64,000 nucleotides of DNA. It comes from Candidatus Poribacteria bacterium. GTDB taxonomy: Bacteria; Poribacteria; WGA-4E; WGA-3G. A program made the position numbers and the translations under genes. Below the pieces are notes generated by a model. That model worked only from the letters and a program-made list of their open reading frames with translations. It did not search any database and was not told where the DNA came from. The stretch covers positions 1,728,133-1,792,132 of the forward strand of contig OZ244616.1 of assembly GCA_965218285.1 (NCBI GenBank), given 5' to 3'. This document shows, one piece after another, positions 1 to 64,000 of the stretch. Position 1 is the first letter of the stretch, and each line of letters begins with the position of its first letter.

Positions 1-1771
1 TCTTCGCGCAAACTTCTCATTCCCAATTTCACAGCCAATTTGCGGAGTTCATTGCTTGAGACCTGTTTGAGTGCCAAATCGCGTAGTTCTTCAGTCATAA
101 AAATAACTTCAAAAATACCGATTCTACCTTTGTAGCCTCTACCACGACATTCTTTACACCCCTGAACGTTTGCACGTGGAATCTCTAACCCGGTATCCAC
201 ATGAACACCGTTGTTACTAAAGATTCCAGTAATTTCCTCTTCAGTTGGCTGATACATTTCGCAACAAGAACTACAAACACGTCGTGCTAACCGCTGTGCA
301 ATAATTCCTTCTACCGTGGACGCGACCAAATAAGGTTCAACATTCATATCAACGAGACGTGTGATTGCACCTGGCGCATCATTTGTGTGCAACGTGCTAA
401 AGACGAGGTGTCCTGTTAGTGATGTATGAATTGCCATTTCGGCAGTTTCGAAATCACGAATTTCACCAACCAGTACTTTATCTGGGTCTTGCCGCAGAAT
501 ATGTCGTAAGCCATCTGCAAAGGAGAAATTGATTTCAGGATTAACTTGAATTTGGTTTATACCTTCTAATTCATATTCAACTGGGTCTTCAAGTGTAATA
601 ATTTTAACTTGAGGAGTGTTGATCTCTTTCAGACAGGCATAAAGCGTTGTTGTTTTACCACTTCCAGTGGGACCCGTCGCGAGGATAATCCCGTGCGGCT
701 TATAGATCATTCGCTGGAAGAGAGCATAATTATCATCGGTAAGTCCAAGCTGCGCCAACCCAAATTCGATGGATTGTCGGTCAAGAATACGAAGTACAAC
801 ACTTTCACTATGCTGCGTAGCAACGGTAGGTACAGTAGAAACACGGAGGTCAATCTGACGTCCACCGAGACTGCCAATCTCCATATTAATTTTTCCATCC
901 TGTGGACGGCGACGTTCCGCTACGTCCATGCCAGCCATAATTTTGACACGCGAGGTAATAGCAGATTGAAGATAGGATGGCGGTTGTTGCTGATCCTCCA
1001 ACACACCATCAATCCGATATCGAATCTTCAGTTCAGCAGGATAAGGTTCAATGTGTATGTCACTGGCACCTGCGCGAACTGCATCAATAATCATCTGGTA
1101 AACTGCATCAACAACTGTTGGATCTTCACTGAGATCTTTTTCATCAATACCGAAGTCTTCAATACTTGCACGTTCTATTGTTGCAGCAGCACCAACCGGA
1201 CCTTTAATACCTGCGCTCAGAAGGGATGCAGCATCTCTACCGTAGCATTTAACAATTGCTTCCGATATTTCGTCCTTATCCGCAAGGAGAAGATTAATCT
1301 CACACTCAGTGACATATTGAATTTCGTCAATTAGCATGACATCTTGGACATCTGCTATAGCAACAGTAAGGACGTTACCTTCAAGATTCACCGGAACAAT
1401 TTTTTTGCGATTGGCGAAACTTGCCTGTACTTTTTCAAGAGTTTCTTTTTTAGGATTGATGTCTTCCAATTGAATGATAGGCGTTCCAAATTCTCTGCCT
1501 TTTTTTGCAAGTTCAAGGATTTTGGGTGAAACGTAATCGGCAATGATTACCTCTTCCGATTCACCTGCCTTTTCAATTTCATCCAGAATTTGTCTATATT
1601 TTTGGGATTCGGACTGTGGAGAATCTTCTGTTGCACTTTCGGTAGAGACAGGTTCTTTAACCCAACCCTCAAGAATTTTCTCATGAATTTCATGGTATTC
1701 CTGTTCCGAAACCAGATTTGCTTCTCGTAGTATCTCAACAAGTGATTTTTGAGTAGATGCACCGTACATAA
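1..1771 (-). CDS. Type II secretion / type IV pilus assembly ATPase (GspE/PilB family); C-terminal end cut by window edge
   Basis: Reverse-strand translation from ATG at 1771 gives Walker A GPTGSGKTTT plus VGEIRD and LVFSTLHTND blocks typical of GspE/PilB. Absent from the ORF track because there is no stop codon inside the window. The track ORF 609..1334(+) is antisense to it. Confidence 0.8.
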
Positions 1772-1859
1772 GTATTAATAGTTCCTTATTATTTTCGGAT
1801 TAACCAATGCATTATGACGCATCAGAAGTTAATCGGTTTACAATTCAATTGCCCAAACA

Positions 1860-1958
1860 CCTTATACCCAATTAACGGGATTTGTAGTGCGAGGTCCCCG
1901 TGCCTCGCAATGCTTGACTTTATCAGAAAACTTTTAATCAAGTTAATTTGGTATTATA
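1860..1958. repeat. MITE-like element, family 1 (TIR tacc(c)aattaac...gttaatttggta, central hairpin gcgaggtccccgtgcctcgc)
   Basis: Terminal inverted repeats and central GC hairpin are visible directly. Other copies are at 17034-17111, 20510-20598, 49181-49287 and 60222-60309. Confidence 0.7.
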
Positions 1959-2204
1959 TTGTCCGTTTTAGCAAAGCGTACTATCCTTATCATCACAAGT
2001 TATCGTACTGCTTCAAGAAAATTACATTTTCAGGAATTATAATTTTTGGGGGAATAATTGAACTTTCTTAGTCAATATCTTGAAAAGGCAAAATAACGAT
2101 TAGTTCTTTCTTCTGTTGATAACTGACATTTTAAGACGATACATATTGGAAAAAAGTTTAATATACCCAAAAAGTTTAATATACCCACCGAAACGTATTC
2201 ACCA

Positions 2205-2612
2205 CTCTTCGGGCTGGAGACCCCATCCTTTAGGTTGGGGAGGAAAGCCCGCTCCTATTATAGTTATAATTTGTCCCCAAAAGGGGGAGTGCTGTTTTAT
2301 CTCCACCTGCACACTGGGAGTCTGGATTCAGTTGTGCTGCTTCGTTCAGTGAGACTGTCACTACTCGCTTACTTGACCTGACACGATGTCTTTACCAGAA
2401 AATAATGGCTATAAGCCCACGCTCTCGCGGTATATGTTTCCCCATCGACATCACGGGATCAGAGCGGATACAGACTTGGGGAGCATCCGTAACATCTTGT
2501 TGCCTGCCACGACAAGACCCGCGATATATCGTCTAGTCAACCGTTTAACTTGTGGAGTGAACGCTTGGCATGCGCTTCGCACAAGCCCCATGCTTTAGCT
2601 TGGGGTTATTGA
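2205..2612 (+). repeat. A-type structured repeat, about 410 nt, copy 1 (possibly IS200/IS605-related, noncoding)
   Basis: Near-identical to 41765-42188 and alignable in blocks to 34540-34860. Ends in the hairpin ccccatgctttagcttgggg. The internal ORFs (2386-2598 here, 41955-42185 in copy 2) end in different frames between the two copies, so protein coding is unlikely. Confidence 0.6.
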
Positions 2613-2882
2613 CCTTATCCCGTTATAATCTACTTTAGTGAACTTTTTTCAAATGTTCTGATTAGATTTTAACTTTAATATGAATGTTTTTCTGTGTTAC
2701 TATTTACTATACTTTGGACAATTTTTAGAGTTCTTGAGTGATAGTCAAGGTCAATGGAAACACCTTAGACATCAATATAAGATTTATTGGGACACCTTTC
2801 GCCCCGCTGGGGCTAAGAGGGTTGTTCACCCGCGTTTCTATACACATTTCGCCCCGCTGGGGCTGCCTTTGCTGAACCTATA

Positions 2883-3021
2883 ATAACGTGAGTTTGATAT
2901 ATAGCAAATTCTAAACATAAATGGACATTTTCGTAGGGGTTAGGTTACCTAACCGCTACGGGGGAGAAGACCTCGCCCCTACGAGAAGCCCGACATCTTG
3001 TTTTTATCAAACTCACGTTAT
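2883..3021. repeat. MITE-like element, family 6 (TIR ataacgtgagtttgata...tatcaaactcacgttat)
   Basis: A 17-bp perfect TIR is visible. A second copy at 12806-12987 has the same TIR core, and a partial end is at 13385-13410. Confidence 0.65.
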
Positions 3022-3105
3022 AATAGTTTTTCTGTGGGTTACAACTTCGCACAAAACTCGTAGAAAAATAGAAAATACTTGAGAAAACAACATGAAACAG
3101 ATAGA

Positions 3106-3134
3106 AATTGTCCAAACTATAGTACTATTTAGGT
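3106..3134. repeat. Solo IS-end remnant resembling the right terminus of the IS4-family element at 30397-31953
   Basis: aaattgtccaaactatagtactatttagg matches the right IS end aaactgtccaaactatagtaaatgttagaa at about 20 of 29 positions. Confidence 0.35.
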
Positions 3135-3379
3135 GAATTTGTCCGGATATGTCCGACAATTGTACCGATTTATAAAAAGACACGTATAATAATCGTTCTG
3201 GTGAATGATTTTGTAATTTGTAATTTGTAATTGTTAACTTCTCAAAACCTGCGTTTTTCTATTTAGACCAAAATAGGGTTAATAAGTTCGAAAATTCGGA
3301 AAATAATGGTGGTGGATCGGTTTTTCTGGGTTTTTTCAGTAAATTTCACCAATCTAATGATTTTTATTAAACAATTTGC

Positions 3380-3409
3380 TTGACAATACGTTATAGTATA
3401 GTGTATCAT
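3380..3409 (+). promoter_or_regulatory. Sigma-70-type promoter candidate: TTGACA(3380-3385), 18-nt spacer, TATCAT(3404-3409)
   Basis: Consensus -35 and near-consensus -10 sit about 50 nt upstream of the sigma factor gene. RBS AGGAGAGGAG precedes the ATG at 3459. Confidence 0.45.
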
Positions 3410-3458
3410 ATATTTTTGGCAGATTTTTATAGAATTTTATTACAAGGAGAGGAGACGA

Positions 3459-4427
3459 ATGGAAACCGAGTTTTTCGGTGAAACAGAAGACATCAAAGGT
3501 GTTGACACATTTATAGATGAAGTATATCCGTCGGAAGAAACGGAGTATGTGAACGACTACAAAAGTAGTGATAAAAGTGCTTTAACCAGTTGGTTACGGA
3601 GTGTTGCGGGACATCGTTTATTATCTCGCGAGGAAGAAGTTGAATTAGCAAAACGGATTGAAGCTGGTGAAACCACTGCGCGTGACGAGCTTGTTCAGGC
3701 TAATTTGCGTCTCGTCATTTCTATTGCAGTCAAGTATCAGGGAAACAAGGTCCCGCTTGAGGACCTTATTCAGGAAGGAAATATTGGGTTAATCAAAGCA
3801 GCAGGTAAGTTTGATTATCGGAGGGGCTTTAAATTTAGCACATACGCGATCTGGTGGATTAAGCAATCAATTATGCGGACGCTTGATAACTTTGCTCGGT
3901 CAATTCGGTTGCCTGCATATATTGTTGCTAAGATGAACAAGTTTGATGCGACTTATGCGTCACTTTGTCAAGAACTTCAGCGAGAACCGACACGTGCGGA
4001 AATCGCAGAAGCACTTGATCTGACCTTGCAACAGGTAGAGGAAATTCTTACTTTTAATGCGGATACCATTTCAATGGATTTACCACTTGGAGATGAACGT
4101 TCATCTCGTTCGGCCGCAACGTTAGGGGATTTAATCGAAGACCCCGCAACAGCACCCGAAGATGGACCGATTGCCCAATTGATTAGACATGACTTGGTAG
4201 AACAATTCCTTAGCAAACTTCCGGAACGGGAGCAGAAGGTATTGAAAATGCGTTTTGGACTTGAAGATGGAGAACGGAAAACACTGCGTGAAATTGGAGA
4301 TGCTCTTGATGTAACCCGTGAACGTATCCGACAGTTAGAAATCTACGCCATTTCTCAGTTAAGCAGTCTTTACAACGAAATGGGTGAATTCCGCTCAGAA
4401 TACACGGCTGATCGAACCGCTGCTTGA
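3459..4427 (+). CDS. RNA polymerase sigma-70 family factor (RpoD/SigA-like, short N-terminal region)
   Basis: Region 1.2/2/3/4 blocks are present: [63 protein letters not shown]. Confidence 0.9.
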
Positions 4428-4448
4428 GTTGGGGCACGAAAGGCACTT

Positions 4449-5063
4449 ATGAAGAATTTGTTTAAAAAACTCGCGGGAACTGAAGCCTCTTTATTGGAAG
4501 TGACAAAGACCGCGCAAGAAAAGATTCAAGGTGTTATTGAAGCTGAAGACGTGGAAGTTGAAGGATTGCGGATTGGTATTGAAGGTCGTAGTGCTACCGC
4601 ATTCCAATATAGCCTCGGGCTGGCTACGGAAACCGAGGAAGACGACATCGTCATTGACATGGGAACTTTTAAGGTGTTGGTTGATGCAAAAAGGGCAGCG
4701 GACCTTAAAGGGGCAGTTATTGACTATGTTGAAGATCTCAATTCGAGTGGCTTTAAGATTGAAAACCCAAATACCCCAACATGGGACAATCCGAAGGCAC
4801 AGAAGATTCAAGAACTGATTGACGAACGCATTAACCCCGCTGTCGCCGCCCACGGTGGGCAGATTGATCTTTTGAACGTTGAAGACGAAACTATCTATAT
4901 CCACATGGGGGGTGGATGCCAAGGATGCGGCATGGCAAATGTCACGCTCAAACATGGCATTGAAGCAATGATTCAGGAAGTATTCCCAGAGATTAAGCAG
5001 GTCATTGATACAACAGACCACGCGTCGGGGACTAATCCGTATTATTCTGCTGGAAAAGGATAG
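4449..5063 (+). CDS. nfuA: Fe-S cluster biogenesis protein NfuA (degenerate A-type N-domain + Nfu C-domain)
   Basis: C-terminal Nfu motif HMGGGCQGCGMANVTLKHGIE. Length and domain order are colinear with E. coli NfuA. Confidence 0.8.
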   Translation: MKNLFKKLAGTEASLLEVTKTAQEKIQGVIEAEDVEVEGLRIGIEGRSATAFQYSLGLATETEEDDIVIDMGTFKVLVDAKRAADLKGAVIDYVEDLNSSGFKIENPNTPTWDNPKAQKIQELIDERINPAVAAHGGQIDLLNVEDETIYIHMGGGCQGCGMANVTLKHGIEAMIQEVFPEIKQVIDTTDHASGTNPYYSAGKG

Positions 5064-5168
5064 AAGGAATTCGCTGATTTCAGAAGTTCGTTTGGACGAA
5101 TAGATTTCAAATCGGATTCAACTACGATTCGTTTTATTATAGTGAGAGTTGGCTGGAGCAATGATGCT

Positions 5169-6164
5169 TTAGTCAACTTTTTTAATTTGTGCACCTATGT
5201 TGTTCGCATAAGTAATAAAACATGTGCCACCATTCGGCAATGTTGCAAGGAATTCTTCTGTTTTACGTTTTAAGGTATCTATATCCTCACTAACGGCACA
5301 AATTGCAGGTCCCCAACTACTAACACCAGCCCCTAATGCTCCGTTTGCTTGTAAAAAATCAAGTGTTTGCTGCAATTCATCACCTTGTGCATCAATCTCC
5401 ACCCTTTTCCAACCGAACGTTTGAATTTGGTTCAAAACGTCTCCGAAACTCTGCATATCGTTTTCAAGGAGTGCCGGTAATAGTTGCATCAGCAGTAGGT
5501 GTGATAATTTCGGTGCAACAGATGCAGGTTGTGGACATAGTGTTCGAAAGAGATTTAATTCTTCTTCGCCATAAATGCGCGAACAATTTGGCATGACAAT
5601 CAAGAGACGCCATGATGGAAACTTATGTCGAAGTAAAATCGGTGGTGGAGAAATATCATCTGCGGCAGCAGAAGGGAGAAAAGAGGATTTTTGTTCAGGA
5701 TAACGATGCCCTCCATCTACTATGAACCCACCCGTATCAAACGCCGCAATGCCGATGCCGGAAGTGCCACCACGTCCTACTGCGTTAGCAAGTTCTAAAA
5801 CACTTAAATTCAGATCATAGAAAAGGTTTACTGCAGAAGCGATACCAAGAGAGAGTTGTGTGCCTGAACCGAAGCCGCTATGCGTTGGGATTTCAGAGAT
5901 AAATTTTAGTTTAATGCCGGGAAACTGGTAGATTTTTTGCAGTTGTGCAAGAATAGCACACGCGCGTTCATGATAGGCAGAAGATTCAACGTAAATATCA
6001 TTTGACGGTTCGGCAATGATCTCAAAATTCGGTTCTGTGATGGCTAACCCGAACCCACCATCAATTCGACCGAGTTGGCCATTTAAATCAATTAATGAAA
6101 AATGGAGTCGGGCGGGGGTGGTAATTCTGATTTGGTTTATTGTGGTGTTAGTTTCGCCTTTCAT
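5169..6164 (-). CDS. GHMP-kinase-fold protein (beta-RFAP-synthase-like)
   Basis: Gly/Ser-rich phosphate-binding loop IPTHSGFGSGTQLSLGIASA and N-terminal ARLHFSLIDLNG block. Overlaps the upstream ABC ATPase gene by 17 nt. Confidence 0.5.
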   Translation of the reverse strand: MKGETNTTINQIRITTPARLHFSLIDLNGQLGRIDGGFGLAITEPNFEIIAEPSNDIYVESSAYHERACAILAQLQKIYQFPGIKLKFISEIPTHSGFGSGTQLSLGIASAVNLFYDLNLSVLELANAVGRGGTSGIGIAAFDTGGFIVDGGHRYPEQKSSFLPSAAADDISPPPILLRHKFPSWRLLIVMPNCSRIYGEEELNLFRTLCPQPASVAPKLSHLLLMQLLPALLENDMQSFGDVLNQIQTFGWKRVEIDAQGDELQQTLDFLQANGALGAGVSSWGPAICAVSEDIDTLKRKTEEFLATLPNGGTCFITYANNIGAQIKKVD

Positions 6165-6828
6165 CTTGCTCTATGAGACCGTCCCGAATGTGGAGGACGC
6201 GTCTTGCATGTTCCGCAACCTCAGGTTCATGCGTAACCATGATGATAGTATTACCTTCTTCATTAAGGCGGTCAAAAATAGCCAAAATCTCGGCACCAGA
6301 GCGTGTGTCCAAGTTTCCAGTTGGTTCATCTGCGAAAACGAGTGATGGCTTATTTACAAGGGCGCGCGCGATAGCAACGCGTTGAACCTGTCCACCGGAC
6401 AGTTCGGTTGATTTGTGGTCAACTCGGTCAGATAATCCGACTGCTTCCAAGGATTCAAATGCTCTACGTTTTCGTTCTTTTCTGCCCAAGCCAGAATAGA
6501 TAAGCGGAAGTTCAACATTGTGGAGAGCACTTGTTCTCGGAAGAAGGTTGAATGACTGGAATACAAAACCGATCTTTTTATTTCGGATGTCTGCTAAGCG
6601 GTTATCCGAAAGTTTACCAACCTCTTCACCTTCAAAGTAGTACTCACCGTCTGTTGGGGTAGCGAGACATCCCAAGATGTCCATCATGGTTGATTTCCCT
6701 GATCCGGAGGGTCCCATAATTGCGATAAACTCGCCTGACTCCACTGTGAAACTCACACCTCGCAATGCATGGACCTGTACATCACCCATCTCATAGATTT
6801 TTGTAATGTCTTTGACGTCAATTAACAT
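6148..6828 (-). CDS. ABC transporter ATP-binding protein (MacB/LolD/FtsE-like, stand-alone ATPase)
   Basis: Walker A GPSGSGKST, signature LSGGQVQRVAIARAL, Walker B LVFADEPTGNLD, H-loop VTHE. Confidence 0.9.
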   Translation of the reverse strand: MLIDVKDITKIYEMGDVQVHALRGVSFTVESGEFIAIMGPSGSGKSTMMDILGCLATPTDGEYYFEGEEVGKLSDNRLADIRNKKIGFVFQSFNLLPRTSALHNVELPLIYSGLGRKERKRRAFESLEAVGLSDRVDHKSTELSGGQVQRVAIARALVNKPSLVFADEPTGNLDTRSGAEILAIFDRLNEEGNTIIMVTHEPEVAEHARRVLHIRDGLIEQDERRN

Positions 6829-6859
6829 ACTATTTTACACCTCTTCTTTTGCTCATAGG

Positions 6860-6990
6860 TTACACCCAATTAACGGGATCTGTCCTATTTTCCAGACGGT
6901 AGGTGCGGTTTCCTAACCGCACCATAGGCGTCAATTTAGTGGTCCCCAACCCGGTAGGTGCGGTTTCTAACTGCACCTTTTTGTATCAAC
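6860..6990. repeat. Composite repeat: family-1 MITE left half fused to two REP-like hairpins (ggtaggtgcggtttcctaaccgcacc at 6898-6923 and the variant at 6951-6977)
   Basis: Direct inspection. Part of the nested repeat cluster 6829-7555. Confidence 0.6.
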
Positions 6991-7014
6991 ATCTCAAATA
7001 ACGCAAAGGACGAG

Positions 7015-7110
7015 AATATCAGTGTTCGTAGTCGCGCAATTCATAGCGCCTCTTTTCTTTGAATGTAAGAGGCGCAATGAATTGCGCGACTACAAACGAG
7101 TTCTTTCCTT
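7015..7110. repeat. Palindromic copy of the family-3 core (gaggcgcaatgaattgcgcgactacaaacg in inverted orientation)
   Basis: gttcgtagtcgcgcaattcatagcgcctc ... gaggcgcaatgaattgcgcgactacaaacgag. The same core occurs in 13818-13940, 27654-27767 and 30250-30356. Confidence 0.6.
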
Positions 7111-7160
7111 AAATTGACGCTTATGGTGCGGTTTCCTAACCGCACCATAGGCGTCAATTT
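7111..7160. repeat. 50-bp perfect-type palindrome centred on the REP-like hairpin (aaattgacgcctatggtgcggtttcctaaccgcaccataggcgtcaattt)
   Basis: Read directly. The outer arms are identical to the TIR of the family-5 element. Confidence 0.65.
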
Positions 7161-7372
7161 AGTGGTTTTTCAAATATGAGAAACCCTCTTTAGTCCCGTA
7201 GGGACGATATGTTTATAGAAAACGTGGTAACCCCAATCTCTTCAGCCCCGTAGGGGCGGAATGTTTATAGCAATGGGTTACCAATCGGGATATGTCGCTC
7301 GGACAGAGCTAAAGAGACGTGTCTGGACGGTGTACTATAAACATATCGTCCCTACGGGACTAAATGTCCGAC
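7147..7372. repeat. Long-TIR MITE-like element, family 5 (copy 1)
   Basis: About 225 bp identical to the interior of 46676-46934, with internal inverted repeats ctttagtcccgtagggacgatatgtttatag / ctataaacatatcgtccctacgggactaaa. Confidence 0.7.
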
Positions 7373-7440
7373 AATATCAATAACCATGCCTATTGATAAG
7401 GGTTCATAAAAACATAGACGTTTCCTTAAATTGACGCCTA

Positions 7441-7495
7441 TGGTGCGGTTTCCTAACCGCACCGATAGATTGGGATCAAGTTAATTTGGTATTAG
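7441..7495. repeat. REP-like hairpin plus family-1 MITE right end (gttaatttggtat)
   Basis: ggtgcggtttcctaaccgcacc at 7442-7463, followed by caagttaatttggtattag. Confidence 0.55.
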
Positions 7496-7555
7496 TTCTA
7501 TTGAATTCAGCACCTATGTTGTGATTTAGGAATTTACCTCAGACCTATTTATCTA

Positions 7556-9520
7556 TTATTTATTTTTATTTTCTTCACCCTTCGTCAATTCCATCATTGA
7601 GGGAACAAAAACGCGATCGCCTTCCTTGAGACCGCTGACGATTTCAAAATGTGTGTTATTGCGCCTGCCAACTTTAATATGTGTTTTAACCCCTTTTTCT
7701 TCGTCCTTCTTTTTTGGTGGTTCACCTGTGTCAAGCTTAACAAAATGCTGACGTTCGCTCCTAATTTCTGCTTCTATACCAGATAATCGGTTGTTATCAG
7801 AGATTACAATAGCAATCTCTGTTGGACCTGGGCGCATACCTTTCGGGGGTTCGTCAAACAAAATTTCAAGATTTCCGCGGGTTTCCGAGGGAGCAATTTT
7901 TACAACTTGTCCAGGAAATTGCTTGCCGATAAGGTTTTGGACTTTTAGTCTCTGGTCTTGCTGGAACTGTCCGAGTGCATCCGAAGCGACTGTGGCTTTT
8001 ACAGTAAACACCTCAGGACTTAATACTGCTGCTATCGGAATCTGAAGAATATCAGGTTTTTCAAAGACAATAATATCTACATCTGCCGACATTCCGGGTA
8101 ATAGTCGAAATTCTTGATCTGATATATCAACCTCTATATCAACCTCAAAGGTAATCACACCATTTCCGCCACCTTGACCTCGGGGGGTAGAACTTGGAGA
8201 AATTTCGCTCACTCTACCATTAAAAACTTTATTGCGATAACTATCAACTCGGATTTCTGCGCGTTGTCCCTCTTTTATCCTGCCGATTTCAACCTGATTA
8301 ATTTGTGTTTTGACAATCATTTGTGAAAGGTCAGCGATACGTATGATAGCTTCGCCACGGGAGAATGCAGAACGTCCAGAAGTGATAATCTCCCCCTCTT
8401 CTACAGCGAGGCGCGTAATTGTACCGGACATTGATGCTTTGACCGTTGTCCATTCGTAGCGTTCCTGCTGGGATTTAAGTCGACTTACAGCCTGGAGTAG
8501 GTTAGCTTTTGCACTAACTTTTGAATGTTTTGTCAGTGCTTTTTCGTCTTCAGTTGTTTCTTCCGCTTGTTTGAGTCGCGTGCGTGCGTTTTCCAAATCC
8601 GCAATTTGCTGCTTTTCCTGTGCATCTTGGGATTTTTTAACAGTCTCAACGTTCTTTTTATTTAGGGCAAGTGTTGCTTCTCGACTCTGAATGGCTTCCT
8701 TCATTGCCTTGATGGTTTCTTCTTGTGATTTAATCGTTTCCTTTTGGGATTCAACCTCTTTCTGGGCGGTTTCGTATTGCGAGGAATTCAAAGCGAGTTG
8801 CTTTTGGGACTGCTCCAATGTTTGCTGAGAAATAAGTTCTTTTTTAAAAAGTTCTTGGTTGCGTTCGTGTTCAGATTGTGTTGTCTCAAAGGTAATTTTC
8901 GCGGATTGGACACTTGCCTTCGCGCGATCAAGTGTTAATTTCGTTTGTGTTAAAGAGATCGCGCCCTGCTTCAATGAGATTTTGTCTCGGTTCAGCAAGT
9001 TCCGCGTTGTTGCAACAAGGGTTTCTGCTTCAATTATCCGTTGTTGCTTGTTTGCTTCAAAGGATTGAAGGTAAGCTTCGGCTTTAGCAACAGCGTTTTG
9101 TGCTTGAAGTAGGTCGCTTTTCTCCCGTTTCTCAGCAATCTGAATTCGGAGTTCTGCTTGGTCAAATTCGGCTTTTCGCGCATCTCGGTTGGCTTCTGCC
9201 TGCTTCTTTTCCTCAAGAATCTGCTCGGCGTCAATTCTCAGCAGCGGATCACCTTCCTGGACAAGGTCACCTTCTTCAACGAAAATTTCCTTTATTTCGC
9301 CCTCAACATTTGATCGAACATCCACCTCAATAAAGGGACGAAGGGTGCCAGATTCTTGAATTTTTACGAGGAATTCACCGCGCCGCACTACCTCGCGCTT
9401 GTCCTCATCTTCATCCTTTTTTTTACCAGAATTGATTCGGGTTGCACCTATCACACCTACTACGATGATAGCTATAGCAACCGCCATGATGATTAGCCAC
9501 TTCTTACGGATTTTGATCAC
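7556..9520 (-). CDS. HlyD/MacA-type periplasmic adaptor (membrane fusion) protein with unusually long coiled coil
   Basis: N-terminal TM helix, then about 300 aa of heptad-rich coiled coil, then beta-rich C-terminal domains. Its start overlaps the stop of the TolC-like gene (ATGA at 9520). Confidence 0.75.
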   Translation of the reverse strand: MIKIRKKWLIIMAVAIAIIVVGVIGATRINSGKKKDEDEDKREVVRRGEFLVKIQESGTLRPFIEVDVRSNVEGEIKEIFVEEGDLVQEGDPLLRIDAEQILEEKKQAEANRDARKAEFDQAELRIQIAEKREKSDLLQAQNAVAKAEAYLQSFEANKQQRIIEAETLVATTRNLLNRDKISLKQGAISLTQTKLTLDRAKASVQSAKITFETTQSEHERNQELFKKELISQQTLEQSQKQLALNSSQYETAQKEVESQKETIKSQEETIKAMKEAIQSREATLALNKKNVETVKKSQDAQEKQQIADLENARTRLKQAEETTEDEKALTKHSKVSAKANLLQAVSRLKSQQERYEWTTVKASMSGTITRLAVEEGEIITSGRSAFSRGEAIIRIADLSQMIVKTQINQVEIGRIKEGQRAEIRVDSYRNKVFNGRVSEISPSSTPRGQGGGNGVITFEVDIEVDISDQEFRLLPGMSADVDIIVFEKPDILQIPIAAVLSPEVFTVKATVASDALGQFQQDQRLKVQNLIGKQFPGQVVKIAPSETRGNLEILFDEPPKGMRPGPTEIAIVISDNNRLSGIEAEIRSERQHFVKLDTGEPPKKKDEEKGVKTHIKVGRRNNTHFEIVSGLKEGDRVFVPSMMELTKGEENKNK

Positions 9521-10860
9521 TACTGTAAGACTCCCATTGCATCTTGTAATCGTGCGCGCGCAATTATGTAATCGTAAAATGCGTTCACTTGATTCGTCAA
9601 TGCTTGTGCGTAACTTGTTTGCGCATCAAGGACCTCAAGAAGAATTGCTTTTCCAACCTTATAACGTCCCTGAATGACATCTAAACTTAGTTGTGCGTTA
9701 ATTACCTGTGTATTAGAGATTTCTACTGCGATTTCGCTTCGTTTCAGATTTAGATAACTTTGTCGTACGTCGAGAGCAACGGACCGTTCCAAGTCGCCTG
9801 CATTTTCCCGTGCCTGTTCCAACTGCATATCAAGCTCTTTGACGCGATTCCCCAAAACGCCCGCATCAAAAAGTGTAAAGTTAAGCGATGCACCTGCGCT
9901 CCAACTTCGAAAATCGGAAAAATTTTGACGTTCACGAAGGTAATCATCAAGGTTTACGTTATAATTTACGTCTGCATTCAAACGGGGCCAACGTTGCAAT
10001 TTTGAAAGTGTCAAACTCCATTCCTGCTGTTTCAGTTGTGCTTCGGTCTCCTTGAATTCCGGGCGATTTTCAAATGCCATCTGCATTGCTTCTTCAACAG
10101 TAATATCGATTTTCTCAATAGTCCCACGTTCCACATATAATTGAAAGGATTCATCAAGCGCAACAGTAATAAGCAGTCCAGGGTCCAATCCCATCAGTCG
10201 AGGCAAAGTGGCTTGCGAGATTTGAAGCGAATTCTGATTATTTAGCAGCCCCAATTCGCTATTGGCTTCACGAACTCTCGCTGTAGCGATATCCGCCTTG
10301 ATTAGCACACCTGCTTCTTGCAATGCTATAGTTTGTTCTGTGTTTTCTTTTGAACGCGCTAATATATCTTCACTAACCTTAACAAGTGCAGTGTCTTTAA
10401 GGACATTGTAATATGCTTGTGTAATCTGTAGAATTACACTTTGTTTAATACCTTCATTCCGGTTGGTTGTAGCCCTCAATCCTTCTTTCGCTTGTGCGTA
10501 ACTTACTTCACGTTGTCCATTATCCCAAAGTGTATATCGTCCTGCCAATCCTAAATTATAGTTTTCTGGTTCAAAGCCGAAATCCAGTCTATCTGAAAAA
10601 TCGTAGCGTCCAGAGGAGATAATTGTGGGAAAATAGCCTGCACGTGAATTTTTCAGACGTAGTTCCTGAATAGCAAGACTCAACCTTGCATTTCGCATAG
10701 TTGTTGCCTTTTCTAACCCCAACTGAATGCACTGTTCAAGCGTTAGCGGTTGAGACAGGTCAATTTCCTCTGGTACTTGTGCGTTTACACATATAATTAC
10801 CATGAACTGAAGAACAGTCAAGATAAGTATTAACCCTAATTTCCATCGAAGCATTAGCAT
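9520..10860 (-). CDS. TolC-like outer-membrane efflux protein
   Basis: Signal peptide and the two-fold repeated architecture of the OEP family in 446 aa. Confidence 0.75.
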   Translation of the reverse strand: MLMLRWKLGLILILTVLQFMVIICVNAQVPEEIDLSQPLTLEQCIQLGLEKATTMRNARLSLAIQELRLKNSRAGYFPTIISSGRYDFSDRLDFGFEPENYNLGLAGRYTLWDNGQREVSYAQAKEGLRATTNRNEGIKQSVILQITQAYYNVLKDTALVKVSEDILARSKENTEQTIALQEAGVLIKADIATARVREANSELGLLNNQNSLQISQATLPRLMGLDPGLLITVALDESFQLYVERGTIEKIDITVEEAMQMAFENRPEFKETEAQLKQQEWSLTLSKLQRWPRLNADVNYNVNLDDYLRERQNFSDFRSWSAGASLNFTLFDAGVLGNRVKELDMQLEQARENAGDLERSVALDVRQSYLNLKRSEIAVEISNTQVINAQLSLDVIQGRYKVGKAILLEVLDAQTSYAQALTNQVNAFYDYIIARARLQDAMGVLQ

Positions 10861-11138
10861 CTCCTTAAACCTAAAATTTGTACTACGGAAGATCGTAATT
10901 TTGGGTAATAAGCCGTTTTTATTTTGACAATAATTAATTTTAAAAGTTCAGAACAAATTCTGAGTGCCAGTTTTTTAATAAGTATATTGTCAATTTTGAC
11001 TCAATTCAAGAAAAAAAGTTTAGTAATTATTTCAGTGAAGGATTCCGATTTTCCTTGTAATTTTCTCCTATTTCTTATAAAATGAGCAGAAGTGTTAGCA
11101 CAATTTTCAATTGAATTCTAAACTTTAGGTATAGGTAG

Positions 11139-12776
11139 ATGCCTACACAAAAAATCGCAGCATTCATAATTTTGATGTGTTTTTCAACAATGGGAGTTTT
11201 GAGCGGTTCAGCTGAAACTAACGATGCCGGAACACATTGGCTTATGGTTGACGCTACGTCTGATGCTGATGCACACGCACTGTTAAATACGTTGGGTGAC
11301 CTGTTAACAAAAAAGGGAAAGGTATCTGAGGAGCATATTCACCGTCTTGAAGGCGAGGAGGTGACTCATGATACCATACGATCCGCATTTGTTGAAATAG
11401 GTAACAATCCTGATAAAAAACAGACAGTCATTTTTCTTTACCACGGTGAAGTGTCCAAGCCGCTAGGGGAGAACGCGATGCATCTTGCAACCCAATCTGC
11501 GGAAACAATAAAAGATGCTGTTCTGAATAAATGGTTTAAAGAGACGTACGCAGATCGTACGTTGGTTATCATTGACGGTTATGCAAATGAAGAAAATCTG
11601 GGAGTCTACTATGCTAACAGAGAAACTCTCGGCGACGCTGCGCTAAATGCGATACATCCCGCTGCAACGACTGAGGCAACAGGTAAGAATTCTTTTCTTC
11701 AGGCTCTGATTGATGCCTTGTCTTCTGAGAAAATAGACGCAGATGATAACAGACACATTAGCATTATTGAAATATATCAGCAGCTACAGACCAACAACTC
11801 TTTTGGACGAACTATTTTCGCGCCGACAGGGGATGTTGAGGAAACGGTTATAAAACTCAGCCCTGCTATTAAGGTTTCTACGTTTCCAGAAGGGGCACAA
11901 ATACTACTAAATGAAAAAGAGAGTGGATTAACACCAAAGTTATTCACGGAAGACTTACAGCAGGGAACGTACACTGTTTCTGTTAGAAAAGCAGGATATA
12001 ATATTCCGCCAGCTAAATCCGATGATTTGAAGTTAACACAAGGTGAGGTAATAAATTTTGCTTGGGGACTCAAACCAATTTCTGTTTTCGGCACTGTTAC
12101 TGGTCCGGCAGATATATCAGTTGTTGGTACGCAGGTATCAATTGAAGGCACTGAATATGTCCAACGCGTAAGAGAGGATGGCACCTATTCATTTCAAGAT
12201 TGGAAGGTCGAAAATCCGCTAACACCCGGAGTGGACTACACGGTTTCTGCGAAGCAAGGTGACTTCTACTACGGTTCAGACGTTTTCACGTTTGACGGTT
12301 ACACTGCAATAGAGCAACCGATTGCGTTAATTAAAAAAACATGGTTCGAAATTGCGGAATTTGAATTCAGTCGGAACGAACATCAAAAAGCGGTAATAGC
12401 CTTCCAAAACGGGATAGCGTCAACGACAGATTTCCCACAGATGTCGGAAGATTTGACAGTTCTGCTGTTTACTGCTTTTGCCAATGCCATTGATCATTCG
12501 GAGGTTCAGGACATTAACTATATAGTTGTTACGGCGAAGTTAGCAGAGGCATATCAGCAGCCATATCTTGTAAAGAAGTATTGGAAACAAGTGAAATTAA
12601 ATGCCGAAAAAGGAAGTTCAGCTGCAAAATTAGCTGGACAACGTTTGTGGCAACTAAACCCTTGGCGTAATATAGTAAATATTGGCAGTGTTGTGGTTTT
12701 TGTGGCAGCGTTAATCTCTGGTGCATGGACATTCTACCGATACCGAAAATCGAAGCAAATTGAATCGGATGTGTAG
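11139..12776 (+). CDS. Membrane-anchored protein: Cys-less caspase-fold domain + PEGA domain + C-terminal TM helix
   Basis: Signal peptide. Caspase-fold blocks HWLMVD, IFLYHGE and LVIIDGYANE (His-Gly present, catalytic Cys position is Gly/Tyr). PEGA motif FPEGAQILLN...GTYTVSVRKAGY. C-terminal hydrophobic helix followed by RYRKSK. Confidence 0.45.
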   Translation: MPTQKIAAFIILMCFSTMGVLSGSAETNDAGTHWLMVDATSDADAHALLNTLGDLLTKKGKVSEEHIHRLEGEEVTHDTIRSAFVEIGNNPDKKQTVIFLYHGEVSKPLGENAMHLATQSAETIKDAVLNKWFKETYADRTLVIIDGYANEENLGVYYANRETLGDAALNAIHPAATTEATGKNSFLQALIDALSSEKIDADDNRHISIIEIYQQLQTNNSFGRTIFAPTGDVEETVIKLSPAIKVSTFPEGAQILLNEKESGLTPKLFTEDLQQGTYTVSVRKAGYNIPPAKSDDLKLTQGEVINFAWGLKPISVFGTVTGPADISVVGTQVSIEGTEYVQRVREDGTYSFQDWKVENPLTPGVDYTVSAKQGDFYYGSDVFTFDGYTAIEQPIALIKKTWFEIAEFEFSRNEHQKAVIAFQNGIASTTDFPQMSEDLTVLLFTAFANAIDHSEVQDINYIVVTAKLAEAYQQPYLVKKYWKQVKLNAEKGSSAAKLAGQRLWQLNPWRNIVNIGSVVVFVAALISGAWTFYRYRKSKQIESDV

Positions 12777-12805
12777 GCAAAAAAGGATAGTTTCAATCTA
12801 ATACA

Positions 12806-12987
12806 ACGTGAGTTTGATAAAAAGATACTATGATCCCCGTAGGTTGGGTAGAACGGAAAGGACAATAAAATCAAACACAAAATAGCGGTTCAGGATACAT
12901 TTGAAACTGAAAATAACGAGAAATTAGTGAAACCCAACTCTTTTTAACTTTTGGATGGACACTCGGATTCTAATATCAAACTCACGT
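12806..12987. repeat. MITE-like element, family 6 (copy 2)
   Basis: TIR acgtgagtttgata ... tatcaaactcacgt. Confidence 0.65.
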
Positions 12988-13170
12988 TAATACAGTTTGT
13001 TTTAGGACAAACCCCAATCTGTCCCTAATATCACAACCTCTTTAATCTGTAGAAGCCTACTGAATCAAATTATTGGCAGCACGGACGGGTCTAAAAAGTG
13101 TCTGCCTTTTAGTAGGCATTCCTTCCAACAACTTCGGATGCGGATTCCAATCGTGCCATTTGCTATTCAC

Positions 13171-13241
13171 AGTAAGCAAGTTTCAATATTAAATTTATGT
13201 TTTTGATCTTCAGACCCGTTGGAAGTATGGAAGTTGGGAAG
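13171..13241. repeat. About 70-bp dispersed repeat, family 7 (second copy at 23242-23320)
   Basis: agtaagcaagtttcaatattaaatttatgtttttgatcttcagacccgttggaag(t/a)(a/t)tggaagttgggaag is near-identical at both loci. Confidence 0.65.
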
Positions 13242-13494
13242 TTAACGACTTTTCAAAAGTTCTTCCCATAAGCTGGATACCTCCACGCAATTTGATAAAT
13301 AGTATACCATAATTTGAGATTGTCTCAACATTTTTTGTTGTAAATCGTGGAAAATTATGATATACTAACGTGATCTCGGTGTCCGATAATAACGTGAGTT
13401 TCGGTATAGATAGGAGGATGTTTTTACCTATTTCGGACCTTCTAAATGAAGATTATGAATTTAATCGGGTAATTTCCAGTTTTCTTGTAGTATC

Positions 13495-13518
13495 CGGTGC
13501 GGTTAGGAAACCGCATCT
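13495..13518. repeat. REP-like hairpin, variant ccggtgcggttaggaaaccgcatc
   Basis: Same 9-bp stem as the ggtgcggtt/aaccgcacc family, with the loop agga. Confidence 0.5.
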
Positions 13519-13817
13519 ACCAGGTTTGGGGTTCAAGCCCGTAGGGTATTGCCTAACTAATGATATTCATGGTTTCCATTCCGTCGAGTTTTAAAATGTC
13601 AAACACGTCGCCATTGACACAAAACCGTGCGAACAACGCAATCGTTAGATTCACCATCTCCACGCTTTTTAAAACAATCAGAAACAGACACTCTTGACAC
13701 AGAAAGCACACACCTTTTCCGGACGATGTGATTGGTGTGGAGCATCAAACGTGCAAGTCAGTTGTGATTACGAAACAGAGTTTGAAACCGATAATACTAC
13801 CGATTCTGATAAATAAA

Positions 13818-13940
13818 ATACCATTACGGAGTATTTATGACATTTTAGAGCGCATCTTATGTTGTGTATAAGAGGCGCAATGAATTGCGCGACTACAAAC
13901 GCGTTTTTTGTTAATGTGATGCCATCATTCAGAAATGGTA
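13818..13940. repeat. MITE-like element, family 3 (8-bp TIR ataccatt/aatggtat, core gaggcgcaatgaattgcgcgactacaaacgcg)
   Basis: Near-identical copies at 30250-30356 and 27654-27767. Confidence 0.65.
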
Positions 13941-14078
13941 TACGAAACGTTTCGTATTAATCTGTGAGACATGTAGCACAGATTAAATTCCTCACGATAA
14001 AAAAAATCAATAAAAAAAATGAAGAAATATTAATTCCGATACAACTAATTCTGTAACATCTGTGCAAGGTGGACTTTT

Positions 14079-14636
14079 ATGATTCCAGATGATGTTTATG
14101 TACACAAAACAGTAGAGGGCGATGCTGAAGCATTCAACGAATTGGTCAATCGCCACCATACCAAAATCTATGGGCTTGCATACCGCATGCTCGGTAACGC
14201 TGAAGATGCCGAAGATGCCACGCAAGAAACGTTCTTAGAGGCTTATAAGTCAATAAAAACGTTTCGGTTCCAATCGCAATTCGGAACGTGGTTATATCGT
14301 GTCGGCATGAACACTTGCAATCAATACATCCGAAAAGCCAAATCCCGCAACAGAATGCTGGACGCATACACCGAAGAGACCGCATCACACGGCATGACTG
14401 AAGAACGGGAGATACCCGAACGGATGGCGATAAAGACTGAACAACGCCAGGTAATTCAAGCGGCTATTGACCGACTGCCTCCGAAGCAACGTGAGGTCGT
14501 TACGTTATATTATATGCAACACCTCAAATACAAAGAGATCGCTGAAATCCTTGACTGCTCTCTCGGAACTGTCGCCTCACGATTAAATAAAGCTATGCAA
14601 AATCTCAAAGTGAAGTTGGAAAAATACTACTATTGA
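14079..14636 (+). CDS. ECF-type RNA polymerase sigma factor
   Basis: Sigma-70 region 2 (ATQETFLEAYKSIKTFR, GTWLYRVGMNTCNQYIRK) and region 4 (LPPKQREVVTLYYMQHLKYKEIAEILDCSLGTVASRLNKA). Confidence 0.9.
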   Translation: MIPDDVYVHKTVEGDAEAFNELVNRHHTKIYGLAYRMLGNAEDAEDATQETFLEAYKSIKTFRFQSQFGTWLYRVGMNTCNQYIRKAKSRNRMLDAYTEETASHGMTEEREIPERMAIKTEQRQVIQAAIDRLPPKQREVVTLYYMQHLKYKEIAEILDCSLGTVASRLNKAMQNLKVKLEKYYY

Positions 14637-14642
14637 GAAATC

Positions 14643-15374
14643 ATGGCTGCCACGGAAGCAAATTCTCAACCCATAAAAGCGAGGATTGTTAAAATGAGTT
14701 GTGAACAGACTCGTGAAAACTTGGTTTTACATCGTCAAGATTCCACGTTAAAGGGTGCGCAGCGGCGTGAATTTCTACAACATTTGCGCGGCTGCAAGGC
14801 GTGCCAAGTCGAATATGAAGGATTATGGCATACTGCCGCTTTAATGGGCAGCCTTGAAGCACCGGAGCCACCCCCCGAGTTGCTCGGAAATATCCAACAT
14901 CAAATTCGGAAGATACATAAGCAGAGTCAAACTGCTTTCTTTGCAAGCCCTATCTCATGGGTGTTCGGTAAGTTGAAGTTAGAGTTCTCACCAAAGTTTG
15001 TGAATTGTGCTGCGCTTCTCTGTTATGTACTCGCGTCAACTTTCATGGTGAAATTTGCTTTCTTTACAGACGCACCACCACAGGAATTCGGTTATACTGT
15101 GATGGAAGAGGCACGTCTCCGAAACATACGCATTTTACCTTCACCGTGGGCGACGCTAAAACACGAAAGTGATAAGATTGATAAAGCACTTCCTATAAAG
15201 GCATCAAATGAAAATCGTGTAAGCCTTTCTAACCTATTTGTTGACATTAAGACACCAGAGATGTGGCATCCCGATATGATTAATCGTGGCACTGAAACCG
15301 TTGATTTACACCTCTCAAACACGGCAAACACAAAACTTGCCTTATTCTGGAGTAACATCAAAGCAAATTTGTAA
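14643..15374 (+). CDS. Putative anti-sigma factor (ZAS-like zinc motif, one TM segment)
   Basis: Starts 7 nt after the ECF sigma stop. HLRGCKACQ (H-x3-C-x2-C). Central hydrophobic helix AALLCYVLASTFMVKFAFF. Confidence 0.55.
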   Translation: MAATEANSQPIKARIVKMSCEQTRENLVLHRQDSTLKGAQRREFLQHLRGCKACQVEYEGLWHTAALMGSLEAPEPPPELLGNIQHQIRKIHKQSQTAFFASPISWVFGKLKLEFSPKFVNCAALLCYVLASTFMVKFAFFTDAPPQEFGYTVMEEARLRNIRILPSPWATLKHESDKIDKALPIKASNENRVSLSNLFVDIKTPEMWHPDMINRGTETVDLHLSNTANTKLALFWSNIKANL

Positions 15375-15584
15375 GGAGGAAAGTGTATCTATCTAAGATC
15401 TCAAATATCTGAAAATAGTTTACAAAAAGAGACGCAATATTTGCGTCTCTTTTTTATTGGATAAGGATGTTAGTTTCTATGCCCTAAATCACATATAACT
15501 CAAAATAGATTGCCTTCCAACCCATTTTACGGTAAAATAAATATACACATTCACAGAATCAAAATTATAGTATAGGATGAAAAA

Positions 15585-16073
15585 TTGACACAACCCCTAC
15601 TTGAAGTCTCTAATTTAAAAACAGTATTCCCTACAGATGGTGGCGTTGTAAACGCCGTGAACGATGTCAGTTTTTCCATTGCACGTGGTAAAACCGTTGG
15701 CATCGTAGGAGAGAGCGGGTGTGGAAAAAGTATCACCGGACTTTCGCTTCTCCAACTTGTGCCGAATCCGGGCAGGATTGAAAAGGGTGAGATTCTGTTT
15801 TACCGCCAATCACCAAAACACCCCTACACAGAGGCGTTGATATCCGCCGTTCCGCTTCCATATCCAAAGTGGCAACGTGAACGTGAACTTATTCGGCTTG
15901 AAGGAGATGTGCCCGATCCATCTCAACCGCCGACAGGGTGTCATTTCCATCCACGGTGCTGCTATGCAACCGATGTTTGCAAACAGGAAACACCGGAACT
16001 GCGTGAAATCACACCCGATGTTAAAGTTGCGTGCCATCTGAGTGAAACCTTGGAATTGCAAGGAGTATCGTGA
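15585..16073 (+). pseudogene. Deletion-derived hybrid: OppD-like N-terminus (Walker A only) fused in frame to the last ~83 aa of the OppF-like ATPase
   Basis: First ~79 aa are essentially identical to 17493.. (one R/A substitution), then continue with the C-terminal tail of 18553..19554. The junction lies at ...EILFYR|[15 protein letters not shown]. No Walker B or ABC signature remains. Confidence 0.65.
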
Positions 16074-17020
16074 TGCCAAAATTAAATCAGATAACACCAG
16101 AAGAACTCGCATCTTGTAGAAAGCAGCTTGAACGCCAATGGAATAGCCGAAAAGTCGATGAAACATTATTAGAACGTGCGTGGCAAGTCGCTTATGAGAT
16201 TGCTACACTTCTCTATGACGAGTTTGGTGCGACACAGGTTGCTGCCTTCGGGTCGCTTGCAGAACCGATCAGTTTCACAAAGTCATCAGATATTGATATT
16301 GCGGTATGGGGACTCTCGGATAAAGCACATTCAGAGGCGAACAACAAAGTTATGGACATTGGGACAGGATTCAAAATTGACCTCATTAATTTTGATACGA
16401 CGAAAGGACTTTTCCGTGAAAGAGTCCTGCAGCAAGCGATTCCTATAAAGAAAGGTGAACTCCCTACATTATGGAAGACACTTTACCAGCATTTACACCG
16501 TCAAGTTTTCCCTGCCGTGGAGGAAGAAATATACGAAATGAACAGAAAAAAACTCACACAACGTATCAATGATGAACTCGTAAAAATAGAATCTACTGTT
16601 GACGCAATTGCAAAGGCTTTAGAAGATATTGAAGTAGTTCCAACTAACTATAGACAATATATAGAAGAATCAATTGCCAATAAACTTGTCGATGTTTATA
16701 GTGGCATGGAACGAATCTTTGAGCGGATTGCAAACGAAGTGGATGGACATCTACCGCGCGGAAGTAGATGGCATAAGAATTTACTTGAACAGATGACAAA
16801 ACAACGTCCTGAAAGACCACCTGTAATTTCAGAGCAGACATATTACCAATTAGGTGAACTTTTGGATTTCCGCCACAAAGTGAATAACATCTACGGTAGA
16901 GAATTGAAATATGATAGCACATTAGTGCACGCCGAGACAATTGGAGAAGTGTTTGCCAGTGTTTCTCAAGATTTCAATACTTTCACCGATTCACTTGCGA
17001 AAAGCGAGAAGGATACTTGA
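16073..17020 (+). CDS. Fused minimal nucleotidyltransferase (Pol-beta-fold MNT) + HEPN-like domain protein, copy 1
   Basis: NTase motif AFGSLAEPISFTKSSDIDIAV (GS-x11-DxD). C-terminal HLPRGSRWH (R-x4-H). Start ATG overlaps the upstream stop (TGATG) and is preceded by AAGGAG. Confidence 0.6.
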   Translation: MPKLNQITPEELASCRKQLERQWNSRKVDETLLERAWQVAYEIATLLYDEFGATQVAAFGSLAEPISFTKSSDIDIAVWGLSDKAHSEANNKVMDIGTGFKIDLINFDTTKGLFRERVLQQAIPIKKGELPTLWKTLYQHLHRQVFPAVEEEIYEMNRKKLTQRINDELVKIESTVDAIAKALEDIEVVPTNYRQYIEESIANKLVDVYSGMERIFERIANEVDGHLPRGSRWHKNLLEQMTKQRPERPPVISEQTYYQLGELLDFRHKVNNIYGRELKYDSTLVHAETIGEVFASVSQDFNTFTDSLAKSEKDT

Positions 17021-17033
17021 GATTCATTACCTT

Positions 17034-17111
17034 ATACCAAATTAACGGGATTTGTCCTATTTTCCAGACGGTAGGTGCGGTTTCCTAACCGCACTATAGG
17101 CGTCAATTTAA
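17034..17111. repeat. Family-1 MITE variant with REP-like core (ataccaaattaacggga...ggtaggtgcggtttcctaaccgcac...ataggcgtcaattt)
   Basis: Identical arrangement at 20510-20598, after the second MNT-HEPN copy. Confidence 0.6.
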
Positions 17112-17164
17112 AGAAAATATCTGTCCGTTTATGAACACTTCTCAATAGGCATGACTATTGAGAC

Positions 17165-17412
17165 TGTCCTATATTTATACCAAATTAACTTGATTCGAAG
17201 TCTTTTGATAGAGTACACGGTTGCGAGGCACGGGGACCTCGCAGGACAAATCCCGCTAATTCGGTATTATACCAAATTGACTTGATTCGAAGTTTCCCGA
17301 TAAAGTCAAGCATTGCGAGGCACGGGGACCTCGCACTACAAATGATAGAGTACACGGTTGCGAGGCACGGGGACCTCGCGGGACACATCGGGGTAATTGG
17401 GTATAACTCAAA
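17165..17412. repeat. Tandem cluster of three family-1-type hairpin units (gcgaggcacggggacctcgc) with taccaaattgac/taccaaattaac ends
   Basis: Three copies of ...gttgcgaggcacggggacctcgc... spaced about 70-80 bp apart. The cluster lies exactly between the two copies of the duplicated opp/MNT-HEPN module. Confidence 0.65.
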
Positions 17413-17492
17413 ATAGATTGCCTTCCAACCCATTTTACGGTAAAATAAATACACACATTTACAGAAGCAAAATTATAGTATAGGATGAAAAA

Positions 17493-18569
17493 TTGACACA
17501 ACCTCTGCTTGAAGTCTCTAATTTAAAAACAGTATTCCCTACAGATGGTGGCGTTGTAAACGCCGTGAACGATGTCAGTTTTTCCATTGTGCGTGGCAAA
17601 ACCGTTGGCATCGTAGGAGAAAGCGGGTGTGGAAAAAGTATCACCGGACTTTCGCTTCTCCAACTTGTGCCGAATCCGGGCAGGATTGAGAAGGGTGAGA
17701 TTCTGTTTTACCGCGATGAAACAGAGGAACCGTTAGATATAGCGCAAGTATCGCCGCGAAGCGAGTTGATGCGAAAAATACGGGGCAACGAAATCGCTAT
17801 CATCTTCCAAGAACCGATGACATCACTAAATCCTGTCTATACCGTTGGAGACCAGATCGCTGAGGCTATTGTGTTACACCAAGAACATAAACGTTCGACT
17901 CTGGCACGTTTCGGTTTGCAAGCAACACCAAAGTGGGCACGCGAACGTGCTATTGAGATGCTTGCCCGTGTCGGCATCCCCGCACCTGACCAACGTCTTG
18001 ATGAGTATCCGCATCAACTGTCAGGTGGAATGCGGCAACGCGTGATGATTGCCATGGCACTCTGTTGTGCCCCCGCGCTCCTCATCGCAGACGAACCGAC
18101 TACGGCACTTGATGTCACAATTCAAGCACAAGTCCTCACCCTCATGCAGGAACTACAAGCGGAAATCGGGATGGCGATTATGTTGATTACACACGACTTA
18201 GGTGTTATCGCCGATATGGCTGACGAAGTGGTCGTGATGTATGCAGGGCGTGTCGTTGAAAAGGGAAGTGTTGACGACATTTTCTATAATCCTTTGCACC
18301 CATACACGCGTGGCTTGCTCAACTCCATTCCAACGCTTGGGGGTGGTCAGCAAAAAACGCTGCATTCTATTCCCGGAACGGTGCCGCACCCATTAGCACT
18401 GCCTATCGGATGCTCTTTTCAGCCACGATGTGCAGAACATATACCGACCTGTGAACAGATGCCTGAACTCAAGATTATTGATGTTCTCAAAAATACTACT
18501 TCCGAAAACGGTAGGCATGCAGTTAGGTGCTGGCTTTGTGAGGAAAATACCGATGTCGAAACTGCTTGA
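17493..18569 (+). CDS. oppD: Oligopeptide/dipeptide ABC transporter ATP-binding protein (OppD/DppD-like)
   Basis: Walker A GESGCGKS, signature [15 protein letters not shown], Walker [14 protein letters not shown]-terminal oligopeptide-transporter tail. The TTG start is preceded by AGGA. Confidence 0.85.
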
Positions 18570-19554
18570 AGTCAAAGACTTACGTAAATATTTTCCGATA
18601 CGGAAAGGCATTCTCCGTCGAACTATCGGACATGTGAAAGCGGTTGATGGCATTAGTTTCGACGTAGAACGCGGCGAAACCCTTGGATTGGTCGGTGAAA
18701 GCGGCTGTGGAAAGACAACTGCCAGCCGGTGTCTACTCCGCTTAATTTCACCAACAAGCGGCAGCTTCACATTTGGTAATGAACAAGTGGATTTGGCAAA
18801 ATTGACATCTCAACAGATGCGTCCTTTTCGCAGACATATCCAGATGATTTTCCAGGATCCGCAGTCTTCTCTGAACCCTCGTATGACGGTAGAAGGCATT
18901 GTGGGTGAACCGCTGCGCGTTAATCGCACCGTAAAAAGAAATGAACTACGAGACCAAATTGTTGAACTCTTGGAATCTGTCGGTTTAAAACCACAGGACA
19001 TGCGCCGTTATCCGCACGCCTTCAGCGGTGGTCAGCGGCAACGTATCGGAATTGCGCGTGCATTAGCACTCCACCCGGACCTGATCGTAGCAGATGAACC
19101 GGTGTCAGCACTTGATGTCTCCGTGCAGGCGCAAATTCTCAACCTACTGGCGGAGTTGCGTGAAAAATTTCAACTTTCCTATATCTTTATCGCTCATGAC
19201 TTGAGCGTCGTTGAACATATCAGTGATCGTGTGGCAGTGATGTATCTCGGAAAGATTGTTGAGATTAGCGATGCAGCGACACTCTATCAATCACCCAAAC
19301 ACCCCTACACAGAGGCGTTGATATCCGCCGTTCCGCTTCCAGATCCAAAGTGGCAACGTGAACGTGAACTTATTCGGCTTGAAGGGGATGTGCCCGATCC
19401 ATCTCAACCGCCGACAGGGTGTCATTTCCATCCACGGTGCCGCTATGCTACCGATGTTTGCAAACAGGAAACACCGGAACTGCGTGAAATCACACCCGAT
19501 ATTAAAGTTGCATGCCATCTGAGTGAAACCTTGGAATTGCAAGGAGTATCGTGA
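18553..19554 (+). CDS. oppF: Oligopeptide/dipeptide ABC transporter ATP-binding protein (OppF/DppF-like)
   Basis: Walker [36 protein letters not shown], Cys-rich C-terminal tail [14 protein letters not shown]. Start placed at [10 protein letters not shown] with GAGGAA RBS. The track start 18430 is probably too far upstream. Confidence 0.85.
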
Positions 19555-20501
19555 TGCCAAAATTAAATCAGATAACACCAGAAGAACTTGCATCTTGTAG
19601 AAAGCAGCTTGAACGCCGATGGAATAGCCGAAAAGTTGATGAAACGTTAATAGAACGTGCGTGGCAGGTCGCTTATGAGGTCGCAACACTTCTCTATGAC
19701 GAATTCGGTGCAACACAGGTTGCTGTCTTCGGGTCGCTTGCAGAACCGATCAGTTTCACAAAGTCATCAGATATTGATATTGCGGTGTGGGGACTCTCGG
19801 ATAAAGCACATTCAGAGGCGAACAACAAAGTTATGGATATTGGGACAGGATTCAAAATTGACTTGATTAATTTCGATACAACGAAAGGGATTTTCCGAGA
19901 AAGAGTACAACAGCAAGCGATTCCTATAAAGAAAGGGGAACTCCCTACATTATGGAAGACACTTTACGAGCATTTACACCGTCAAGTTTTTCCTACTGTA
20001 GAAGAAGAAATATACGAAATGAACAGAAAAAAACTGACACAACGTATCAATGATGAACTCACAAAAATAGAAGATACGCTCACAAGAATAACAAGAGGGT
20101 TAGAACAACTGAAAGTGGTTCACGTTGATGTCAGAGAATTCATTGAGAATACAATCGCCACAGATCTTGCTGATATCTATAGTGGCATAGAACGAATTTT
20201 TGAGCGGATTGCAAACGAAGTAGATGGACACCTACCACGCGGAAGTAGATGGCATAAGAATTTACTTGAACAGATGACAAAACAACGTCCTGAAAGACCA
20301 CCTGTAATTCCAGAGCAGACATATCACCAATTAGGTGAACTTTTGGATTTCCGCCACAAAGCGAATAACATCTACGGTAGAGAATTGAAATACGATAACA
20401 CATTAGTGCACGCCGAGACAATTGGAGAAGTGTTTGCCAGTGTTTCTCAAGATTTCAATGCGTTCACCGATTCCCTCGCGAAAAGCGAGAAGGATGCTTG
20501 A
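19554..20501 (+). CDS. Fused MNT + HEPN-like protein, copy 2
   Basis: About 90% identical to 16073..17020 except for the divergent patch at 20058-20175. Same TGATG coupling to oppF. Confidence 0.6.
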   Translation: MPKLNQITPEELASCRKQLERRWNSRKVDETLIERAWQVAYEVATLLYDEFGATQVAVFGSLAEPISFTKSSDIDIAVWGLSDKAHSEANNKVMDIGTGFKIDLINFDTTKGIFRERVQQQAIPIKKGELPTLWKTLYEHLHRQVFPTVEEEIYEMNRKKLTQRINDELTKIEDTLTRITRGLEQLKVVHVDVREFIENTIATDLADIYSGIERIFERIANEVDGHLPRGSRWHKNLLEQMTKQRPERPPVIPEQTYHQLGELLDFRHKANNIYGRELKYDNTLVHAETIGEVFASVSQDFNAFTDSLAKSEKDA

Positions 20502-20654
20502 GATTCATTACCTTATACCAAATTAACGGGATTTGCCCTATTTTCCGGGACGATAGGTGCGATTTCCTAACCGCACCATAAGCGTCAATTTAAGAAAATA
20601 TCTGTCCGTTTATGAACACTTCTCAATAGTCATGACTATTGAGACTGTCCTATA

Positions 20655-20770
20655 TTTAGTCCTAGCGAAATGTGAAATAAAACTATAAACATTCCGCCCC
20701 TACGGGGCTGAAGAATTGGGGGGCCTCCGTTGCTATAAACATATCGTCCGGACGGGACTAAAGAGGGTTT
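20655..20770. repeat. Partial or diverged family-5 element
   Basis: ctataaacattccgcccctacggggctgaag ... ctataaacatatcgtccggacgggactaaagagggttt matches the interior and end of 46676-46934. Confidence 0.5.
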
Positions 20771-20868
20771 ATTCCATAAGAACCGGCAGAATACGCGTGT
20801 GGTATTCTGCATTGGTTGCAAACCGCACCTACCGCGTTGGGGACCCCTAAATTGACGCATAAGGTGCG

Positions 20869-21140
20869 GTTAATGAAGATTAATTTATTAATTCGGTAAT
20901 TCTGATCTCTTTTCTGTCTGAATCGCGGATTATCGCAGAGAACGCGGAGGACGCGGAATTAAGAGATTCTTTGTTACCGGCCCGTCTCTGGCGAAAGGAA
21001 ATGTCCGAGACACAAAAGCATTTTCCGCGTCTTCTGTGCCCTCCGCGATTCAGACAACCAGATAATAGACCTCACAGAAGAAAAACATAAAACAAGATGT
21101 CTATGGTTAGAAAATTACCGAATTTATTTGTTAATCTTCA
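20869..21140. repeat. About 270-bp long-hairpin MITE, family 4 (TIR gaagattaatttattaattcggtaattct ... agaaaattaccgaatt(t/a)atttgttaatcttca)
   Basis: Second copy at 27938-28217 is about 95% identical. The interior is a long imperfect palindrome (tctgtctgaatcgcgga...tccgcgattcagaca). Confidence 0.7.
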
Positions 21141-21256
21141 TACAGTTTGTGCACCTTACACGCAAACTAAAAGTTTGCGCTACGAAGAAACTCCATTTTG
21201 CCGTAGCACAAACTTTCAGTTTGTGCACCTTACACGCAAACTAACAGAGATAAAAT

Positions 21257-22093
21257 CTATTTCCGTTTGATGTCTGCCCAGGTTGTAGCCAATTTTCCTG
21301 AGGCTTCAACGGCTGTTAGCGGAAAAATTTCCTCAAAAAAACTTGCTTTATCAGTTGCATCTTTGGGATAGATTGTCACGGCTTCATGTGTTGCATCATC
21401 AAAGTGCAAGTTGAAGTATGCTGAACCGCTGCCTTCACCACAACGAAAGAGAAGCACGTTAGCACCTTTTTGCAACCTGACTTCAATGTTATAATCAACA
21501 TTATATGTACCACCTGTCCACGTTGCATTATTGTGCCATTTTTCACCGTTAATCCATATCTGTGCATAATCATCTTGCGCGGGGGACATCACGGAGGTCA
21601 TATCTGCTGGAGAATCAATAACAATGACAGCGTAGGTATCCAGATTATCTATTGGACCTCCTCTGTTCATATTATCACCATCTGCTGGATCAATTTCAAA
21701 GACTGTCCAAGCTCGCGTGCCACCATGATCATCTCCCCATTCAACATCAACAACTTCTTGAGTTAATAGCAATCCTTCAAATGTTGAAAGAGAAACATCA
21801 GTAATTCTGTCACGGGTACCTACTGCCATAAGGTCCATAGGACCAGAAGTGCTGAATCCACCATTGTTTTCATAGTTGCCATCGGGACCATACCATTTGG
21901 TAATCCAAGTTTGTACAGCAGTATGGTCTTCGTTTAAATGATCTGTGTTTGGTCGAGTCACTGAGAGATTTTCTTCAGTCAACGGCCCCCCACTTTCGTT
22001 AACAACTCCTTGTGCCATAACGAGGTGGGAACCGCTTACAACTATCACAAAAACAATAGTGACTGCAAGTGCAAGAGTATTAAATCTTTTCAT
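21257..22093 (-). CDS. Secreted concanavalin-A/LamG-like jelly-roll protein, paralog 1
   Basis: Signal peptide. WINGEKWHNNATWTGGTYNVDYNIEV and LLFRCGEG blocks. C-terminal tail GKLATTWADIKRK. Confidence 0.45.
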   Translation of the reverse strand: MKRFNTLALAVTIVFVIVVSGSHLVMAQGVVNESGGPLTEENLSVTRPNTDHLNEDHTAVQTWITKWYGPDGNYENNGGFSTSGPMDLMAVGTRDRITDVSLSTFEGLLLTQEVVDVEWGDDHGGTRAWTVFEIDPADGDNMNRGGPIDNLDTYAVIVIDSPADMTSVMSPAQDDYAQIWINGEKWHNNATWTGGTYNVDYNIEVRLQKGANVLLFRCGEGSGSAYFNLHFDDATHEAVTIYPKDATDKASFFEEIFPLTAVEASGKLATTWADIKRK

Positions 22094-22308
22094 TTTTCCT
22101 TCTTCCTTCTCTATAGATTAGATTGTTTTGAACTGGGTTAAACTAAGGTTTACTCCAGATTTCCTATTTAGGTTATAAAACGTTGAAAATTCATTTAACA
22201 TTACAACAACTATTGTAATATATTGGCAAAAATTTGTCAATATATTACAAACAAAAACGACAATTTTTTGTACAAACTTGTATTCAAACAATAGATATCC
22301 GAATTCTG

Positions 22309-23145
22309 TTATCGGTTTCGCTTGATATCTGCCCATGTTGTCGTTAACTTTTCATGTGGTTCAACCGGCAGAATACCCTCAATTTCGTCAAAGAAAGTAT
22401 CCTGATCTGTCGCTTTATCGGGAAAGATCTTCACTGCTTTGTGAGTTTCGTCATCAAAGTGCAAGTTGAAGAATGCTGAACCCCCACCTTCACCACAACG
22501 AAATAGGAGGACATTGGTGCCCTTTCTGAACTTCACCTCAATGTTATAATCAACATTATATGTACCACCTGTCCACGTTGCATTATTGTGCCATTTTTCA
22601 CCGTTAATCCATATCTGTGCATAATCATCTTGCGCGGGAGACATCACGGAGGTCATATCTGTTGGAGAATCAATAACAATGACAGCGTAGGTATCCAGAT
22701 TATCTACTGGGCCTCCTCTGTTCATATTATCACCATCTGCTGGATTTATTTCAAAGACTGTCCAAACTCGCGTGCCACCATGATCATCTCCCCATTCAAC
22801 ATCAAACTTTTTCGTCCTGAGCAATCCGTTCATTGTCGAAAGTGAGACATCGGTAATCTCACCAGCAGTGCCTTCAGACATCAAATCTCTGGGACCAGAA
22901 GTATTGAACCCACCATTGTTTTCATAGTTGCCATCGGGACCATACCATTTGGTAATCCAAGTTTGTACAGCAGTATGGTCTTCGTTTAAATGATCTGTGT
23001 TTGGTTGAGTCACTAAAAGTTCGTTGTCTTTTAGTGGACCGCCTTCCTGGTTTACCTTCCATTGTGCAAACGCAAAGTGTGAGGCACTGACAATCAGTCC
23101 AAAAACTGAAATAATTGTCAGTATAAATGTAAGAATTTTTTTCAT
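22309..23145 (-). CDS. Secreted concanavalin-A/LamG-like jelly-roll protein, paralog 2
   Basis: About 75% identical to paralog 1. C-terminal tail EKLTTTWADIKRNR. Confidence 0.45.
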   Translation of the reverse strand: MKKILTFILTIISVFGLIVSASHFAFAQWKVNQEGGPLKDNELLVTQPNTDHLNEDHTAVQTWITKWYGPDGNYENNGGFNTSGPRDLMSEGTAGEITDVSLSTMNGLLRTKKFDVEWGDDHGGTRVWTVFEINPADGDNMNRGGPVDNLDTYAVIVIDSPTDMTSVMSPAQDDYAQIWINGEKWHNNATWTGGTYNVDYNIEVKFRKGTNVLLFRCGEGGGSAFFNLHFDDETHKAVKIFPDKATDQDTFFDEIEGILPVEPHEKLTTTWADIKRNR

Positions 23146-23504
23146 TTTTTCTCCTTCTCTATTAGAATATTTGAGATCTATGTAAATTTACATTAAACTC
23201 AGATCTCCTTTAGATTATGAATACTGAAACGCATTATAGCAGTTAAGCAAGTTTCAATATTAAATTTATGTTTTTGATCTTCAGACCCGTTGGAAGATTG
23301 GAAGTATGGAAGTTGGGAAGATAACGAACACAGCGTTTCTTCCAGTTTTCCTTTTTTCTACCTTTCCTCAAAACCTAAAATGTATATTTAATATTGCTTA
23401 AATACGAAAATAGATAGCAATTTTCGAAAAAGTCTCAGTTATCTGCTTCATGCTATTTTAGTAAAACGTCGAAAAAAATCAAGACTTTTTTCGTAAAAAA
23501 TTTG

Positions 23505-23810
23505 TCATTTTGCTGCCAACTGTTTTTGGACACTGCTAACCTTGTCTTCCATCGTTTGGGATTTGTCAACCCGTGTACCAAACTTCAGTGTTGTCGTAAT
23601 TCGGGGCGCGCCCATTTCATGCACGGTCTCATGACAACGTTTAATCGCTGCAAACACAGCATCCCACTCGCCTTCAATATTAGTGCCGTAAGCGTGCAGT
23701 TTAGTTTTCAAGCCCGCCGCTTTCAGCACATTTTCACACGCGGTGACATATTTTGAGACAGATACACCGACACCCATCGGAACAACACACAAGTCTGCAA
23801 TAACTTTCAT
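23505..23810 (-). CDS. MTH1187/YkoF-family (DUF77) small protein
   Basis: N-terminus MKVIADLCVVPMGVG and overall size are typical of the family. Confidence 0.6.
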   Translation of the reverse strand: MKVIADLCVVPMGVGVSVSKYVTACENVLKAAGLKTKLHAYGTNIEGEWDAVFAAIKRCHETVHEMGAPRITTTLKFGTRVDKSQTMEDKVSSVQKQLAAK

Positions 23811-23819
23811 TTAGTTTCC

Positions 23820-24761
23820 TTAATTGTCGCGTAGTTTTTCCAGAATAGCAGCGGGGAGTGGGGATGATCCAGATGTAGAGACGCCATCGTCAACTTGCGC
23901 AGGAGTCATCATGCCGGGTATGACACTACAGACTGCGGGATGTGCTAAAATAAATTTCAGAGCAGCTTGCGGTAAACTTCGCGCTTTATCCCCAACTATA
24001 GACTTGATTTCTTCCACACGTTCTAAATCGGTGAGAAATTTCTCGCGCGGCCACGTCTTCCGATAATCGTTTTCGGCAAATACGGTATCCGTATTGAGTT
24101 GTCCAGAAAGCAATCCTGATGATAACGGTTGACGCGCAACAACAGCAATGCCTTTTTTAGCGGCTGTTTCCATCACATTCTCCGCCATGCCTTGGTTGAG
24201 GATGTTGTAGGTCAGCATTAGGGAGGAGATATTGGTTTCCGAGAGTGCCTTAAGTGCCTGTGCTTCATTTCCGAGGCATAACCCATAAAAACGGATTTTT
24301 CCTTCGGTTTTGAGTTCATCCATCGCACCGAAAGCCTCATCCCACGTTTCCGCGGGAGGCGGTGCATGGAATTGATAAATGTCTATCGCATCCTTTTTTA
24401 AACGGGTTAGACTCCCTTCGACCGCTTGACGGATATAATCTCGTGATGCGTTGAATGTAGGAACTGTCCCACCTTGACTCATCCAACCATCGGAATCCAA
24501 TTCATATCCGAGTTTCGTTGCAATGACAACCCGACTACCAAGTGCAGAAAAAGCTTCCCCCAAAAGACGTTCAGCGCGTCCACCGCCATATTGGTCAGCG
24601 GTATCGTAAAAGGTGACTCCCTTTTCAAAGGCATATCGTAGAAGATCAACAGCCTCTTTCTCGCCAATATCTCCCCATTCGCGCCCACCGAGTTCCCATG
24701 TTCCCATCCCTATTTCAGAAACGGTCAACCCTGTTCTTCCAAATTTGCGCTGTCGCATCAT
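23820..24761 (-). CDS. Aldo/keto reductase
   Basis: FGRTGLTVSEIGMGTWELGG N-terminus plus AKR-family blocks. Start moved to ATGATG, which is preceded by GAGGGGAGGG. Confidence 0.85.
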   Translation of the reverse strand: MMRQRKFGRTGLTVSEIGMGTWELGGREWGDIGEKEAVDLLRYAFEKGVTFYDTADQYGGGRAERLLGEAFSALGSRVVIATKLGYELDSDGWMSQGGTVPTFNASRDYIRQAVEGSLTRLKKDAIDIYQFHAPPPAETWDEAFGAMDELKTEGKIRFYGLCLGNEAQALKALSETNISSLMLTYNILNQGMAENVMETAAKKGIAVVARQPLSSGLLSGQLNTDTVFAENDYRKTWPREKFLTDLERVEEIKSIVGDKARSLPQAALKFILAHPAVCSVIPGMMTPAQVDDGVSTSGSSPLPAAILEKLRDN

Positions 24762-24883
24762 TTTCCCTCCCCTCAACGGTCTTGAGTGCCATTTTATAAT
24801 GGCTACATTTATCTGTCAACACTTATTTTGCTGTCAGGCAGAGCCATTCAGTTTTCCATACTTTGATCTGATTTTACCCAGGG

Positions 24884-24913
24884 CCGGTAGGTGCGGTTTC
24901 CTAACCGCACCGG
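24884..24913. repeat. REP-like hairpin ccggtaggtgcggtttcctaaccgcaccgg
   Basis: Perfect 9-bp+ stem. Lies between divergent genes. Confidence 0.6.
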
Positions 24914-24982
24914 ATCTTCATAAGAAAAACGCACGATACCCGAATAATCTCTTAAAACTGAGTGCCTCTGCTATGCAATTAC

Positions 24983-25011
24983 ATTGACATATCTTTCCCG
25001 TTTCTGATAAG
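24983..25011 (+). promoter_or_regulatory. Weak sigma-70-type promoter candidate: TTGACA, 17 nt, TG-n-ATAAGA
   Basis: TTGACA at 24983-24988. An extended -10-like tgataaga lies about 85 nt upstream of the rfbB start. Confidence 0.25.
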
Positions 25012-25095
25012 ATATAATCATTCAATAGCGTGAGAAGACATTTTATAACGTGTCTTGGATAGGCTTGACACGTTAATGATTTTCTAAGGACATAC

Positions 25096-26127
25096 ATGAA
25101 ATTATTGGTCACTGGCGGTGCTGGATTTATCGGCACGAACTTTATCAGGTACTGGCTCAAGGAGTATCCCGATGATGTTATGGTTAACCTTGACAGGCTG
25201 ACTTATGCGGGGAATCTCTCTAACCTGACAGATATAGTCGTGGCTTATCCAGAGCGGTATGTGTTTGCACAAGGTGATATTCTTGATGACGCATTCGTTT
25301 CAGGTCTTATAAAAACACATCAACCCGATGTAATTGTCAATTTTGCAGCGGAATCACACAACAGTCGTGCTATTCTGAATCCACGCCAATTCTTTGAAAC
25401 GAACGTCATGGGGACACAAGTTTTATTGGATGCAGCCCGTCAATACAGTGTACCTCGATTTCATCATATCTCTACATGTGAAGTCTACGGTGAACTACCG
25501 TTAGATTCATCTGATGTTTTTGCTGAAACTGCCCCTTACCGACCCCAAACCCCTTACAACGCTTCAAAAGCGGCAGCAGACCATCTTGTAAACGCATATT
25601 TTCATAGTTTTGGCCTACCGATAACCATTTCTAACTGTTCTAATAATTATGGACCCTATCAGCATCCTGAGAAGTTAATCCCCTTATTTACAACAAATGC
25701 CATACAAGATTTGCCATTGACGCTCTACCGTAGTAGTCACAACCGCAGGGAATGGTTGCACGTTGATGACCATTGCTGTGCGATTGCATCGGTTGTTCAC
25801 AACGGAAAGATCGGAGAAACATATAATATCGGCAGCGGTGTTGAGAAAAGTATTGAAGAGATTAGCGATTTTATCTTGGATATCCTTGGAAAACCTCAAA
25901 ACCTGAAGACTTATGTCCCCGATAGACCCGGACACGATTGTCGCTATCTCTTAGATTCAGAAAAGATCGCCCGTGAACTCGGATGGAAGCCGAAAATCCT
26001 ATTTGAACAAGGGATGCGACAGATAATTCAGTGGTACGTTAAAAATAGAGAATGGTGGGAAAAAATTCAGCAGGACGCGAAAACCGAAAACGTTCAAGAA
26101 AATAAATGGGAAAAATTCTCTCGGTAA
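25096..26127 (+). CDS. rfbB: dTDP-glucose 4,6-dehydratase
   Basis: Rossmann LVTGGAGFIGTNF, catalytic YNASKAA, length 343 aa. Confidence 0.9.
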   Translation: MKLLVTGGAGFIGTNFIRYWLKEYPDDVMVNLDRLTYAGNLSNLTDIVVAYPERYVFAQGDILDDAFVSGLIKTHQPDVIVNFAAESHNSRAILNPRQFFETNVMGTQVLLDAARQYSVPRFHHISTCEVYGELPLDSSDVFAETAPYRPQTPYNASKAAADHLVNAYFHSFGLPITISNCSNNYGPYQHPEKLIPLFTTNAIQDLPLTLYRSSHNRREWLHVDDHCCAIASVVHNGKIGETYNIGSGVEKSIEEISDFILDILGKPQNLKTYVPDRPGHDCRYLLDSEKIARELGWKPKILFEQGMRQIIQWYVKNREWWEKIQQDAKTENVQENKWEKFSR

Positions 26128-26213
26128 ATTCGTATGTTTCCTCGAAAATTTGCTGAATCAATGTAGCACAGCATTCCGGCAAGTGTCCTTCAGTTTCAAA
26201 ATTGTTGTTTTTA

Positions 26214-26924
26214 CTATTGTGGGCACCACGCCATCACCGTGCCAAAACTGGCAAATATGCTGTCCTCACCACTTGTTAAAATACGTGAACCTTGCACAAC
26301 AATCCGCGAATCAAGACTCGTAATTTTGTAACTAACTGGCGCATCTTTGGCAATCAGCGGTTCACCTTTTGCATCTTTCAGTTTATCCAAGCGATAATGT
26401 ACCGACCTATGCGCTGGAACGTCAAATTCACAAGAAACGTTTTCCATAGCAGTGTCCTCATAAAGCACCTCTAACAGGCAACGTGTATCAATATCTGCAG
26501 TGTTGGAGATACATATAGATTCATGTGAGAAATACCCACCGCCATGTTCTTCCCATTCCTGCTCTGCTGGTGTCAACGCTGCCATGTATCCATCCGGAAT
26601 CACCCAGACATAAGCACCGTCCCCATCTGAAGAATAAGATTTGAGTGCATCCGCTATCGCCTCCAGATCGTCTATATCTTCATCAAGCAAAATTATAAGA
26701 AATCGAGAGTATAATTGCATCCCCTTTGAAGGATTGTGCTCTTTTAGTTGTCCTATCACATTTAGGCACATTCTGTTTTCATCTAACATCTCAAGATGAC
26801 TCACCCGTTGAGATGTTAGCCAGTCACCAAACGTGTCGTTGAGGAGGACAGTAAGAGTATCTAAATTTGAGATGCCTGCCTGTTTATACTCTCGAATCGT
26901 TGCAACTAATATTCCAAATGTCAT
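26214..26924 (-). CDS. Hypothetical protein
   Basis: 236-aa ORF, no motif recognised. Confidence 0.35.
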   Translation of the reverse strand: MTFGILVATIREYKQAGISNLDTLTVLLNDTFGDWLTSQRVSHLEMLDENRMCLNVIGQLKEHNPSKGMQLYSRFLIILLDEDIDDLEAIADALKSYSSDGDGAYVWVIPDGYMAALTPAEQEWEEHGGGYFSHESICISNTADIDTRCLLEVLYEDTAMENVSCEFDVPAHRSVHYRLDKLKDAKGEPLIAKDAPVSYKITSLDSRIVVQGSRILTSGEDSIFASFGTVMAWCPQ

Positions 26925-26952
26925 ACATTTTCTCCTTGAAGGGTTTAACTAT

Positions 26953-27297
26953 CTATACCATCCATCTTCCATCAATTCCGAGCACCGCCATTAACACCTG
27001 CAAAAGCACAATCTTCGCATCGTGTCCAACAAACTGGCGATACGTGTCAATATTAGTACCATAATCTGCTGCCCATTCGCAAAAGTAGGTTTGGTATTCC
27101 CAACCATCTGCGGTGTGACGGAAACTGGAACGTTCAGGATAAGGAAGTTTCTGGTTTAGAAGTTCGTGTAGTTGTTCAAGAGTCGGTAGCCATACGCCAT
27201 CTGTGTTTTCTGTGTTTGGCTTAAGAGCTTGAATTGCGGGGTGTCGGCATATCTCTAAGTATTTTGGGGAGTGGTTCTGTTTTTCTGATGGGTTCAT
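26953..27297 (-). CDS. Hypothetical protein
   Basis: 114-aa ORF, no motif recognised. Confidence 0.3.
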   Translation of the reverse strand: MNPSEKQNHSPKYLEICRHPAIQALKPNTENTDGVWLPTLEQLHELLNQKLPYPERSSFRHTADGWEYQTYFCEWAADYGTNIDTYRQFVGHDAKIVLLQVLMAVLGIDGRWMV

Positions 27298-27312
27298 GAA
27301 TATGTGAGTGCG

Positions 27313-27606
27313 TTATATGTTGCCGAGGGTTTTCCATGCTCTGTCGTATTTGTGTCGTATTTCATCTGAGACAATGATGGTGTTCATTTTCATTTTTCTT
27401 GCAGTCTCAAGGTCTAATCTGGCTCTTTCCCACTCTCTGAGACGTAACCACGACCCACCACGATAGTAATATGCCTCAGCAAAATCGGGTTTAAGTTCTA
27501 TTGCTTTCGTATAGTCTTCAATAGCATGGTATACATCACCTTTTTTGCTCTTCTCTACCCCGCTGTTAAAATACTTATTAGCAAGTTCATGATTCAATTC
27601 TTGCAT
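27313..27606 (-). CDS. TPR-repeat protein
   Basis: AIEDYTKAIELKPDFAEAYYYRGGSWLRLREWERARLDLETA TPR-like. Start set at the ATG preceded by AAGGAGA. Confidence 0.5.
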   Translation of the reverse strand: MQELNHELANKYFNSGVEKSKKGDVYHAIEDYTKAIELKPDFAEAYYYRGGSWLRLREWERARLDLETARKMKMNTIIVSDEIRHKYDRAWKTLGNI

Positions 27607-27653
27607 CACGTTTCTCCTTTCAATGCGTATTGGACCAATTCTAAAAAATAAAA

Positions 27654-27767
27654 TTCCATTATGAGATTTGGTTCGCACACTAAGGTGTAGAATGTCCGAG
27701 GCGCAATGAATTGCGCGAGGACAAACGCGGTTTTTGTTAATGAATAGTTGTCATTCAGAAATGGTAT
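27654..27767. repeat. MITE-like element, family 3 (copy 2)
   Basis: attccattatgaga ... gaggcgcaatgaattgcgcgaggacaaacgcgg ... cagaaatggtat. Confidence 0.6.
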
Positions 27768-27937
27768 TATTTGGGTAATGATAACATACAAAACAAACAT
27801 ATTCAACCGAATTTTAGGAGACAGATGTAAAGTTATTGATAATAAGACTGAGGTTGGGTTGAGTGTAAGCGAAGCTCTTATGTGTCAATTTAAGAAAATC
27901 ACACAACGCTGATATCCAGGACCGGTAGGTGCGGTTT

Positions 27938-28217
27938 GATGAAGATTAATTTATTAATTCGGTAATTCTGATCTCTTTTCTGTCTGAATCGCGGATTATC
28001 GCAGAGAACGCGGAGGACGCGGAATTAAGAGATTCTTTGTTACCGACCTGTCTCTGGCGAAAGCAAATGTCCGAGACACAAAAGCATTTTCCGCGTCTTC
28101 TGTGTCCTCCGTGCCCTCCGCGATTCAGACAACCAGATAATGAACCTCACACAAGAAAAACATAAAACAAGATGTCTATGGTTAGAAAATTACCGAATTA
28201 ATTTGTTAATCTTCATA
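27938..28217. repeat. Family-4 long-hairpin MITE (copy 2)
   Basis: About 95% identical to 20869-21140 and preceded by a REP-like half site. Confidence 0.7.
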
Positions 28218-28553
28218 AAGTTTGCGCTACAAAAGATTGCCGCTCATGTAAAAAGTGTGTGCGGTTGTTTTTAATGAAGGCAGTGGCCACGCGGGTTAAA
28301 CTTTTTCATTAGCACTCATTCTTTACATGAGCCAAGATTGCTTATACCGAGCTCACGTTATTTAGTTTTAGACTTTTTGTCCATATTAACCGAAAAGTCG
28401 CGAGCTGGAGCTCGATCAGACAGCGGAAGGTCTTAAAGCGAAAATCTCAATTTTCGGAAAACTAAATAACCCTACTTGTAGTCAGAAAAACTTGACAATT
28501 CTGTGAAAACCCATTAAAATTCCACGTATTACCCTTCAGCGAAAGGAAAATAT

Positions 28554-30155
28554 ATGAATTCACACAAAAGAAATTACGGGACTGTTGTTGGTCCACACCC
28601 TCGCACCGCAAAGGCAGGATTTGAAATGCTCCGTGCCGGTGGAAATGCTATAGATGCCGCCGTTGCAGCCGCCTTCACTGAGGGTGTCGTGGAACCTTCA
28701 CACAACGGCATTGCTGGCTACGGTGGTTGTGTGTTGATCTATCGTAAGAAAACACAAGATGTTGTGGCAATAGATTATAACACCGCAGCACCCGCTGCAG
28801 CTTCCGAAGACATGTTCACAATTGAGGATGCCCCCGACGTTGTCGCAGGATACCGAGTGCCGGGTCGCGTAAACGTTCACGGACCGCTATCTATCGGAGT
28901 CCCGGGCGTTGTCGCAGGTCTCTGTTTAACGTTGAAAGAATATGGCAGTCTTCCACTCGCGGATGTGCTACGTCCTGCGATCAATTCGGCACGTTACGGT
29001 TACGCACCGAACGGAGCAAATCGTGGCGGGATCTCCGGAAATGCAGAACGGTGGAAGCGTGACTTTCCAGAAACTGCGCGTGTTTTCCTCAAAGACGGAA
29101 GACCACCAAAAAAAGGTGAAACGCTCACTAATCCTGAACTTGCACGTACTCTTGAAGCTATTGCAGAGGGTGGACACACAGCATTCTACGAAGGCACTAT
29201 AGCTGAAACAATCGCTAACCACATTCAGGAATTAGGTGGATGTCTAACCGTTGATGACCTGAAAAGTTATCGTCCCTACATAACCCAACCTTATCAAATT
29301 CAATATCGCGACTATTCGGTGTATACTTCGCCCCTCGGTGCTGGTGGATTGACCACCTTACAGATGCTCCGCTTAGTTGAAAAATATAATATAGCCGAAA
29401 TGTCTGTCACACAGAGGTTCCATCTTTTTGCTGAAGCGATGAAAGTTTGTTGGGTCGAAAGGCTATGTCGATTCGGTGACCCGAATTTCGTTGACATAGA
29501 CATTGCTGCTGAGCTTTCAGATAGTTTTACAGAGATACTCAGTGGAAAACTGCAAGCTGGACTTGAATCCCCGCAACGTGGTGAGGTAGTCTATTACGAA
29601 CCGATGAGTTGTACGAGTCATATTTCTACAGCAGATGCGGATGGCAACATGGTATCATTGACACAAACGCACGGCGGCGGATTCGGTTTGATGGTCACGG
29701 TGCCTAGTACCGGACTGCTTTTTGGTCACGGTGTCGGTCGTTTCGATCCGAGACCGGGGTTGGCAAATTCTATCGGACCGGGCAAACGCCCGCTTCATAA
29801 TATGGGACCTTGTCTTGCTACGTTCGACGGCATGCCTTTTGCAACATACGGCATCCCCGGCGGTCGCACTATCCCAAACAATCAACTTAATATCAGCGTT
29901 AACCTCATTGACTTACAAGTGTCTGCGCAAGCAGCATTGGACGCACCACGTTTTCACAGCGATGGTGCCGAACCCATCCAAGTAGAATCACGAATAGGTG
30001 AAGAAACACTTGCTGGGTTGCGAGAACTCGGACATGAAATCTCAGCGAGCGGAGGTATCGGTGGACCCGGACACGCTATTCGCTTATGGAACGATGGAAC
30101 GTATCATGATGGTGGGACGGATCCACGCGGAGAAGGTAAAGTAATTTCAAGGTAA
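28554..30155 (+). CDS. ggt: Gamma-glutamyltranspeptidase
   Basis: GGNAIDAAVAAAF N-terminal block and the catalytic-Thr region TSHISTADADGNMVSLTQT. Confidence 0.9.
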   Translation: MNSHKRNYGTVVGPHPRTAKAGFEMLRAGGNAIDAAVAAAFTEGVVEPSHNGIAGYGGCVLIYRKKTQDVVAIDYNTAAPAAASEDMFTIEDAPDVVAGYRVPGRVNVHGPLSIGVPGVVAGLCLTLKEYGSLPLADVLRPAINSARYGYAPNGANRGGISGNAERWKRDFPETARVFLKDGRPPKKGETLTNPELARTLEAIAEGGHTAFYEGTIAETIANHIQELGGCLTVDDLKSYRPYITQPYQIQYRDYSVYTSPLGAGGLTTLQMLRLVEKYNIAEMSVTQRFHLFAEAMKVCWVERLCRFGDPNFVDIDIAAELSDSFTEILSGKLQAGLESPQRGEVVYYEPMSCTSHISTADADGNMVSLTQTHGGGFGLMVTVPSTGLLFGHGVGRFDPRPGLANSIGPGKRPLHNMGPCLATFDGMPFATYGIPGGRTIPNNQLNISVNLIDLQVSAQAALDAPRFHSDGAEPIQVESRIGEETLAGLRELGHEISASGGIGGPGHAIRLWNDGTYHDGGTDPRGEGKVISR

Positions 30156-30181
30156 CATTTTGGTCTGGTTTTTTGCCGCAT

Positions 30182-30214
30182 TCCCGGTAGGTTCGGTTTC
30201 CTAACCGAACCGGA
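30182..30214. repeat. REP-like hairpin variant cccggtaggttcggtttcctaaccgaaccggacc (likely also a terminator for ggt)
   Basis: Perfect stem immediately 3' of ggt. Confidence 0.55.
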
Positions 30215-30249
30215 CCGTTAAGATATAAATACCAATTCTGAAAAATAAA

Positions 30250-30356
30250 ATACCATTACGGAGATGTCCGACATTTTGAATGTCCGAGGCGCAATGAATT
30301 GCGCGACTACAAACGCGTTTTTTGTTAATGAGATGCTATCATTCAGAAATGGTATA
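30250..30356. repeat. MITE-like element, family 3 (copy 3)
   Basis: ataccattacgga ... core ... cagaaatggtat. Confidence 0.65.
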
Positions 30357-30396
30357 AGGTGTTCACACACAATATATTTCTTAAAACTGAATACCT

Positions 30397-31953
30397 CTAA
30401 TGTAAATGTTACTATAGTTTGGACAGTTTGAAGTTTTTTAGAGACAAAAAGCAGAAAAGAGGGTATCCTTTCAGTATATATATTTTTTTTTGAAAGGATA
30501 ATTGAAATGGACCCTCTTCTCCGCTTATATTCTATGTTATCAGAATATCAAGACCACTTCAAGTATAAAAACTTCGACCATTTTCGCACTTTTGTCTTGG
30601 GTTTGATAAATACCCCGCATCGTGGCACCATGACACAGATATATCTATCAACAGAACAATCAACAACCTATTGGCCTCTACCGAAGTTTCTCTCTCGTAG
30701 CGTATGGAGTGTTGATAAAGTCACATCAGTATTGACACAACAAGTTCAATCCGTTTTCAATAAAGGTGTCTATGTCTATGATGAAACCCATTCTACGAAT
30801 GATGGTCTTCAGCAATATGGCACGCATTTCTTCAGAAACACGCGGTATAACAAACGCAACAAGAACCAATCGAAGTTCCATCACGGACACGAGTTCGGTG
30901 CTATCGGTTGGCTCTGTGAAACACCACAAGGGGTGCGTCTGTTTCCGTTAGCGGCTCGGGTGATGTGTCCGGGCAAAAAACGGGATAGCAGTCTTGCGGT
31001 GCTCAAGCGTATCTGTGCTCAGATGCCTGCGGGTCTGATCGTATTTGACAGAGGCTTTAATAGACGCAAGGTGTTTACACAAATCCTTTCACAAGGACAC
31101 CACTTACTCTGTCGCACAAAGTCAAATGCTGTGTTCTTTTATATACCCAAGCCACCCAAGCAACAGGGACAAGGTAGACCGAAACGTTATGGCGGTCGTG
31201 TGCATCTACCCTATCTGCAGTATAGAGATATCATCGTGAAAAACAAGACCCTTTCTGTCGCAGACAAAATCGTGCGGACAAAAATGTGTCCGGTGGATGT
31301 GCGGCTCGTTGTGATACGCACACGCCCAAAGAAGTCTAAACCCTATCGCTATTTTTGTTTATTCACCTCCGACTTAGAACGTCCGGTAGCCGAGTTGATC
31401 CAACACTATAGAAATCGGTGGCAGATTGAAACCGCATTCCGAGATGTCAAACAGAACTTCGGTTTTGATACCTATCAACTCCGAAAACGCAAGAGTTTGA
31501 ACCGGTTTGCTCAACTCAGTTTTGTCGCAGCAACTCTCACACAACTCATTTTCACAAAGACAACGACCAACACAGCATCAGAAACGAATATAGACGATGT
31601 GCCTCTTGACTTAGAAGACGTGCTGCTTGCCCTAAATAGGCATTGGTATAAAGCCAAATATCTCACACGCGGGTTGATGACCGCTTATTTGCAACGATGT
31701 TTCCAACAACAATGTTTTTCTACGAGTTACGATACAAGACAAAACTCAAAGAAAAATCTAAAAATAGTTGAAGACTCTACATGAAAATGAGCAGATGGAC
31801 ATATTTGGACGATTATTTCAAAAATAATGGCTAAAGGACAGTGATTTCCAACAGAATTCAGAGATGCAAGAGTGTGGACAAACCATATTTAACTCCTGAT
31901 CGGAAGTCCTGACAGGATAAAACTGTCCAAACTATAGTAAATGTTAGAATGGA
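30397..31953 (+). mobile_element. IS4-family insertion sequence, about 1.56 kb, imperfect ~33-bp terminal inverted repeats
   Basis: Left end ctctaatgtaaatgttactatagtttggacagttt. Right end aaactgtccaaactatagtaaatgttagaatgg. A single transposase ORF lies inside. Confidence 0.75.
30507..31784 (+). CDS. IS4-family DDE transposase
   Basis: YRNRWQIETAFRDVKQ (Y-x2-R-x3-E-x6-K signature). Confidence 0.85.
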   Translation: MDPLLRLYSMLSEYQDHFKYKNFDHFRTFVLGLINTPHRGTMTQIYLSTEQSTTYWPLPKFLSRSVWSVDKVTSVLTQQVQSVFNKGVYVYDETHSTNDGLQQYGTHFFRNTRYNKRNKNQSKFHHGHEFGAIGWLCETPQGVRLFPLAARVMCPGKKRDSSLAVLKRICAQMPAGLIVFDRGFNRRKVFTQILSQGHHLLCRTKSNAVFFYIPKPPKQQGQGRPKRYGGRVHLPYLQYRDIIVKNKTLSVADKIVRTKMCPVDVRLVVIRTRPKKSKPYRYFCLFTSDLERPVAELIQHYRNRWQIETAFRDVKQNFGFDTYQLRKRKSLNRFAQLSFVAATLTQLIFTKTTTNTASETNIDDVPLDLEDVLLALNRHWYKAKYLTRGLMTAYLQRCFQQQCFSTSYDTRQNSKKNLKIVEDST

Positions 31954-31986
31954 TTAAAAATCTAATTCTTTGGAGTATCAACAGGT

Positions 31987-32322
31987 ATGTCACAATTTGT
32001 AAAAGCCGCGACAATCGAACAGATACGTCCTGGTACCTGTATTGGTGTCAAGGTTGAAGGTGTTTTTATCGGTATCTATAATGTTGAAGGCGAATATTTT
32101 GCCATGAATAATATCTGTCCACATCTAGGTGGGATTTTGACTTACGGTTTCATTGATAAGGGGTGTGTCACTTGCCCGATGCATATGTGGGAGTTTGATG
32201 TGAAGACAGGAAAATGTGTTTGGCCAGGTGAAGAAAGCCTACCCATCTACCCTATAAAAATTGAAGGTGAGGATATCCTCGTGAATGTGGACGAACCGAT
32301 GAATATGGATAAATCGCGGTAG
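31987..32322 (+). CDS. Rieske [2Fe-2S] domain protein (NirD-like small subunit)
   Basis: CPHLGG ... CPMHMW (CxH...CxxH). Confidence 0.8.
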   Translation: MSQFVKAATIEQIRPGTCIGVKVEGVFIGIYNVEGEYFAMNNICPHLGGILTYGFIDKGCVTCPMHMWEFDVKTGKCVWPGEESLPIYPIKIEGEDILVNVDEPMNMDKSR

Positions 32323-32379
32323 GTTGAAATACGATAGGCATGATTACATCATTGAGCCTATCACAAAGGAGAAAAAATT

Positions 32380-33333
32380 ATGGCATATCTGCTCACCGGT
32401 GGCATGGGATGCATCGGTACTTACGTCATCCGCGACCTGTTAGCTGCCGGTGAAAAAGTAGTTGTTTACGATTTTGCTTACGACCTCACTATTCCAAAGA
32501 TGGTGCTCACCGATGAGCAAATTGAGAGTTTAACTTTTGTGCAGGGGGACATTACCGACCTGCCGCACGTCTTACGCACCGTTCAAGAACAGGATATTGA
32601 TCGGATTATCCATCTCGCCTCGTGGCAGGTGCCTGCCTGCAATGCCAATCCCCCACAAGCTTTGAAGGTCGTTTGCGAAGGCACGATCAATATATTGGAA
32701 GCGGCACGTATTTTCAATCTCAAACGCGTCGTGTGGGCAAGTAGTGTCGCAGTATTCGGCGCACCAGAGGATTATAACCATCAACAGATTCTCAACGATG
32801 CCCCGCACTATCCCAAGTTTATCTACGGTGCATGCAAATCTCTCAACGAAAGATATGCCATGCACTATTTTGATGCTTACAGGGTCGACTCAATCGGACT
32901 TCGTTTTACTGCTGTCTACGGTGTGGGTAGAACGAGAGGGATGAGTTCGTTCACTACAAAAATGATTGAGGCTGTAGCGATAGGAGTACCGCATGTCTGT
33001 CCATTCGGAGATGATTCGGTGGACTGGCAGTATGTAGAGGATGTCTCGCGTTCGATCATAATGGCTTGCACATGTCCAACGACAAAGACGCGCGTTTTCA
33101 ATATCAAGGGTGGTATCCGACCGGTGAAAGAGGGTGTGGCGTATCTAAAAACTCTGGTACCGGATGCACAAATTACATTGGAACCTGGGGTATTCGGTAT
33201 CTCATGGGATTACGATGCAACGGCTATCGCTGAGGAGATGGGATTTACACCTGCCTATACGATGGAGCAAGGAATTCTGAAAACATATAATAAGTTTCGG
33301 GAACGTGCTGGATTAGCAAAAATATCGTTGTAA
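32380..33333 (+). CDS. NAD-dependent epimerase/dehydratase family protein
   Basis: Rossmann LTGGMGCIGTYV and YGACKSLNE (YxxxK). Confidence 0.85.
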   Translation: MAYLLTGGMGCIGTYVIRDLLAAGEKVVVYDFAYDLTIPKMVLTDEQIESLTFVQGDITDLPHVLRTVQEQDIDRIIHLASWQVPACNANPPQALKVVCEGTINILEAARIFNLKRVVWASSVAVFGAPEDYNHQQILNDAPHYPKFIYGACKSLNERYAMHYFDAYRVDSIGLRFTAVYGVGRTRGMSSFTTKMIEAVAIGVPHVCPFGDDSVDWQYVEDVSRSIIMACTCPTTKTRVFNIKGGIRPVKEGVAYLKTLVPDAQITLEPGVFGISWDYDATAIAEEMGFTPAYTMEQGILKTYNKFRERAGLAKISL

Positions 33334-33358
33334 GGGCAGAATAGATTCTGCCCTTCAA
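33334..33358. terminator. Hairpin between convergent genes (gggcagaat-ag-attctgccc)
   Basis: 9-bp stem. A T-rich tract follows on the minus strand only. Confidence 0.35.
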
Positions 33359-33388
33359 GTAAAAGAACGATTATGTTGTACTTTGAAA

Positions 33389-34129
33389 TTAGTAATACTT
33401 TTTCATTTGTGCCCAACTGACAGCTAACTTCCCGCGTGCATCAACAGCAAGCACCTGATCCCACGGAATATTTTCACCGCTTGCATCGGCTTGATGAACA
33501 TCATCAAAGTTCGGATGTCCCCAACCGCCGCTGCTTTTATCAACAACAACAAGTTGGACGGTTTTGCCTTTGAGATCGGAAACATCCCACTCTCGCCGGG
33601 TCATGGTTTCTGTTTCATTACCGGTCATTGTCAGTTCAACCTTGTCATTAATCACAAGATTGACACAACATGGCTCAGCAGTACCCCAAGCACGGTTGCC
33701 GCCGCCCATAAGAAAATTCATCGTTTCTCCGACAATTGTAAACTCAATTGAGGTCAAGGTGCCTTGAGGGAGATCCGGTTGACCGTTACCCGCAAGATCA
33801 CCAGCATCCTGCCCCAGTTTTGCTCCTTTATCCGGTCCTTGGTACTTTTCAGCTAATCCAAGCCACCAATCGCCTTGATGTTGAGAAGGCTGCCCACGGT
33901 CCCGTGCTGTTGGGTTATCTCCCCACGTCGGTTGAAAATCAAATGCGTCTCCTGTTTTCTCCTCCCAATCGGTGAGGTCGCCTGTCTCAAAATCATTGTT
34001 AAACGATCGCGCAAAGGCGAGATTGACAGGCAAAACAAACAGGATCGCAAGAACAGAGGGTATCATAACTGAGAAAAACATTCTTGTGATATTCCCATGA
34101 CTAAAGTCGTGGGCTTCTTGCTTCTTCAT
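33389..34129 (-). CDS. Secreted jelly-roll (LamG/DUF1080-like) protein
   Basis: Start at MKKQ preceded by AGGAGG, with a signal peptide. C-terminal tail GKLAVSWAQMKKYY. Confidence 0.4.
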   Translation of the reverse strand: MKKQEAHDFSHGNITRMFFSVMIPSVLAILFVLPVNLAFARSFNNDFETGDLTDWEEKTGDAFDFQPTWGDNPTARDRGQPSQHQGDWWLGLAEKYQGPDKGAKLGQDAGDLAGNGQPDLPQGTLTSIEFTIVGETMNFLMGGGNRAWGTAEPCCVNLVINDKVELTMTGNETETMTRREWDVSDLKGKTVQLVVVDKSSGGWGHPNFDDVHQADASGENIPWDQVLAVDARGKLAVSWAQMKKYY

Positions 34130-34141
34130 CCGATGCCTCCT

Positions 34142-34525
34142 CTTGTGGAGGTCTGACTTAGACTCCACAAGCGTTTATACTCTCCGCGTATCCCGCGGCG
34201 AGTTGATTATTAAGTGTCCACGTTGATAAGAAATTATCATTGTCTAAATTCGCTTTGAAATTAGATAACGCATGATTGTCCGCGAAACGTGCATAACCAC
34301 ATTGTTGAGCAAACCACGCACGCTGCTTTTTATTTGGATTTAACGCTATCTTGTGTGTTTTGAACATTATGATATACCGTTCTGACAGGATTCCGTTCCC
34401 TTATCAAAGGTGTAGTCCGTGTTGATGCCCGGACTACTGAACGGTCTAATTAGTATAACATAATTGCATATATAAAACAAGAACTTTAAACACTTTTTTG
34501 ACCCACAGCTAAAGCAGTGGGATTG
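34142..34525 (-). mobile_element. B-type IS200/IS605-related non-autonomous element (terminal hairpins conserved with 52638-52945)
   Basis: 5' hairpin cttgtggaggtctgacttagactccacaag and 3' hairpin gacccacagctaaagcagtgggattg. The interior encodes a TnpB N-terminal remnant. Confidence 0.5.
34158..34367 (-). pseudogene. TnpB (IS605 OrfB) N-terminal remnant, 69 codons
   Basis: HKIALNPNKKQRAWFAQQCGYARFADNHAL fits the TnpB N-terminal consensus (K-x-rL-P-x2-Q...G-x-aRf-x-N-x-aL). No RuvC or zinc-finger part remains. Confidence 0.5.
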
Positions 34526-34539
34526 TTAAGTACTCACTT

Positions 34540-34860
34540 TATCAAAATCTTCGGTGTGGAAACCCCTTGCTTTAGCAGGTGGAGGAAACACCGCTCTTTT
34601 TTTTAGATTAAAAACAGACTGTTTTTTCGGCACCTGTTTGTGGCCGATTTCTTTCGGTGTACTGCTTCGTTCAGTCCATCTCGCACCTTAGACTTAATAG
34701 ACCTGACACGGTTCCGTGAGAAAAGCAGGTAAAAACTCCGCAAAGCGGTATATGTTGCCCCATCCAGATCGCAAGAACCAAGAGGTGTGAGACTTGGGGA
34801 GCATCCTTAAGCAACGTCCCACCACAGAACGTTACCGTTTGACACACATTGTTAACCCTG
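34540..34860 (+). repeat. Diverged A-type structured repeat (block homology to 2205-2612), directly abutting the B-type element
   Basis: Shared blocks: atcaaaatcttcgg..ggaggaaa, tgcttcgttcag, gacctgacacg, gcggtatatgtt(t/g)cccc, gacttggggagcatcc. Confidence 0.5.
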
Positions 34861-35023
34861 CCTACTCAATATATAATATTAATAATACACTTTTGGCGTG
34901 CTTGTGTCAAGAAAATTCTGAGCTTCTTTAGGGACATTTAGTTTTCAGAAAATAGATATTTTCGGTTTACACTTCTTCTCTGTAGGAACGACCTTTCGGT
35001 TAAAATCGACAAAAAGCGTAAAA

Positions 35024-35641
35024 CTAAATAGCTCTTCCTGAAATAAACTGCCTTGCAAAAATGAATCCGATAACACACACAATTGCAGTCAGGGTGCGTC
35101 TTTCACTTTTGATAGCACGTGCCAAAGAAAAGTCGTGTTCAGATGGTGTTGAATAGGGATGAAATTGCGGTAGGAAGCGAGGCACCTGCTCTTGATAATT
35201 TTGATAAATCAATCCACAAGATTCCAACAGATACGTCTCTTCTACAGTAATGATGGGCAGATATTGAATTAAATATCCAATTATTAATATTGGAATCAAC
35301 CAAAGAACGTTGGCAACTATACAGACGCCGAAACTGAGCAGAAAGTTACCGAGATAGAGCGGGTTGCGAACATAACTATACGGACCTGTTGTAACAAGAT
35401 CGCGAGCTGCACCGAGCGTTGTGGCACGCGTAGAACCACCGGCATATCCAACTGCCCATATTCGGAGAAATTCTCCTAAAGCAATGAATAAAATACCTAT
35501 TGCTGCGGTGTACCAAGTTGGTTTTGCAAAAAAAAGCAATGCGAAAATAAACGGAACAGGGGTGAAACTGCGGATTTTGAAGAAGAAATTACCGAGTTTT
35601 GGGGAAATCATGATAGACGTTGATAACTGTGAGGACAACAT
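35024..35641 (-). CDS. Isoprenylcysteine carboxyl methyltransferase / phospholipid methyltransferase family membrane protein
   Basis: VTTGPYSYVRNPLYLG motif and multiple TM helices. Confidence 0.7.
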   Translation of the reverse strand: MLSSQLSTSIMISPKLGNFFFKIRSFTPVPFIFALLFFAKPTWYTAAIGILFIALGEFLRIWAVGYAGGSTRATTLGAARDLVTTGPYSYVRNPLYLGNFLLSFGVCIVANVLWLIPILIIGYLIQYLPIITVEETYLLESCGLIYQNYQEQVPRFLPQFHPYSTPSEHDFSLARAIKSERRTLTAIVCVIGFIFARQFISGRAI

Positions 35642-35698
35642 AAATCAGAACGAAGATGCGTGAGATAACTGAAATGTGAGAATTCGAACTTTAAATCT

Positions 35699-36760
35699 CT
35701 ATTTGGGTGTGCGCCATATTAGGATACTGCCCACAATACCATACAGTATGTTTGCTCCCCAACAGGCTACAAACGGATGAAGTTTGCCGTTCTCACTGAG
35801 TCCTTCAAGTGTTGCAAAGGAAAGTGCCCAATAGATAAAGACAAGGAAAAAAGCGATGACTAATCCCGCAAAAAATCCTGCTTTTCCGAAACGGATCGCA
35901 ATCGGTGCACCCAACATAACAACAACAACAGCTGCAAACGGATATGCCGTTTTATGGTGCAATTTCACGTGTTCAATCCGTGAAATTTGTCCTGCTTCCT
36001 TTTTATAGGCAATTTGTTCCTTAAGTTCCTTAATTGTCATCGCCCTCGGATCTTTGTCGCTACCAACGAAACGTGCGGGGTCTTCAGAACGTTCCATAGA
36101 TTTTTCTTTAAATGTCTCATAGGAGATCTCTATTTTACTCTCAAAGCGGCGGATATGTCCATTTTTCAACATCCAGTGTGTCGGTGTCCACGTGGCTTCC
36201 TTAGCGTAAATGATACGTTCTAATTCTCCGGATACATCTGATTCCCAGATAGTCAAACTACGAATATTTTGTTCTTTTAAGTCGACTCGATGTGAATAAA
36301 AGATACGATTATCTTTCCCTTTAAAAACGAGATGGTTTCCGAAGCGACGGGGGGTTTTTTTCTGCAAGAGATTTGCTTCATGGTAAGCAGGGGATGCGAT
36401 GCGGTTATAAAAAATGGCAAAAAACGCGCAAATTACCAAAGTTACAATCAGGACTGGAGCAAGGATTCTGTAAACACTTATTCCGCCAACTTTCATTGCA
36501 ACAAATTCGTTATTACGAACCATTCGACCAAGGACGAAAAAGATAGCAACAAAGCCAGATACCGGCACGATCTCCATTATCCGCCGAGGTGCTTGGTACA
36601 GAACAATCTTCACAGCGGTGAAATAAGTGATGCTGTCATCAAAATTTTTGATATCCTTATCTAATAAACGAACGATGACAACGAGTGCGCTAAAGAAAAA
36701 GAAGCCTATAAAAAAGGCTTTGATGTATTCTTTAATTAGATACCGGTCTAAAATATTCAA
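35699..36760 (-). CDS. LptF/LptG-family (YjgP/YjgQ) LPS export permease
   Basis: Six-TM permease architecture with a large periplasmic loop. Paired with the adjacent paralog. Confidence 0.75.
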   Translation of the reverse strand: MNILDRYLIKEYIKAFFIGFFFFSALVVIVRLLDKDIKNFDDSITYFTAVKIVLYQAPRRIMEIVPVSGFVAIFFVLGRMVRNNEFVAMKVGGISVYRILAPVLIVTLVICAFFAIFYNRIASPAYHEANLLQKKTPRRFGNHLVFKGKDNRIFYSHRVDLKEQNIRSLTIWESDVSGELERIIYAKEATWTPTHWMLKNGHIRRFESKIEISYETFKEKSMERSEDPARFVGSDKDPRAMTIKELKEQIAYKKEAGQISRIEHVKLHHKTAYPFAAVVVVMLGAPIAIRFGKAGFFAGLVIAFFLVFIYWALSFATLEGLSENGKLHPFVACWGANILYGIVGSILIWRTPK

Positions 36761-36783
36761 GCGACTATCCTATTTTCTACACA

Positions 36784-37986
36784 TTAAGATTCCGCGTTTC
36801 TATTGACAACCAGCGATATTTTGCGGTCTCTATTACGCCATGCCTTTAGTTTACCTTCACCAAACATCCTTGTAATGAGCACTATTCCAAGCACACCAAC
36901 AACAAGATTTGGAATCCACATAGCAAAGGCAGGGTGCACTGTGCCGCTTACGCCACTACTTTGTCCAATTTGAAGTAGAAGATAATATAGTAGTATCACA
37001 CCTAATCCAATACCAAATCCAATCATTCTTCCGTTCTTTTTCACCATAAATCCGAGCGGGATACCGATTAACCCAAACGCCAAGCAAGCAAACGGGAGAG
37101 CAAATTTTTTGTAGTATTCAACCTTAGCATAGCGAAGTCTATTAATCAAGAACTCAGAGGGTTTGTCTGGCTTCCAAGATGCAGTTAATTTTCCGATGTG
37201 TGTCTTAAGTTCCCCAATATGCATTGTTTGTGGATGCCGGGTATTATATTCGCGCCGTTGTAGGTCTTTATTGAAGTCGAGCACAAGTTGTTGTTCCTGA
37301 AATTGGGTAACTCTGAAACCTTCAGAACCATCAGTTTGGGGTTCATAGGTATGCCCATCGTAAAGCGTCAACTTAGCGTTACCATTTTCAAAACCGAGAC
37401 TTGCAGATTTCGCAAGAGTGAAACGCGGTTGTCCTGGAAAAATTTCGTCCCAGATTCTCACATTCTGAAGACGTTCTGTTTCTGGATCAGTGGATTCATA
37501 CATCCAGAGTTTACCTTCAGACTCAAGTTCCTTCATAACGGTGTCTTCTTCTAAAATGAGTGCTGGATTGTGTTTTTGGATATCGCGTTTAAGTGAGACA
37601 GAAGCGAGTGTGGCTTTTGGCAACACATATTCCATCACTGCAAGGTCAATTACACTTAAGATAACTGTTGCACATAAAAGGGGTATCATGAGTTGATGGT
37701 AACCGATGCCATGTGCCCGCATTGCCATTATCTCTGAATCCGTAGAGAGACGCCCTAATGCCAGAAGAATTGCGACCAACGCCGCCATCGGAATTGATAA
37801 AACAATCGTTGCTGGCATCACGTACATCAGTGATTCAATGAGGTAAAGAGGGCTAACCCCTTTTTTAACGAAAAGTTTGACAAGTCGAAAAAGTTCATCA
37901 AAAAGTATAATACAGGTAAAACAGATAAGAGCAATTAAAAATGGTGGAATGAACTCTTTAAGACAATAACGTGAAAGAATTTTCAT
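36784..37986 (-). CDS. LptF/LptG-family (YjgP/YjgQ) LPS export permease
   Basis: N-terminus MKILSRYCLKEFIPPF typical of LptF/G. Confidence 0.75.
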   Translation of the reverse strand: MKILSRYCLKEFIPPFLIALICFTCIILFDELFRLVKLFVKKGVSPLYLIESLMYVMPATIVLSIPMAALVAILLALGRLSTDSEIMAMRAHGIGYHQLMIPLLCATVILSVIDLAVMEYVLPKATLASVSLKRDIQKHNPALILEEDTVMKELESEGKLWMYESTDPETERLQNVRIWDEIFPGQPRFTLAKSASLGFENGNAKLTLYDGHTYEPQTDGSEGFRVTQFQEQQLVLDFNKDLQRREYNTRHPQTMHIGELKTHIGKLTASWKPDKPSEFLINRLRYAKVEYYKKFALPFACLAFGLIGIPLGFMVKKNGRMIGFGIGLGVILLYYLLLQIGQSSGVSGTVHPAFAMWIPNLVVGVLGIVLITRMFGEGKLKAWRNRDRKISLVVNRNAES

Positions 37987-38170
37987 ATTTTTTTGAATTC
38001 TACGGATATTTCAATAAATTCGACGCAATGATATATTAAAAGTAGATATTTGCATTTATCGTTAATCTTTGATTAGACTTATGCAAATTGACAGAAAACA
38101 TAAAGTCTTAATCTATTAGTTGCTATTTAGATGAAAATGTTTAATAAAATTTGCGTTTTTTAATTACAAA

Positions 38171-38671
38171 TTGTGTTGTGGACATGTTATCATGTTTATT
38201 ATGAACATTACACTGGAATCAATTCAGTTAACAATAGGGGACTTGTCAGAGTTTTCCGCACGTCTGAGTTCTACGCAAGAACTTTATTCTCCCACTGCCC
38301 CCGCGAAACCTATTGCGCAATTCGGTTGGCGCGATCGATGGTGGTTAAATCACGCGCCTGCTGAGCAAGTTGTGATAAATTACTGGTTCTTTCAATCAAA
38401 TGATGAGGCTTACACTGCAGCTCATGTGGGCCGTACTCGGTTGTCAGCGAAAACTGTGTCAAAATTCGGTGGACGCGAATCTATTTATCAGTCGGTACCC
38501 AAAGATCAGGTTGAACTTGGAGATTCAGTATGGCAGGCTGGAGCGAATTGGCTTTTCGTTCGAGATACCATCGTAGTTTTAGTCGCCGAAATCGGTGGGC
38601 AAGTTTCCACTGAGACAACACTTCAAATAGCACACAAAGTTCTCAATAAGATTGAAAACGTGCTTCAGTAG
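38171..38671 (+). CDS. Hypothetical protein
   Basis: 166-aa ORF. Start uncertain: MFIMNI or MNITLES are alternatives. Confidence 0.35.
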   Translation: MCCGHVIMFIMNITLESIQLTIGDLSEFSARLSSTQELYSPTAPAKPIAQFGWRDRWWLNHAPAEQVVINYWFFQSNDEAYTAAHVGRTRLSAKTVSKFGGRESIYQSVPKDQVELGDSVWQAGANWLFVRDTIVVLVAEIGGQVSTETTLQIAHKVLNKIENVLQ

Positions 38672-38787
38672 GACAGATTGATAGTGGTGCTATGTGTGAA
38701 TAGGTGCGCGCGTAAAAACCGCTATCCAATCACTGAGAACGCACTCACCCATCCATGGCAGGATCAATCCTTATTATTTACATACGA

Positions 38788-39858
38788 CTAATAATCTTGA
38801 TGCCAGTTTTCAGATTGTTTGGCAAGGTGGATGTTTTCTGCACCTCCATAGTAGCGATGCTCAAACCATGGTAAAGCGATTGCTGCGGCAGCATTCGCAT
38901 TGTGGAAATTGGTAGTCGCCTCATTTTCCAGGAATTGCGTGACTGCCCCGGTGTCGGGATAGAAGTCTACAGCATCTTTCCAGATAGCACGTCCGCAAAG
39001 GAAACCACTTGCTCCCGCTGCAGCAGCGAGTTGGACGTTTTCAATGAATTCCTCAATATCTACGCCAGCACTCAAAATAACCCACGGTAATGTTGAAGCC
39101 GCATCTAATTGCTGACAGATATCTTTAACCTGATCTAAGCCATAAGCAGATTCACCAGCATAAAATGCATGTTCCTGATATTCAGTCGTGTATTTTAGAT
39201 CAGCAGGGAATTCTAATTTGAGAATATCAACTTTATAAGATGGGTCGGTAAATTCCTCAACACTACGGATGACCAAATCCGGTTTCTGTTTCGCAAACTC
39301 AACACTTTTCGTTGTGCCTTCAAGCGCATAACTTACCAGTTCAAGTAGGAACGGAAGGTCATGTTTTTCACACTCATCTCCGACATGACGAACGAATTTC
39401 TGCTGATACTGCAAGGTTGCCTCAGAAGCATCGGGGTGATAATAAGCGAGTAGTTTGATTGCATCTGCACCTGCACGTTGTGCCTTTTCTATAGTCCAGT
39501 TATCAATTGCGTTAGAGAGACGTTCATTTTCACTTACACCTTCACTGACGTAACCGGATGCTTCATAAGCCAACAGTAGGGCAACATCACGTGGAATCTC
39601 CGTAAGTGAATACGGGTGTCCATAGATAGGGTCAGTCAAAACGGCGGTAGAATTTGGCGCAAGAATTCGTGTTATCAAGGTCTTGAGCGATGCGACATCA
39701 TCGTATTTTACATGTGTCTTATCAATGCCAAGGACTTCTGCCAGTTTGGTCACCATTGAACCGCGCTGGTCAATCGCCATCATTTTAAACCTACCGCTTG
39801 CGTCGGCGAGTTTCATGAGTCCTCTCAATTTTCCTGATGAAATAGGTGTAGTATCCAT
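38788..39858 (-). CDS. Class I aldolase of the LacD/YihT (tagatose-1,6-bisphosphate aldolase) family
   Basis: Blocks MMAIDQRGSM, LLAYE, IKLLAYY, ILSAGV and FLCGRAIW are colinear with LacD. Confidence 0.7.
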   Translation of the reverse strand: MDTTPISSGKLRGLMKLADASGRFKMMAIDQRGSMVTKLAEVLGIDKTHVKYDDVASLKTLITRILAPNSTAVLTDPIYGHPYSLTEIPRDVALLLAYEASGYVSEGVSENERLSNAIDNWTIEKAQRAGADAIKLLAYYHPDASEATLQYQQKFVRHVGDECEKHDLPFLLELVSYALEGTTKSVEFAKQKPDLVIRSVEEFTDPSYKVDILKLEFPADLKYTTEYQEHAFYAGESAYGLDQVKDICQQLDAASTLPWVILSAGVDIEEFIENVQLAAAAGASGFLCGRAIWKDAVDFYPDTGAVTQFLENEATTNFHNANAAAAIALPWFEHRYYGGAENIHLAKQSENWHQDY

Positions 39859-39876
39859 TAAATTGCGTTCTCCTTA

Positions 39877-40941
39877 CTAATATTCGCGTTCAACGAAAAA
39901 GTGAATTAGGGATAAAAATATATGCTTTGCCCTATTATTTGGAAGGTGGGCAAAATTCTGGTTAAACTTTTCTGATGCTTCTTTAAGTAGTGTTTTAGAA
40001 CACTTTTGTGCGTAATCAATAGAGTTATATTTGTGCATCAACTGCAGGACATTTTGCACATCTGCTTCCGTTTTTTCTGCTCGGGGTCGTGCCATGATGT
40101 CAATTACGTTTTGAGCCTCTGATGGAGTGCAAGAATTAAAAAGGTGGATGAGAACAAGCGTTCGCTTGCCTTCACTAATATCACCCGCAATTTCTTTGCC
40201 GTATCTACCAACATCCCCGATTAAATTTAGTACATCATCCTGAATTTGGAATGCAACCCCAAGAGATTTACCAAGTTCAATAAAGACATCGGTTTCCTCG
40301 GCACTTGCGCCGCCGATGATTGCCCCCACCCGACAAGGCGTAATGCATGTGTACCAAGCGGTTTTCTGGATACACATCGTCCAGTAATCGTTTTCGTTGA
40401 GGTTCCATTGATTATTGCGTACCCAACTCAGTTCAATGTGTTGCCCTTCAACGACTTGATTGCTCAGTTGTATAAATTCGGATAGGATCTGGAAGGCGAG
40501 TTTATGTCCGAGGATATCAGTATTTCTGTGAAGCATCTCCCACATTTTACAGTGCAGTGCATCTCCGATATTGATAGCCATGGGGATGCCATGTTTTTGA
40601 TGTAGGCAGGGTTCACCGCGTCGGAGTTCAGAACCATCTTCAATATCGTCGTGAATGAGAAGCCAATTCTGTAGCAGCTCAAGTGCAGCAGCGGTGTTCA
40701 CAGCACGTTCGGCATCTTCACCGAATGCTTCACAGATGAGCAGGCAGAGGGCAGGTCTCAATCCTTTTCCAGCACGACGCGGATAATCTAACATCATTTG
40801 GTATAGTTGATGTACATCCGAGTGTTCATGTGCAGTGGGGAGAAAGTCAAAGATACATGCGTCTACTCTGGTTTTGACTTCCTTTAGGTATGCGGTGACG
40901 AGGTTTTTCGTTGGTGCTGGTTCACAGCCAGATTTTGGCAT
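39877..40941 (-). CDS. Polyprenyl diphosphate synthase
   Basis: Two DDxxD motifs: LIHDDIEDGSELRRG and QIQDDVLNL. Confidence 0.9.
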   Translation of the reverse strand: MPKSGCEPAPTKNLVTAYLKEVKTRVDACIFDFLPTAHEHSDVHQLYQMMLDYPRRAGKGLRPALCLLICEAFGEDAERAVNTAAALELLQNWLLIHDDIEDGSELRRGEPCLHQKHGIPMAINIGDALHCKMWEMLHRNTDILGHKLAFQILSEFIQLSNQVVEGQHIELSWVRNNQWNLNENDYWTMCIQKTAWYTCITPCRVGAIIGGASAEETDVFIELGKSLGVAFQIQDDVLNLIGDVGRYGKEIAGDISEGKRTLVLIHLFNSCTPSEAQNVIDIMARPRAEKTEADVQNVLQLMHKYNSIDYAQKCSKTLLKEASEKFNQNFAHLPNNRAKHIFLSLIHFFVEREY

Positions 40942-41424
40942 TGGTCTCCTTACTTCCTATTCTCCAGTCGGTTCTCCTATTGCTGCATGCATCAGTATAA
41001 AGTATACCATATTGTGCGTTGAAAATCAAATTTATTGGCGAATGTTCCTAATGAGGCATTTCAGAATAAGCCTATAATTAGTTATTCCTCTTCCGCAGCT
41101 GCATGACTTGACTCTTGCAACATTTCACAAAGCGTTTTCAAATCCTCTTTAGAAAAAGCAGATGCTGTAATCTTCTATAATAACTCCGTTGTCAAGATCG
41201 CTCGGTTTTGTTCCATTTCAAATCCTTATACACCACTATGAAAATATTGTAAGCAATGCTAACTGGATATTTAAAAGCGTATATCATATCCTTCCTAAGA
41301 GTGAACTACCAACCTTTTGCAAATTAACTTTAAATACCGATTAATCAATTCAACTTCATCTACATGCAAATGGTTTCAACATATAAGAGATCATTTATCA
41401 ATTGAAATGGGTGGAAGAATTTCT

Positions 41425-41679
41425 TTATCTGGAGAGACTGGCAGAGTGGTGTTCACGTTCTAATTTGACCTGATGAAAATCAAATTCAATAAGTCTAATT
41501 ACACCGGGTTCATTGTCATACACTACACCGATGGATGCAATTGTTTCTCCGGTTCCCGAGGGATTTTTGAATTCAATAATATCACGAATTTTCCCAGGAT
41601 TTCCATCTACAACAACCCTATCGCCAACTTTCCAATCTATTACGTTTTGGAAGGGGATATAATTAATTGTATCAGCCAT
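41425..41679 (-). CDS. Hypothetical small protein
   Basis: 84-aa ORF, beta-rich, no motif recognised. Confidence 0.3.
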   Translation of the reverse strand: MADTINYIPFQNVIDWKVGDRVVVDGNPGKIRDIIEFKNPSGTGETIASIGVVYDNEPGVIRLIEFDFHQVKLEREHHSASLSR

Positions 41680-41764
41680 AGTTTAGACTCCTTTTATAAG
41701 AATTCGGTTTGTCAAGAATAACCTTGGTCGGTGCTTTCGGTATTACAAATCTGAAGGATATCTT

Positions 41765-42188
41765 CATCAAAATCTTCGGGCTGGAGCCCCCTCGCCTTTA
41801 GGCAGGGGAGGAAAGCCCGCCTCCTATTATAGTTATAATTTGTCCCCAAAAGGGGGAGTGCTGTTTTATCTCCACCTGCACACTGGGAGTCTGGATTCAG
41901 TTGTGCTGCTTCGTTCAGTGAGACTGTCACTACTCGCTTACTTGACCTGACACGATGTCTTTACCAGAAAATAATGGCTATAAGCCCACGCTCTCGCGGT
42001 ATATGTTTCCCCATCGACATCATGGGATCAGAGCGGATACAGACTTGGGGAGCATCCGTAACATCTTGTGGTTTCCTGCCACGACAAGACCCGCGATATA
42101 TCGTCTAGTCAACCGTTTAACTTGTGGAGTGGCCGCTTGGCATGCGCTTCGCACAAGCCCCGATGCTTTAGCGCGGGGTTATTGACTA
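41765..42188 (+). repeat. A-type structured repeat, copy 2
   Basis: About 97% identical to 2205-2612 over about 400 nt, with different flanks. Confidence 0.6.
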
Positions 42189-42288
42189 TAAAGTATTAAG
42201 TTCAAAATGTCAAATTATATTTCTCAGCAGATAAAGAAACTGTATGACATAAATACACAATAAGGCAAACTAACAGATACGCAATCTT

Positions 42289-42513
42289 TTACTCAGTGCT
42301 GTGGTCAAGGTCAACGGCAACGAAGCGAAATCCGGTGGGTTTGAGTTTTTCAACAAGAGTCGTTCGTAACTCAAGAACACGCGCGAACTCAGAGTCGTGC
42401 ACCTGCATTCTTAAAACAGGCTTATGATCAAATAAAGAAGCACCTTCAATGTTGAATTCTTCAATAAGTTGTTCCGCTTGTTCCAAAGCAGAAAGTTCAG
42501 GTAAGGTTTCCAT
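42289..42513 (-). CDS. Hypothetical small protein
   Basis: Start moved to METLPEL directly after the SDR stop. No motif recognised. Confidence 0.25.
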   Translation of the reverse strand: METLPELSALEQAEQLIEEFNIEGASLFDHKPVLRMQVHDSEFARVLELRTTLVEKLKPTGFRFVAVDLDHSTE

Positions 42514-42514
42514 A

Positions 42515-43321
42515 CTACGTGCGTTTTCTCCAATCACTTCCTGACATAAACCCACCATCAACAAACACCATCTGTCCGGTAACAAAGTCTGAGGCGTTAG
42601 ACGCAAAGAAGATCGTCAAGCCTGCCAAATCTTCTGGTTCACCCCAACGATATGCAGGTGTACGGTTGAGAATCCACTCGTTTCGGCTATCTTCTCGCGC
42701 AGGAGCAGTCATCTCAGTACGAATAAATCCCGGTGCAATCCCGTTGACCTGTATATTATGTTCTGCCCACTCCACAGCAAGCAGCTTTGTGAGTTGTAAG
42801 AGACCGCCTTTCGCAGCAGTGTAGGCAACACTTGTCGGAAGTCCAATCGCTGATGCAAGCGAAAGTGTATTGATAACCTTCCCACCGCCCTGCTTTTCCA
42901 TGATTTTGCCGCAGGCTTTTGCGAGAAAAAATGCTCCCTTCAAATTGACATCTGTGACGAAATCCCAATCTTCTTCAGTAAATTCCAGCGCAGGGTTTCG
43001 CACATTCACACCCGCATTGTTCACAAGCACGTCAAGTCTACCGAAGGTTTTGACGGTTCGCTCAACGAGCGATTCAATTTCCTGAAGATTGCTGATGTCT
43101 GCCTGAATTGGCAGGATTGTCCTATCGGTTTCTTCGGCAATTTGTTTAGCAACAGGGGTGAGGGTTGCAATCTCTCTCCCAGCGATGACAAGTTCTGAAC
43201 CTGCACCTGCAAGCCCTTCAGCCATCGCCCTGCCAATTCCTCGACTTGCGCCACTCACAAGGCTCACCTTACCGTCTAATCGGAAGTATTGAACAGTGTC
43301 TGCAGCGGGTTTATGTTCCAT
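42515..43321 (-). CDS. SDR-family oxidoreductase
   Basis: VSGASRGIGRAMA, NNAGV and YTAAKGG (catalytic YxxxK). Confidence 0.9.
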   Translation of the reverse strand: MEHKPAADTVQYFRLDGKVSLVSGASRGIGRAMAEGLAGAGSELVIAGREIATLTPVAKQIAEETDRTILPIQADISNLQEIESLVERTVKTFGRLDVLVNNAGVNVRNPALEFTEEDWDFVTDVNLKGAFFLAKACGKIMEKQGGGKVINTLSLASAIGLPTSVAYTAAKGGLLQLTKLLAVEWAEHNIQVNGIAPGFIRTEMTAPAREDSRNEWILNRTPAYRWGEPEDLAGLTIFFASNASDFVTGQMVFVDGGFMSGSDWRKRT

Positions 43322-43419
43322 AGTTATATTTTTATTCCATTAAAAGCGAGCCACAAAAACAGCGCGAATTGCGATCTCACCGCATGTTAAAAGAATGCCT
43401 TTCTCTAAAGGCAGGATGT

Positions 43420-44604
43420 TTATCTGTTTAATTCACTTAGTTTGTCCGAACTCACAACCTTTATTTCGCCATTGTGTTCATAAGCAAGAGAGGTGAGTAA
43501 ATGTGCCCCGGGAGAACGTCGTAAATCAATCTCAAGCGCAACGACAAAGATTTTGGTACCTTTGGTATTTTGTTCACGGACGAAATCAAGAATCTTCTGT
43601 GTGTCAGTTTCAATATTGAGTCCCTTAATTGTGGTAGGGAGACCATCTGTCACCAAAACAATAACAGAGGAGTCAAGTTCTAAAGCAGTCTTGAGTGCAG
43701 CAAGGATATTAGTTCCTAAATTATTTTGAATGCTTTCAGGGGTGAAAGTTTCAAGGTACATCAAAGCACGGTTTATGTTTACTCCGTCTGCAGGAAGCAG
43801 TTTCTCACTCATCAGTTTTGCTGAGGTAGAGAAAGGTACAATATTGAAAGTGTTATCGCTTCCGAGTGCCAAAACCGAATCCTTGACAGCATTGAGAGCC
43901 AATTCCAGTTTGTTGAGACCGGCAGCCTTCATACTTGCAGAGACATCAAGACAGTAAACGATATTCTGTGGACCATCAAGACCATCGAGAAATTTGATAA
44001 TACCAAGCGGATCGTTAACACCAGAACGTCCACCGCCTTCAAGGAGTCCGTCTCCACCACCACCTTGAGAAAGCCCACGATATTTACCTGATCCATCGCC
44101 GCGTGCACGTACACGACCCGTAACAAGTCCTATGCCAGTTGTCTGTCCGGGTTGTGAGATAAGGCGACTCAGGTTTGATGCTTCAGCCTCCCGTAACTTC
44201 GCATCTGTCATCACATCAGGTACCAATTCGTTTAAAGGTGCGTCGTTAATTTCAACATCATGAATAACAATCTTTTCGCTTAATTTAACAACTTCGTCAC
44301 GCTTGTTTTTTGCAGCATCAAGTCGCCTTTGCTCTGCATCTTTAGAGAGTTTTCGGTTCGGGTCAAGAAGTTTTTCTGTAAGAGACGGTTTCGGTCTGAG
44401 TTTTCGTTCAAACAGCGGTTCTGCTTCCTGAAATAGGTCAAAGGCAAGTGAGTCTGTTTGGTCGTTGGCAACCGGACTCAAAGGTAAGAAGAGGTAAACA
44501 ATAGCTACAGTCATGTGAAAAATAAGTGAGAGCAAAATTATGGAGCGCATCCGAGTTTTACGCTGTTCTTTTTCAGCATACCGATCCTTCATTTCATCTA
44601 ACAT
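43420..44604 (-). CDS. von Willebrand factor A domain protein with N-terminal TM helix
   Basis: MIDAS CLDVSASM, a VWA fold and a Gly-rich linker. Confidence 0.75.
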   Translation of the reverse strand: MLDEMKDRYAEKEQRKTRMRSIILLSLIFHMTVAIVYLFLPLSPVANDQTDSLAFDLFQEAEPLFERKLRPKPSLTEKLLDPNRKLSKDAEQRRLDAAKNKRDEVVKLSEKIVIHDVEINDAPLNELVPDVMTDAKLREAEASNLSRLISQPGQTTGIGLVTGRVRARGDGSGKYRGLSQGGGGDGLLEGGGRSGVNDPLGIIKFLDGLDGPQNIVYCLDVSASMKAAGLNKLELALNAVKDSVLALGSDNTFNIVPFSTSAKLMSEKLLPADGVNINRALMYLETFTPESIQNNLGTNILAALKTALELDSSVIVLVTDGLPTTIKGLNIETDTQKILDFVREQNTKGTKIFVVALEIDLRRSPGAHLLTSLAYEHNGEIKVVSSDKLSELNR

Positions 44605-44636
44605 TTCGGTTTTCTCCTAATGATTTTAGTAAGATT

Positions 44637-45152
44637 TCAATCAGTGTTTGACGAAAGCCTCTCAAGGGCGTCAATCCACTGGCTGCCTTCAGGTGTTAAT
44701 TCATAATAAGTATGGTTACGATGTTTAATCCATTTACCTTTAACTATGTTTTTTCGATAGTGAATAATACGCCCTTCTACACGTTTCAAGCCACCGAGTT
44801 CTCTCAGTTTGCGATGCCGTTGATGCATCTCTTCAAGTGGAATCCTTAAGGTTTCCGAAACGACTATGGAATAGTCCATCCCAAATTCTTGATGGTGTTT
44901 AAGTATAAAGTAATCTGCCTCATCTAAATCCGCAACTTCAGATGGAATATGTTGTGCGGTATCAGGAATTTTAGATTTATGTATTTCATCCCACGATACA
45001 TCTAATATTCTTTCTGCTCTCAAACCGGGAACTGATCGGCACGATGAATCATGAACAGTAATGGTGCCATCTTCCTTGAAATAACCTATGATCGAGTCAT
45101 CTTCTTCAGGAGTGCAACACTTGGCAATTTTATACGTAAGTTCATCCACCAT
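44637..45152 (-). CDS. Small protein with RelA/SpoT-type CC (zinc-finger) domain + basic winged-helix-like C-terminus
   Basis: AKCCTPEEDDSIIGYFKEDGTITVHDSSC matches the RelA/SpoT CC-domain consensus AKCC-P-x-D-x-I-G...G-I-x-VH-x3-C. Start set at MVDEL, preceded by AGGTGG. Confidence 0.45.
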   Translation of the reverse strand: MVDELTYKIAKCCTPEEDDSIIGYFKEDGTITVHDSSCRSVPGLRAERILDVSWDEIHKSKIPDTAQHIPSEVADLDEADYFILKHHQEFGMDYSIVVSETLRIPLEEMHQRHRKLRELGGLKRVEGRIIHYRKNIVKGKWIKHRNHTYYELTPEGSQWIDALERLSSNTD

Positions 45153-45193
45153 GCCCTGCCACCTTACAATACTTTGCCAGAGAAGATAGGTAT

Positions 45194-46468
45194 TCAGCTT
45201 CGCGATAACGCCCGGTAACCAATATCGCTCCGCCAATGTGCATCATCAAACTGAATCGTAGAAACCCCACGATATGCCTGTTCAATAGCCGACTTTAAAT
45301 CCTCAGCCAATGCCGTAACGCCTAACACACGACCACCCGCTGTAACAACGTTTTGTCCATCCTGTTTTGTTCCCGCATGGAAAACGGTTACATCATTGAT
45401 TGATGCGGCTTCTGCCAAACCTGTGATGGTTTTTCCTGTCTGATATGGGTTTGGATATCCCCCGGACGCCATGACAACACAAGCTGCTGCCTCGGTGTGC
45501 CATTCTACATCAGTGTGTTGGTCAAGTGTTCCATCAATACATGCCATCAACAATGGCACCAAATCGCTTTTGAGACGAGGCAAGAGAACTTGTGTCTCAG
45601 GGTCTCCGAAACGACAGTTGAACTCCAGCACTTTTGGACCCGCATCTGTAATCATCAGCCCAACGTATAACACACCTTTGAATGGACACCCAATATCTGC
45701 CATCCCCTTGATAGTCGGATAAACAACGCGTTCCATTACATAGTCGTGCAGTTCAGGTGTCATAACAGGTGCGGGAGAATACGCTCCCATTCCACCGGTA
45801 TTCTTGCCGGTATCCCCATCATGCGACATCTTGTGATCTTGCGAACTGACAAAAGGTAAGCAGTGAGTACCATCAACAAGGACAGTAAACGAGGCTTCTT
45901 CGCCAATTAACTCCTCCTCAATCACAACGCTATTCCCTGCTTCTCCAAATGCTCTATCAACCAAAATTGTCTTAACGGCTTGAATTGCATCAGCGATAGT
46001 GCGACCGGGGATGACACCTTTTCCAGCGGCAAGTCCGTCAGCTTTGACAAAAACAGAAGTGTTATTCGTTTTGATATAGTCAATCGCTTCATCAGCATCA
46101 TCAAACGTACGATATGCTGCTGTCGGAATGTCATTTTTCGCCATTATCTGTTTGGCAAAATCTTTGCTACCTTCAAGTCGTGCAGCTTGTTTATCCGGTC
46201 CGAATGCTTTCAAGCCACGTTCACGAAACGCATCAACGATACCCGCTGCTAAGGGATTTTCAGGTCCGACGACCGTTAAATCGATGTTTTCGGATTCAGC
46301 CCAGTCAACGATGGTATCAAAATTATCCCCCATGGGAATAGTTTCAGCAATTTGCGCGATGCCAGCGTTACCAGGCGCACAGTAGATCTTTTCAACCAGT
46401 GGACTCTGTGCAATTTTCCAAACGAGGGTATGTTCGCGACCTCCTTGTCCAATAACCAGTATGTTCAA
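45194..46468 (-). CDS. purD: Phosphoribosylamine--glycine ligase
   Basis: ILVIGQGGREH at the N-terminus and ATP-grasp blocks. Probable TTG start with AAGGA RBS. The track ORF extends 29 codons further upstream. Confidence 0.9.
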   Translation of the reverse strand: MNILVIGQGGREHTLVWKIAQSPLVEKIYCAPGNAGIAQIAETIPMGDNFDTIVDWAESENIDLTVVGPENPLAAGIVDAFRERGLKAFGPDKQAARLEGSKDFAKQIMAKNDIPTAAYRTFDDADEAIDYIKTNNTSVFVKADGLAAGKGVIPGRTIADAIQAVKTILVDRAFGEAGNSVVIEEELIGEEASFTVLVDGTHCLPFVSSQDHKMSHDGDTGKNTGGMGAYSPAPVMTPELHDYVMERVVYPTIKGMADIGCPFKGVLYVGLMITDAGPKVLEFNCRFGDPETQVLLPRLKSDLVPLLMACIDGTLDQHTDVEWHTEAAACVVMASGGYPNPYQTGKTITGLAEAASINDVTVFHAGTKQDGQNVVTAGGRVLGVTALAEDLKSAIEQAYRGVSTIQFDDAHWRSDIGYRALSRS

Positions 46469-46675
46469 CGTAATGTCCTTTTTAGTATGTTTTGCAGTTC
46501 CAGATAGAGATTGAAAGTCAGTTTCTCTTTTCTGCTTAAGACTATAGTTTAACAAAGTTTCGTCAACAATTCAACAAAAAACTACATTAAACATACAACT
46601 TTTCCGCATTATATCCTTGAAACGGAACATGTCTCATTGTCAGTTCATAGGTAGGATAGGAACGTAGCGAAACCC

Positions 46676-46934
46676 ATAGGCGTCAATTTAGTGGTTTTTC
46701 AAATATGAGAAACCCTCTTTAGTCCCGTAGGGACGATATGTTTATAGAAAACGTGGTAACCCCAATCTCTTCAGCCCCGTAGGGGCGGAATGTTTATAGC
46801 AATGGGTTACCAATCGGGATATGTCGCTCGGACAGAGCTAAAGAGACGTGTCTGGACGGTGTACTATAAACATATCGTCCCTACGGGACTAAAGAGGGTT
46901 TCTCATATTTGAAAAACCACTAAATTGACGCCTA
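46676..46934. repeat. Long-TIR MITE-like element, family 5 (complete copy, about 70-bp TIRs)
   Basis: ataggcgtcaatttagtggtttttcaaatatgagaaaccctctttagtcccgtagggacgatatgtttatag ... exact reverse complement at the other end. Flanked by the 22-bp direct repeat ggataggaacgtagcgaaaccca. Confidence 0.75.
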
Positions 46935-47056
46935 TGGATAGGAACGTAGCGAAACCCAACCTGCGAACTCATAGCTGCTATCCTATTGTCAATTTCAAGA
47001 CCTTGTGATACAATAGTGTTCAGCAAGAGAAAAACTACTTCCTATAGGAGGGTTAC

Positions 47057-48184
47057 ATGAAGATTGACAAAATAGAGTCGTTTTTCATTAGAAACGGTTA
47101 TGTGATCAGAATTCATACTGATACTGGACTAAGCGGGGTCGGGCAGACAGCGTGTTGGGGATATCCAGAAGCAGTTGAAAAAATTGTGAATACCTTTGAG
47201 AAATATCTCATCGGTCAGAATCCGTTGCGCATTGAACATCATTGGCAATATCTCTACCGAATGGGTCCATTTAGAGGCACAGTGCTGAGTGGAGCTATCA
47301 GTGCTGTGGATATTGCATTATGGGACATCAAGGGCAAACATCTCGGTGTACCGATCTGGGAATTGCTGGGTGGAAACTGTCGGGATAAAATCCGATTGCA
47401 CCTACTCGGTGGCGGTAGTACCCCAGAAACGATGTTTGATGCCGCAAAAGCTGCTGTTGCAGAAGGCTTTACCGCGCTGAAGTTTGATCCGTTGGTAGGC
47501 AATTTTCAGGATATGGCATTAGATCGGCTTGTTAAAACAGCGCGAGACCTCGTCGCTGCAGCAAGAGAAGGCGGAGGACCTGATCTTGATCTAATCGTTG
47601 AGGTGCATCGCAAACTGACACCGATGAACAGTATCGTCCTAGAATCGGCATTAGCACCTTTCAATCTCTATTTCATTGAAGACCCTATTCAGATAGATAC
47701 GATAACAACGCAAGCGGAATTAGCAAAACGGATGACAAGTCCTGTCGGAAATGGTGAAAGGCTGACGACAATCTGGGAATTCCGTGAACTATTGGCTGCA
47801 GGCGGACCTCAGTATGTCCGTCCCGATGTCGGTTTAGCAGGTGGTTTAACACACTGCAAAAAGATTGCTGCGATTGCGGAGGCGTATCATAGCGCGGTTG
47901 TCACACATAACTTCCTTGGTCCGCTAATAACTGCTGCTTCGCTACATTTAGATGCAAGTATTCCGAACTTTATCACACAAGAATATACCAAAGGCGACGA
48001 ATCTGATGTTTTCGCTGTTTACAAAGTTGCATATCAGCGGGAGGGTGGCTACATTCCGATTCCAGAAGTACCGGGCTTAGGCATTGAACTTGACGATAGT
48101 TTAATTGCAGACACACCTTTCCAACCGATGAATACCGGCACAACACCTTTGCGCGAAGATGGGTCTGTTGCTTACGCTGTGTAG
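47057..48184 (+). CDS. Enolase-superfamily dehydratase (D-galactonate/mannonate dehydratase family)
   Basis: MKIDKIESFFI...ALWDIKGK...GERLTT blocks are colinear with DgoD-type enzymes. Confidence 0.8.
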   Translation: MKIDKIESFFIRNGYVIRIHTDTGLSGVGQTACWGYPEAVEKIVNTFEKYLIGQNPLRIEHHWQYLYRMGPFRGTVLSGAISAVDIALWDIKGKHLGVPIWELLGGNCRDKIRLHLLGGGSTPETMFDAAKAAVAEGFTALKFDPLVGNFQDMALDRLVKTARDLVAAAREGGGPDLDLIVEVHRKLTPMNSIVLESALAPFNLYFIEDPIQIDTITTQAELAKRMTSPVGNGERLTTIWEFRELLAAGGPQYVRPDVGLAGGLTHCKKIAAIAEAYHSAVVTHNFLGPLITAASLHLDASIPNFITQEYTKGDESDVFAVYKVAYQREGGYIPIPEVPGLGIELDDSLIADTPFQPMNTGTTPLREDGSVAYAV

Positions 48185-48244
48185 AAAGTTGCATGGCATG
48201 GTAGGGCGGTGTAAAGTCTTGTCAAAGTCTGCGCTCTTTTATTG

Positions 48245-48270
48245 TAGGGGCGGGTCCCCGTGCCCGCCCA
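48245..48270. repeat. Hairpin gggcgggtccccgtgcccgccc (loop tccccgtg shared with family-1 MITE core)
   Basis: Second copy at 50896-50921 (ggggcgggtccctgtgcccgccc). Confidence 0.55.
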
Positions 48271-48378
48271 TCGTTGGATATGTCAGAAATGGCAAAATCA
48301 ACACCGAATGCTTTATGGCTTTGTCATGCATTTGATGGATCATGCCCTACAGTAAATTGGTGTGCAGAGGAGATAAAA

Positions 48379-49179
48379 ATGAATGCTGATGAAAAATATC
48401 TATTTGATCTGAACGGTTATCTTGTTGTAAAAAATATGTTGTCACCAGAAGAGGTCGCATTAGCAAACGAGGCAATTGAAAAACATAGTGAAAACCTGCG
48501 TGTGCGTCCGCGTGAGCAAACACTTGATGGAGGCTCTGAAGAATTAAGAGGGGAACTCGGTAGAGGGGAACTCGGTGGGATGCTCGAATGGGAGGAACCG
48601 TGGTGTAATCCGTTTCGGCACATGTTAGCACACCCTACACTTGTCCCATATCTCAATGTGATATTAGGTAAGGGATTCCGAATGGATCACCAGATGTTTC
48701 TCATTACTATGGATAAAGGCGCGGAGGGGTTTATTTTTCACGGATCATCCGGTCCTGGGTTTGATCCCAATCAGTATTATATCTTTCGCGATGGAAGGAT
48801 GCACAACGGCTTGACTGTTGTCACATTTCAACTCACCGATGTGCCACCCGGTGCTGGTGGACTGATTGTTATACCGGGAAGCCATAAGAGCAACTACCCC
48901 TGTCCACAAGAGATGCGGCTTTATCAGAAACATCAGGAACACATCCGTCAACTTGTCTGTGAGGCTGGCGATGTAATAATCTTTACGGAGGCAGTAACGC
49001 ATGGCACACTCCCGTGGACAGCAGACCATCCACGACGTTCAATTTTAACACGTTACACTGCAGGTAATATGGCTTATGTACCTGCGTATCAAGTACCAGA
49101 ATGGGCAAATGAACGTCAACGGGCTGTTATGGAACCCCCATACCATTCTCGATTGAATCGTCCAACTTTGGATGAATGA
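48379..49179 (+). CDS. Phytanoyl-CoA dioxygenase (PhyH) family 2OG-Fe(II) oxygenase
   Basis: FDLNGYLVVKNMLSPEEV N-terminus and HxD...H region. Start at the ATG preceded by GGAG. Confidence 0.75.
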   Translation: MNADEKYLFDLNGYLVVKNMLSPEEVALANEAIEKHSENLRVRPREQTLDGGSEELRGELGRGELGGMLEWEEPWCNPFRHMLAHPTLVPYLNVILGKGFRMDHQMFLITMDKGAEGFIFHGSSGPGFDPNQYYIFRDGRMHNGLTVVTFQLTDVPPGAGGLIVIPGSHKSNYPCPQEMRLYQKHQEHIRQLVCEAGDVIIFTEAVTHGTLPWTADHPRRSILTRYTAGNMAYVPAYQVPEWANERQRAVMEPPYHSRLNRPTLDE

Positions 49180-49180
49180 T

Positions 49181-49287
49181 CCAAATTAACTTATACCCAA
49201 TTAACCCGATTTGTAGCGCGAGGTCCCCGGGTCCTCCTCGCAATGCTGATTTTATCAGAAGACGTCTAATCAAGTTAATTTGGTATT
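49181..49287. repeat. Family-1 MITE
   Basis: ccaaattaac...gcgaggtccccgggtcctcctcgc...gttaatttggtat. Confidence 0.65.
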
Positions 49288-49308
49288 ACCACAAAAGGAG
49301 TATATATA

Positions 49309-50370
49309 ATGTCATCTTCAACAAGTGCAATATTCGGACTAATTTTCTTAGGATTAGCGAATGCCTCCGTTTTCTTGATGTTCAAGTTATGGGGTTACCC
49401 GTTTAACAAGGAAACACATAAAAGTGAAGCACCGCGATCATTGATACTTCTGCATCGATGTCTCGGTTATGCGTATGCAATACTCTATATCTTTATGATG
49501 TGGTACATGGTGCCACGCTTATGGAATTATCAAGTGGAATTACCACCCCGCACCGTTGCACACTTGATGCTCGGTATTACTATCGGTGTAATAATTCTGG
49601 TCAAGGTCGCTATTCTTCGGTTTTTTCGGCATTTTGAGGAATCAATGCCATATATCGGTGTTTCATTACTTGTTTGCACCTATCTGTTGATTGGGCTGTC
49701 AGTTCCGTTCACATTCCGTGAAACCGTGCTACGAACCCAAACAAGGGCATTTAGTGAGGAAGGCATCGCGCGGACACGACAGTTGATCGAAACAGCGGGA
49801 TTCCCAGCAGAAGCACCACTTGACGAACTTGCATCAAAACGTAAACTTCGAGAGGGACAACACGTTCTACAACATAAATGTGTTGTATGTCACGATTTAC
49901 GCACCATCCTCGTGAAGCCGCGCACACCACCAGATTGGGTTCGCTTAGTCAATCGTATGGCGATAAAACCTGTCATCGGAGAACCGATCTTCCCAGAAGA
50001 GGAGTGGAGTGTTTCTACATATCTGATTGCAATCACACCCGACCTCAAGACTGCAGTCAAACAGCAGCGTGAAGAAAAGATGCGGACCGATGAAGCAAAA
50101 GCAGCCCTTCAAATTGCATCCACTATAATGGCGGAGGAATCAACTATAACTGCTCCAGTAGACAGTTACGATGAGGTGGAAGCAAAAGCACTCTTTGAGG
50201 ACAAATGCTCACAATGCCATGAGTTATCCGATGCTATAGATTATCCGCCTCAATCTAAAGAGGAAACAACCGAAATCATTACGCGTATGATTGATAATGG
50301 ACTATATCTTGAAGAGGAAGAGATTAAGTTGATTACGCGTTATATGAATGAAAATCTTCTAACAGAATGA
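49309..50370 (+). CDS. Membrane-anchored dihaem c-type cytochrome
   Basis: Two CxxCH motifs (CVVCH, CSQCH) in the C-terminal half and about five hydrophobic helices in the N-terminal half. Confidence 0.6.
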   Translation: MSSSTSAIFGLIFLGLANASVFLMFKLWGYPFNKETHKSEAPRSLILLHRCLGYAYAILYIFMMWYMVPRLWNYQVELPPRTVAHLMLGITIGVIILVKVAILRFFRHFEESMPYIGVSLLVCTYLLIGLSVPFTFRETVLRTQTRAFSEEGIARTRQLIETAGFPAEAPLDELASKRKLREGQHVLQHKCVVCHDLRTILVKPRTPPDWVRLVNRMAIKPVIGEPIFPEEEWSVSTYLIAITPDLKTAVKQQREEKMRTDEAKAALQIASTIMAEESTITAPVDSYDEVEAKALFEDKCSQCHELSDAIDYPPQSKEETTEIITRMIDNGLYLEEEEIKLITRYMNENLLTE

Positions 50371-50407
50371 TTGTCATTACACAAATGGGAATATCACGGA
50401 GGGCAAA

Positions 50408-50851
50408 ATGAAAATTTTTACGCTTTCAACAGAGCATCTGATTAAAAAGCCTCTGGATGAGGTTTTTTTATTTTTTTCTGATGCACATAATCTAACAGAG
50501 ATTACACCGTCACAAATGCATTTAGTAGTACTTACACCTCGTCCAATTGTGATGGAGGTTGGTACACGCATAGACTACCGTTTTAAACTCCGTGGTATTC
50601 CAGTCCGATGGCAAACCGAAATCACAGAATGGAACCCTCCGCATTTTTTCGCAGATGAACAACGCAGGGGACCCTATCAATGCTGGATTCATAGGCACAC
50701 ATTTGATGAAACTGATGGGGGAACACTTGTAGGGGACGAGGTAGAATACGCTGTATTAGGCGGAGGATTGATTAATAAACTTCTTGTCCGACCAGATATA
50801 GAAAAGATTTTTGAATATCGCTCGGAAAAGCTGCAGGAATTGCTGAATTAA
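50408..50851 (+). CDS. SRPBCC (Bet v1/START-like) family protein
   Basis: Size and hydrophobic-pocket pattern typical of polyketide-cyclase/CoxG-like SRPBCC proteins. Confidence 0.5.
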   Translation: MKIFTLSTEHLIKKPLDEVFLFFSDAHNLTEITPSQMHLVVLTPRPIVMEVGTRIDYRFKLRGIPVRWQTEITEWNPPHFFADEQRRGPYQCWIHRHTFDETDGGTLVGDEVEYAVLGGGLINKLLVRPDIEKIFEYRSEKLQELLN

Positions 50852-51024
50852 TTGTGCAACATCGGAAATATGTTATACTAACATTACTTTAAATCGTAGG
50901 GGCGGGTCCCTGTGCCCGCCCGTGCTCCGAAACAGCAAAACAATATGAATTCACGTTAATATAATATCACTGACTGGCTCATCTATGGTGGACACGCATA
51001 AACACATACTTGCCATGAAATCAT

Positions 51025-52017
51025 CTACTCGTCAAGCCAACTCATCATACTACGCAAATTCTTGCCAACTTCCTCAATCTGCAATTCTGCTTCCTGTCGT
51101 CGGAGTGCGCGCAGTACTGCTTGGTTAGCCTGATTCTCAAGCACCCACTCTCTTGCGAAGATACCACCCTGCACATCTTTGAGAATCTGGCGCATTTTTT
51201 CCCGAACGCTATCGTCAATGAGTCGGGGACCGCGCGTGAGGTCACCATATTCTGCGGTATTACTGACATCGTTCCGCATTTTGCTCAACCCACCAGCATA
51301 GATTAGGTCAACAATCAGTTTCAATTCGTGAAGGCATTCGAAGTATGCCATTTCTGGTTGATACCCCGCTTCAACGAGTGTATCAAATGCGGCTTTAATA
51401 AGAGCTGCAGTACCACCACATAGCACAGCTTGTTCACCAAAAAGATCAGTCTCCGTTTCTTCACGGAATGTAGTTTCGATGACCCCAGCACGTGTGCCAC
51501 CAATGCCTCTTGCATAAGCGAGTGCGATATCGCGCGCAGCACCAGTCGTGTCTTGATGGATAGCAATGAGACACGGCACACCACCACCCCCTTCAAATAC
51601 TTCGCGGACGAGGGAACCAGGACCCTTTGGGGCAATCATTGTAACATCAATATCGTTGGCAGGCACAATCTGTCCAAAATGTACGCTGAACCCGTGCGAC
51701 ACCATCAGCATGTTTCCTGCCTGCATATTCGGCGCGATCCCTTCAAGGTACACAGCAGAATGTTTTTCGTCGGGGATGAGAATCTGAACGACATCCGCCA
51801 TCTCGGATGCTTCTTCAACTGTTTTGACGGTTAAGCCTTCTGCTTCTGCACGTGCTATTGAGCGACTGCCTTCGTATAGTCCAACAACAACGTTTGCGCC
51901 GCTGTCTTGAAGGTTTAGTGCTTGCGCCCTACCTTGTGCACCATAACCGATGATGGCGACGGTACGTTGTTTCAGTAAATCAAAATTGGCATCACTATCG
52001 TAATAAATTGTTGCCAT
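51025..52017 (-). CDS. ilvC: Ketol-acid reductoisomerase
   Basis: Rossmann [17 protein letters not shown] and the KARI C-terminal domain. Confidence 0.95.
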
Positions 52018-52064
52018 AAAGTTGGTCCTCTCTTTTGAATCTTTTAATGTTTTGCCAACGCGTA

Positions 52065-52598
52065 CTATTTTGTAGCACCCCGCATTATCGCTATTTTGCC
52101 GGTGCGCGCTAATTCAAGAATACCGTATGCGTTAAAAATCTCAATCGCCGCTTCTAATTTACCTTCATCACCAGTAATTTCAATCACGAGGGACTCAGGC
52201 TTTGTATCTATAACCCGCGCACGGAAGACCTCTGCAACTTGTAAAATCTCAGTGCGTTTCTGCGGATCAGCAGTGCAAATCTTGAGGAGAAGGAGTTCAC
52301 GTTCAACATGCGTGCCGACAGAAAGGTCTGTAACCTCAATAACGTCAATCAGTCTGTTTAGATGCTGGTAAATCTGATCAATAATCTGTGCATCCCCATG
52401 TGTTACAAGCGTAATCTGTGAGATGCTCTTGTCATGTGTTTCAGCGACGTTGAGACTGTCGATATTGAAACTACGTCCGCTAAAAAGTCCTGCGACACGT
52501 GCAAGCACTCCAAATCGGTTTTCGACCAAAACCGAAAAAATATGTCGTTCTTCTTTAGTGATACTCACTACGGCTAAAGCCGTGTGCTTCTTTTGCAC
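52065..52598 (-). CDS. ilvH: Acetolactate synthase small (regulatory) subunit
   Basis: ACT domain [20 protein letters not shown] start preceded by AGGAGA. Confidence 0.9.
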
Positions 52599-52637
52599 AC
52601 AACTCTCCTATGTGATTCCTGCTTCTGTCTCTCGTGC

Positions 52638-52945
52638 CTCCGAATGAGGTCTTACTTGGACTCCACAGGCGTAACTTTCCGTGTATCCCACGGTAGGTTG
52701 TTAGTGAATGTGGTAGGGTCGTTGTCCTAACAACGGACATTAGTTTTTCTCTACCACATTCTAATGTTTTAAGTGATTTCGCACCAGCATCACACACCTT
52801 TCCACAGGTGAGGGATAGGACCCATACAGGTTGTCCGGGGTGGAAACCCTATCCACGATGGGACATATAGTCCAACATGTTTTGGTGCAAATGTCATAAG
52901 TTTTTTGACCCACGGCTAAAGCAGTGGGATTGTCAGCTAATTCCC
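52638..52945 (-). repeat. B-type IS200/IS605-related structured element in the ilvB-ilvH spacer
   Basis: Both terminal hairpins (gaggtcttacttggactccacaggcg; gacccacggctaaagcagtgggattg) match 34142-34525. The interior is unrelated. Confidence 0.5.
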
Positions 52946-53083
52946 TTCATTTTATGCTAACTTTTCCCTCGCCTTACAGGCGAATCGGTTTTGATGGGAT
53001 GTGAGGAGAATAGTGTTTATCCGGAATTACACGAGAATAGACAAGAAGTGTTTTGTGCCTTGTTCTCCTCACAGACGTGGAAT

Positions 53084-54760
53084 TTAAGATAGTCCTCGGA
53101 TTACATCCCCAAGACCCGCTCCCGCGGGCACCATCGGGAATACGTTCTCCTCTTCGTCAACAATGAAATCAATGACAACAGGACCGTCGTTAATACCTTT
53201 TGCCTTCAGTAATGCGGGTTCAACATCTTCGGGATGTTCAACCCGAAGACCGGTCGCACCAAATGCTTGTGCAAGCAAGGCGAAATCAGGATTGTCGTGG
53301 TAATCAACAGCAGAATAACGTTTGTCATGAAACAATTCCTGCCATTGACGCACCATCCCTAAATACATATTGTTGATGATAAATATCTTAAGCGGCAACT
53401 TCATCGTAACCGCAGGCACCAACTCTTGTATAGTCATTATATAGGACCCATCGCCGTTGATATTGACAACGGTTTTCTCTGGGCATCCGAGTTGTGCACC
53501 GATTGCAGCTGGCAGACTGAAACCCATCGTGCCGAGACCGCCAGAGTTGAGCCACGTCCGAGGTTCGGTAAATTTGAAATATTGTGCCGCCCACATCTGG
53601 TGTTGCCCGACATCCGCTACAACAATAGCATCACTATAGTGTTCATAAATCTGCTCTATGACATATTGTGGCATCACTTTATTGCCTTTTTGCTCGTATT
53701 CAAACGGATATTTCTGTTTCCATTCCTGAATCTGATCGCGCCACGGATCAATATCTGTTGTACCGACTTGCTTATTTAATTCGGTAAGGACATTCTTTGC
53801 ATCACCAACAATTGGCACATCTACTGGCACATTTTTCCCGATACAAGAAGCATCGATATCAATATGTATCTTTTTCGCATTCGGTGCGAATTTACTCAAA
53901 TTACCAGTAACCCTGTCATCAAATCTTGCCCCAATAGCAATAACGAGATCCGCATCAGTGAAAGCGTAATTGGCGCAGCAAGAGCCATGCATACCGGGCA
54001 TCTCCATCGCCAACGGGTGTGTCTCTGGAAATGCGCCGAGTCCCATCAAGGTGACAGTAATAGGGATACGTGTTTTGAGGGTTAACTCTCGCAGCTCTTC
54101 ACTTGCATTGGCAAGCACAACACCACCGCCAGCATAAAGCATCGGACGTTTAGCTTCCTTGATTAATGCAACGGCTTTGGCAATTTGCGCTGGATCCCCA
54201 TGCACTTGTGGTTTATAACTGCGAATGTCAACTGTTTCTGGATATTGAAACAAGGTTTTGTGGAGCTGAGCATCTTTAGCGATGTCAATAATAACAGGAC
54301 CCTGTTTCCCTGTGCTAGCGATATGGAATGCTTCTGCAACAACATCGGCTACCTCATTGCTGTCTTTGATAAGATAACTGTGCTTACAGATCGGTCGAGT
54401 TACACCGATAACATCACATTCTTGGAAAGCATCGCTGCCGATATGGTGGGTGTACACCTGCCCGGTAATCGCAACCATCGGAATTGAATCCATATAGGCA
54501 GTTGCAATTCCGGTAACAAGGTTAGTTGCGCCAGGACCGGAGGTAGCGAGTGCAACCCCGACCTTCCCCGTGGCGCGTGCATATCCATCAGCAGCGTGAG
54601 AGGCTCCCTGCTCATGCCGCATCGGAATCAAATTTACTTCTGTTTCGTCGTACAGGGCATCAAAAATCGGCATTGCCGCGCCACCGTTAACACCGAAGAT
54701 ATATTCGACACCTTCACGTTTGAGACTATCAACCAGGATTCTCGCTCCTGAAAGTTCCAT
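53084..54760 (-). CDS. ilvB: Acetolactate synthase large subunit
   Basis: TPP-enzyme blocks GVPGDSIPMVAITGQV-like and GGLGTMGFSLPAAIGAQ. Start at MELSGARI, preceded by GAGGAA. Confidence 0.9.
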   Translation of the reverse strand: MELSGARILVDSLKREGVEYIFGVNGGAAMPIFDALYDETEVNLIPMRHEQGASHAADGYARATGKVGVALATSGPGATNLVTGIATAYMDSIPMVAITGQVYTHHIGSDAFQECDVIGVTRPICKHSYLIKDSNEVADVVAEAFHIASTGKQGPVIIDIAKDAQLHKTLFQYPETVDIRSYKPQVHGDPAQIAKAVALIKEAKRPMLYAGGGVVLANASEELRELTLKTRIPITVTLMGLGAFPETHPLAMEMPGMHGSCCANYAFTDADLVIAIGARFDDRVTGNLSKFAPNAKKIHIDIDASCIGKNVPVDVPIVGDAKNVLTELNKQVGTTDIDPWRDQIQEWKQKYPFEYEQKGNKVMPQYVIEQIYEHYSDAIVVADVGQHQMWAAQYFKFTEPRTWLNSGGLGTMGFSLPAAIGAQLGCPEKTVVNINGDGSYIMTIQELVPAVTMKLPLKIFIINNMYLGMVRQWQELFHDKRYSAVDYHDNPDFALLAQAFGATGLRVEHPEDVEPALLKAKGINDGPVVIDFIVDEEENVFPMVPAGAGLGDVIRGLS

Positions 54761-55453
54761 GCCAATTTCCTCATAAACGGTTGTAGGCACATTACGTCGT
54801 GCCATAAACTTGTTGAAAGAAAAAACCCTCTCGTTCCACCTTTGGAGACGAGAAGGATGCTAAACTCACCTTTCCGTGGTACCACTCCAATTTACTCACT
54901 CGGTTTCAAGGCGATTATTCTAATCAACCCATCTATGCCGAGAGAGCACTCTTTGGGATGCAATAACGGACATCACACCGGCTAACCTTACTAAAAAACC
55001 ATTCAGATTAGCAGCTCCAGGACGACTTTCAGTCGTGGGTACTTGAGGCAACCTCTCAGCCTACGAGTCACCTTCTCTTACAAGACCGTCAGACCTACTC
55101 TTCCCCTTCAACGCTTTTTATAATCTATTTAATTTTTTATTTGACACGCCGTTCTTGCTAACGCTCACGGGTGTTTCTGAATTCTGTTATTTTACCCTCT
55201 AATTATAACACATCTGAACGGAAATGTCAAGAAAAAGTAGAACTTGCTTGTCTATTTAGTATTCTAACCGCACCTACCGTTCATGGAGGACCGCTAAATT
55301 GAAACCTATGGGTTTCACATTCGTTCAAACTCGCCAAATTCCATAAGCGCATTTGGCGTTGATTCCCTATGACTAAATTTGAACTATCAGTTTCCGTAAT
55401 CTCAATCAGAAGATTAAGACTATGGAAACGGAAAGTTTGTTAAGGGAGGTTGA

Positions 55454-56266
55454 TTATTGCAAGGATTTAAGTTGTCCCCAAACAACGCTGACTTTACCCG
55501 TTGGGTCTACCGATTGTAATTCGGTGGCAAAACGATTCGACATGAGTTCAGCAAGTTCTATTGCGATTTGGTCATTTGGCGGAATGGTAGTGCCGGAAGA
55601 TGTATGGAAGTTGATGAACCATCCGTCCATATCATCTGTTCTGTAGGCGATTGGATCCGCATCTGTGCCGTTATCTGAATAACTTTCAAACTCAAAATTG
55701 TTTTGTTCTAAAACTGTCATACCTACAGGACGGTTTGATGTCCACTGTTTGAGTGAAGGCATATATTGCTTACCTAAATCGGTAGGGGATGCATTTACAG
55801 TATTAGCATTTGTAACGGTAACGCCAAACACACTTTGCTGACCTCTCTTCTCATTGGTAACCCGACTATTTGTACCATAATTCCAATAATAGTAGAAAGG
55901 CCAATCCCCAATCATTGCAGCGATTCCACCATCCCTTAACCAAGAATGAATCAAATCGTCTGCTCCCTTATTTTGGAATATTGTATCTGGGACATTTCCC
56001 TGGGTAAGGACTATGATACCATTTGGGTTTGCATTCATATATTCTGCAACACCTTCACCGTCAACGATTTCCGCAGTTAGTTTGTTATCCTCAAGTTTTT
56101 CTACAATGAGGTCTGCTAACCCTTGCGCCCCCGGTTGCCCTCCTGGAATGCCTAAGCCAGCACCTTTTTCCAAATTAATATCGTAAGCAACAGCGACGTC
56201 TTGTGCGAAACTGTAACTCACAAAAGTTAGCACGATAATTGATATAATACAAAAAAACTTTTTCAT
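55454..56266 (-). CDS. Secreted ThuA-like / class-I glutamine-amidotransferase-like protein
   Basis: Start MKKFF with AGGAGA RBS and a signal peptide. C-terminal tail GKVSVVWGQLKSLQ. Confidence 0.4.
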   Translation of the reverse strand: MKKFFCIISIIVLTFVSYSFAQDVAVAYDINLEKGAGLGIPGGQPGAQGLADLIVEKLEDNKLTAEIVDGEGVAEYMNANPNGIIVLTQGNVPDTIFQNKGADDLIHSWLRDGGIAAMIGDWPFYYYWNYGTNSRVTNEKRGQQSVFGVTVTNANTVNASPTDLGKQYMPSLKQWTSNRPVGMTVLEQNNFEFESYSDNGTDADPIAYRTDDMDGWFINFHTSSGTTIPPNDQIAIELAELMSNRFATELQSVDPTGKVSVVWGQLKSLQ

Positions 56267-56450
56267 GGTTAGTTCTCCTAATTGGCAGATCACATTTGTT
56301 TAACTTTTAAAGTAGTTAGATAATTTAATATAACATATTTGAACAGAAATATCAAGATTTTATTAATTGCTTGACAAAACTACCATATTATGATAGTTTA
56401 TACATGCGTCAATTAAGGATAAATATTCGACTTTCAGGATCGAGGAAAGA

Positions 56451-59135
56451 TTGATGAATCAAAAATACAAATCCGTTTACTTTCCGGATCATCCGGGGGA
56501 AACATCTCAGAAAAAATCGTTAACTTTAGCATTTGGTAAGAAAACAGGTGAACTTTATGAGCGTATTAAGGGACTTTCAAGTGCTGAACTTCGTCAGTTA
56601 TTTGGAGATGACTATCAAACACTTGTAGAAAATGCTAAAGTTGATGACTTACCTTTAAACACCTATTGCCTTCGCCAATTAAAGCAATCTGTGAATTTTA
56701 TTCATGATCCTGCTATTCAACTTAAACTGCCAGGTATGGAGGAAAAAACAGAATTATTTGATCCGGTGACTGTAACTTTTAAGGATGGACGAAAAGAGCC
56801 TTTTGCTCGATGGTACCCGTACTTAGAAGGATACTCAACCCAATTTGTGGAAGCAATATTGAAAAACTACGCCCCGAACGCCCAGAACATCTTAGATCCA
56901 TTTGCTGGAACAGGAACAACCGTCTTCACCGCTGCCCAACTTAACAAAGCTGCTTATTTCTGTGAAGTAAATCCAGTTCTGCAATTTATAAGTTTAACAA
57001 AAATACGGATCCGGTTATTAAAGGTGTCTCAACGATCAGCAATAGCCAAAGAACTTGTTCAAGTTAAAAATTCGCTAAAAAAACTTGAAAAAATTCCACG
57101 AAATTATGCTCTACATCAAGCATACATACAAACCTTTGGCGACAGTTTATTTTTTGATGCACCTGTTTATGACAAGGTTTTACGAACTCGCTCGTGGATT
57201 GATGAAGTCGCCCTTGAAAATCCAATCTTAGCCGACCTTATCACAGTTGCTGTCCTATCAGCCCTTGTCCCTGCGTCCCGGATGAAACGGTCAGGTGATT
57301 TGAGATACAAGACAGCAAAGGAACTTGCGCGGCAAACAGTACCGCTCATTGAAGGTATTTGCCAAAATTTCAATCAGATAGCTCATGATATCCGAAATGA
57401 TGTTGATGGACTGAAAACTGAACCATTGCTAATATGTGAAAACGCTCACACGTTAGACAATATATCACCTCTCGGTATTGATACCGTAATTACAAGTCCA
57501 CCTTATGTCAATGGAACAAACTATTTTCGCAATACGAAGATAGAATTATGGTTCTTGCGTTGTTTAAAAGAAAAGAAAGACTTGACAAGGTTTCGCGCTG
57601 CTTCCTTAACTGCAGGCATCAACGATGTAACTGTCTCTAAAATGCCTACTCTATCTCACCCCAGTGTTCAGAAAATTGTTTCCAAACTTAAACAAAATGC
57701 CTACGATTCCCGTATCCCTCGGATGGTTGCTTGTTATTTTAGTGAGATTACGGAAGTATTCAGGGCAATTGGTCCTCACTTAACCCCTGATGCAACAGTC
57801 GCGATTGATATTGGGGATTCTTGTTACGCAGGTGTTCACGTTCCGGTAGATGAGTTGTTGTCAACGTGCCTGCAAGACCTAGGTTTTGTTCAAAAAGATT
57901 CCATGACACTACGAAAACGCAAATCTAGAGGTGGAATGTTGCTTAAACAATCATTACTTGTATTTAAACATTCCTCCAAACCGAAAAGAGAAACTTCCAA
58001 TAAGCGAATCATGGATTGGAGCGACGATTGGAACATCTTCAAGCAAAACCTACCCCACCAGAAAACACCGTTTGCTAAAAGGAATTGGGGGAACTCTCGG
58101 CACTCCTTATGTTCTTATCCTGGCAAACTTAAACCTGCTATCGCACACCATTTGGTACAAACATTTGTTCCAGAAGATGGGCGAGTTTTAGATCCATTCG
58201 CGGGTGCCGGCACAATTCCATTTGAGGCATCACTGGCCGGTAAACACGCCTACGGTTTTGAGATAAGCCCCGCCGCTTTTGCTATTGCTAGTGCGAAGGT
58301 TCAACAACCTACTGAACAGGGTTGTACAACAGTTATTGAGACATTAGAAAATTTTATTGACTGTCACTCAACCGCAGATGCAGAGGTCACTGAAGTGAAG
58401 CATCTAGGGTTCAATGGAAAGATTGTCGAATATTACGAGGCTCAAACCTTGAGAGAAGTTCTCTTAGCGCGACGCTATTTTCAAATTCATCCACCCCAGA
58501 CACCCGAAGAGCGATTGGTGTTTGCTTCGCTGCTCCATATTTTGCATGGCAATCGTCCGTATGCGCTCAGTCGCCGTTCCCACCCACTTACACCTTACAA
58601 ACCTACCGGTCCTTACGAATATCGTCCGCTGATCAATCAACTACGCGCGAAAGTCCAGCGGAGTTTGGATGAAAATTTGCCAGTGAATTTTAAACCGGGA
58701 AAGATATTTTTCCAAGATGCAACAAACTGGTGGCCTAGAGAGATCGAACAACTAGATGCCGTTATTACGTCTCCACCTTTCTTTGATAGTACTCGATTTT
58801 ACGCTGCGAATTGGTTACGGCTATGGTTTTCAGGTTGGTCCGCCCATGATTTTAAAACATGCCCATCAGTTTTTGTTGATGAAAAGCAAAAAAATAGTTT
58901 TGATGTATATATCCCAATTTTTCGCCAAGCGAAAGAACGACTAAAATCTAATGGCGTGGTTGTGATGCATCTAGGAAAAAGTATTAAGTGTGATATGGCG
59001 GATCATTTACAAAAGCTTGGTAAACAGTGGTTTCGTTCGGTAGATCTGTTTGATGAAAACGTTGCACATTGTGAATCTCACGGTATCCGAGACAAAGGAA
59101 CAGTTACGTCACATCAGTATCTTGTTTTGTATTGA
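56451..59135 (+). CDS. DNA methyltransferase with two tandem amino-MTase modules
   Basis: Module 1: ILDPFAGTGTTVF (motif I) ... VITSPPYVNGTNYF (motif IV). Module 2: LDPFAGAGTIPF ... VITSPPFFDSTRFY. Each I-to-IV spacing is about 190 aa. Confidence 0.75.
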   Translation: MMNQKYKSVYFPDHPGETSQKKSLTLAFGKKTGELYERIKGLSSAELRQLFGDDYQTLVENAKVDDLPLNTYCLRQLKQSVNFIHDPAIQLKLPGMEEKTELFDPVTVTFKDGRKEPFARWYPYLEGYSTQFVEAILKNYAPNAQNILDPFAGTGTTVFTAAQLNKAAYFCEVNPVLQFISLTKIRIRLLKVSQRSAIAKELVQVKNSLKKLEKIPRNYALHQAYIQTFGDSLFFDAPVYDKVLRTRSWIDEVALENPILADLITVAVLSALVPASRMKRSGDLRYKTAKELARQTVPLIEGICQNFNQIAHDIRNDVDGLKTEPLLICENAHTLDNISPLGIDTVITSPPYVNGTNYFRNTKIELWFLRCLKEKKDLTRFRAASLTAGINDVTVSKMPTLSHPSVQKIVSKLKQNAYDSRIPRMVACYFSEITEVFRAIGPHLTPDATVAIDIGDSCYAGVHVPVDELLSTCLQDLGFVQKDSMTLRKRKSRGGMLLKQSLLVFKHSSKPKRETSNKRIMDWSDDWNIFKQNLPHQKTPFAKRNWGNSRHSLCSYPGKLKPAIAHHLVQTFVPEDGRVLDPFAGAGTIPFEASLAGKHAYGFEISPAAFAIASAKVQQPTEQGCTTVIETLENFIDCHSTADAEVTEVKHLGFNGKIVEYYEAQTLREVLLARRYFQIHPPQTPEERLVFASLLHILHGNRPYALSRRSHPLTPYKPTGPYEYRPLINQLRAKVQRSLDENLPVNFKPGKIFFQDATNWWPREIEQLDAVITSPPFFDSTRFYAANWLRLWFSGWSAHDFKTCPSVFVDEKQKNSFDVYIPIFRQAKERLKSNGVVVMHLGKSIKCDMADHLQKLGKQWFRSVDLFDENVAHCESHGIRDKGTVTSHQYLVLY

Positions 59136-60147
59136 CATCAGTTTCCTGATGAATTACTCTTTGGTACTCTTGATCGGCTTGAAGTACCCAAGCGGACGAA
59201 ATGGTTGTTGAATGCTTAAAAAAATCAAAGTTTTCATACTTCAAAATACGATTTCGTAACTTGATGATTTCTTGCCTATATGCCGCATATTTTGTCAAAA
59301 GGTTATCTACTTGTTCAGGAATCTTAAGGCATTCAAGTGCCTCAGGATTATAGTGTGGTTGCCCAGTTAGTGTTTCGTATTGAACACCAGTCAGAACAGC
59401 AAGTTGCTTTAACTCGTTGTCTGAGTAATATGCTGATGGCCATTTACCTGATTTTTCGGTGTTATGTTCTCGGCACAGCAGGGTTGCATTTTCTGTTGTC
59501 AAAGGCCATAAAAAAACAGCAGGAAGTGTATGATCAAGTGGACGTTCTTTTGCTTCAACTTTTCGGAGGTCTTTCTTGCACTTAAAACAACAATAGTCAA
59601 AACGTTTGTAAATTTCCTCACTATTGATTTTGGCACTTCCAGAGAGATCCAGATACATCCGCCGCTTTTGTGAAGTTTCACGGTGCTGATCTGTCAACCG
59701 AGTCTTATTTTTAATCGAATTGTAAACCTTCTTGCATATTTTACACTCACTCTGACGGTTTGACTTCCGAGCACGATGCTGGTCAAAAAAATCAAGCGGT
59801 TTCATTGTATTGCAGACAATGCAATATTTATACTCTTGTGCTTCCTCAATATAGTCATCGTGCAGAATTGTAAATGTTCCTTCCTCAATAATGGAATTAT
59901 CTCTCCGATCTTCCAGTTTGTACTCATAGAACTGAGTTTCGTCGCCTGATAACATAATTATCCCACAACTCGGACAAATAATTTCAAAATCATCACCGAT
60001 TTCACCTTTACGAATGAAGATGAATTCCAAGCATTTACTGTTTAGACACTGGAAACCTTTGAAAACTACATCCCCCATCCCTTGAACATGTTCTGCACGA
60101 ATTTGATTTGTTTTAACGACCTTTGTATACGGTTTGCGTCTCGGCAT
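59104..60147 (-). CDS. HNH endonuclease with several CxxC zinc ribbons (putative restriction endonuclease)
   Basis: LDHTLPAVFLWPLTTENATLLCREHNTEK matches the HNH core (DH...EN..LLCR.CN..K). Zinc-ribbon pairs CPSCG, CIVC, CKIC and CCFKC are present. Its 3' end overlaps the MTase gene by 32 nt. Confidence 0.7.
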   Translation of the reverse strand: MPRRKPYTKVVKTNQIRAEHVQGMGDVVFKGFQCLNSKCLEFIFIRKGEIGDDFEIICPSCGIIMLSGDETQFYEYKLEDRRDNSIIEEGTFTILHDDYIEEAQEYKYCIVCNTMKPLDFFDQHRARKSNRQSECKICKKVYNSIKNKTRLTDQHRETSQKRRMYLDLSGSAKINSEEIYKRFDYCCFKCKKDLRKVEAKERPLDHTLPAVFLWPLTTENATLLCREHNTEKSGKWPSAYYSDNELKQLAVLTGVQYETLTGQPHYNPEALECLKIPEQVDNLLTKYAAYRQEIIKLRNRILKYENFDFFKHSTTISSAWVLQADQEYQRVIHQETDVNTKQDTDVT

Positions 60148-60221
60148 TTTACCCTCGCAACTTGTCGTTCCGAAGTGCTGAATGTCTGACTACATTTCCT
60201 CTTGATAACACTTTCATCTGG

Positions 60222-60309
60222 TACCAAATTAACGGGATTTGTAGCGCGAGATCCCCGTGCCTTGCAATGTTGACTTTATCGGAAAACTCCGAATCAAGTT
60301 AATTTGGTG
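60222..60309. repeat. Family-1 MITE
   Basis: taccaaattaacggga...gcgcgagatccccgtgccttgc...gttaatttggtg. Confidence 0.65.
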
Positions 60310-60460
60310 TGATGTATATTTTGTTTTGAATTATTCAGCGATTTCTGGAAGAATTGTCTGCTTGTGTGAACGGATAGAACCCGATAGATTGTGTCTGTTC
60401 CAATAAAAAAGTAGGGGCAGATTGAAAACCACCCCTACACAAAACTTCAAGTCGGTTTAC

Positions 60461-61069
60461 TTAGGCGTTTGCCAGATAAAGTTCATTGACCTTGGACCAA
60501 TTGATAACATTTTTCCACTCCTCAACGTAATCTGGACGGCGGTTCTGATAGTTCAGATAGTATGCATGTTCCCAGACGTCAATCCCAAGTATCGGTGTAT
60601 GTCCCTGCATAATTGGACTATCTTGATTTGCTGTGGAGTAAATCTCCAATCCATTGTCACCAATAACAAGCCATGCCCAACCAGAACCGAAACGTTTGGT
60701 TGCAGCAGTAGTGAATTCTTCATTCGCAGCATCAAGCGATCCAAAGGCAGATTTTATCGCTTCTCCGACTTCACCACTGCTGGGTTCACCACCGTTAGGA
60801 CTCATAATTGACCAGAAAAGCGAATGATTAGCATGACCACCGCCGTTGTTGATGACTGCCTGACGTTTATCTTCGGGCACTTGGTCAAGGTTACCGAGAA
60901 GTTCGTGAACATCAATGTCCGCCACTGCACCGAGTCCTTCCAAGGCAGCGTTCAGGTTGTTGACATAGCCTTGATGGTGTTTGCCGTGATGGATCTCCAT
61001 TGTTTGTGCGTCAATATAAGGTTCCAAAGCATCGTGTGCATAAGGAAGTCTTGGTAATGTGTGTGCCAT
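60461..61069 (-). CDS. Fe/Mn superoxide dismutase
   Basis: [29 protein letters not shown] and DVWEHAYY signatures. Confidence 0.95.
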
Positions 61070-61127
61070 TTAAAATAGCCTCCTTCAATATATTTGGTCA
61101 CAAAAAAGTATAACAGATTAATACAAA

Positions 61128-62234
61128 GTGTGCAAGTTTTACTTTATACCAGTGAGTCCTATAATACTTGCCAAAAAGCACTTTTTCAACTACAATGTGC
61201 ATGTGTACACCTTAGAACCGCTTACGCCTCAAAATCGTAACGAATGGGATTCTGTTATCCAGCAATGCCCGAATAGTACTGCTTTTCACGGTGCTGTGTG
61301 GCAAAATGCGCTTGCAAATTCATTCAAGCAGCTTACGCCAATGTCCCAATTCATCAAACAGGATGGAGTGGTAATTGGTGGATTACCCGCCTTTGTGTTT
61401 CAACCGATACCGGGCATTCGATTATGGCATTCAATGCCGTGGAATCTGTTCGGAGGTCCACAAATAGTTAATTCAGTGCAAGTAAACGCAGCAGATTTGA
61501 TTTCAACCATTGAGACCTACCTTAAAACTACATCAGCCAATAACGGGTGGTGTGAACTCTGTTGGACGTTTTCACCAGATGATACCGTCCAATATGGTGA
61601 TTATCTGACAGGAATTGGGTATGAGCGAACAGAAAGGTTCACGCATCTTTTGGAAACAAACGAGGATATTGATTCTCTTTGGCACGCTTACAATAAACGT
61701 GTTCGCGGCGCAGTTCGGAAAGCACAAAAATCGGGGGTAGAAGTTGTCAATACCGATACCGATACTGATACCGATGCGGCATTATCCACTTTCTATGATA
61801 TGTATCTCATGACAGTGAAAAAGTTAGGTGGGACGCCGAAACCTCGTATACTCATGAAAATGCTTCTACAGCAAGGTCTCGCGAAACTTGCTATAGCAAC
61901 ATATCAAAATACAATCATTGCAGGATTACTCTATCTGCACTACAATCGTACCGTGACTTTGTGGTGTGAGGCTTCTGTACCTGAGTACTTACAATACCGT
62001 CCTAACAATGCAATTTTTCACCATATTATATCATGGGCATGTAAGGAAGGATACGACTGGGTAGATTTTGGAGCATCCCCACCTGAAAATAAGGGTTTGA
62101 TAACACATAAAGAACAATATCGTGCAACACGAAAGGATTTCAGCACTTACACAAAAATAGTTTCACCTTTGAAAAGGGAATTGTGGACACAAGGTGAAGG
62201 CATACTGCGAAAAATTTATACATGGATGCAGTGA
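61128..62234 (+). CDS. FemAB/BioF2-like GNAT-fold acyltransferase family protein
   Basis: Length and block pattern are FemAB-like. Start uncertain: an in-frame GTG at 61197 is an alternative. Confidence 0.4.
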   Translation: MCKFYFIPVSPIILAKKHFFNYNVHVYTLEPLTPQNRNEWDSVIQQCPNSTAFHGAVWQNALANSFKQLTPMSQFIKQDGVVIGGLPAFVFQPIPGIRLWHSMPWNLFGGPQIVNSVQVNAADLISTIETYLKTTSANNGWCELCWTFSPDDTVQYGDYLTGIGYERTERFTHLLETNEDIDSLWHAYNKRVRGAVRKAQKSGVEVVNTDTDTDTDAALSTFYDMYLMTVKKLGGTPKPRILMKMLLQQGLAKLAIATYQNTIIAGLLYLHYNRTVTLWCEASVPEYLQYRPNNAIFHHIISWACKEGYDWVDFGASPPENKGLITHKEQYRATRKDFSTYTKIVSPLKRELWTQGEGILRKIYTWMQ

Positions 62235-62283
62235 AGAAAGTTAGATATAGAACCTCTACAGTTAGACAGAAATAGGAGGAATA

Positions 62284-63636
62284 ATGGAACGTAAACCCAA
62301 TTTAATTTTCGTTTTCGGTGACCAGCACCGTCAATGCGATGTCGGATGTGCAGGCAACCTACAAGTACAGACACCTGCCATGGATAAACTTACACAGGAG
62401 GGGATGTTCTTCCCAAACACCTTCACAAACGTCCCGATATGTGTGCCTGCGCGCGGATGTCTGATGACTGGCAAACACCCTTTGAGTCACAAAGCCGTTT
62501 CCAACGATCTACCGCTGCCATTGTCTGAAACGGGTATCGCTGAAGTTTTCAAAGATGATGGATACGCAACCGGCTATATCGGCAAATGGCATCTCGGTGG
62601 AATGCCAAGGGATAAGTTCATAACGCCTGAGATGCGATTCGGTTTTGATCATTGGGTCGGGTGGAATTGTCATCATAACTATTTCAATGCTCCTTATCAC
62701 GACTCCGATGGAAACCAAAAACAGATTGAAGGCTACGAACCGGAATTCCAAACCGATCAAGCGATTCAATACTGCCGTGACCACGCTGATGAGCCTTTTT
62801 GTCTCTATGTAAGTTGGGGACCGCCGCACAATCCGTATGAACATGTGCCTGAAAAATATAAAGAGATGTATCCACCAGAGGAAATTCAGTTGCGTCCGAA
62901 TGCGGTAGATACACCCGCAACGCGAAAGGACATCTCTGGCTACTACGCGCATATCACTGCTTTGGATGAAAATCTTGGACGCTTAATGGACGCACTCGAC
63001 GAAATCGGTATTGCTGATGACACTATCCTTGTCTATACATCTGACCATGGGGATATGCTCGGTAGCCACGGGCATAACAGGAAGGAACGTCCGTGGGACG
63101 AATCAAGTCGTATCCCTTTCATGATACGTTATCCTCGCGAAATTCCAGCAGGTATCACTCGTAATACCTTACTAAGCCTCGTTGATTTTATGCCATCAAT
63201 GCTATCTTTGTGCGATTTGCCAATTCCAGAGGGTGTGGAAGGTATTGATCTTTCAGACGCAATGCTCGGTAAGACAATTGACGAACCGCAGTCTGTTCTG
63301 CTTGAACTCCCGTTACACGGAAGTGAAGGTTTTAATGCGGGTATACGCGAGTGGCGGGGAGTCCGAACACATCGTTACACGTATGCGCGCCATTACGATG
63401 GAATAGGTTGGCTGCTCTATGATAATGATAATGACCCATATCAAATGAACAATCTCATTGATGACGCAGATTCACAAACAATCAGGGAAGAACTTGAGGC
63501 AGAACTTCAGAAGTGGCTCACTCGAATTAACGACCCATGCTTTGCAGGTTTAGACCACATCCGAGAACTTGGTTTGACAGAGTTGTGGAATATCAGCGAG
63601 CAGCGGTTTGGCGGAAGAAATCCGCGTTGGGCATAG
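62284..63636 (+). CDS. Sulfatase (formylglycine-dependent)
   Basis: CVPARGCLMTG (C-x-P-x-R) and the sulfatase N-terminal metal-binding block LIFVFGDQHR. Confidence 0.85.
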   Translation: MERKPNLIFVFGDQHRQCDVGCAGNLQVQTPAMDKLTQEGMFFPNTFTNVPICVPARGCLMTGKHPLSHKAVSNDLPLPLSETGIAEVFKDDGYATGYIGKWHLGGMPRDKFITPEMRFGFDHWVGWNCHHNYFNAPYHDSDGNQKQIEGYEPEFQTDQAIQYCRDHADEPFCLYVSWGPPHNPYEHVPEKYKEMYPPEEIQLRPNAVDTPATRKDISGYYAHITALDENLGRLMDALDEIGIADDTILVYTSDHGDMLGSHGHNRKERPWDESSRIPFMIRYPREIPAGITRNTLLSLVDFMPSMLSLCDLPIPEGVEGIDLSDAMLGKTIDEPQSVLLELPLHGSEGFNAGIREWRGVRTHRYTYARHYDGIGWLLYDNDNDPYQMNNLIDDADSQTIREELEAELQKWLTRINDPCFAGLDHIRELGLTELWNISEQRFGGRNPRWA

Positions 63637-63644
63637 GGAAAAAC

Positions 63645-64000
63645 ATGAAAAAGCGGGTACTGATTATCGGTTGGGATTGCGCTGCGCCTGAATTAGTCTT
63701 TGACGCTTTCAAAGACGACATGCCCAATACACACCGCCTAATGGCACAAGGCATGTACGGGCAACTTCAAAGCACTATCCCTCCCATCACCGTGCCTGCA
63801 TGGATGTGCATGATGACAAGCCGAGATCCGGGGGAACTTGGAATCTACGGCTTTCGCAACCGTCCGGATTATTCCTACGACGCACTCACTATCGCTAATT
63901 CACACGCGGTTGAAGTACCAACTCTCTGGGAACTGCTTGGGCAAGCACAAAAACGTTCTGTTGTATTGGGTGTGCCGCTTACCTATCCTGCCAAGCCGTT
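63645..64000 (+). CDS. Alkaline-phosphatase-superfamily protein (3' truncated by window edge)
   Basis: LIIGWDCAAPELVF N-terminal metal-site block typical of AlkP-core enzymes. Confidence 0.5.
   Translation, partial: MKKRVLIIGWDCAAPELVFDAFKDDMPNTHRLMAQGMYGQLQSTIPPITVPAWMCMMTSRDPGELGIYGFRNRPDYSYDALTIANSHAVEVPTLWELLGQAQKRSVVLGVPLTYPAKP

Follow-up and report, generated by a model that had tools for sequence, protein, structure and literature searches.

What reads a short peptide that closes otherwise different exported proteins, and in which compartment of the cell, is the question raised by the window, i.e. the whole 64-kb stretch of DNA analysed here. The preliminary description had pointed to four signal-peptide proteins with a common C-terminal tail, taken as a candidate sorting signal. 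The four open reading frames exist, with the exact ends GKLATTWADIKRK, EKLTTTWADIKRNR, GKLAVSWAQMKKYY and GKVSVVWGQLKSLQ, and N-terminal signal-like segments are present on all of them. A six-frame scan of the window with the strict motif found it in these four places only, each 2-3 residues before the stop codon. The carriers and their tails are:

21257..22093, minus strand: carrier A, a 278-aa exported beta-sandwich protein with a signal peptide, a CBM35/PA14-like fold and a flexible tail
21260..21310, minus strand: tail of A, VEASGKLATTWADIKRK; PSSM score 47.6 bits, 2 aa upstream of the stop codon
22309..23145, minus strand: carrier B, a 278-aa tandem paralog of A (75% identity)
22312..22365, minus strand: tail of B, VEPHEKLTTTWADIKRNR; PSSM score 46.6 bits
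33389..34129, minus strand: carrier C, an exported protein of ~246 aa without a Pfam family (ORF 33389-34168, ATG at 34129)
33392..33445, minus strand: tail of C, VDARGKLAVSWAQMKKYY; PSSM score 29.0 bits
55454..56266, minus strand: carrier D, an exported protein of ~270 aa (ORF 55454-56293, ATG at 56266)
55457..55510, minus strand: tail of D, VDPTGKVSVVWGQLKSLQ; PSSM score 23.7 bits

The description of A and B as tandem paralogs holds, but their LamG-like character is not demonstrable, as no Pfam model matches and a Foldseek fold search gave only weak matches to CBM35/PA14-like beta-sandwiches (E ~4e-4). When the tails are removed, BLAST links none of the three families, which had been called otherwise unrelated. 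Carrier D falls in BLAST cluster 3 together with six carriers of other loci, and KLAVSWAQMKKYY is kept in orthologous fragments of carrier C. Carrier A has 595 homologs, and the tail is kept in all 120 that were inspected; a look-up of its exact sequence found no record. In the AF2 model of this protein (pLDDT 76.7) the secondary structure ends by residue 256, and residues 271-278 have values below 50.

A consensus of about 12 residues had been proposed for the tail. Such a peptide does end all four proteins, but the conserved motif is longer, extending ~6 residues further upstream, with V at -5 in 112 of 115 tails, [ED] at -4, and P at -3 in 84 of 115; the V and P positions were not fixed by the search pattern. 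The full motif is [LA]-x-V-[ED]-P-x-[GDN]-K-L-[TAS]-T-T-W-[GA]-x-[IL]-K followed by 1-6 mostly polar or basic residues, that is, a tail of ~17 residues that in its near-invariant form reads V-E-P-x-G-K-L-x-T-T-W-G-x-I-K plus 1-6 residues. Conservation is strongest at W, K, V and T-T, whatever the carrier family, and both faces of K-L-x-T-T-W-G-x-I-K are conserved; when divergent tails are included, K, W and the final K are each found in at least 90%, with W invariant. Moreover, the tail residues are invariant within a family whose signal peptides diverge. Beyond the conserved K that closes the motif the sequence varies, polar or basic residues prevail (20% R, 8% K), and many tails finish with SLQ, KYY, AEY or similar. 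The tail is hydrophilic, with a mean Kyte-Doolittle hydropathy of -0.87 over the last 16 residues and an average of 0.28 in the best 12-residue window, and it is modelled as disordered (pLDDT ~40). No Pfam or NCBIfam model matched the tails at E values up to 10, and the motif strings were found in no paper of the literature searched.

A tail shared by unrelated genes could be a repeated 3'-end DNA element (terminator, recombination site or mobile cassette) or a part of an ancestral fold, an idea to which the common tandem clustering of carrier genes would lend itself. The conservation is at the protein level, however: the tail codons differ synonymously among the four genes of the window, and the DNA downstream is unrelated, so that a by-product of a DNA repeat was rejected. 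Shared descent of a fold is contradicted by at least 24 carrier families that BLAST does not link and that have differing Pfam folds, by the position of the tail outside the modelled fold, and by conservation that peaks at the same residues regardless of family. We regard this explanation as effectively refuted.

The distribution of the tail was examined at several scales. A degenerate DNA pattern was scanned against the genomes of 185,579 species, for which ~26 hits would be expected by chance in the whole collection according to our own arithmetic. Among the matches listed, 108 of 119 loci were labelled Poribacteria, and 127 of 129 matches lay 1-7 codons before a stop codon. Two true C-terminal matches belonged to MAGs labelled Pseudomonadota (L027) and Deltaproteobacteria (L063). 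Among the matches listed, the tail is essentially confined to the phylum Poribacteria. A PSSM scan of 0.95 Mb gave 208 tail copies, 201 of them C-terminal, and the reversed-sequence null had no match at 12 bits or more. At the protein level, a search of 1.84 billion representatives returned 306 significant ones; among the best 149 of these 306, which were inspected, all but ~6 have the tail at the C-terminus. A 44-aa tail profile run against a database of 5.8e9 gave 30 short candidates. Internal matches to the motif amounted to one in 270,549 residues. Enrichment at C-termini and rarity at internal positions had been set beforehand as checks, and the tail passed both, since the matches are overwhelmingly C-terminal and on signal-peptide proteins. 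There are many copies per genome, with four in the 64-kb window and several loci on the same chromosome (OY764016.1, CAXXEU010000002.1). The density is 4/50 in the window, and two carriers occur in ~89 kb of loci anchored on the anti-sigma gene described below; by this estimate, the tail marks a few percent of Poribacteria genes and of their exported proteins. A metagenome sample anchored on an HlyD gene contained only two close loci.

The carriers have in common their export and their general character. An N-terminal hydrophobic segment was detected by a heuristic in 183 of 187 carriers (98%) as opposed to 145 of 516 non-carriers (28%), and lipoboxes are rare among carriers. The host is diderm, as LptF/G and an OEP gene are within the window. 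Carrier families include Laminin_G_3 (LamG), which is the commonest outside the window, 3keto-disac_hyd, F5/8-C (discoidin), CBM9 and NPCBM, as well as PD40, Kelch, LTD, LRR, WD40 and Big_1. The passengers have soluble folds, for the most part binding modules of lectin-like, beta-propeller or LRR type, and most carriers are small single-domain proteins of carbohydrate-binding or adhesin type, uniform in length (median 265 aa). Tandem clusters of carrier genes are common.

A fifth, variant copy of the tail was observed in the window at the end of the anti-sigma factor encoded by ORF 14643-15374 on the plus strand. This gene and its neighbourhood are as follows:

14020..14048, plus strand: candidate autoregulatory ECF-type promoter, TGAAGAA-N15-CAACTAA
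14079..14636, plus strand: ECF sigma factor (Pfam Sigma70_r2, r4_2, ECF), partner of the tail-bearing anti-sigma factor
14694..15374, plus strand: zf-HC2 anti-sigma factor, 226 aa from M18, with Pfam and NCBIfam matches
15330..15371, plus strand: variant tail on the anti-sigma factor, TKLALFWSNIKANL
17493..19554, plus strand: oppD/oppF-type oligopeptide ABC ATPases (Pfam ABC_tran and oligo_HPY), downstream of the sigma/anti-sigma pair

According to the AF2 model and the conservation profile, the anti-sigma factor consists of a cytoplasmic zinc-finger domain, one TM helix, a disordered periplasmic spacer of ~90 aa and the conserved C-terminal peptide. This phylum-wide protein has 106 homologs, and every one with an organism name is from Poribacteria. 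The tail, whose family consensus is (E/K)KL(T/A)(L/V)FW(S/N)(D/H)IKT(N/E/D)L, is kept in 104 of the 106, and no other segment of the protein is as well conserved. With a relaxed C-terminal pattern, the anti-sigma factor was the sole match among 604 non-carrier ORFs, and 0 of 120,800 shuffles matched. On the other hand, its tail has no V-E-P-x-G half, has L/V-F in place of the T-T of the cargo, and scores only ~8-10 bits on the cargo PSSM, and for these reasons it could bind a different partner. The sigma gene adjoins the anti-sigma gene in all seven genomes sampled. In six of the seven the pair is flanked by an M24 Xaa-Pro aminopeptidase gene and by oppD/F, the latter at the same position and in conserved context, and SBP_bac_5, oppB and oppC are also beside it in some genomes; the aminopeptidase/opp synteny is absent in L134. 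The putative promoter upstream of the sigma gene is kept in L130, L131, L132 and L134, occurs in a similar form in L136 and L137, and was found in none of the shuffles. A regulon search with it gave one extra site only, in L047, with no clear gene downstream.

Seven attributes of small C-terminal sorting signals have been set out previously (Haft, bioRxiv 10.1101/2023.06.07.544157). Five of them are found in the tail: C-terminal location, multiple copies, signature residues, signal peptides and carriers without outside homology. Like the LPXTG/sortase, PEP-CTERM/exosortase, GlyGly-CTERM/rhombosortase and MYXO-CTERM/myxosortase signals, it is at the extreme C-terminus, present in many copies and restricted to a lineage, with a near-invariant signature on otherwise unrelated carriers that have N-terminal signal peptides; its V-E-P even bears a superficial resemblance to the V-P-E-P of PEP-CTERM. 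However, those tripartite signals have a hydrophobic TM segment and an Arg cluster, whereas the Poribacteria tail has no such segment and, in place of an Arg cluster, scattered R and K that amount to a weak basic cluster, and no NCBIfam CTERM model matched it. The sorting-signal claim stands for the five shared attributes and fails for the TM segment; with no such segment and with a weak basic cluster only, an action like that of PEP-CTERM or LPXTG is excluded. Without a TM segment the tail can never be a membrane anchor, and therefore an intramembrane sorting protease cannot be its reader.

The tail had been called shorter than known sorting signals; with ~17 aa it is far too short, and also too unstructured, for a T9SS CTD. 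Both tags are C-terminal and occur in diderms on proteins exported by Sec, many of them of adhesin or lectin type, but the TIGR04183-type CTD folds into an Ig-like beta-sandwich and measures 70-100 residues, while the tail is modelled as disordered and has no sequence similarity to it; the family HMM (TIGR04183/Por_Secre_tail) does not recognise it. Classic long CTDs are also present in Poribacteria, on LRR-type proteins, and in poribacterial single-cell genomes T9SS-type CTDs were found while T9SS core genes, such as SprA/Sov, PorV and PorU, were reported missing (PMC3909097). A fusion of tail and CTD was never found in complete proteins; the sole exception is a 97-aa fragment, P0189. The idea that the motif precedes a T9SS-type CTD was discarded, as 127 of the 129 listed matches run into a stop codon and CTD proteins of the same loci lack the motif. 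Likewise dismissed was the impression that homologous passengers bear either the tail or a CTD, the mixed cluster being a single-linkage artefact of WD40/PD40 repeats. Nor is the tail an OMP beta-signal, with its terminal aromatic residue on a beta-barrel, as the tail ends are variable and the passengers soluble.

Two further systems offer partial parallels. In the DegS PDZ/RseA/sigma-E system and with Prc-cleaved anti-sigma factors, a periplasmic reader of C-terminal peptides is tied to an ECF switch, as may by analogy be the case here; the anti-sigma factors of those systems, however, are not known to carry a cargo-like peptide themselves, whereas that of Poribacteria would display a tethered variant of the cargo tag. 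In the DegS system, the OMP signal (YxF) occupies the very last residues. Dockerins likewise provide one C-terminal handle for many unrelated carbohydrate-active or carbohydrate-binding modules, and cellulosomal RsgI anti-sigma factors carry cargo-like sensor modules, much as the poribacterial anti-sigma factor shares a module type with its cargo. In contrast to the short, disordered tail, a dockerin is a folded Ca-binding domain of ~70 residues from Gram-positive bacteria, and no cohesin-like acceptor for the tail was found.

Taken with its distribution, the tail has the look of a tag for protein sorting or processing that has not been described before, and it is on balance probable that it is a recognition tag specific to the Poribacteria lineage and read in the periplasm. 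After Sec export and removal of the signal peptide, the soluble passenger would expose the tail in the periplasm, where a dedicated partner would read it as an extended peptide; the conservation of both faces of K-L-x-T-T-W-G-x-I-K suggests insertion as a beta-strand into a binding groove. The partner may then pass the protein to the cell surface or medium, cleave the tail (a cut around V-[ED]-P is plausible), or do both, sorting and/or cleaving in the manner of sortase-like systems and PorU. The variant tail on its periplasmic tether is what would place the reader in this compartment, and the anti-sigma factor might serve as a pseudo-cargo or pseudo-substrate through which the load on the tail pathway, or its capacity, is coupled to sigma activity. 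The term sorting signal is what we infer from sequence; to read the tail as a C-terminal pro-peptide or as a protease-recognition tag would account for the evidence about equally well. In a wider and tentative version, which is possible but doubtful, an unrecognised envelope pathway would comprise a dedicated machine that reads the TM-less tail, the anti-sigma factor as tethered decoy and, maybe, recycling of cleaved tails by Opp/PepP. In each cell, such a periplasmic or outer-membrane machine would sort or process at least ~100 'eukaryote-like' proteins of lectin, LRR and WD40 type.

Maturation or turnover may instead be the whole purpose, with the tail removed as a C-terminal pro-peptide or protease tag by a periplasmic Prc/Ctp-like or PDZ protease. 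The released X-Pro peptides would be imported through the adjacent Opp and trimmed by the Xaa-Pro aminopeptidase, and the same protease would act as site-1 protease on the anti-sigma tail. Prc trims short C-terminal extensions such as that of PBP3, as CtpA does for pre-D1, and both Prc and DegS act on anti-sigma factors. The location of the sigma/anti-sigma pair between the M24 Xaa-Pro aminopeptidase gene and oppD/F in six of seven genomes agrees with this, as do the X-Pro N-terminus that a cut after the V of V-[ED]-P would yield and the place of the anti-sigma peptide at the extreme periplasmic end. However, this synteny, missing in L134, may be inherited gene order only; no S41 or PDZ protease is consistently near the pair in the seven genomes sampled, an HtrA-like gene being 7 kb away in L130 only; a common need for one pro-peptide among hundreds of unrelated lectin-like proteins is hard to explain; and in PDZ-type recognition it is normally the last 3-4 residues that are read, here the variable ones. 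This makes removal alone a somewhat unlikely role. Quite improbable is an extracellular docking tag, a kind of 'mini-dockerin' that would bind a surface scaffold or other carriers non-covalently by beta-strand augmentation and assemble a coat of lectin-like modules, with outer-membrane export by another route. Small single-domain carbohydrate-binding or adhesin modules with a strand-like core conserved on both faces, on what is modelled as a free, flexible appendage, would suit this role. Nevertheless, the spacer that links the anti-sigma variant to the inner membrane is only ~90 residues long, and this length points to a reader in the periplasm; carrier neighbourhoods contained no repeated acceptor-module protein, and for stable docking a peptide of 10-17 residues is on the short side.

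Poribacteria, which are uncultivated, belong to the dominant symbionts of sponges, and how their LRR, WD40 and lectin-like 'eukaryote-like' proteins are delivered to the surface or the host has been a puzzle since CTDs were found without T9SS genes (PMC3909097). The tail offers a simple sequence rule that selects a large, coherent set of exported proteins in every poribacterial genome and, together with the sigma/anti-sigma pair, a concrete handle on the machinery. With it, the known C-terminal sorting or processing tags of bacteria would come to include a form that has neither a TM segment nor a folded domain; such a tag would be overlooked by current discovery rules, in which a TM helix and an Arg cluster are required. 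If the wider version with its envelope pathway is true, the tail would represent a class of bacterial protein-sorting signal that is new and has a regulatory logic of its own, and it would mark out the exported interaction proteome of a sponge symbiont that is dominant. A curated HMM of the tail would better annotate thousands of 'hypothetical proteins'.

In the neighbourhoods of carrier genes no receptor, protease, translocon or transporter for the tail was identified, nor any recurrent non-carrier family or candidate sorting enzyme. No shared promoter was detected upstream of carriers, where only Shine-Dalgarno k-mers were enriched, probably through start-calling bias. Only generally expanded families recur beside the carriers, which from their sequences we take to be PhyH-like, oxidoreductase, sulfatase and FGE-sulfatase proteins.

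Four proteins encoded in the window end in the same short C-terminal tail, and a variant of it ends an anti-sigma factor. The features are:

21257-22093, minus strand: ORF of carrier A (278 aa), ending in the tail
22309-23145, minus strand: ORF of carrier B, its tandem paralog, ending in the tail
33389-34168, minus strand, ATG at 34129: ORF of carrier C, ending in the tail
55454-56293, minus strand, ATG at 56266: ORF of carrier D, ending in the tail
14020-14048, plus strand: TGAAGAA-N15-CAACTAA element upstream of the sigma gene (upstream of its orthologs in comparison loci L130, 9327-9355, and L134, 9304-9332)
14079-14636, plus strand: ECF sigma gene, directly preceding the anti-sigma ORF
14643-15374, plus strand: ORF of the zf-HC2 anti-sigma factor, after the ECF sigma gene

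All four carrier ORFs exist, with C-termini exactly as quoted in the preliminary description. In a six-frame regular-expression scan of the 64-kb window the strict motif was found in these four places only, each 2-3 residues before the stop codon, and a relaxed pattern gave one further match, at the end of the anti-sigma ORF. Since synonymous codons vary among the tails (GGA AAA TTG, GAA AAG TTA, GGG AAG TTA, GGT AAA GTC) and the DNA 3' of the stops is unrelated among carriers, the tail is a protein motif under selection, and its explanation as a repeated DNA element is rejected. The 278-aa protein has 595 homologs, the named ones all from Candidatus Poribacteria. Every one of the best 120 (65% identity or more) has the ending V-E-[PA]-x-G-K-L-[TA]-T-[TIV]-W-[AG]-D-[ILM]-[KR] plus 2-3 residues, whereas the signal peptides differ among them; V262, E263, K267, T270, W272 and D274 are invariant in a 25-sequence alignment. 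Even when E values up to 10 were allowed, the tails matched no Pfam or NCBIfam model, and the libraries searched hold no curated model or paper describing the motif. Genes for LptF/G and a TolC-like OEP are present in the window too, and the host is therefore a diderm with LPS.

The spread of the motif was determined with a degenerate 30-nt DNA pattern, in which 15 bases are fixed and 5 partly fixed. It is the back-translation of K-L-x-T-T-W-[GA]-x-I-K and was scanned on two strands over one genome per species (185,579 species, 596 Gb). By our own arithmetic, chance alone would give about 26 matches in the entire collection; at least 119 loci were obtained. Among the 119 listed, 108 are labelled Poribacteria and eight 'uncultured bacterium', one of which (L108) is clearly poribacterial from its neighbour genes; the remaining three are labelled Pseudomonadota (a sponge MAG), Deltaproteobacteria and Verrucomicrobiaceae. 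An in-frame stop follows 1-7 residues after the motif (mode 3) in 127 of the 129 matches listed. The Verrucomicrobiaceae match is internal (308 residues separate the motif from the next in-frame stop) and is read as chance. Positions left free in the search pattern are also conserved, V at -5 (112/115) and P at -3 (84/115), and likewise E/D at -4 and G/D/N at -1. Thus, the real motif has about 17 residues, [LA]-x-V-[ED]-P-x-[GDN]-K-L-[TAS]-T-T-W-[GA]-x-[IL]-K; the core of the 12-residue consensus first proposed holds, and its extent has to be enlarged upstream.

A softened 18-column PSSM, run over six frames of the window and the 119 loci (0.95 Mb), gave 208 matches at or above the 14-bit cut-off, 201 of them with a stop no more than 8 residues away. 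Some 75 matches represent divergent copies out of the DNA pattern's reach, and the reversed-sequence control gave no match at 12 bits or more. Moreover, 1.84 billion cluster representatives were searched exhaustively with a tail-only HMM profile, which returned 306 proteins at E ≤0.001. All but about six of the best 149 carry the motif near the C-terminus (most 0-9, few 11-20 residues from it), the exceptions being five low-complexity false positives and one chimeric fragment; the C-terminal enrichment anticipated in the preliminary description was thus found in this set. In about 89 kb of poribacterial DNA that was retrieved via unrelated genes, two of about 80 genes encode carriers, as do 4 of the 50 window genes. 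By extrapolation, this suggests that carriers account for a few percent of the gene content, or roughly a hundred or more genes in a genome of 5-6 Mb.

The tail is a phylum-restricted, strongly selected C-terminal peptide without a transmembrane segment, present on Sec-exported proteins of many unrelated families. That unrelated proteins share one tail had been proposed from the window, and 193 carriers, with tails removed, fall into 24 clusters without a BLAST link. A common-fold explanation was rejected. Most carrier families are binding modules: when cluster representatives were compared with Pfam, the largest cluster (107 members) matched Laminin_G_3, others 3-keto-disaccharide hydrolase/ConA-like, F5/8 type C, CBM9 and NPCBM, and further ones PD40, Kelch and LTD; several had no Pfam match. 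As paralogs A and B have none either, and their AF2 model (pLDDT 76.7) is a beta-sandwich only weakly like CBM35/PA14 sugar-binding modules, the name 'LamG-like' is not established for them. An N-terminal hydrophobic signal-like segment occurs in 183 of 187 carriers (98%) versus 28% of other ORFs, as expected from the initial assignment of the tail to signal-peptide proteins, and lipoboxes are rare. Small carriers are strikingly uniform in size (median 265 aa). The global HMM search also found large ones of 500-5735 aa (LRR/internalin-like, WD40, LTD, Big_1, metzincin), two of them encoded on Poribacteria chromosome OX639973.1 (6,656,312 bp), in which the tail comes after a conserved domain, ...YYYRIEDVSHAG...LATVRLRG, with no Pfam or NCBIfam model. 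In P0135, P0136, P0193, P0252 and other library matches this domain forms the C-terminal ~100 aa, always directly before the tail; its pattern in LRR, LTD and WD40 giants is ...YTWTDTTAKPNxVYYYRIEDVSHAGxRxQLATVRLRG. Carrier genes have no common upstream motif besides Shine-Dalgarno sequences, and no non-carrier gene family was found recurring beside them. Carrier D is adjoined by an 894-aa protein (56451-59135, plus strand) with two SPPY/SPPF methyltransferase-like motifs.

As a kind of feature, C-terminal tagging of exported proteins is already known. The tail is hydrophilic (mean hydropathy -0.87 over the last 16 residues), and AF2 models it as an unstructured appendage (pLDDT ~40). It shares five of the attributes published for small C-terminal sorting signals (bioRxiv 10.1101/2023.06.07.544157): it is located at the C-terminus, is present in multiple copies, has invariant signature residues, and occurs on proteins with signal peptides and on unrelated carriers. 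The suspected likeness to such signals thus extends to these five; the transmembrane segment is missing and the basic cluster is weak, which rules out the PEP-CTERM, LPXTG, GlyGly or MYXO type. Identity with a T9SS CTD is also rejected. Poribacterial loci hold classic long CTDs (NYPNPFNPETWIPYQL...RKMLIRK, on 530-980-aa proteins) distinct from the short tail, and the two are never fused in complete proteins from these loci. Such CTDs were reported in Poribacteria by Kamke et al., who did not find T9SS genes (PMC3909097). Two different C-terminal tags thus coexist in a phylum reported to lack T9SS structural genes. The long CTDs (NYPNPFNPETWIPYQL...YFYTLTAGDF..RKMLIRK) were seen in L003 (3278-4870 and 5593-7425), L104 (4492-6354), L111 (5519-7789), L119 (701-2389) and L090 (5056-8001). 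In P0189, a 97-aa fragment from the library of representatives, the short tail GKLTTVWADL reads in frame into the last T9SS-type CTD strand (SGVYFYTLKAVDFSASCKMSMRK), which reflects either a chimeric assembly or recombination of one tag with the other.

A tethered variant of the tail is carried by the conserved anti-sigma factor, which probably starts at M18 (14694) and then has 226 aa. The variant, TKLALFWSNIKANL, reaches only 9.8 bits on the PSSM of the carriers (the cargo), and retains the spacing K-L-[TA]-x-x-W-x-x-I-K as well as the distance of 3 residues to the end. Among 106 homologs (37%-92% identity; every one with an organism name is from Poribacteria), 104 end in (E/K)KL(T/A)(L/V)FW(S/N)(D/H)IKT(N/E/D)L, and conservation within the protein is highest over the last 13 residues (3.78 bits per column versus 2.33 in the preceding periplasmic segment). 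The relaxed C-terminal pattern matches 166 of 195 carriers versus 0 of 120,800 shuffled C-termini, with the anti-sigma factor as sole match among 604 non-carrier ORFs; at internal positions, where the preliminary description had advised looking, it gave one match in 270,549 residues. In the AF2 model (50-sequence alignment), a helical domain predicted with confidence at the N-terminus is followed by a single TM helix (residues 100-124) and then by ~90 residues at pLDDT 31-47 that lead to the terminal peptide. We conclude that a related peptide is exposed in the periplasm by the anti-sigma factor, at the end of a flexible tether, which implies that a reader of such peptides is reachable from the periplasm.

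It is somewhat probable that the tail serves as a recognition tag for a dedicated partner, which would read it in the periplasm, and that the anti-sigma factor is a pseudo-cargo tied to the pathway. The partner would sort and/or C-terminally process the carriers, and the pseudo-cargo would couple sigma activity to this pathway. An extracellular docking tag, which we consider improbable, would agree with a cargo that is lectin-like, but less well with an anti-sigma variant that is tethered to the membrane. The main rival, still unlikely, is a pure pro-peptide or protease tag whose X-Pro peptides would be recycled through Opp and PepP; the V-[ED]-P motif and the synteny of the sigma operon make it attractive, although gene order is its sole basis. 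In six of seven genomes sampled the sigma/anti-sigma pair (anti-sigma identity down to ~41%) lies in a tightly spaced one-strand block in the order M24 Xaa-Pro aminopeptidase, small HEAT_2 protein, sigma, anti-sigma, oppD and oppF, with SBP_bac_5, oppB and oppC also present in two; in L134 the opp genes are absent after the anti-sigma gene. As to the recognition tag, the short, hydrophilic, unstructured, one-phylum tail mirrored on an anti-sigma factor is in no family that could be tested; that it marks a truly new sorting pathway is possible, if doubtful.

Upstream of sigma, the M24 gene is found in 6/6 and the HEAT_2 gene in 5/6 of the other genomes sampled. In place of these genes the window has ~1.3 kb without ORFs (12777-14078), with a HEAT_2 remnant at 13691-13798 (78% over 36 aa) and no match to the M24 gene anywhere. 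The TGAAGAA-N15-CAACTAA element, found upstream of sigma in the closer genomes and with no copy in shuffles, is plausibly an autoregulatory ECF promoter; no further targets of sigma were reached through it. An extra copy in L047 (573-601, minus strand) has no clear downstream ORF. In L134, the gene for a 368-aa tail-bearing protein (7595-8701, plus strand; ..SPRGKIATTWASLKMR) precedes the sigma gene by less than 1 kb. A DDE transposase gene lies at 30507-31784 (plus strand) of the window. Paralogous genes for 316-aa fused Polbeta-nucleotidyltransferase/HepT-like_2 proteins (MNT-HEPN type; 16070-17020 and 19551-20501, plus strand) flank oppD/oppF, and one or two such genes are kept after oppF in L130, L133, L135 and L136.

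Follow-up and report, generated by a model that had tools for sequence, protein, structure and literature searches.

Standalone omega RNAs and PATE-like IS200/IS605 elements (Altae-Tran et al. 2021, cited in PMC9581776; Meers et al. 2023, bioRxiv 10.1101/2023.03.14.532601), known also in the form of ORF-less HEARO RNAs (Rfam RF02033), are the closest described counterparts of the repeats reported here. Standalone omega RNAs and PATEs have no protein gene, carry subterminal hairpins at both ends, a scaffold that starts from the RE and a TAM on the LE side, and are present many times per genome, each copy with its own flanks, TnpA and a nuclease presumably acting in trans. Two gene-bearing systems also serve for comparison. 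In the IsrB–omega RNA system (DtIsrB, PDB 8DMB), the gene is preceded by its RNA and the TAM is 5′-NTGA-3′ (PMC9581776); in iscB elements the RE forms the boundary of the omega RNA (Meers et al. 2023, bioRxiv 10.1101/2023.03.14.532601). IS1341-type (tnpB-only) elements consist of LE, tnpB and RE.

We analysed five short repeats in a 64-kb stretch of Candidatus Poribacteria DNA, referred to as a whole as the window. Very probably they represent two IS200/IS605 lineages in non-autonomous form, type A being an omega-RNA element without isrB and type B a TnpB-only element with tnpB partly or wholly deleted. Type A is of the class already known as PATE-like or standalone omega RNA and shares the features listed above. 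It differs in scoring 27–36 bits against a HEARO gathering score of 83, in carrying a pseudoknotted domain of ∼160 nt (domain X) and in often lying at host start codons. Type B has the LE, tnpB, RE arrangement of IS1341-type elements, with one copy (B1) keeping both ends and the 3′ region that encodes the TnpB omega RNA. It is unlike them in its TAM, (A)TGAAG, which is usually a host Met-Lys start, and in an RE that carries an outward SD and an in-frame start.

Copies in the window and transposon hallmarks

nhmmer profiles of both types found exactly five copies in the 64-kb window and none beyond these, in agreement with the original prediction. All of the hairpins and sequence blocks quoted in that prediction are present. 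The type A copies, all on the minus strand, lie at 2203–2613 (A1), 41768–42186 (A2) and 34543–∼34876 (A3). A1 and A2 are 97% identical, with TAMs GTGA at 2199–2202 and ATGA at 41764–41767, respectively. A3 is diverged (∼51–63% identity to the other copies over the common part) and its first ∼100 nt are gone. The type B copies, also on the minus strand, lie at 34088–34536 (B1) and 52560–52944 (B2), and have ∼125 nt in common at one end and ∼60 nt at the other. The five sites had thus been placed correctly; the extents of the B copies had been started ∼55–80 nt too far in, omitting the cccaNNNctaaagNNNtggg hairpin (34094–34113 in the RE of B1 and 52569–52584 in B2, minus strand).

At gathering thresholds, Rfam returned only a T-box across the whole window. 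Among the RNA classes that had been put forward for exclusion, group II introns, RNase P, tmRNA, OLE and ROOL gave no match and HEARO gave sub-threshold matches. The other Rfam E-value matches of the elements (ST7-AS1, ceN61, sroC and miRNA models on palindromes) were regarded as noise.

In both types each end carries a subterminal imperfect hairpin, the two hairpins having the same orientation, and terminal inverted repeats are absent; the TAM flanks the LE only, and there are no flanking direct repeats or target duplication. The hairpins of type A read CCCCGATGCTTTAGCGCGGGG (RE) and CCCCTCGCCTTTAGGCAGGGG (LE) on the plus strand, and those of type B CCCACTGCTTTAGCTGTGGG (LE) and CCCACGACTTTAGTCATGGG (RE) on the minus strand. 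The TnpA-type subterminal hairpins common to both are CCCNNNNCTTTAGNNNNGGG on the transposon top strand. The two types had been described as related, and this holds for these hairpins and part of the RE. They have only these in common and, judged on their sequences, are two different IS lineages.

The ∼420-nt type A unit, with base-exact ends, was found at 11 more sites in the Ca. Poribacteria MAG chromosome OZ250160.1, at one Poribacteria WGA-3G site and in sponge-type metagenome contigs, a recurrence far beyond chance. The flanks differ at every site, none being shared between the window and OZ250160.1, which places the window in a different Poribacteria genome, and copies 90–98% identical occupy at least 15 sites with unrelated flanks. 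Removal of the elements in silico restores host reading frames, at L002 for type A (where a continuous host ORF results) and at L064, L024, L068 and B2 for type B. Neither isrB, intact tnpB nor tnpA was found in the 64-kb window (Pfam on 18 ORFs plus tblastn), and tblastn over 225 kb with an IS200 TnpA query gave no credible TnpA. A 43-aa similarity to IS200 TnpA (E=0.01) inside the DNA methylase ORF at 56451–59135 was put down to chance. Other Poribacteria genomes are rich in close homologues of IsrB and TnpB, with several per genome-size contig and both on one 5.89-Mb contig, and intact isrB and tnpB genes are common there. The sequence data support the view that the elements are non-autonomous IS200/IS605 derivatives.

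Type A and the isrB elements

Type A is ORF-less, ∼420 nt long and read on the minus strand of the window, which is the strand opposite to that first proposed for the RNA. An omega-RNA part of ∼200 nt extends from the RE and is followed by the ∼160-nt domain X and then the LE hairpin. In A2 (all minus strand) the RE and omega-RNA 5′ end, GUCAAUAACCCC, is at 42186, the first hairpin at 42158–42178, the GGAUGCUCCCCAAGUC hairpin at 42042–42057, domain X at ∼41807–41972 and the LE hairpin at ∼41787–41808.

In related Poribacteria elements an omega RNA immediately precedes isrB; the first ∼200 nt of type A match this RNA, and both ends of type A match the RE and LE of those elements. One of them is L018, a full isrB element made up of RE, a 200-nt RNA region, a 343-aa ORF and LE. 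The ORF matches Pfam RRXRR (E=1e-28) and its top PDB match is IsrB 8DMB (E=7e-33). Type A is collinear with the RNA region and LE of L018, and A2 aligns to it by blastn at 78% over 138 nt and at 79% over the 61-nt LE. Two further isrB elements, L019 and L071, have the same ends as L018 and type A, and in all three the RNA region sits directly upstream of isrB, is bounded by the RE and is collinear with the type A 5′ domain. These relatives resemble the DtIsrB system in their ∼342-aa IsrB, which has RRXRR/PLMP at its N-terminus and lacks an HNH domain, in the placing of the RNA upstream of the gene and in the NTGA TAM; the RNA upstream of isrB is ∼200 nt, compared with a scaffold of 262 nt for DtIsrB (PMC9581776). 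The window copies of type A, in contrast, have no isrB beside them, and no nuclease gene adjoins any of 18 type A copies.

The Rfam HEARO model matched A2 at 41936–42186 on the minus strand (31.1 bits, E=1.2e-4), and matched six further type A copies on four loci with E-values from 0.097 to 7e-4. The matches fall on the minus strand throughout, with model position 1 at element base 1; their scores, 26.7–35.6 bits, lie below the gathering score of 83, and the E-values, 1e-4 to 0.1, come from small searches.

On the LE side type A is followed by NTGA. Full-length copies end in TTTTG followed by ATGA or GTGA, and ATAA is found in the exceptions, A3 and L001. In 16 of 18 copies the top strand shows the TAM as TTCAT/TCAY 5′ of the LE, equivalent to RTGA on the strand of the RNA. 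NTGA is also the TAM published for IsrB, and it occupies the position that would border the guide target once the element has been excised. By homology, type A is therefore assigned to the IsrB/IscB (HEARO-like omega RNA) lineage and not to TnpB. The original prediction had offered a guide-RNA-like mobile structured RNA as an alternative reading of the conserved blocks, and for type A this reading is supported by the omega-RNA homology, the HEARO matches and the covariation described below.

RNA structure and domain X

The compensatory-change check that had been suggested for the copies was carried out on 12 type A copies, in which 95.9% of cells were paired. Compensatory changes occurred in 33 of the 73 predicted pairs, compared with 5–9 when the partners were slid, and the covariation score was 0.346, against 0.04–0.08 in controls. 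A3 contributes to these changes. The 5′ domain helices were kept once the isrB-linked RNAs were added (19/38 pairs compensatory), and within domain X 17 of 28 pairs showed compensatory changes. Folding of the 5′ domain gave −35.7 kcal/mol for the sense and −22.5 kcal/mol for the antisense strand; for domain X the two strands gave −15.6 and −13.9 kcal/mol, neither being clearly favoured.

The candidate partners for the adaptor and nexus pseudoknots of the solved IsrB and IscB RNAs (the GCUCCCCAA loop and GGGG) do not vary among the copies and hence carry no covariation signal. The HEARO-style pseudoknot of the Rfam alignment was unsupported by L011, and a long-range GGGG/CCCC helix proposed by RNAalifold (columns 224–227 with 397–400) was dropped because it showed zero compensatory changes.

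Domain X, ∼160 nt, covarying and pseudoknotted, stands in the place of isrB and is absent from the described omega RNAs that were compared. An origin as leftover isrB coding sequence was rejected: local alignment scores fell within the shuffle distribution and tblastn was empty. Across ∼230 kb of loci, nhmmer found no domain X outside type A, the matches being A copies only. A pattern scan of viral contigs gave 38 stretches, of which 37 were new and attributed to chance, none fitting the X or type A profile; the remaining one is a known type A copy, L012. The proposed variable interior of a deletion derivative does not apply to type A, whose interior is, on these comparisons, a separate conserved structured domain and not an isrB deletion remnant. 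The same proposal holds for type B.

Type B and the tnpB remnant

B1 (minus strand throughout) comprises an LE hairpin at 34503–34522, with the tnpB leader also part of the element, a 69-codon ORF at 34158–34367, the cttgtggag/ctccacaag hairpin at 34142–34171 and an RE containing an SD and an ATG (34127–34129) together with its terminal hairpin. The ORF had been likened to the N-terminus of TnpB. The resemblance is significant in a profile search, with a match to Pfam PF12323 (HTH_OrfB_IS605) of 28.5 bits and E=1.1e-6 (curated cut-off 21), and the 69 residues correspond to residues 1–55 (96% identical) joined to 354–368 (93%) of P0129, an intact 368-aa Poribacteria TnpB. The LE and RE of B1 also align with those of the intact P0129 element. 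P0129 has HTH, OrfB_IS605 and Zn-ribbon domains, whereas the RuvC-like OrfB_IS605 domain and the Zn ribbon are missing from the B1 ORF. With only the HTH and the last 15 residues present, the ORF is not itself a TnpB but what is left of one. The alignment identifies B1 as an in-frame internal deletion of tnpB, with codons ∼56–353 lost.

B2 aligns with B1 at the LE and RE. Its interior, unlike that of B1, is non-coding, and by these alignments B2 is a type B element from which all of tnpB has been lost. When the 69-aa remnant was used as a query only short remnants were recovered; intact TnpBs emerged with the longer ORF of the L024 pseudogene as query.

Insertion at host start codons

Type A and its isrB-carrying relatives sit just 5′ of RTGA, and the RTG is often a host start codon: at 9 of 19 sites it opens a long host ORF whose N-terminus is credible. 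Type B elements directly follow ATGAAG, the Met-Lys of the host, on its 3′ side, with (A)TGAAG at five of six sites, and their RE provides an SD and a start codon that shares the reading frame of the host gene. Across five independent sites, which represent four distinct RE variants, this codon is always in frame, and its distance to the RE terminus is 39, 42, 42, 42 or 48 nt. B2 lies between ATGAAG (52945–52950) and codon 3 of ilvN, and therefore splits the ilvB-ilvN operon; its RE gives GGAGAG and a GTG (52598) in frame with ilvN.

In the 34-kb region, a single host start codon has A3 on one side and B1 on the other, the two elements being head to head. The six host bases between them, ATAAAG (34537–34542, minus strand; read directly from the sequence and compared with the TAM consensus), hold both the TAM position of A3 (ATAA; consensus ATGA) and the TAM of B1 (TAAAG; consensus TGAAG). 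We infer that ATAAAG derives from ATGAAG, the Met-Lys start that the downstream host gene formerly had. This gene, which encodes a secreted protein and continues from codon 3 at 33389–34087 (minus strand; translation and ORF list), is now in frame from the ATG in the B1 RE, giving MKKQEAHDFSHGNI followed by TRMFFSVMIPSVLAIL.

The A3 copy lacks the RE, stem S1 and the first hairpins. Its nhmmer match covers profile positions 93–414 (34876–34539, E=6.5e-69), and upstream of ∼34876 its identity to the other copies falls to 30–37%, compared with 51–63% elsewhere. Decay of the 5′ end in an otherwise full-length copy was considered; since the upstream identity is at random level, A3 is treated as truncated. 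It retains, on the minus strand, the GGAUGCUCCCCAAGUC hairpin (34792–34807), domain X (∼34603–34729) and the LE hairpin (34563–34582). With the guide-adjacent stem missing, A3 is probably dead as a guide RNA. In a consensus scan, a candidate sigma-70-like promoter (TTGACA-17-TATTAT, 11/12 matches; 34882–34910, minus strand) abuts the truncated copy. The best promoter-like sites beside A2 and A3 would yield guide-less RNAs.

Discussion

We propose that type A encodes a structured minus-strand RNA of ∼400 nt whose omega-RNA scaffold would start exactly at the RE; the predicted transcript is ∼400–440 nt and begins ∼16–20 nt upstream of GUCAAUAA. Following the published model for the family, a Y1 TnpA encoded elsewhere would excise the elements and insert them as single strands at TAMs. 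Read-through from an upstream host gene could then produce an RNA carrying flanking DNA sequence as its 5′ guide. Guided by this RNA, IsrB (type A) or TnpB (type B) from intact copies elsewhere may nick or cut the donor site that has been left empty, and recombination would put the element back there. That the RNA is expressed, that IsrB, TnpB and TnpA act in trans and that homing follows are steps carried over from the published model.

An alternative is that the type A copies are inert fossils that lost isrB, the remainder being carried along or moved by TnpA, with a functionless RNA whose structure reflects common descent. The lack of a nuclease gene beside any of the 18 copies and the truncation of A3 agree with such a picture. 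It is nevertheless unlikely, as compensatory changes far exceed those in the slid controls both overall and in domain X, subfamilies that are only ∼70% identical retain identical helices, and the interior is not a random isrB remnant. The positions of the insertions raise a further explanation, that type A (mainly domain X and the LE) was co-opted as an expression or leader module that keeps a downstream host gene translated after insertion between ribosome-binding site and start, guide function being secondary or lost. The coincidence of TAM and start codon at 9/19 sites would fit, as would host SD motifs just 5′ of the element, AGGAG directly 5′ of the LE stem in 9/12 copies and the promoter-like sites that abut A2 and A3. 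However, the downstream genes are unrelated in function, other copies are intergenic or within an ORF, AGGAG is also coding sequence in isrB elements, and transposition fully accounts for the ends and the TAM; we regard this explanation as improbable.

The link implied by the original prediction, in which type A, read on the plus strand, would be an omega RNA of TnpB type or what remains of a right end, draws on the hairpins and ∼100 nt of RE that type A has in common with type B and its TnpB remnant. It is the least credible of the readings and is contradicted by our data: the type A RNA is antisense to the tnpB orientation set by the common hairpins, every HEARO match and every isrB-linked homologue falls on the minus strand, and there is no tnpB-derived sequence within type A. 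The reading of the repeats as non-autonomous members of an IsrB and a TnpB lineage is thus the one that we prefer.

A more tentative suggestion, which we consider possible but somewhat doubtful, is that two Poribacteria IS200/IS605 lineages have specialised for translation start sites in ways that preserve expression of the host gene: the TnpB lineage after ATGAAG with a restart in the RE, and the IsrB lineage before RTG-A, its gene-less form having acquired the pseudoknotted domain X. A limited literature search found no description of start-codon insertion by either type, of the (A)TGAAG TAM or of the RE restart. Domain X might serve in RNA stability, in recruitment of IsrB in trans or in translation of the downstream gene.

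These elements add a well-defined, multi-copy, gene-less family of putative IsrB guide RNAs in an uncultivated sponge-symbiont phylum, and provide clean natural examples of omega RNAs that would have to act in trans. If start-codon targeting and in-frame restart are true adaptations, they would show how RNA-guided transposons lower the cost of insertion; to our knowledge, self-splicing of IStrons is the only other harm-limiting strategy in the IS200/IS605 family. Domain X itself would constitute a new RNA module on an omega RNA, with a bearing on RNA stabilisation or loading and on the engineering of compact IsrB/IscB editors.

Two types of repeat element in the window

The five repeat copies in the original prediction are real: an nhmmer profile for each type recovered these five from the window and no other. 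Inspection of the sequence at these places separates them into two types, A (n = 3) and B (n = 2). Of the type A copies, A1 (2203–2613) and A2 (41768–42186) are 97% identical, while A3 (34543–~34876) is diverged. The type B copies, B1 (34088–34536) and B2 (52560–52944), have ∼125 nt in common at one end and ∼60 nt at the other; between these ends they are unrelated. All of the predicted hairpins and sequence blocks were found in the copies. The predicted type B extents were ∼55–80 nt too short, missing one further ctaaag-loop hairpin. The 69-codon ORF of B1 (34158–34367, minus strand) matches the TnpB N-terminal HTH (PF12323; 28.5 bits, E = 1.1e-6), above the Pfam curated threshold, as had been proposed. 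The prediction of IS200/IS605-like repeats was thus essentially right in observation and interpretation, with strand, lineage and extents corrected here.

Using a pattern of two invariant type A blocks, we located 10 type A loci with 11 copies in OZ250160.1, a Ca. Poribacteria MAG chromosome (one locus has a second, shortened copy), and one locus in Poribacteria WGA-3G. Sponge-type metagenome contigs and a single contig from IMG/VR yielded more copies. The window has nothing in common with the OZ250160.1 and WGA-3G loci except the elements, and so derives from another Poribacteria genome. All full copies start with GTCAATAACCCC (GTCAGTGACCCC in diverged copies) and end with ...CCCGAAGA(TTTT/GT)G, then ATGA or GTGA, and the flanks outside these ends are unrelated between copies. 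None of the 18 copies examined has an ORF of its own on the 3′ side.

Type A: a probable IsrB-type omega-RNA element

Against HEARO, the Rfam model of the IscB omega RNA, A2 matched on its minus strand, starting at element base 1 (31.1 bits, E = 1.2e-4), and six other type A copies did likewise (26.7–35.6 bits); these scores all fall far short of the gathering score (83) and are therefore a lead only, conferring no family membership. The decisive evidence for IsrB-type identity is locus L018 (MKWU01016204.1). Here the type A 5′ sequence GGTCAACTACCC...GGATGCTCCCCAAGTC...CCCGAAAGGG occupies the 200 nt directly before the start codon (ATG) of an ORF of 343 aa, which matches Pfam RRXRR (E = 1e-28) and has IsrB (8DMB, E = 7e-33) as its best solved relative; IscB proteins match it over the N-terminus only. 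The stop codon overlaps the homologue of the other type A end, GGAGCGGGCATTCCTCCC...CCCGAAGATTAGATGA. By blastn, A2 matches the L018 element at 78% identity in the RNA region (138 nt aligned) and at 79% in the 61-nt end. Two further isrB elements, in L019 (a 5.89-Mb contig) and L071, have the same ends.

The L018 element (L018:2700–4110) is flanked by the first ∼25 codons of a zinc-type alcohol dehydrogenase gene and by its last ∼55, so the insertion goes along with loss of the greater part of the gene.

IsrB has ∼350 aa, an omega RNA of ∼300 nt and a 5′-NTGA-3′ TAM, and standalone omega RNAs have been mentioned (Hirano et al., PMC9581776). Since the 3′ end of type A copies abuts ATGA or GTGA exactly, excision would put NTGA after the guide-matching 5′ flank, as the IsrB model requires.

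Predicted structure of the type A RNA and domain X

RNAalifold predicted 73 pairs from an alignment of 12 type A copies (∼70% mean column identity). In the predicted structure 95.9% of cells were paired (37–46% in slid controls), 33 of the 73 pairs showed compensatory double changes (5–9 in controls) and the covariation score was 0.346 (0.04–0.08 in controls); none of 500 shuffles reached the observed values. When the two isrB-linked RNAs were added to the 5′ domain, the helices were kept, with compensatory changes in 19 of 38 pairs. With the strands folded independently, this domain clearly preferred the minus (RNA-sense) strand (−35.7 versus −22.5 kcal/mol) and the middle domain showed no clear preference. 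The LE hairpin folded better on the strand opposite to the RNA sense, as expected of a TnpA substrate on the top strand.

An extra domain, X, of ∼160 nt (A2 ∼41807–41972, minus strand) separates the omega-RNA scaffold of type A from its LE and includes the predicted blocks tgcttcgttcag and gacctgacacg. Its position is exactly that of isrB in L018 and L019, and the L015 subtype still shows the isrB ribosome-binding stretch GGAGATTAC directly 5′ of X. We rejected an origin of X as a deletion remnant of isrB, as alignment scores fell within the shuffle distribution and tblastn gave no match. Compensatory changes occur in 17 of 28 pairs of X (1–5 in slid controls), and two interleaved helices among the covarying pairs form an H-type pseudoknot. 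X also contains an invariant GUCAGGUC(A/U)A, whose complement is found in the 3′ strand of the first omega-RNA stem. No Rfam family matched X, which was confined to type A in all the sequence examined.

Type B is a gutted TnpB element

The closest database relatives of the B1 remnant are other short remnants, one of which (P0002) fuses the N-terminal HTH to the C-terminal Zn ribbon. Locus L024 has a nearly full-length, frameshifted tnpB, and its ORF as query found intact TnpBs of 364–369 aa, some source-annotated as Ca. Poribacteria transposase or TnpB. The B1 ORF corresponds to residues 1–55 (96% identity) and 354–368 (93%) of P0129, an intact 368-aa TnpB, and along LE, leader and RE the intact element can be aligned with B1 base for base, which makes B1 a derivative that has lost ∼298 codons internally and in frame. 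In B2, and in a third copy at L008, only the ends remain.

The first ∼100 nt of type A have a homologue in the type B RE (GTGATATTCCC..CTAAAG..GGGCTT...ACTCCACAAG in the inward direction), and tnpB lies antisense to that RNA. Such an arrangement is expected, since TnpB omega RNA leaves via the RE and IsrB omega RNA enters via it, on opposite strands.

Separately, at least five Poribacteria assemblies share one intact TnpB element (P0196; L065–L070) at the same site, 5′ of a DUF433/DUF5615 (antitoxin/toxin-like) pair; it appears to be a fixed, vertically inherited insertion.

Insertion at host start codons

At type B sites, ATGAAG stands directly 5′ of the LE with a host SD further upstream (AAGGAG in L064, AAGGAGG in L068; the L024 stretch is weakly SD-like). 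Plausible host N-termini reappear when ATGAAG is fused to the base that follows ...TATC: MKRIGYSTWGMP of an AP_endonuc_2-family protein (L064), MKKQKRVLIIIS of an NfeD-type protease (L024), MKKKEQIVSRNP of a DUF433 protein (L068), 16 residues of IlvN (B2) and MKTRMFFSVMIPSVLAILFVLPVNLAFA of a secreted protein (B1). Five of six type B sites are such starts, the exception being L008, 5 nt 5′ of a stop codon. At 9 of 19 independent type A and isrB sites, a long host ORF begins with the RTG of the TAM. These ORFs have credible N-termini (signal peptides, a Rossmann N-terminus, icd), several with a host SD motif just 5′ of the element. The bias at the type A/isrB sites gave p ∼0.002–0.007. The null was deliberately generous, counting any RTGA/ATGAA with at least 80 open codons behind it (16–20% of sites). 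Part of this bias may stem from purifying selection acting on insertions within genes.

An SD and ATG/GTG also lie inside the type B RE, 42, 42, 42, 48 and 39 nt from its terminus. The start thus keeps the frame of host codon 3 at every one of these sites despite RE indels, and gene callers therefore fuse it to the host gene. From this spacing we infer that translation may restart within the RE. No description of such an RE-internal SD and in-frame start was found in the literature searched.

Reading the minus strand from 34910 downward, a sigma-70-like promoter (11/12 matches, consensus scan) is followed by A3 (lacking all element sequence 5′ of ∼34876), the host hexamer ATAAAG, B1 (LE to RE) and ACA AGA ATG TTT..., the remainder of the secreted-protein gene. 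By the ATGAAG rule of type B sites, A3 inserted directly 5′ of the gene's ATGA and B1 directly 3′ of its ATGAAG; the ATG would since have changed to ATA. The two TAMs overlap, giving the head-to-head layout. In L022, a metagenome contig otherwise 99% identical here, a copy of the inverted repeat CGACCTTTCGGTTAAAATCGACAAAAAGCGTAAAACTAAATA (L022:1–28) replaces the LE of B1 and the whole of A3, which marks the place as one of repeated insertion and rearrangement. This inverted-repeat family also occurs in the window at 34989–35030 and 28359–28400.

A second sigma-70-like promoter (42185–42213, minus strand, 11/12 matches) overlaps the start of A2, its −10 TATAGT combining host TATA with the first two bases of A2; its transcripts would thus begin inside the omega RNA, without a guide.

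Other features of the window

A T-box leader (RF00230, 54841–55120, minus strand; 101.9 bits, above the gathering score) lies 5′ of ilvB (53084–54805, minus strand) and precedes the ilvB-ilvN operon, the same operon that B2 splits. T-boxes are known mostly from Firmicutes and a few other phyla; this genome is of Gram-negative type, with LptF/G-like permeases at 35699–37986.

Short palindromic repeats with core GGTGCGGTTTCCTAACCGCACC, often paired with TAAATTGACGC, look REP-like or MITE-like (at least 7 copies, both orientations; 6860–7466, 13490–13531, 17032–17116, 20514–20884, 24869–24915 and 30169–30214). The GAGGCGCAATGAATTGCGCGACTACAAACG... family has four copies (7058–7106, 13859–13942, 27685–27768 and 30273–30356) and occurs at L002:1139–1244; its palindrome caused spurious matches to the miRNA mir-2242 in Rfam E-value mode. 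A family with hairpin GCGAGGCACGGGGACCTCGC and ends TTATACCAAATTAAC has direct and inverted copies (1858–1958, 17175–17428, 49187–49284 and 60215–60313), in tandem at 17.2–17.4 kb. A segmental duplication (15494–17020 and 17402–20501, 91–98% identity) covers oligopeptide ABC-transporter ATPase genes, each followed by a 316-aa fused nucleotidyltransferase/HepT-like ORF (MNT-HEPN type). An intact-looking DDE transposase (30507–31784, plus strand; Pfam DDE_5/DDE_Tnp_1, IS4/IS701-like) is unrelated to types A and B.

Mobility of the elements

The repeats thus represent two IS200/IS605 lineages with common hairpins, exact ends and TAMs, and they have moved across sites. Intact isrB and tnpB are present in related genomes, including one 5.89-Mb contig that has both; the 64-kb window has no isrB and no intact tnpB, and TnpA was not found in any sequence searched. 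Following the published model, TnpA would move the elements in trans, read-through from the host would give type A RNA its 5′ guide, and IsrB or TnpB in trans would cut the emptied donor site, with recombination restoring the element. The class of elements (PATE or standalone omega RNA) is already known. The features that merit attention are domain X and the apparent targeting of start codons with a putative in-frame restart.

Follow-up and report, generated by a model that had tools for sequence, protein, structure and literature searches.

The candidate restriction-modification (R-M) cassette consists of two convergent genes in the genome of a sponge symbiont of the Poribacteria and lies within the 64,000-nt stretch of DNA that was analyzed, hereafter the window. 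The first gene, on the plus strand, is a methylase open reading frame (ORF) of 894 aa that extends from a TTG at 56451 to position 59135. An ATG at 56454 follows just past this TTG and, because the homologs are 893 aa long, it is probably the true start, which would yield a protein of 893 aa. The second gene, on the minus strand (59104-60147), encodes a putative restriction endonuclease of 347 aa with a zinc-ribbon N-terminal part, an HNH core and a helical C-terminal domain. ORF and motif checks recovered both genes and every sequence feature of the original prediction at their given positions, including the 3' overlap of the convergent pair, which amounts to 32 nt (59104-59135, from the ORF coordinates). 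An identical 32-nt overlap is present in 30 of 86 related loci, found in Poribacteria, Latescibacterota, Anaerolineae/Anaerolineales, a Chthonomonadaceae metagenome-assembled genome (MAG) and one MAG binned as Gammaproteobacteria. Since each ORF has hundreds of full-length homologs, the pair is no chance pattern, and eight Poribacteria genomes hold it at one shared site between sodA and ilvB.

On its outer, nuclease side the cassette is bounded by an intrinsic terminator of the neighboring sodA gene (60411-60438, minus strand), detected by a terminator scan. Between this terminator and the nuclease start codon, 5' of the nuclease gene, lies a repeat of about 87 nt with terminal inverted repeats (60222-60308). 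It had been proposed as a "family-1 MITE" at the end of the locus and is real as a dispersed repeat: other copies are located in the window at 1865-1952, 17179-17403 (about three in tandem) and 49194-49284, and the element also occurs in the nearest relative, at other places. Its predicted fold has an energy of -32 kcal/mol (z = -3.4). The repeat is counted here as a neighbor of the two genes, not as a component of the system.

The fused double methylase

The large protein is confirmed as a fused double amino-DNA-methyltransferase built from two diverged alpha-class modules, in agreement with the double-module enzyme originally proposed. Module N (aa 106-510; 56766-57980, plus strand) contains motif I, DPFAGTG, at aa 149 (56895-56915), a central variable region and motif IV, SPPY, at aa 349 (57495-57506). 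Module C (aa 525-894; 58023-59132, plus strand) repeats this layout with DPFAGAG at aa 581 (58191-58211), a central variable region and SPPF at aa 774 (58770-58781). In both modules the SAM-binding motif I is followed by the recognition region and, approximately 200 aa downstream, by motif IV, which is the alpha-class order. Aligned with each other, the two modules show 25% identity (E 9e-9). The protein matches Pfam N6_N4_Mtase past the cutoff (8e-25), module N is recognized by the PADLOC Type II MTase model PDLC03389 (1.9e-65, aa 106-507), and module C is covered by further PADLOC models, its motif I region matching Pfam UPF0020 and N6_N4_Mtase. The N-terminal extension of about 105 aa (56451-56765, plus strand) matches no family in Pfam or NCBIfam; it is modeled by AF2 as a small strand/helix domain that runs into a disordered linker (aa 85-115), and the alignments of Bacillota and split-gene homologs begin only at about aa 96-109. 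Altogether 1505 methylase homologs were collected, most of them 893-896 aa long.

The original prediction depended on a SAM-binding fold, and the AF2 model of the methylase (pLDDT 78) has one, matching solved DNA methyltransferases: Foldseek returned TTHA0409, the Adineta N4-cytosine methyltransferase, Dam, CcrM and M.BceJIV, with the alpha-class enzyme Dam among the matches of best rmsd. Weaker profile matches to UPF0020/RlmL, Trm11/Trm14, RsmD and PrmC-type families, together with RlmKL and Trm11 among the fold matches, could be taken to mean that the protein methylates RNA or protein instead of DNA, in which case the pair would be no R-M system. However, the matches to these RNA and protein families are confined to the generic SAM-binding region around motif I and stay far under the family cutoffs, whereas the full-length matches are Type II DNA methylase models and the best fold matches are DNA methyltransferases. 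The constant nuclease partner also points to DNA, and a substrate other than DNA is regarded as extremely unlikely.

SPPY and SPPF are invariant in 31 methylase homologs and are also present in the methylase genes of the Psychrobacter plasmid pA39BP3 (NZ_MN657077). The motif SPP(Y/F) has been described as a hallmark of N4-cytosine methyltransferases, with the alpha-class M.DraR1 of Deinococcus radiodurans as an example that was experimentally shown to make m4C (PMC6712171). Compared by motif order, M.DraR1 resembles each of the two modules in its N-terminal FxGxG, central recognition region and C-terminal SPPY, but it consists of one module only and acts on a palindromic CCGCGG site. Owing to the Ser-Pro-Pro motif IV in both modules, the methylation product is probably m4C on both strands. 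The motif predicts m4C without proving it, and two modules would also fit two different bases inside one site.

A zinc-ribbon protein with an HNH core

The 347-aa protein had been described as an HNH core behind four or five CxxC pairs, and five cysteine pairs are indeed present, four of the CxxC type (58/61, 109/112, 135/138, 187/190) and one Cx4C (34/39). The core comprises DHTLP at aa 205 and ENATLLCREHNTEK at aa 219-232. In 38 nuclease homologs all of these cysteines, D205, H206 and N229 are invariant, while N220 and H228 are conserved in at least 90%. The first Cys4 zinc ribbon (C34, C39, C58, C61; 59965-60048, minus strand) has all four cysteines invariant in these homologs, and its region is missing or different in distant relatives that share the core only. 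The second one (C109, C112, C135, C138; 59734-59823, minus strand), with four equally invariant cysteines, lies inside the PHROG endonuclease VII matches (aa 98-243) and gives a weak Pfam Stc1 match. The HNH (beta-beta-alpha-metal) core is delimited by the conserved residues C187-x2-C190, D205-H206, N220, C225-x2-H228 and N229 (59461-59589, minus strand). In several homologs H228 is replaced by cysteine (LLCRKCN, LLCRTCN), an alternation that fits a role as zinc ligand. The all-helical C-terminal domain (aa 237-336; 59140-59439, minus strand) is modeled with a pLDDT of about 85-94 and is conserved in full-length family members; as a guess, it may serve dimerization or DNA contact. JGI annotates nuclease homologs as "RNA polymerase subunit M/TFIIS".

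Profile searches and structure modeling confirm the assignment of the protein as a predicted HNH/His-Me finger nuclease, although no curated model matches it directly: searches of Pfam and NCBIfam, including their HNH models, returned no match, and in PADLOC-DB not a single model reached E <= 1 with the 347-aa protein. The evidence comes from several sides. PHROG families of endonuclease VII (E=1.7e-12) and HNH endonuclease (6e-4) are matched, the family profile aligns with the HNH domain of Nme Cas9 at E=1.2e-3 with DH/N/N in register, and the homolog P0374 (hhalign 2e-23) passes the Pfam HNH model with 24.7 bits against a cutoff of 21.4 bits. The AF2 model (pLDDT 83) places strands at 204-206 and 221-223, followed by a helix at 226-232, as in the beta-beta-alpha-metal fold. 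Cas9 HNH domains make up nearly all of the top Foldseek matches in the PDB, EcoKMcrA and Cap5 rank lower, and almost every match listed is an HNH-domain protein; the best probabilities reach 0.9-1.0, with weak E-values of 7e-3 or worse. The HNH domain of the type II-C Nme Cas9, EcoKMcrA and the CBASS protein Cap5, which are the best structural or profile matches to aa ~153-245, align with the nuclease at the catalytic Asp-His, the Asn and the metal-site Asn, a likeness confined to the domain (E about 1e-3, 14-20% identity). The aligned Cas9 domain is without the CxxC...CxxH zinc-site residues found in the nuclease, and neither the two zinc ribbons nor the helical C-terminal domain has a counterpart in Cas9, EcoKMcrA or Cap5. 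With 722 homologs, the nuclease family is widespread, so far uncharacterized and uncatalogued in PADLOC-DB.

Linkage, spread and decay of the gene pair

The R-M-like pairing of the two genes is strongly supported by their linkage in many phyla and several gene orders. Methylase and nuclease are adjacent in 84 of 86 loci (79 convergent, 4 tandem, 1 divergent); the methylase is a single fused gene in 66 loci and a pair of separate genes in 16. The linked pair is distributed over about ten phyla, namely Poribacteria, Latescibacterota, Chloroflexota, Acidobacteriota, Bacteroidota, Bacillota, Actinomycetota, Alpha- and Gammaproteobacteria and Spirochaetia, and its flanking genes differ between loci. 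These patterns show that the pair has spread horizontally across phyla and has been co-inherited tightly even where the genes were rearranged, fused or split. In more distant relatives the similarity is confined to the HNH core (aa ~128-277); these relatives, too, lie next to two N6_N4 methylase genes and are found on a small plasmid or in defense islands; some of their loci carry a controller-like HTH_3 gene, and some adjoin OLD/UvrD or GmrSD defense genes. The pA39BP3 cassette and its metagenomic relatives are true homologs, with 32% identity in the HNH core (aa 132-272) and both methylase modules in the same order (41% for N, a separate 416-aa gene, and 51% for C, a separate 382-aa gene). 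They differ in that the methylases are two separate adjacent genes, the nuclease of 471-560 aa has an unrelated N-terminal part and an HTH controller-like gene precedes it. Members of this group are likewise uncharacterized and annotated as "hypothetical protein".

The domain-level likeness to the phage "endonuclease VII" and HNH families of PHROG could suggest that the HNH gene encodes a selfish endonuclease of homing or phage type with no functional tie to the methylase. Homologs associated with phages or insertion sequences had been named as the observation that would speak against an R-M system, and none were found: a tblastn search of 50,697 phage records returned no nuclease match, the chromosomal contexts of the nuclease loci contain no phage genes, and apart from these contexts there are one plasmid and some defense islands. 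Moreover, the sole plasmid match is itself an R-M cassette, the methylase linkage persists across phyla and gene orders, and the eight Poribacteria genomes retain the pair at their common sodA-ilvB site, so that a homing origin has hardly any credibility.

Several loci document how the pair decays. In the nearest relative, whose methylase is 97% identical, the nuclease gene is cleanly deleted from just past the methylase stop to the sodA terminator. Two further loci (L025, L032) combine a frameshifted nuclease gene with an intact methylase, and in one (L066) the nuclease is truncated and the methylase gone. Loss of the nuclease first, with the methylase kept, is shown by these loci and is the pattern expected of R-M systems. 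A mouse-gut Lachnospiraceae lineage presents the reverse case, an intact and well-conserved nuclease homolog that shares 77% identity with a methylase-linked nuclease. It has no methylase less than 6 kb away, and its convergent neighbor is a HARE-HTH protein. A toxic restriction enzyme would not be expected to persist alone in this way, unless the methylase is encoded elsewhere in the Lachnospiraceae genome. HARE-HTH is a domain family associated with restriction enzymes, and the solitary copy beside it would be compatible with a nuclease that is modification-dependent (Type IV, McrA-like) or targeted in some other way and that travels with the methylase by chance, as would the presence of EcoKMcrA among the fold matches and one NCBI record that names a nuclease homolog "McrA". 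This name, however, is an automatic COG label, and with a methylase encoded next to it in 84 of 86 loci, a cutter of methylated DNA would attack its own genome if the two specificities coincided. Loss of the nuclease with retention of the methylase fits instead a nuclease restrained by its partner, and a McrA-like or other such role is considered improbable.

A putative Type II system and its relation to known enzymes

The two genes are thus likely to constitute an uncharacterized Type II R-M system whose site is probably asymmetric and methylated to m4C on both strands. Each methylase module would methylate one strand of a non-palindromic recognition sequence; the two diverged modules, which also occur as two genes, may in this way act on opposite strands. 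The 347-aa protein would be the cognate endonuclease, its zinc-ribbon/beta N-terminal part probably reading the same sequence as the methylase and its zinc-stabilized HNH module probably cutting DNA that carries no methyl marks, with H206 as the putative general base and N229 at the metal site. Methylation by the partner would protect the site. By analogy with HNH Type IIS enzymes, one HNH site may cut both strands through dimerization or by two sequential nicks. The HNH core is common to relatives with other N-terminal domains, and this modular build is at most suggestive of cleavage at a set distance from the site, as in Type IIS-like systems. A k-mer depletion scan yielded no candidate recognition site.

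A single HNH active site per chain would also suit a Vsr-like helper of the methylase, an endonuclease for strand-specific nicking or repair that takes no part in defense, and small repair nucleases do accompany some methylases. Yet its length of 347 aa, the two additional zinc ribbons and the sizeable helical domain give the protein the look of a site-specific enzyme, and its relatives come with controller-type HTH genes and are located among defense genes. Furthermore, no dedicated helper is expected, because the deamination of m4C gives uracil, which is dealt with by general uracil repair. A helper function is therefore very improbable.

The overall design of the proposed R-M system is familiar and its novelty modest, only the nuclease family being uncharacterized. 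In FokI-type systems one fused methylase covers both strands of an asymmetric site, and Hpy99I, Eco31I and MnlI are HNH Type II enzymes in which a beta-beta-alpha-metal nuclease is accompanied by structural zinc. These enzymes have design principles in common with those proposed for the present pair, although M.FokI makes m6A and R.FokI is a PD-(D/E)XK enzyme, both unlike the enzymes predicted here. HpyAII employs two amino-methyltransferases for the two strands of its asymmetric site, one of which makes m4C; they are encoded by separate genes, whereas the modules here are fused. Set side by side by description, this Type IIS system of Helicobacter pylori (GAAGA/TCTTC) shares with the present one an HNH-type restriction endonuclease, as predicted here, but the HpyAII enzyme is of the classical HH...N...H type (residues 328-359), and Cys-rich zinc sites are not reported for it (PMC7494987). 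MhoVII of Mycoplasma hominis (GATG/CATC) has a fused M1-M2 methylase, whose modules methylate complementary halves of a non-palindromic site, and a separate endonuclease that is blocked by M1-M2 methylation (PMC12898733). It thereby matches the present arrangement of two methyltransferase modules on one polypeptide beside a separate nuclease gene. Its modules, however, belong to two classes (YhdJ-type and D12-type) and make m6A with DPPY motifs, whereas both modules here have the alpha-type order with SPPY or SPPF, and the MhoVII nuclease is not described as an HNH enzyme (PMC12898733).

A broader and rather doubtful reading places the nuclease in an uncatalogued modular superfamily of restriction enzymes, in which a constant zinc ribbon, HNH core and methylase pair are combined with interchangeable N-terminal recognition domains, with hints of roles beyond defense. 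If this held, the orphaned double methylase could serve epigenetic control in the sponge symbiont, and the solitary nuclease of gut Lachnospiraceae could have acquired a new function together with its HARE-HTH partner. The hint of such roles is drawn from the Poribacteria, which have kept the system at one housekeeping locus (sodA-ilvB) over species-level divergence and where methylase-only derivatives arose, and from the nuclease-only derivatives that exist in the gut Lachnospiraceae lineage.

The two convergent genes and their products

The fused double methyltransferase gene and the convergent gene for a zinc-ribbon HNH protein very probably constitute an intact restriction-modification cassette of a familiar kind. 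Both open reading frames are found as the original prediction described them: the methylase ORF (894 aa, listed start TTG) occupies positions 56451-59135 of the forward strand, and the nuclease ORF (347 aa) lies at 59104-60147 of the reverse strand, with the claimed overlap of the convergent 3' ends amounting to 32 nt. As an ATG at 56454 directly follows the listed TTG at 56451 and homologs are 893 aa long, the true methylase start is probably 56454. The cassette is neighbored by ilvC, ilvN and ilvB on one side and by sodA on the other, and its GC content falls to 0.37-0.40 vs. approximately 0.43 for the window.

The product of the longer gene is a DNA methyltransferase with two modules. It contains both predicted pairs of motif I and motif IV, DPFAGTG (aa 149) with SPPY (aa 349) and DPFAGAG (aa 581) with SPPF (aa 774), and matches the Pfam family N6_N4_Mtase well over the cutoff (8e-25). 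The PADLOC Type II methylase model PDLC03389 aligns end-to-end over aa 106-507 (1.9e-65), and other PADLOC Type II methylase models cover aa ~547-860. The SAM-binding fold on which the assignment of the modules depended is borne out by the AF2 model (pLDDT 78, pTM 0.71), which matches the solved amino-DNA-methyltransferases TTHA0409, the Adineta vaga N4-cytosine enzyme, Dam, M.BceJIV, CcrM, M1.HpyAVI and RsrI. Module N (aa 106-510) and module C (aa 525-894) share 25% identity (E 9e-9), and in both the SAM-binding motif is followed by about 200 variable residues and then by the catalytic motif, which is the alpha-class order. The Pfam N6_N4_Mtase match over aa 343-613 runs from motif IV of module N into motif I of module C; as a beta-class unit it was rejected, because each module aligns over its full length with stand-alone methylases. 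Matches to rRNA and tRNA methylase families were likewise rejected, being weak, confined to the generic SAM motif and far under the family cutoffs. The methylase halves are independent units: they are fused in 66 of the 86 related loci and split in 16, and the Psychrobacter plasmid pA39BP3, on which a literature search found nothing, carries adjacent separate genes in the same order as the fused modules, encoding a 416-aa protein (41% identical to aa 109-507 of the window methylase) and a 382-aa protein (51% identical to aa 525-893).

The Ser-Pro-Pro-Tyr/Phe motif serves as the hallmark of enzymes that methylate cytosine at N4; one of them, the alpha-class M.DraR1, has the motif order of the modules described here and forms m4C (PMC6712171). 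SPPY/SPPF is invariant in both halves in 31 of 31 homologs. Given this hallmark and the product of M.DraR1, the sequence makes m4C the likelier methylase product. The N-terminal ~105 aa (56451-56765) have no family match and are absent in Bacillota and split-gene homologs; this extension is present in fused-gene lineages from Poribacteria through Proteobacteria and is followed by a disordered linker (aa 85-115).

The nuclease and its family

In the small protein, one Cx4C pair (34/39) and four CxxC pairs (58/61, 109/112, 135/138 and 187/190) precede DHTLP at aa 205 and ENATLLCREHNTEK at aa 219-232, in accordance with the predicted HNH core behind four or five CxxC pairs. Comparison with Pfam, NCBIfam and PADLOC models yields no direct match, a direct sequence search of PDB chains returns nothing at E <= 10, and Cas9 HNH domains are reached solely by the family profile and not by a single-sequence search. 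Four independent lines nevertheless place the nuclease in the HNH/His-Me finger superfamily and uphold the HNH nature originally claimed for it. First, it matches the PHROG family 'endonuclease VII' (1.7e-12 over aa 98-243) as well as the PHROG 'HNH endonuclease'. Second, a profile of 38 homologs hits the HNH domain of Neisseria Cas9 at E 1.2e-3, and Asp-His, Asn and Asn line up in the alignment. Third, PDB structure matches of the AF2 model (pLDDT 83) are almost all HNH-domain proteins, chiefly Cas9, followed by EcoKMcrA and Cap5, with probabilities of 0.9-1.0 for the best matches and weak E-values. Finally, P0374, a clear homolog (hhalign 2e-23), passes the Pfam HNH cutoff. All eight cysteines of the two N-terminal Cys4 clusters, together with C187, C190, C225, D205, H206 and N229, are invariant among homologs. 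Position 228, a histidine in the window, is replaced by cysteine in several of them. This exchange would fit a structural zinc site in the HNH finger with C187, C190, C225 and H/C228 as ligands. C-terminal to the core lies a helical domain (aa 237-336).

The nuclease family is widespread, uncharacterised and poorly annotated. At E <= 1e-3, 722 homologs are detected among representatives of 90%-identity clusters, and a profile search of 1.8 billion representative proteins (50%-identity clusters) identifies 856 relatives at the same threshold. Nuclease homologs are publicly named 'hypothetical protein', 'HNH endonuclease', 'McrA' or 'TFIIS'. The family extends across many phyla and into cultured strains such as Ureibacillus manganicus (DSM 26584), Paenibacillus favisporus (DSM 17253), Vreelandella venusta, Lacibacter sp. 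and Tabrizicola sp. Many of the 856 relatives are 430-560 aa long and have only aa ~128-277 in common, i.e. the second zinc ribbon, the linker and the HNH core, while their N-terminal parts differ. This pattern suggests that a constant module for cleavage is combined with recognition domains that can be exchanged. It would follow from such an architecture that the recognition function of the window nuclease likely resides in aa 1-~128.

Linkage, inheritance and decay of the pair

The methylase gene adjoins the nuclease gene in 84 of 86 loci, which stem from Poribacteria, Latescibacterota, Anaerolineae, Pyrinomonadaceae, Bacteroidota, many Bacillota, Acidimicrobiia, Alpha- and Gammaproteobacteria and Spirochaetia. 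Gene order is convergent in 79 of these linked loci, tandem in four and divergent in one. As the flanking genes vary between phyla, the pair travels as one and remains linked despite rearrangement. The linkage also holds among more distant nuclease relatives: pA39BP3 and locus L097 present an HTH gene followed by the nuclease, convergent with two methylase genes; in L098 and L099, two methylase genes are followed by the nuclease and by OLD-family and UvrD-like genes, and L100 contains two methylases beside a GmrSD gene. The settings of L098/L099 and L100 are defence islands. The OLD-family ATPase/TOPRIM and UvrD-like genes form a Gabija-like pair, and GmrSD is a Type IV enzyme. The opposing possibility, that homologs of the nuclease are phage- or IS-associated, is countered by a search of 50,697 phage records, which yielded no homolog.

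Eight Poribacteria genomes (L001, L007-L011, L032 and L076) keep the pair at one site, in the arrangement sodA-nuclease-methylase-...-ilvBNC (window 51025-61069); measured against the window, the nuclease is 83-87%, the methylase 77-83%, SodA 82-87% and IlvB 90-94% identical. The shared site and the comparable identities indicate long vertical inheritance of the cassette in Poribacteria, a residence that is unusually long for a restriction-modification system. The divergence of the cassette resembles that of SodA. The closest loci, at 80-87% protein identity, all belong to metagenome-assembled Candidatus Poribacteria, which places the window on a poribacterial chromosome. Many of the related chromosomes are single contigs that resemble long-read assemblies.

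Restriction-modification systems lose the nuclease first and keep the methylase. In L087, the nearest relative locus (93% DNA identity to the window, methylase 97% identical), a clean deletion (10640-10990 vs. window 59154-60413) has removed the nuclease gene together with its upstream region (window ~59158-60402); it spares only the overlapped 3' end of the nuclease gene and leaves an orphan methylase beside sodA. The nuclease is frameshifted and the methylase intact in L025 and L032, both genes are broken in L017, and L066 lacks the methylase and has a nuclease truncated at aa 218. Two functionally unrelated genes would hardly be expected to show such nuclease-first loss; some of the broken copies may be assembly errors. 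Repeated damage to the nuclease by frameshift or truncation beside an intact methylase is also seen in L059 and L085.

The main caveat to the restriction-modification reading comes from mouse-gut Lachnospiraceae (Sporofaciens and Dorea; L051 and L089-L096, positions 6001-7011), in which an intact, highly conserved nuclease homolog with all catalytic residues occurs in 191 blocks of the assembly collection in the index, with no methylase within 6 kb. Its convergent neighbor encodes a 313-aa HARE-HTH protein, EF-G and trkAH lie on the other side, and the nuclease homolog is 77% identical to a methylase-linked copy in Acidaminococcus. The 5.4-Mb Sporofaciens contig contains none of the 120 sequences most closely related to the nearest partner methylase; a more diverged methylase in Sporofaciens is possible. 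An intact solitary copy is unexpected for a restriction enzyme.

Proposed mode of action and surroundings of the locus

The design of the cassette matches Type IIS-like systems. FokI also possesses a fused double methylase, and HpyAII reportedly employs one methylase per strand, one of them m4C. The HpyAII nuclease is an HNH enzyme with an HH...N...H motif (PMC7494987), and in MhoVII a fused M1-M2 enzyme methylates GATG and CATC (PMC12898733). In contrast to HpyAII, MhoVII and FokI, both modules here are alpha-class with SPP(Y/F), and the nuclease differs from the HpyAII motif in being a Cys-rich HNH protein with DH...N...N, closer to the Cas9-type HNH. Judging from this architecture, each methylase module would be responsible for one strand of a non-palindromic site, with m4C as the probable mark. 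The nuclease would read the same site via its zinc-ribbon N-terminal part, and its single HNH center would cut unmarked DNA, either as a dimer or in two nicks. Through transcriptional interference, the conserved 32-nt overlap of the convergent genes could tie their expression together; the window-type family has no controller gene, and the distant split-methylase relatives (pA39BP3 and L097) have an HTH controller-like gene.

A k-mer depletion scan for the recognition site in 238 kb of Poribacteria DNA with the system (the window and 14 loci) revealed nothing attributable to this system. Just palindromes stood out as strongly depleted, namely CCWGG (O/E 0.43), CATATG (0.18), GACGTC (0.25), GTCGAC (0.31) and RGCGCY-type words, which suggests that other restriction-modification systems shape these Poribacteria genomes; a few depleted non-palindromic hexamers were rejected as candidate sites, being halves of degenerate palindromes.

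In the PADLOC comparison, the methylase is recognised and no model of a characterised restriction-enzyme family matches the nuclease; current defence-system libraries would not score the locus as a complete system. Within the Poribacteria genome, the pair is a defence cassette of an ordinary sort. Work on a single cultured member would put a name to a new family of restriction enzymes, which may have a new asymmetric specificity and m4C protection, and would let thousands of 'orphan' methylase calls be re-annotated.

Between the nuclease start codon and the sodA terminator (60411-60438, reverse strand, from a terminator scan) lies a dispersed ~87-nt repeat (60222-60308). It carries terminal inverted repeats, CCAAATTAAC...GTTAATTTGG, and is predicted to form a strong hairpin. 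Further copies at 1865-1952, 17179-17403 and 49194-49284 agree with the MITE predicted at the end of the locus, and the element looks like a poribacterial MITE or REP-like element. It falls where the nuclease promoter is presumed to lie and also occurs as tandem copies in L087, where a different inverted-repeat element of ~200 nt, flanked by duplicated 'ggggcagattgaaaccacccc', is inserted into the sodA terminator. A promoter scan around both genes detected fewer sigma-70-like sites than in shuffled sequence. On the other side, a 279-aa ORF (55454-56293, reverse strand) with an N-terminal hydrophobic segment adjoins the methylase gene; its L087 counterpart has a weak match to Pfam MJECL34 and no other, and at 63-71% identity between Poribacteria genomes, vs. 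90-94% for IlvB, it is far more variable.
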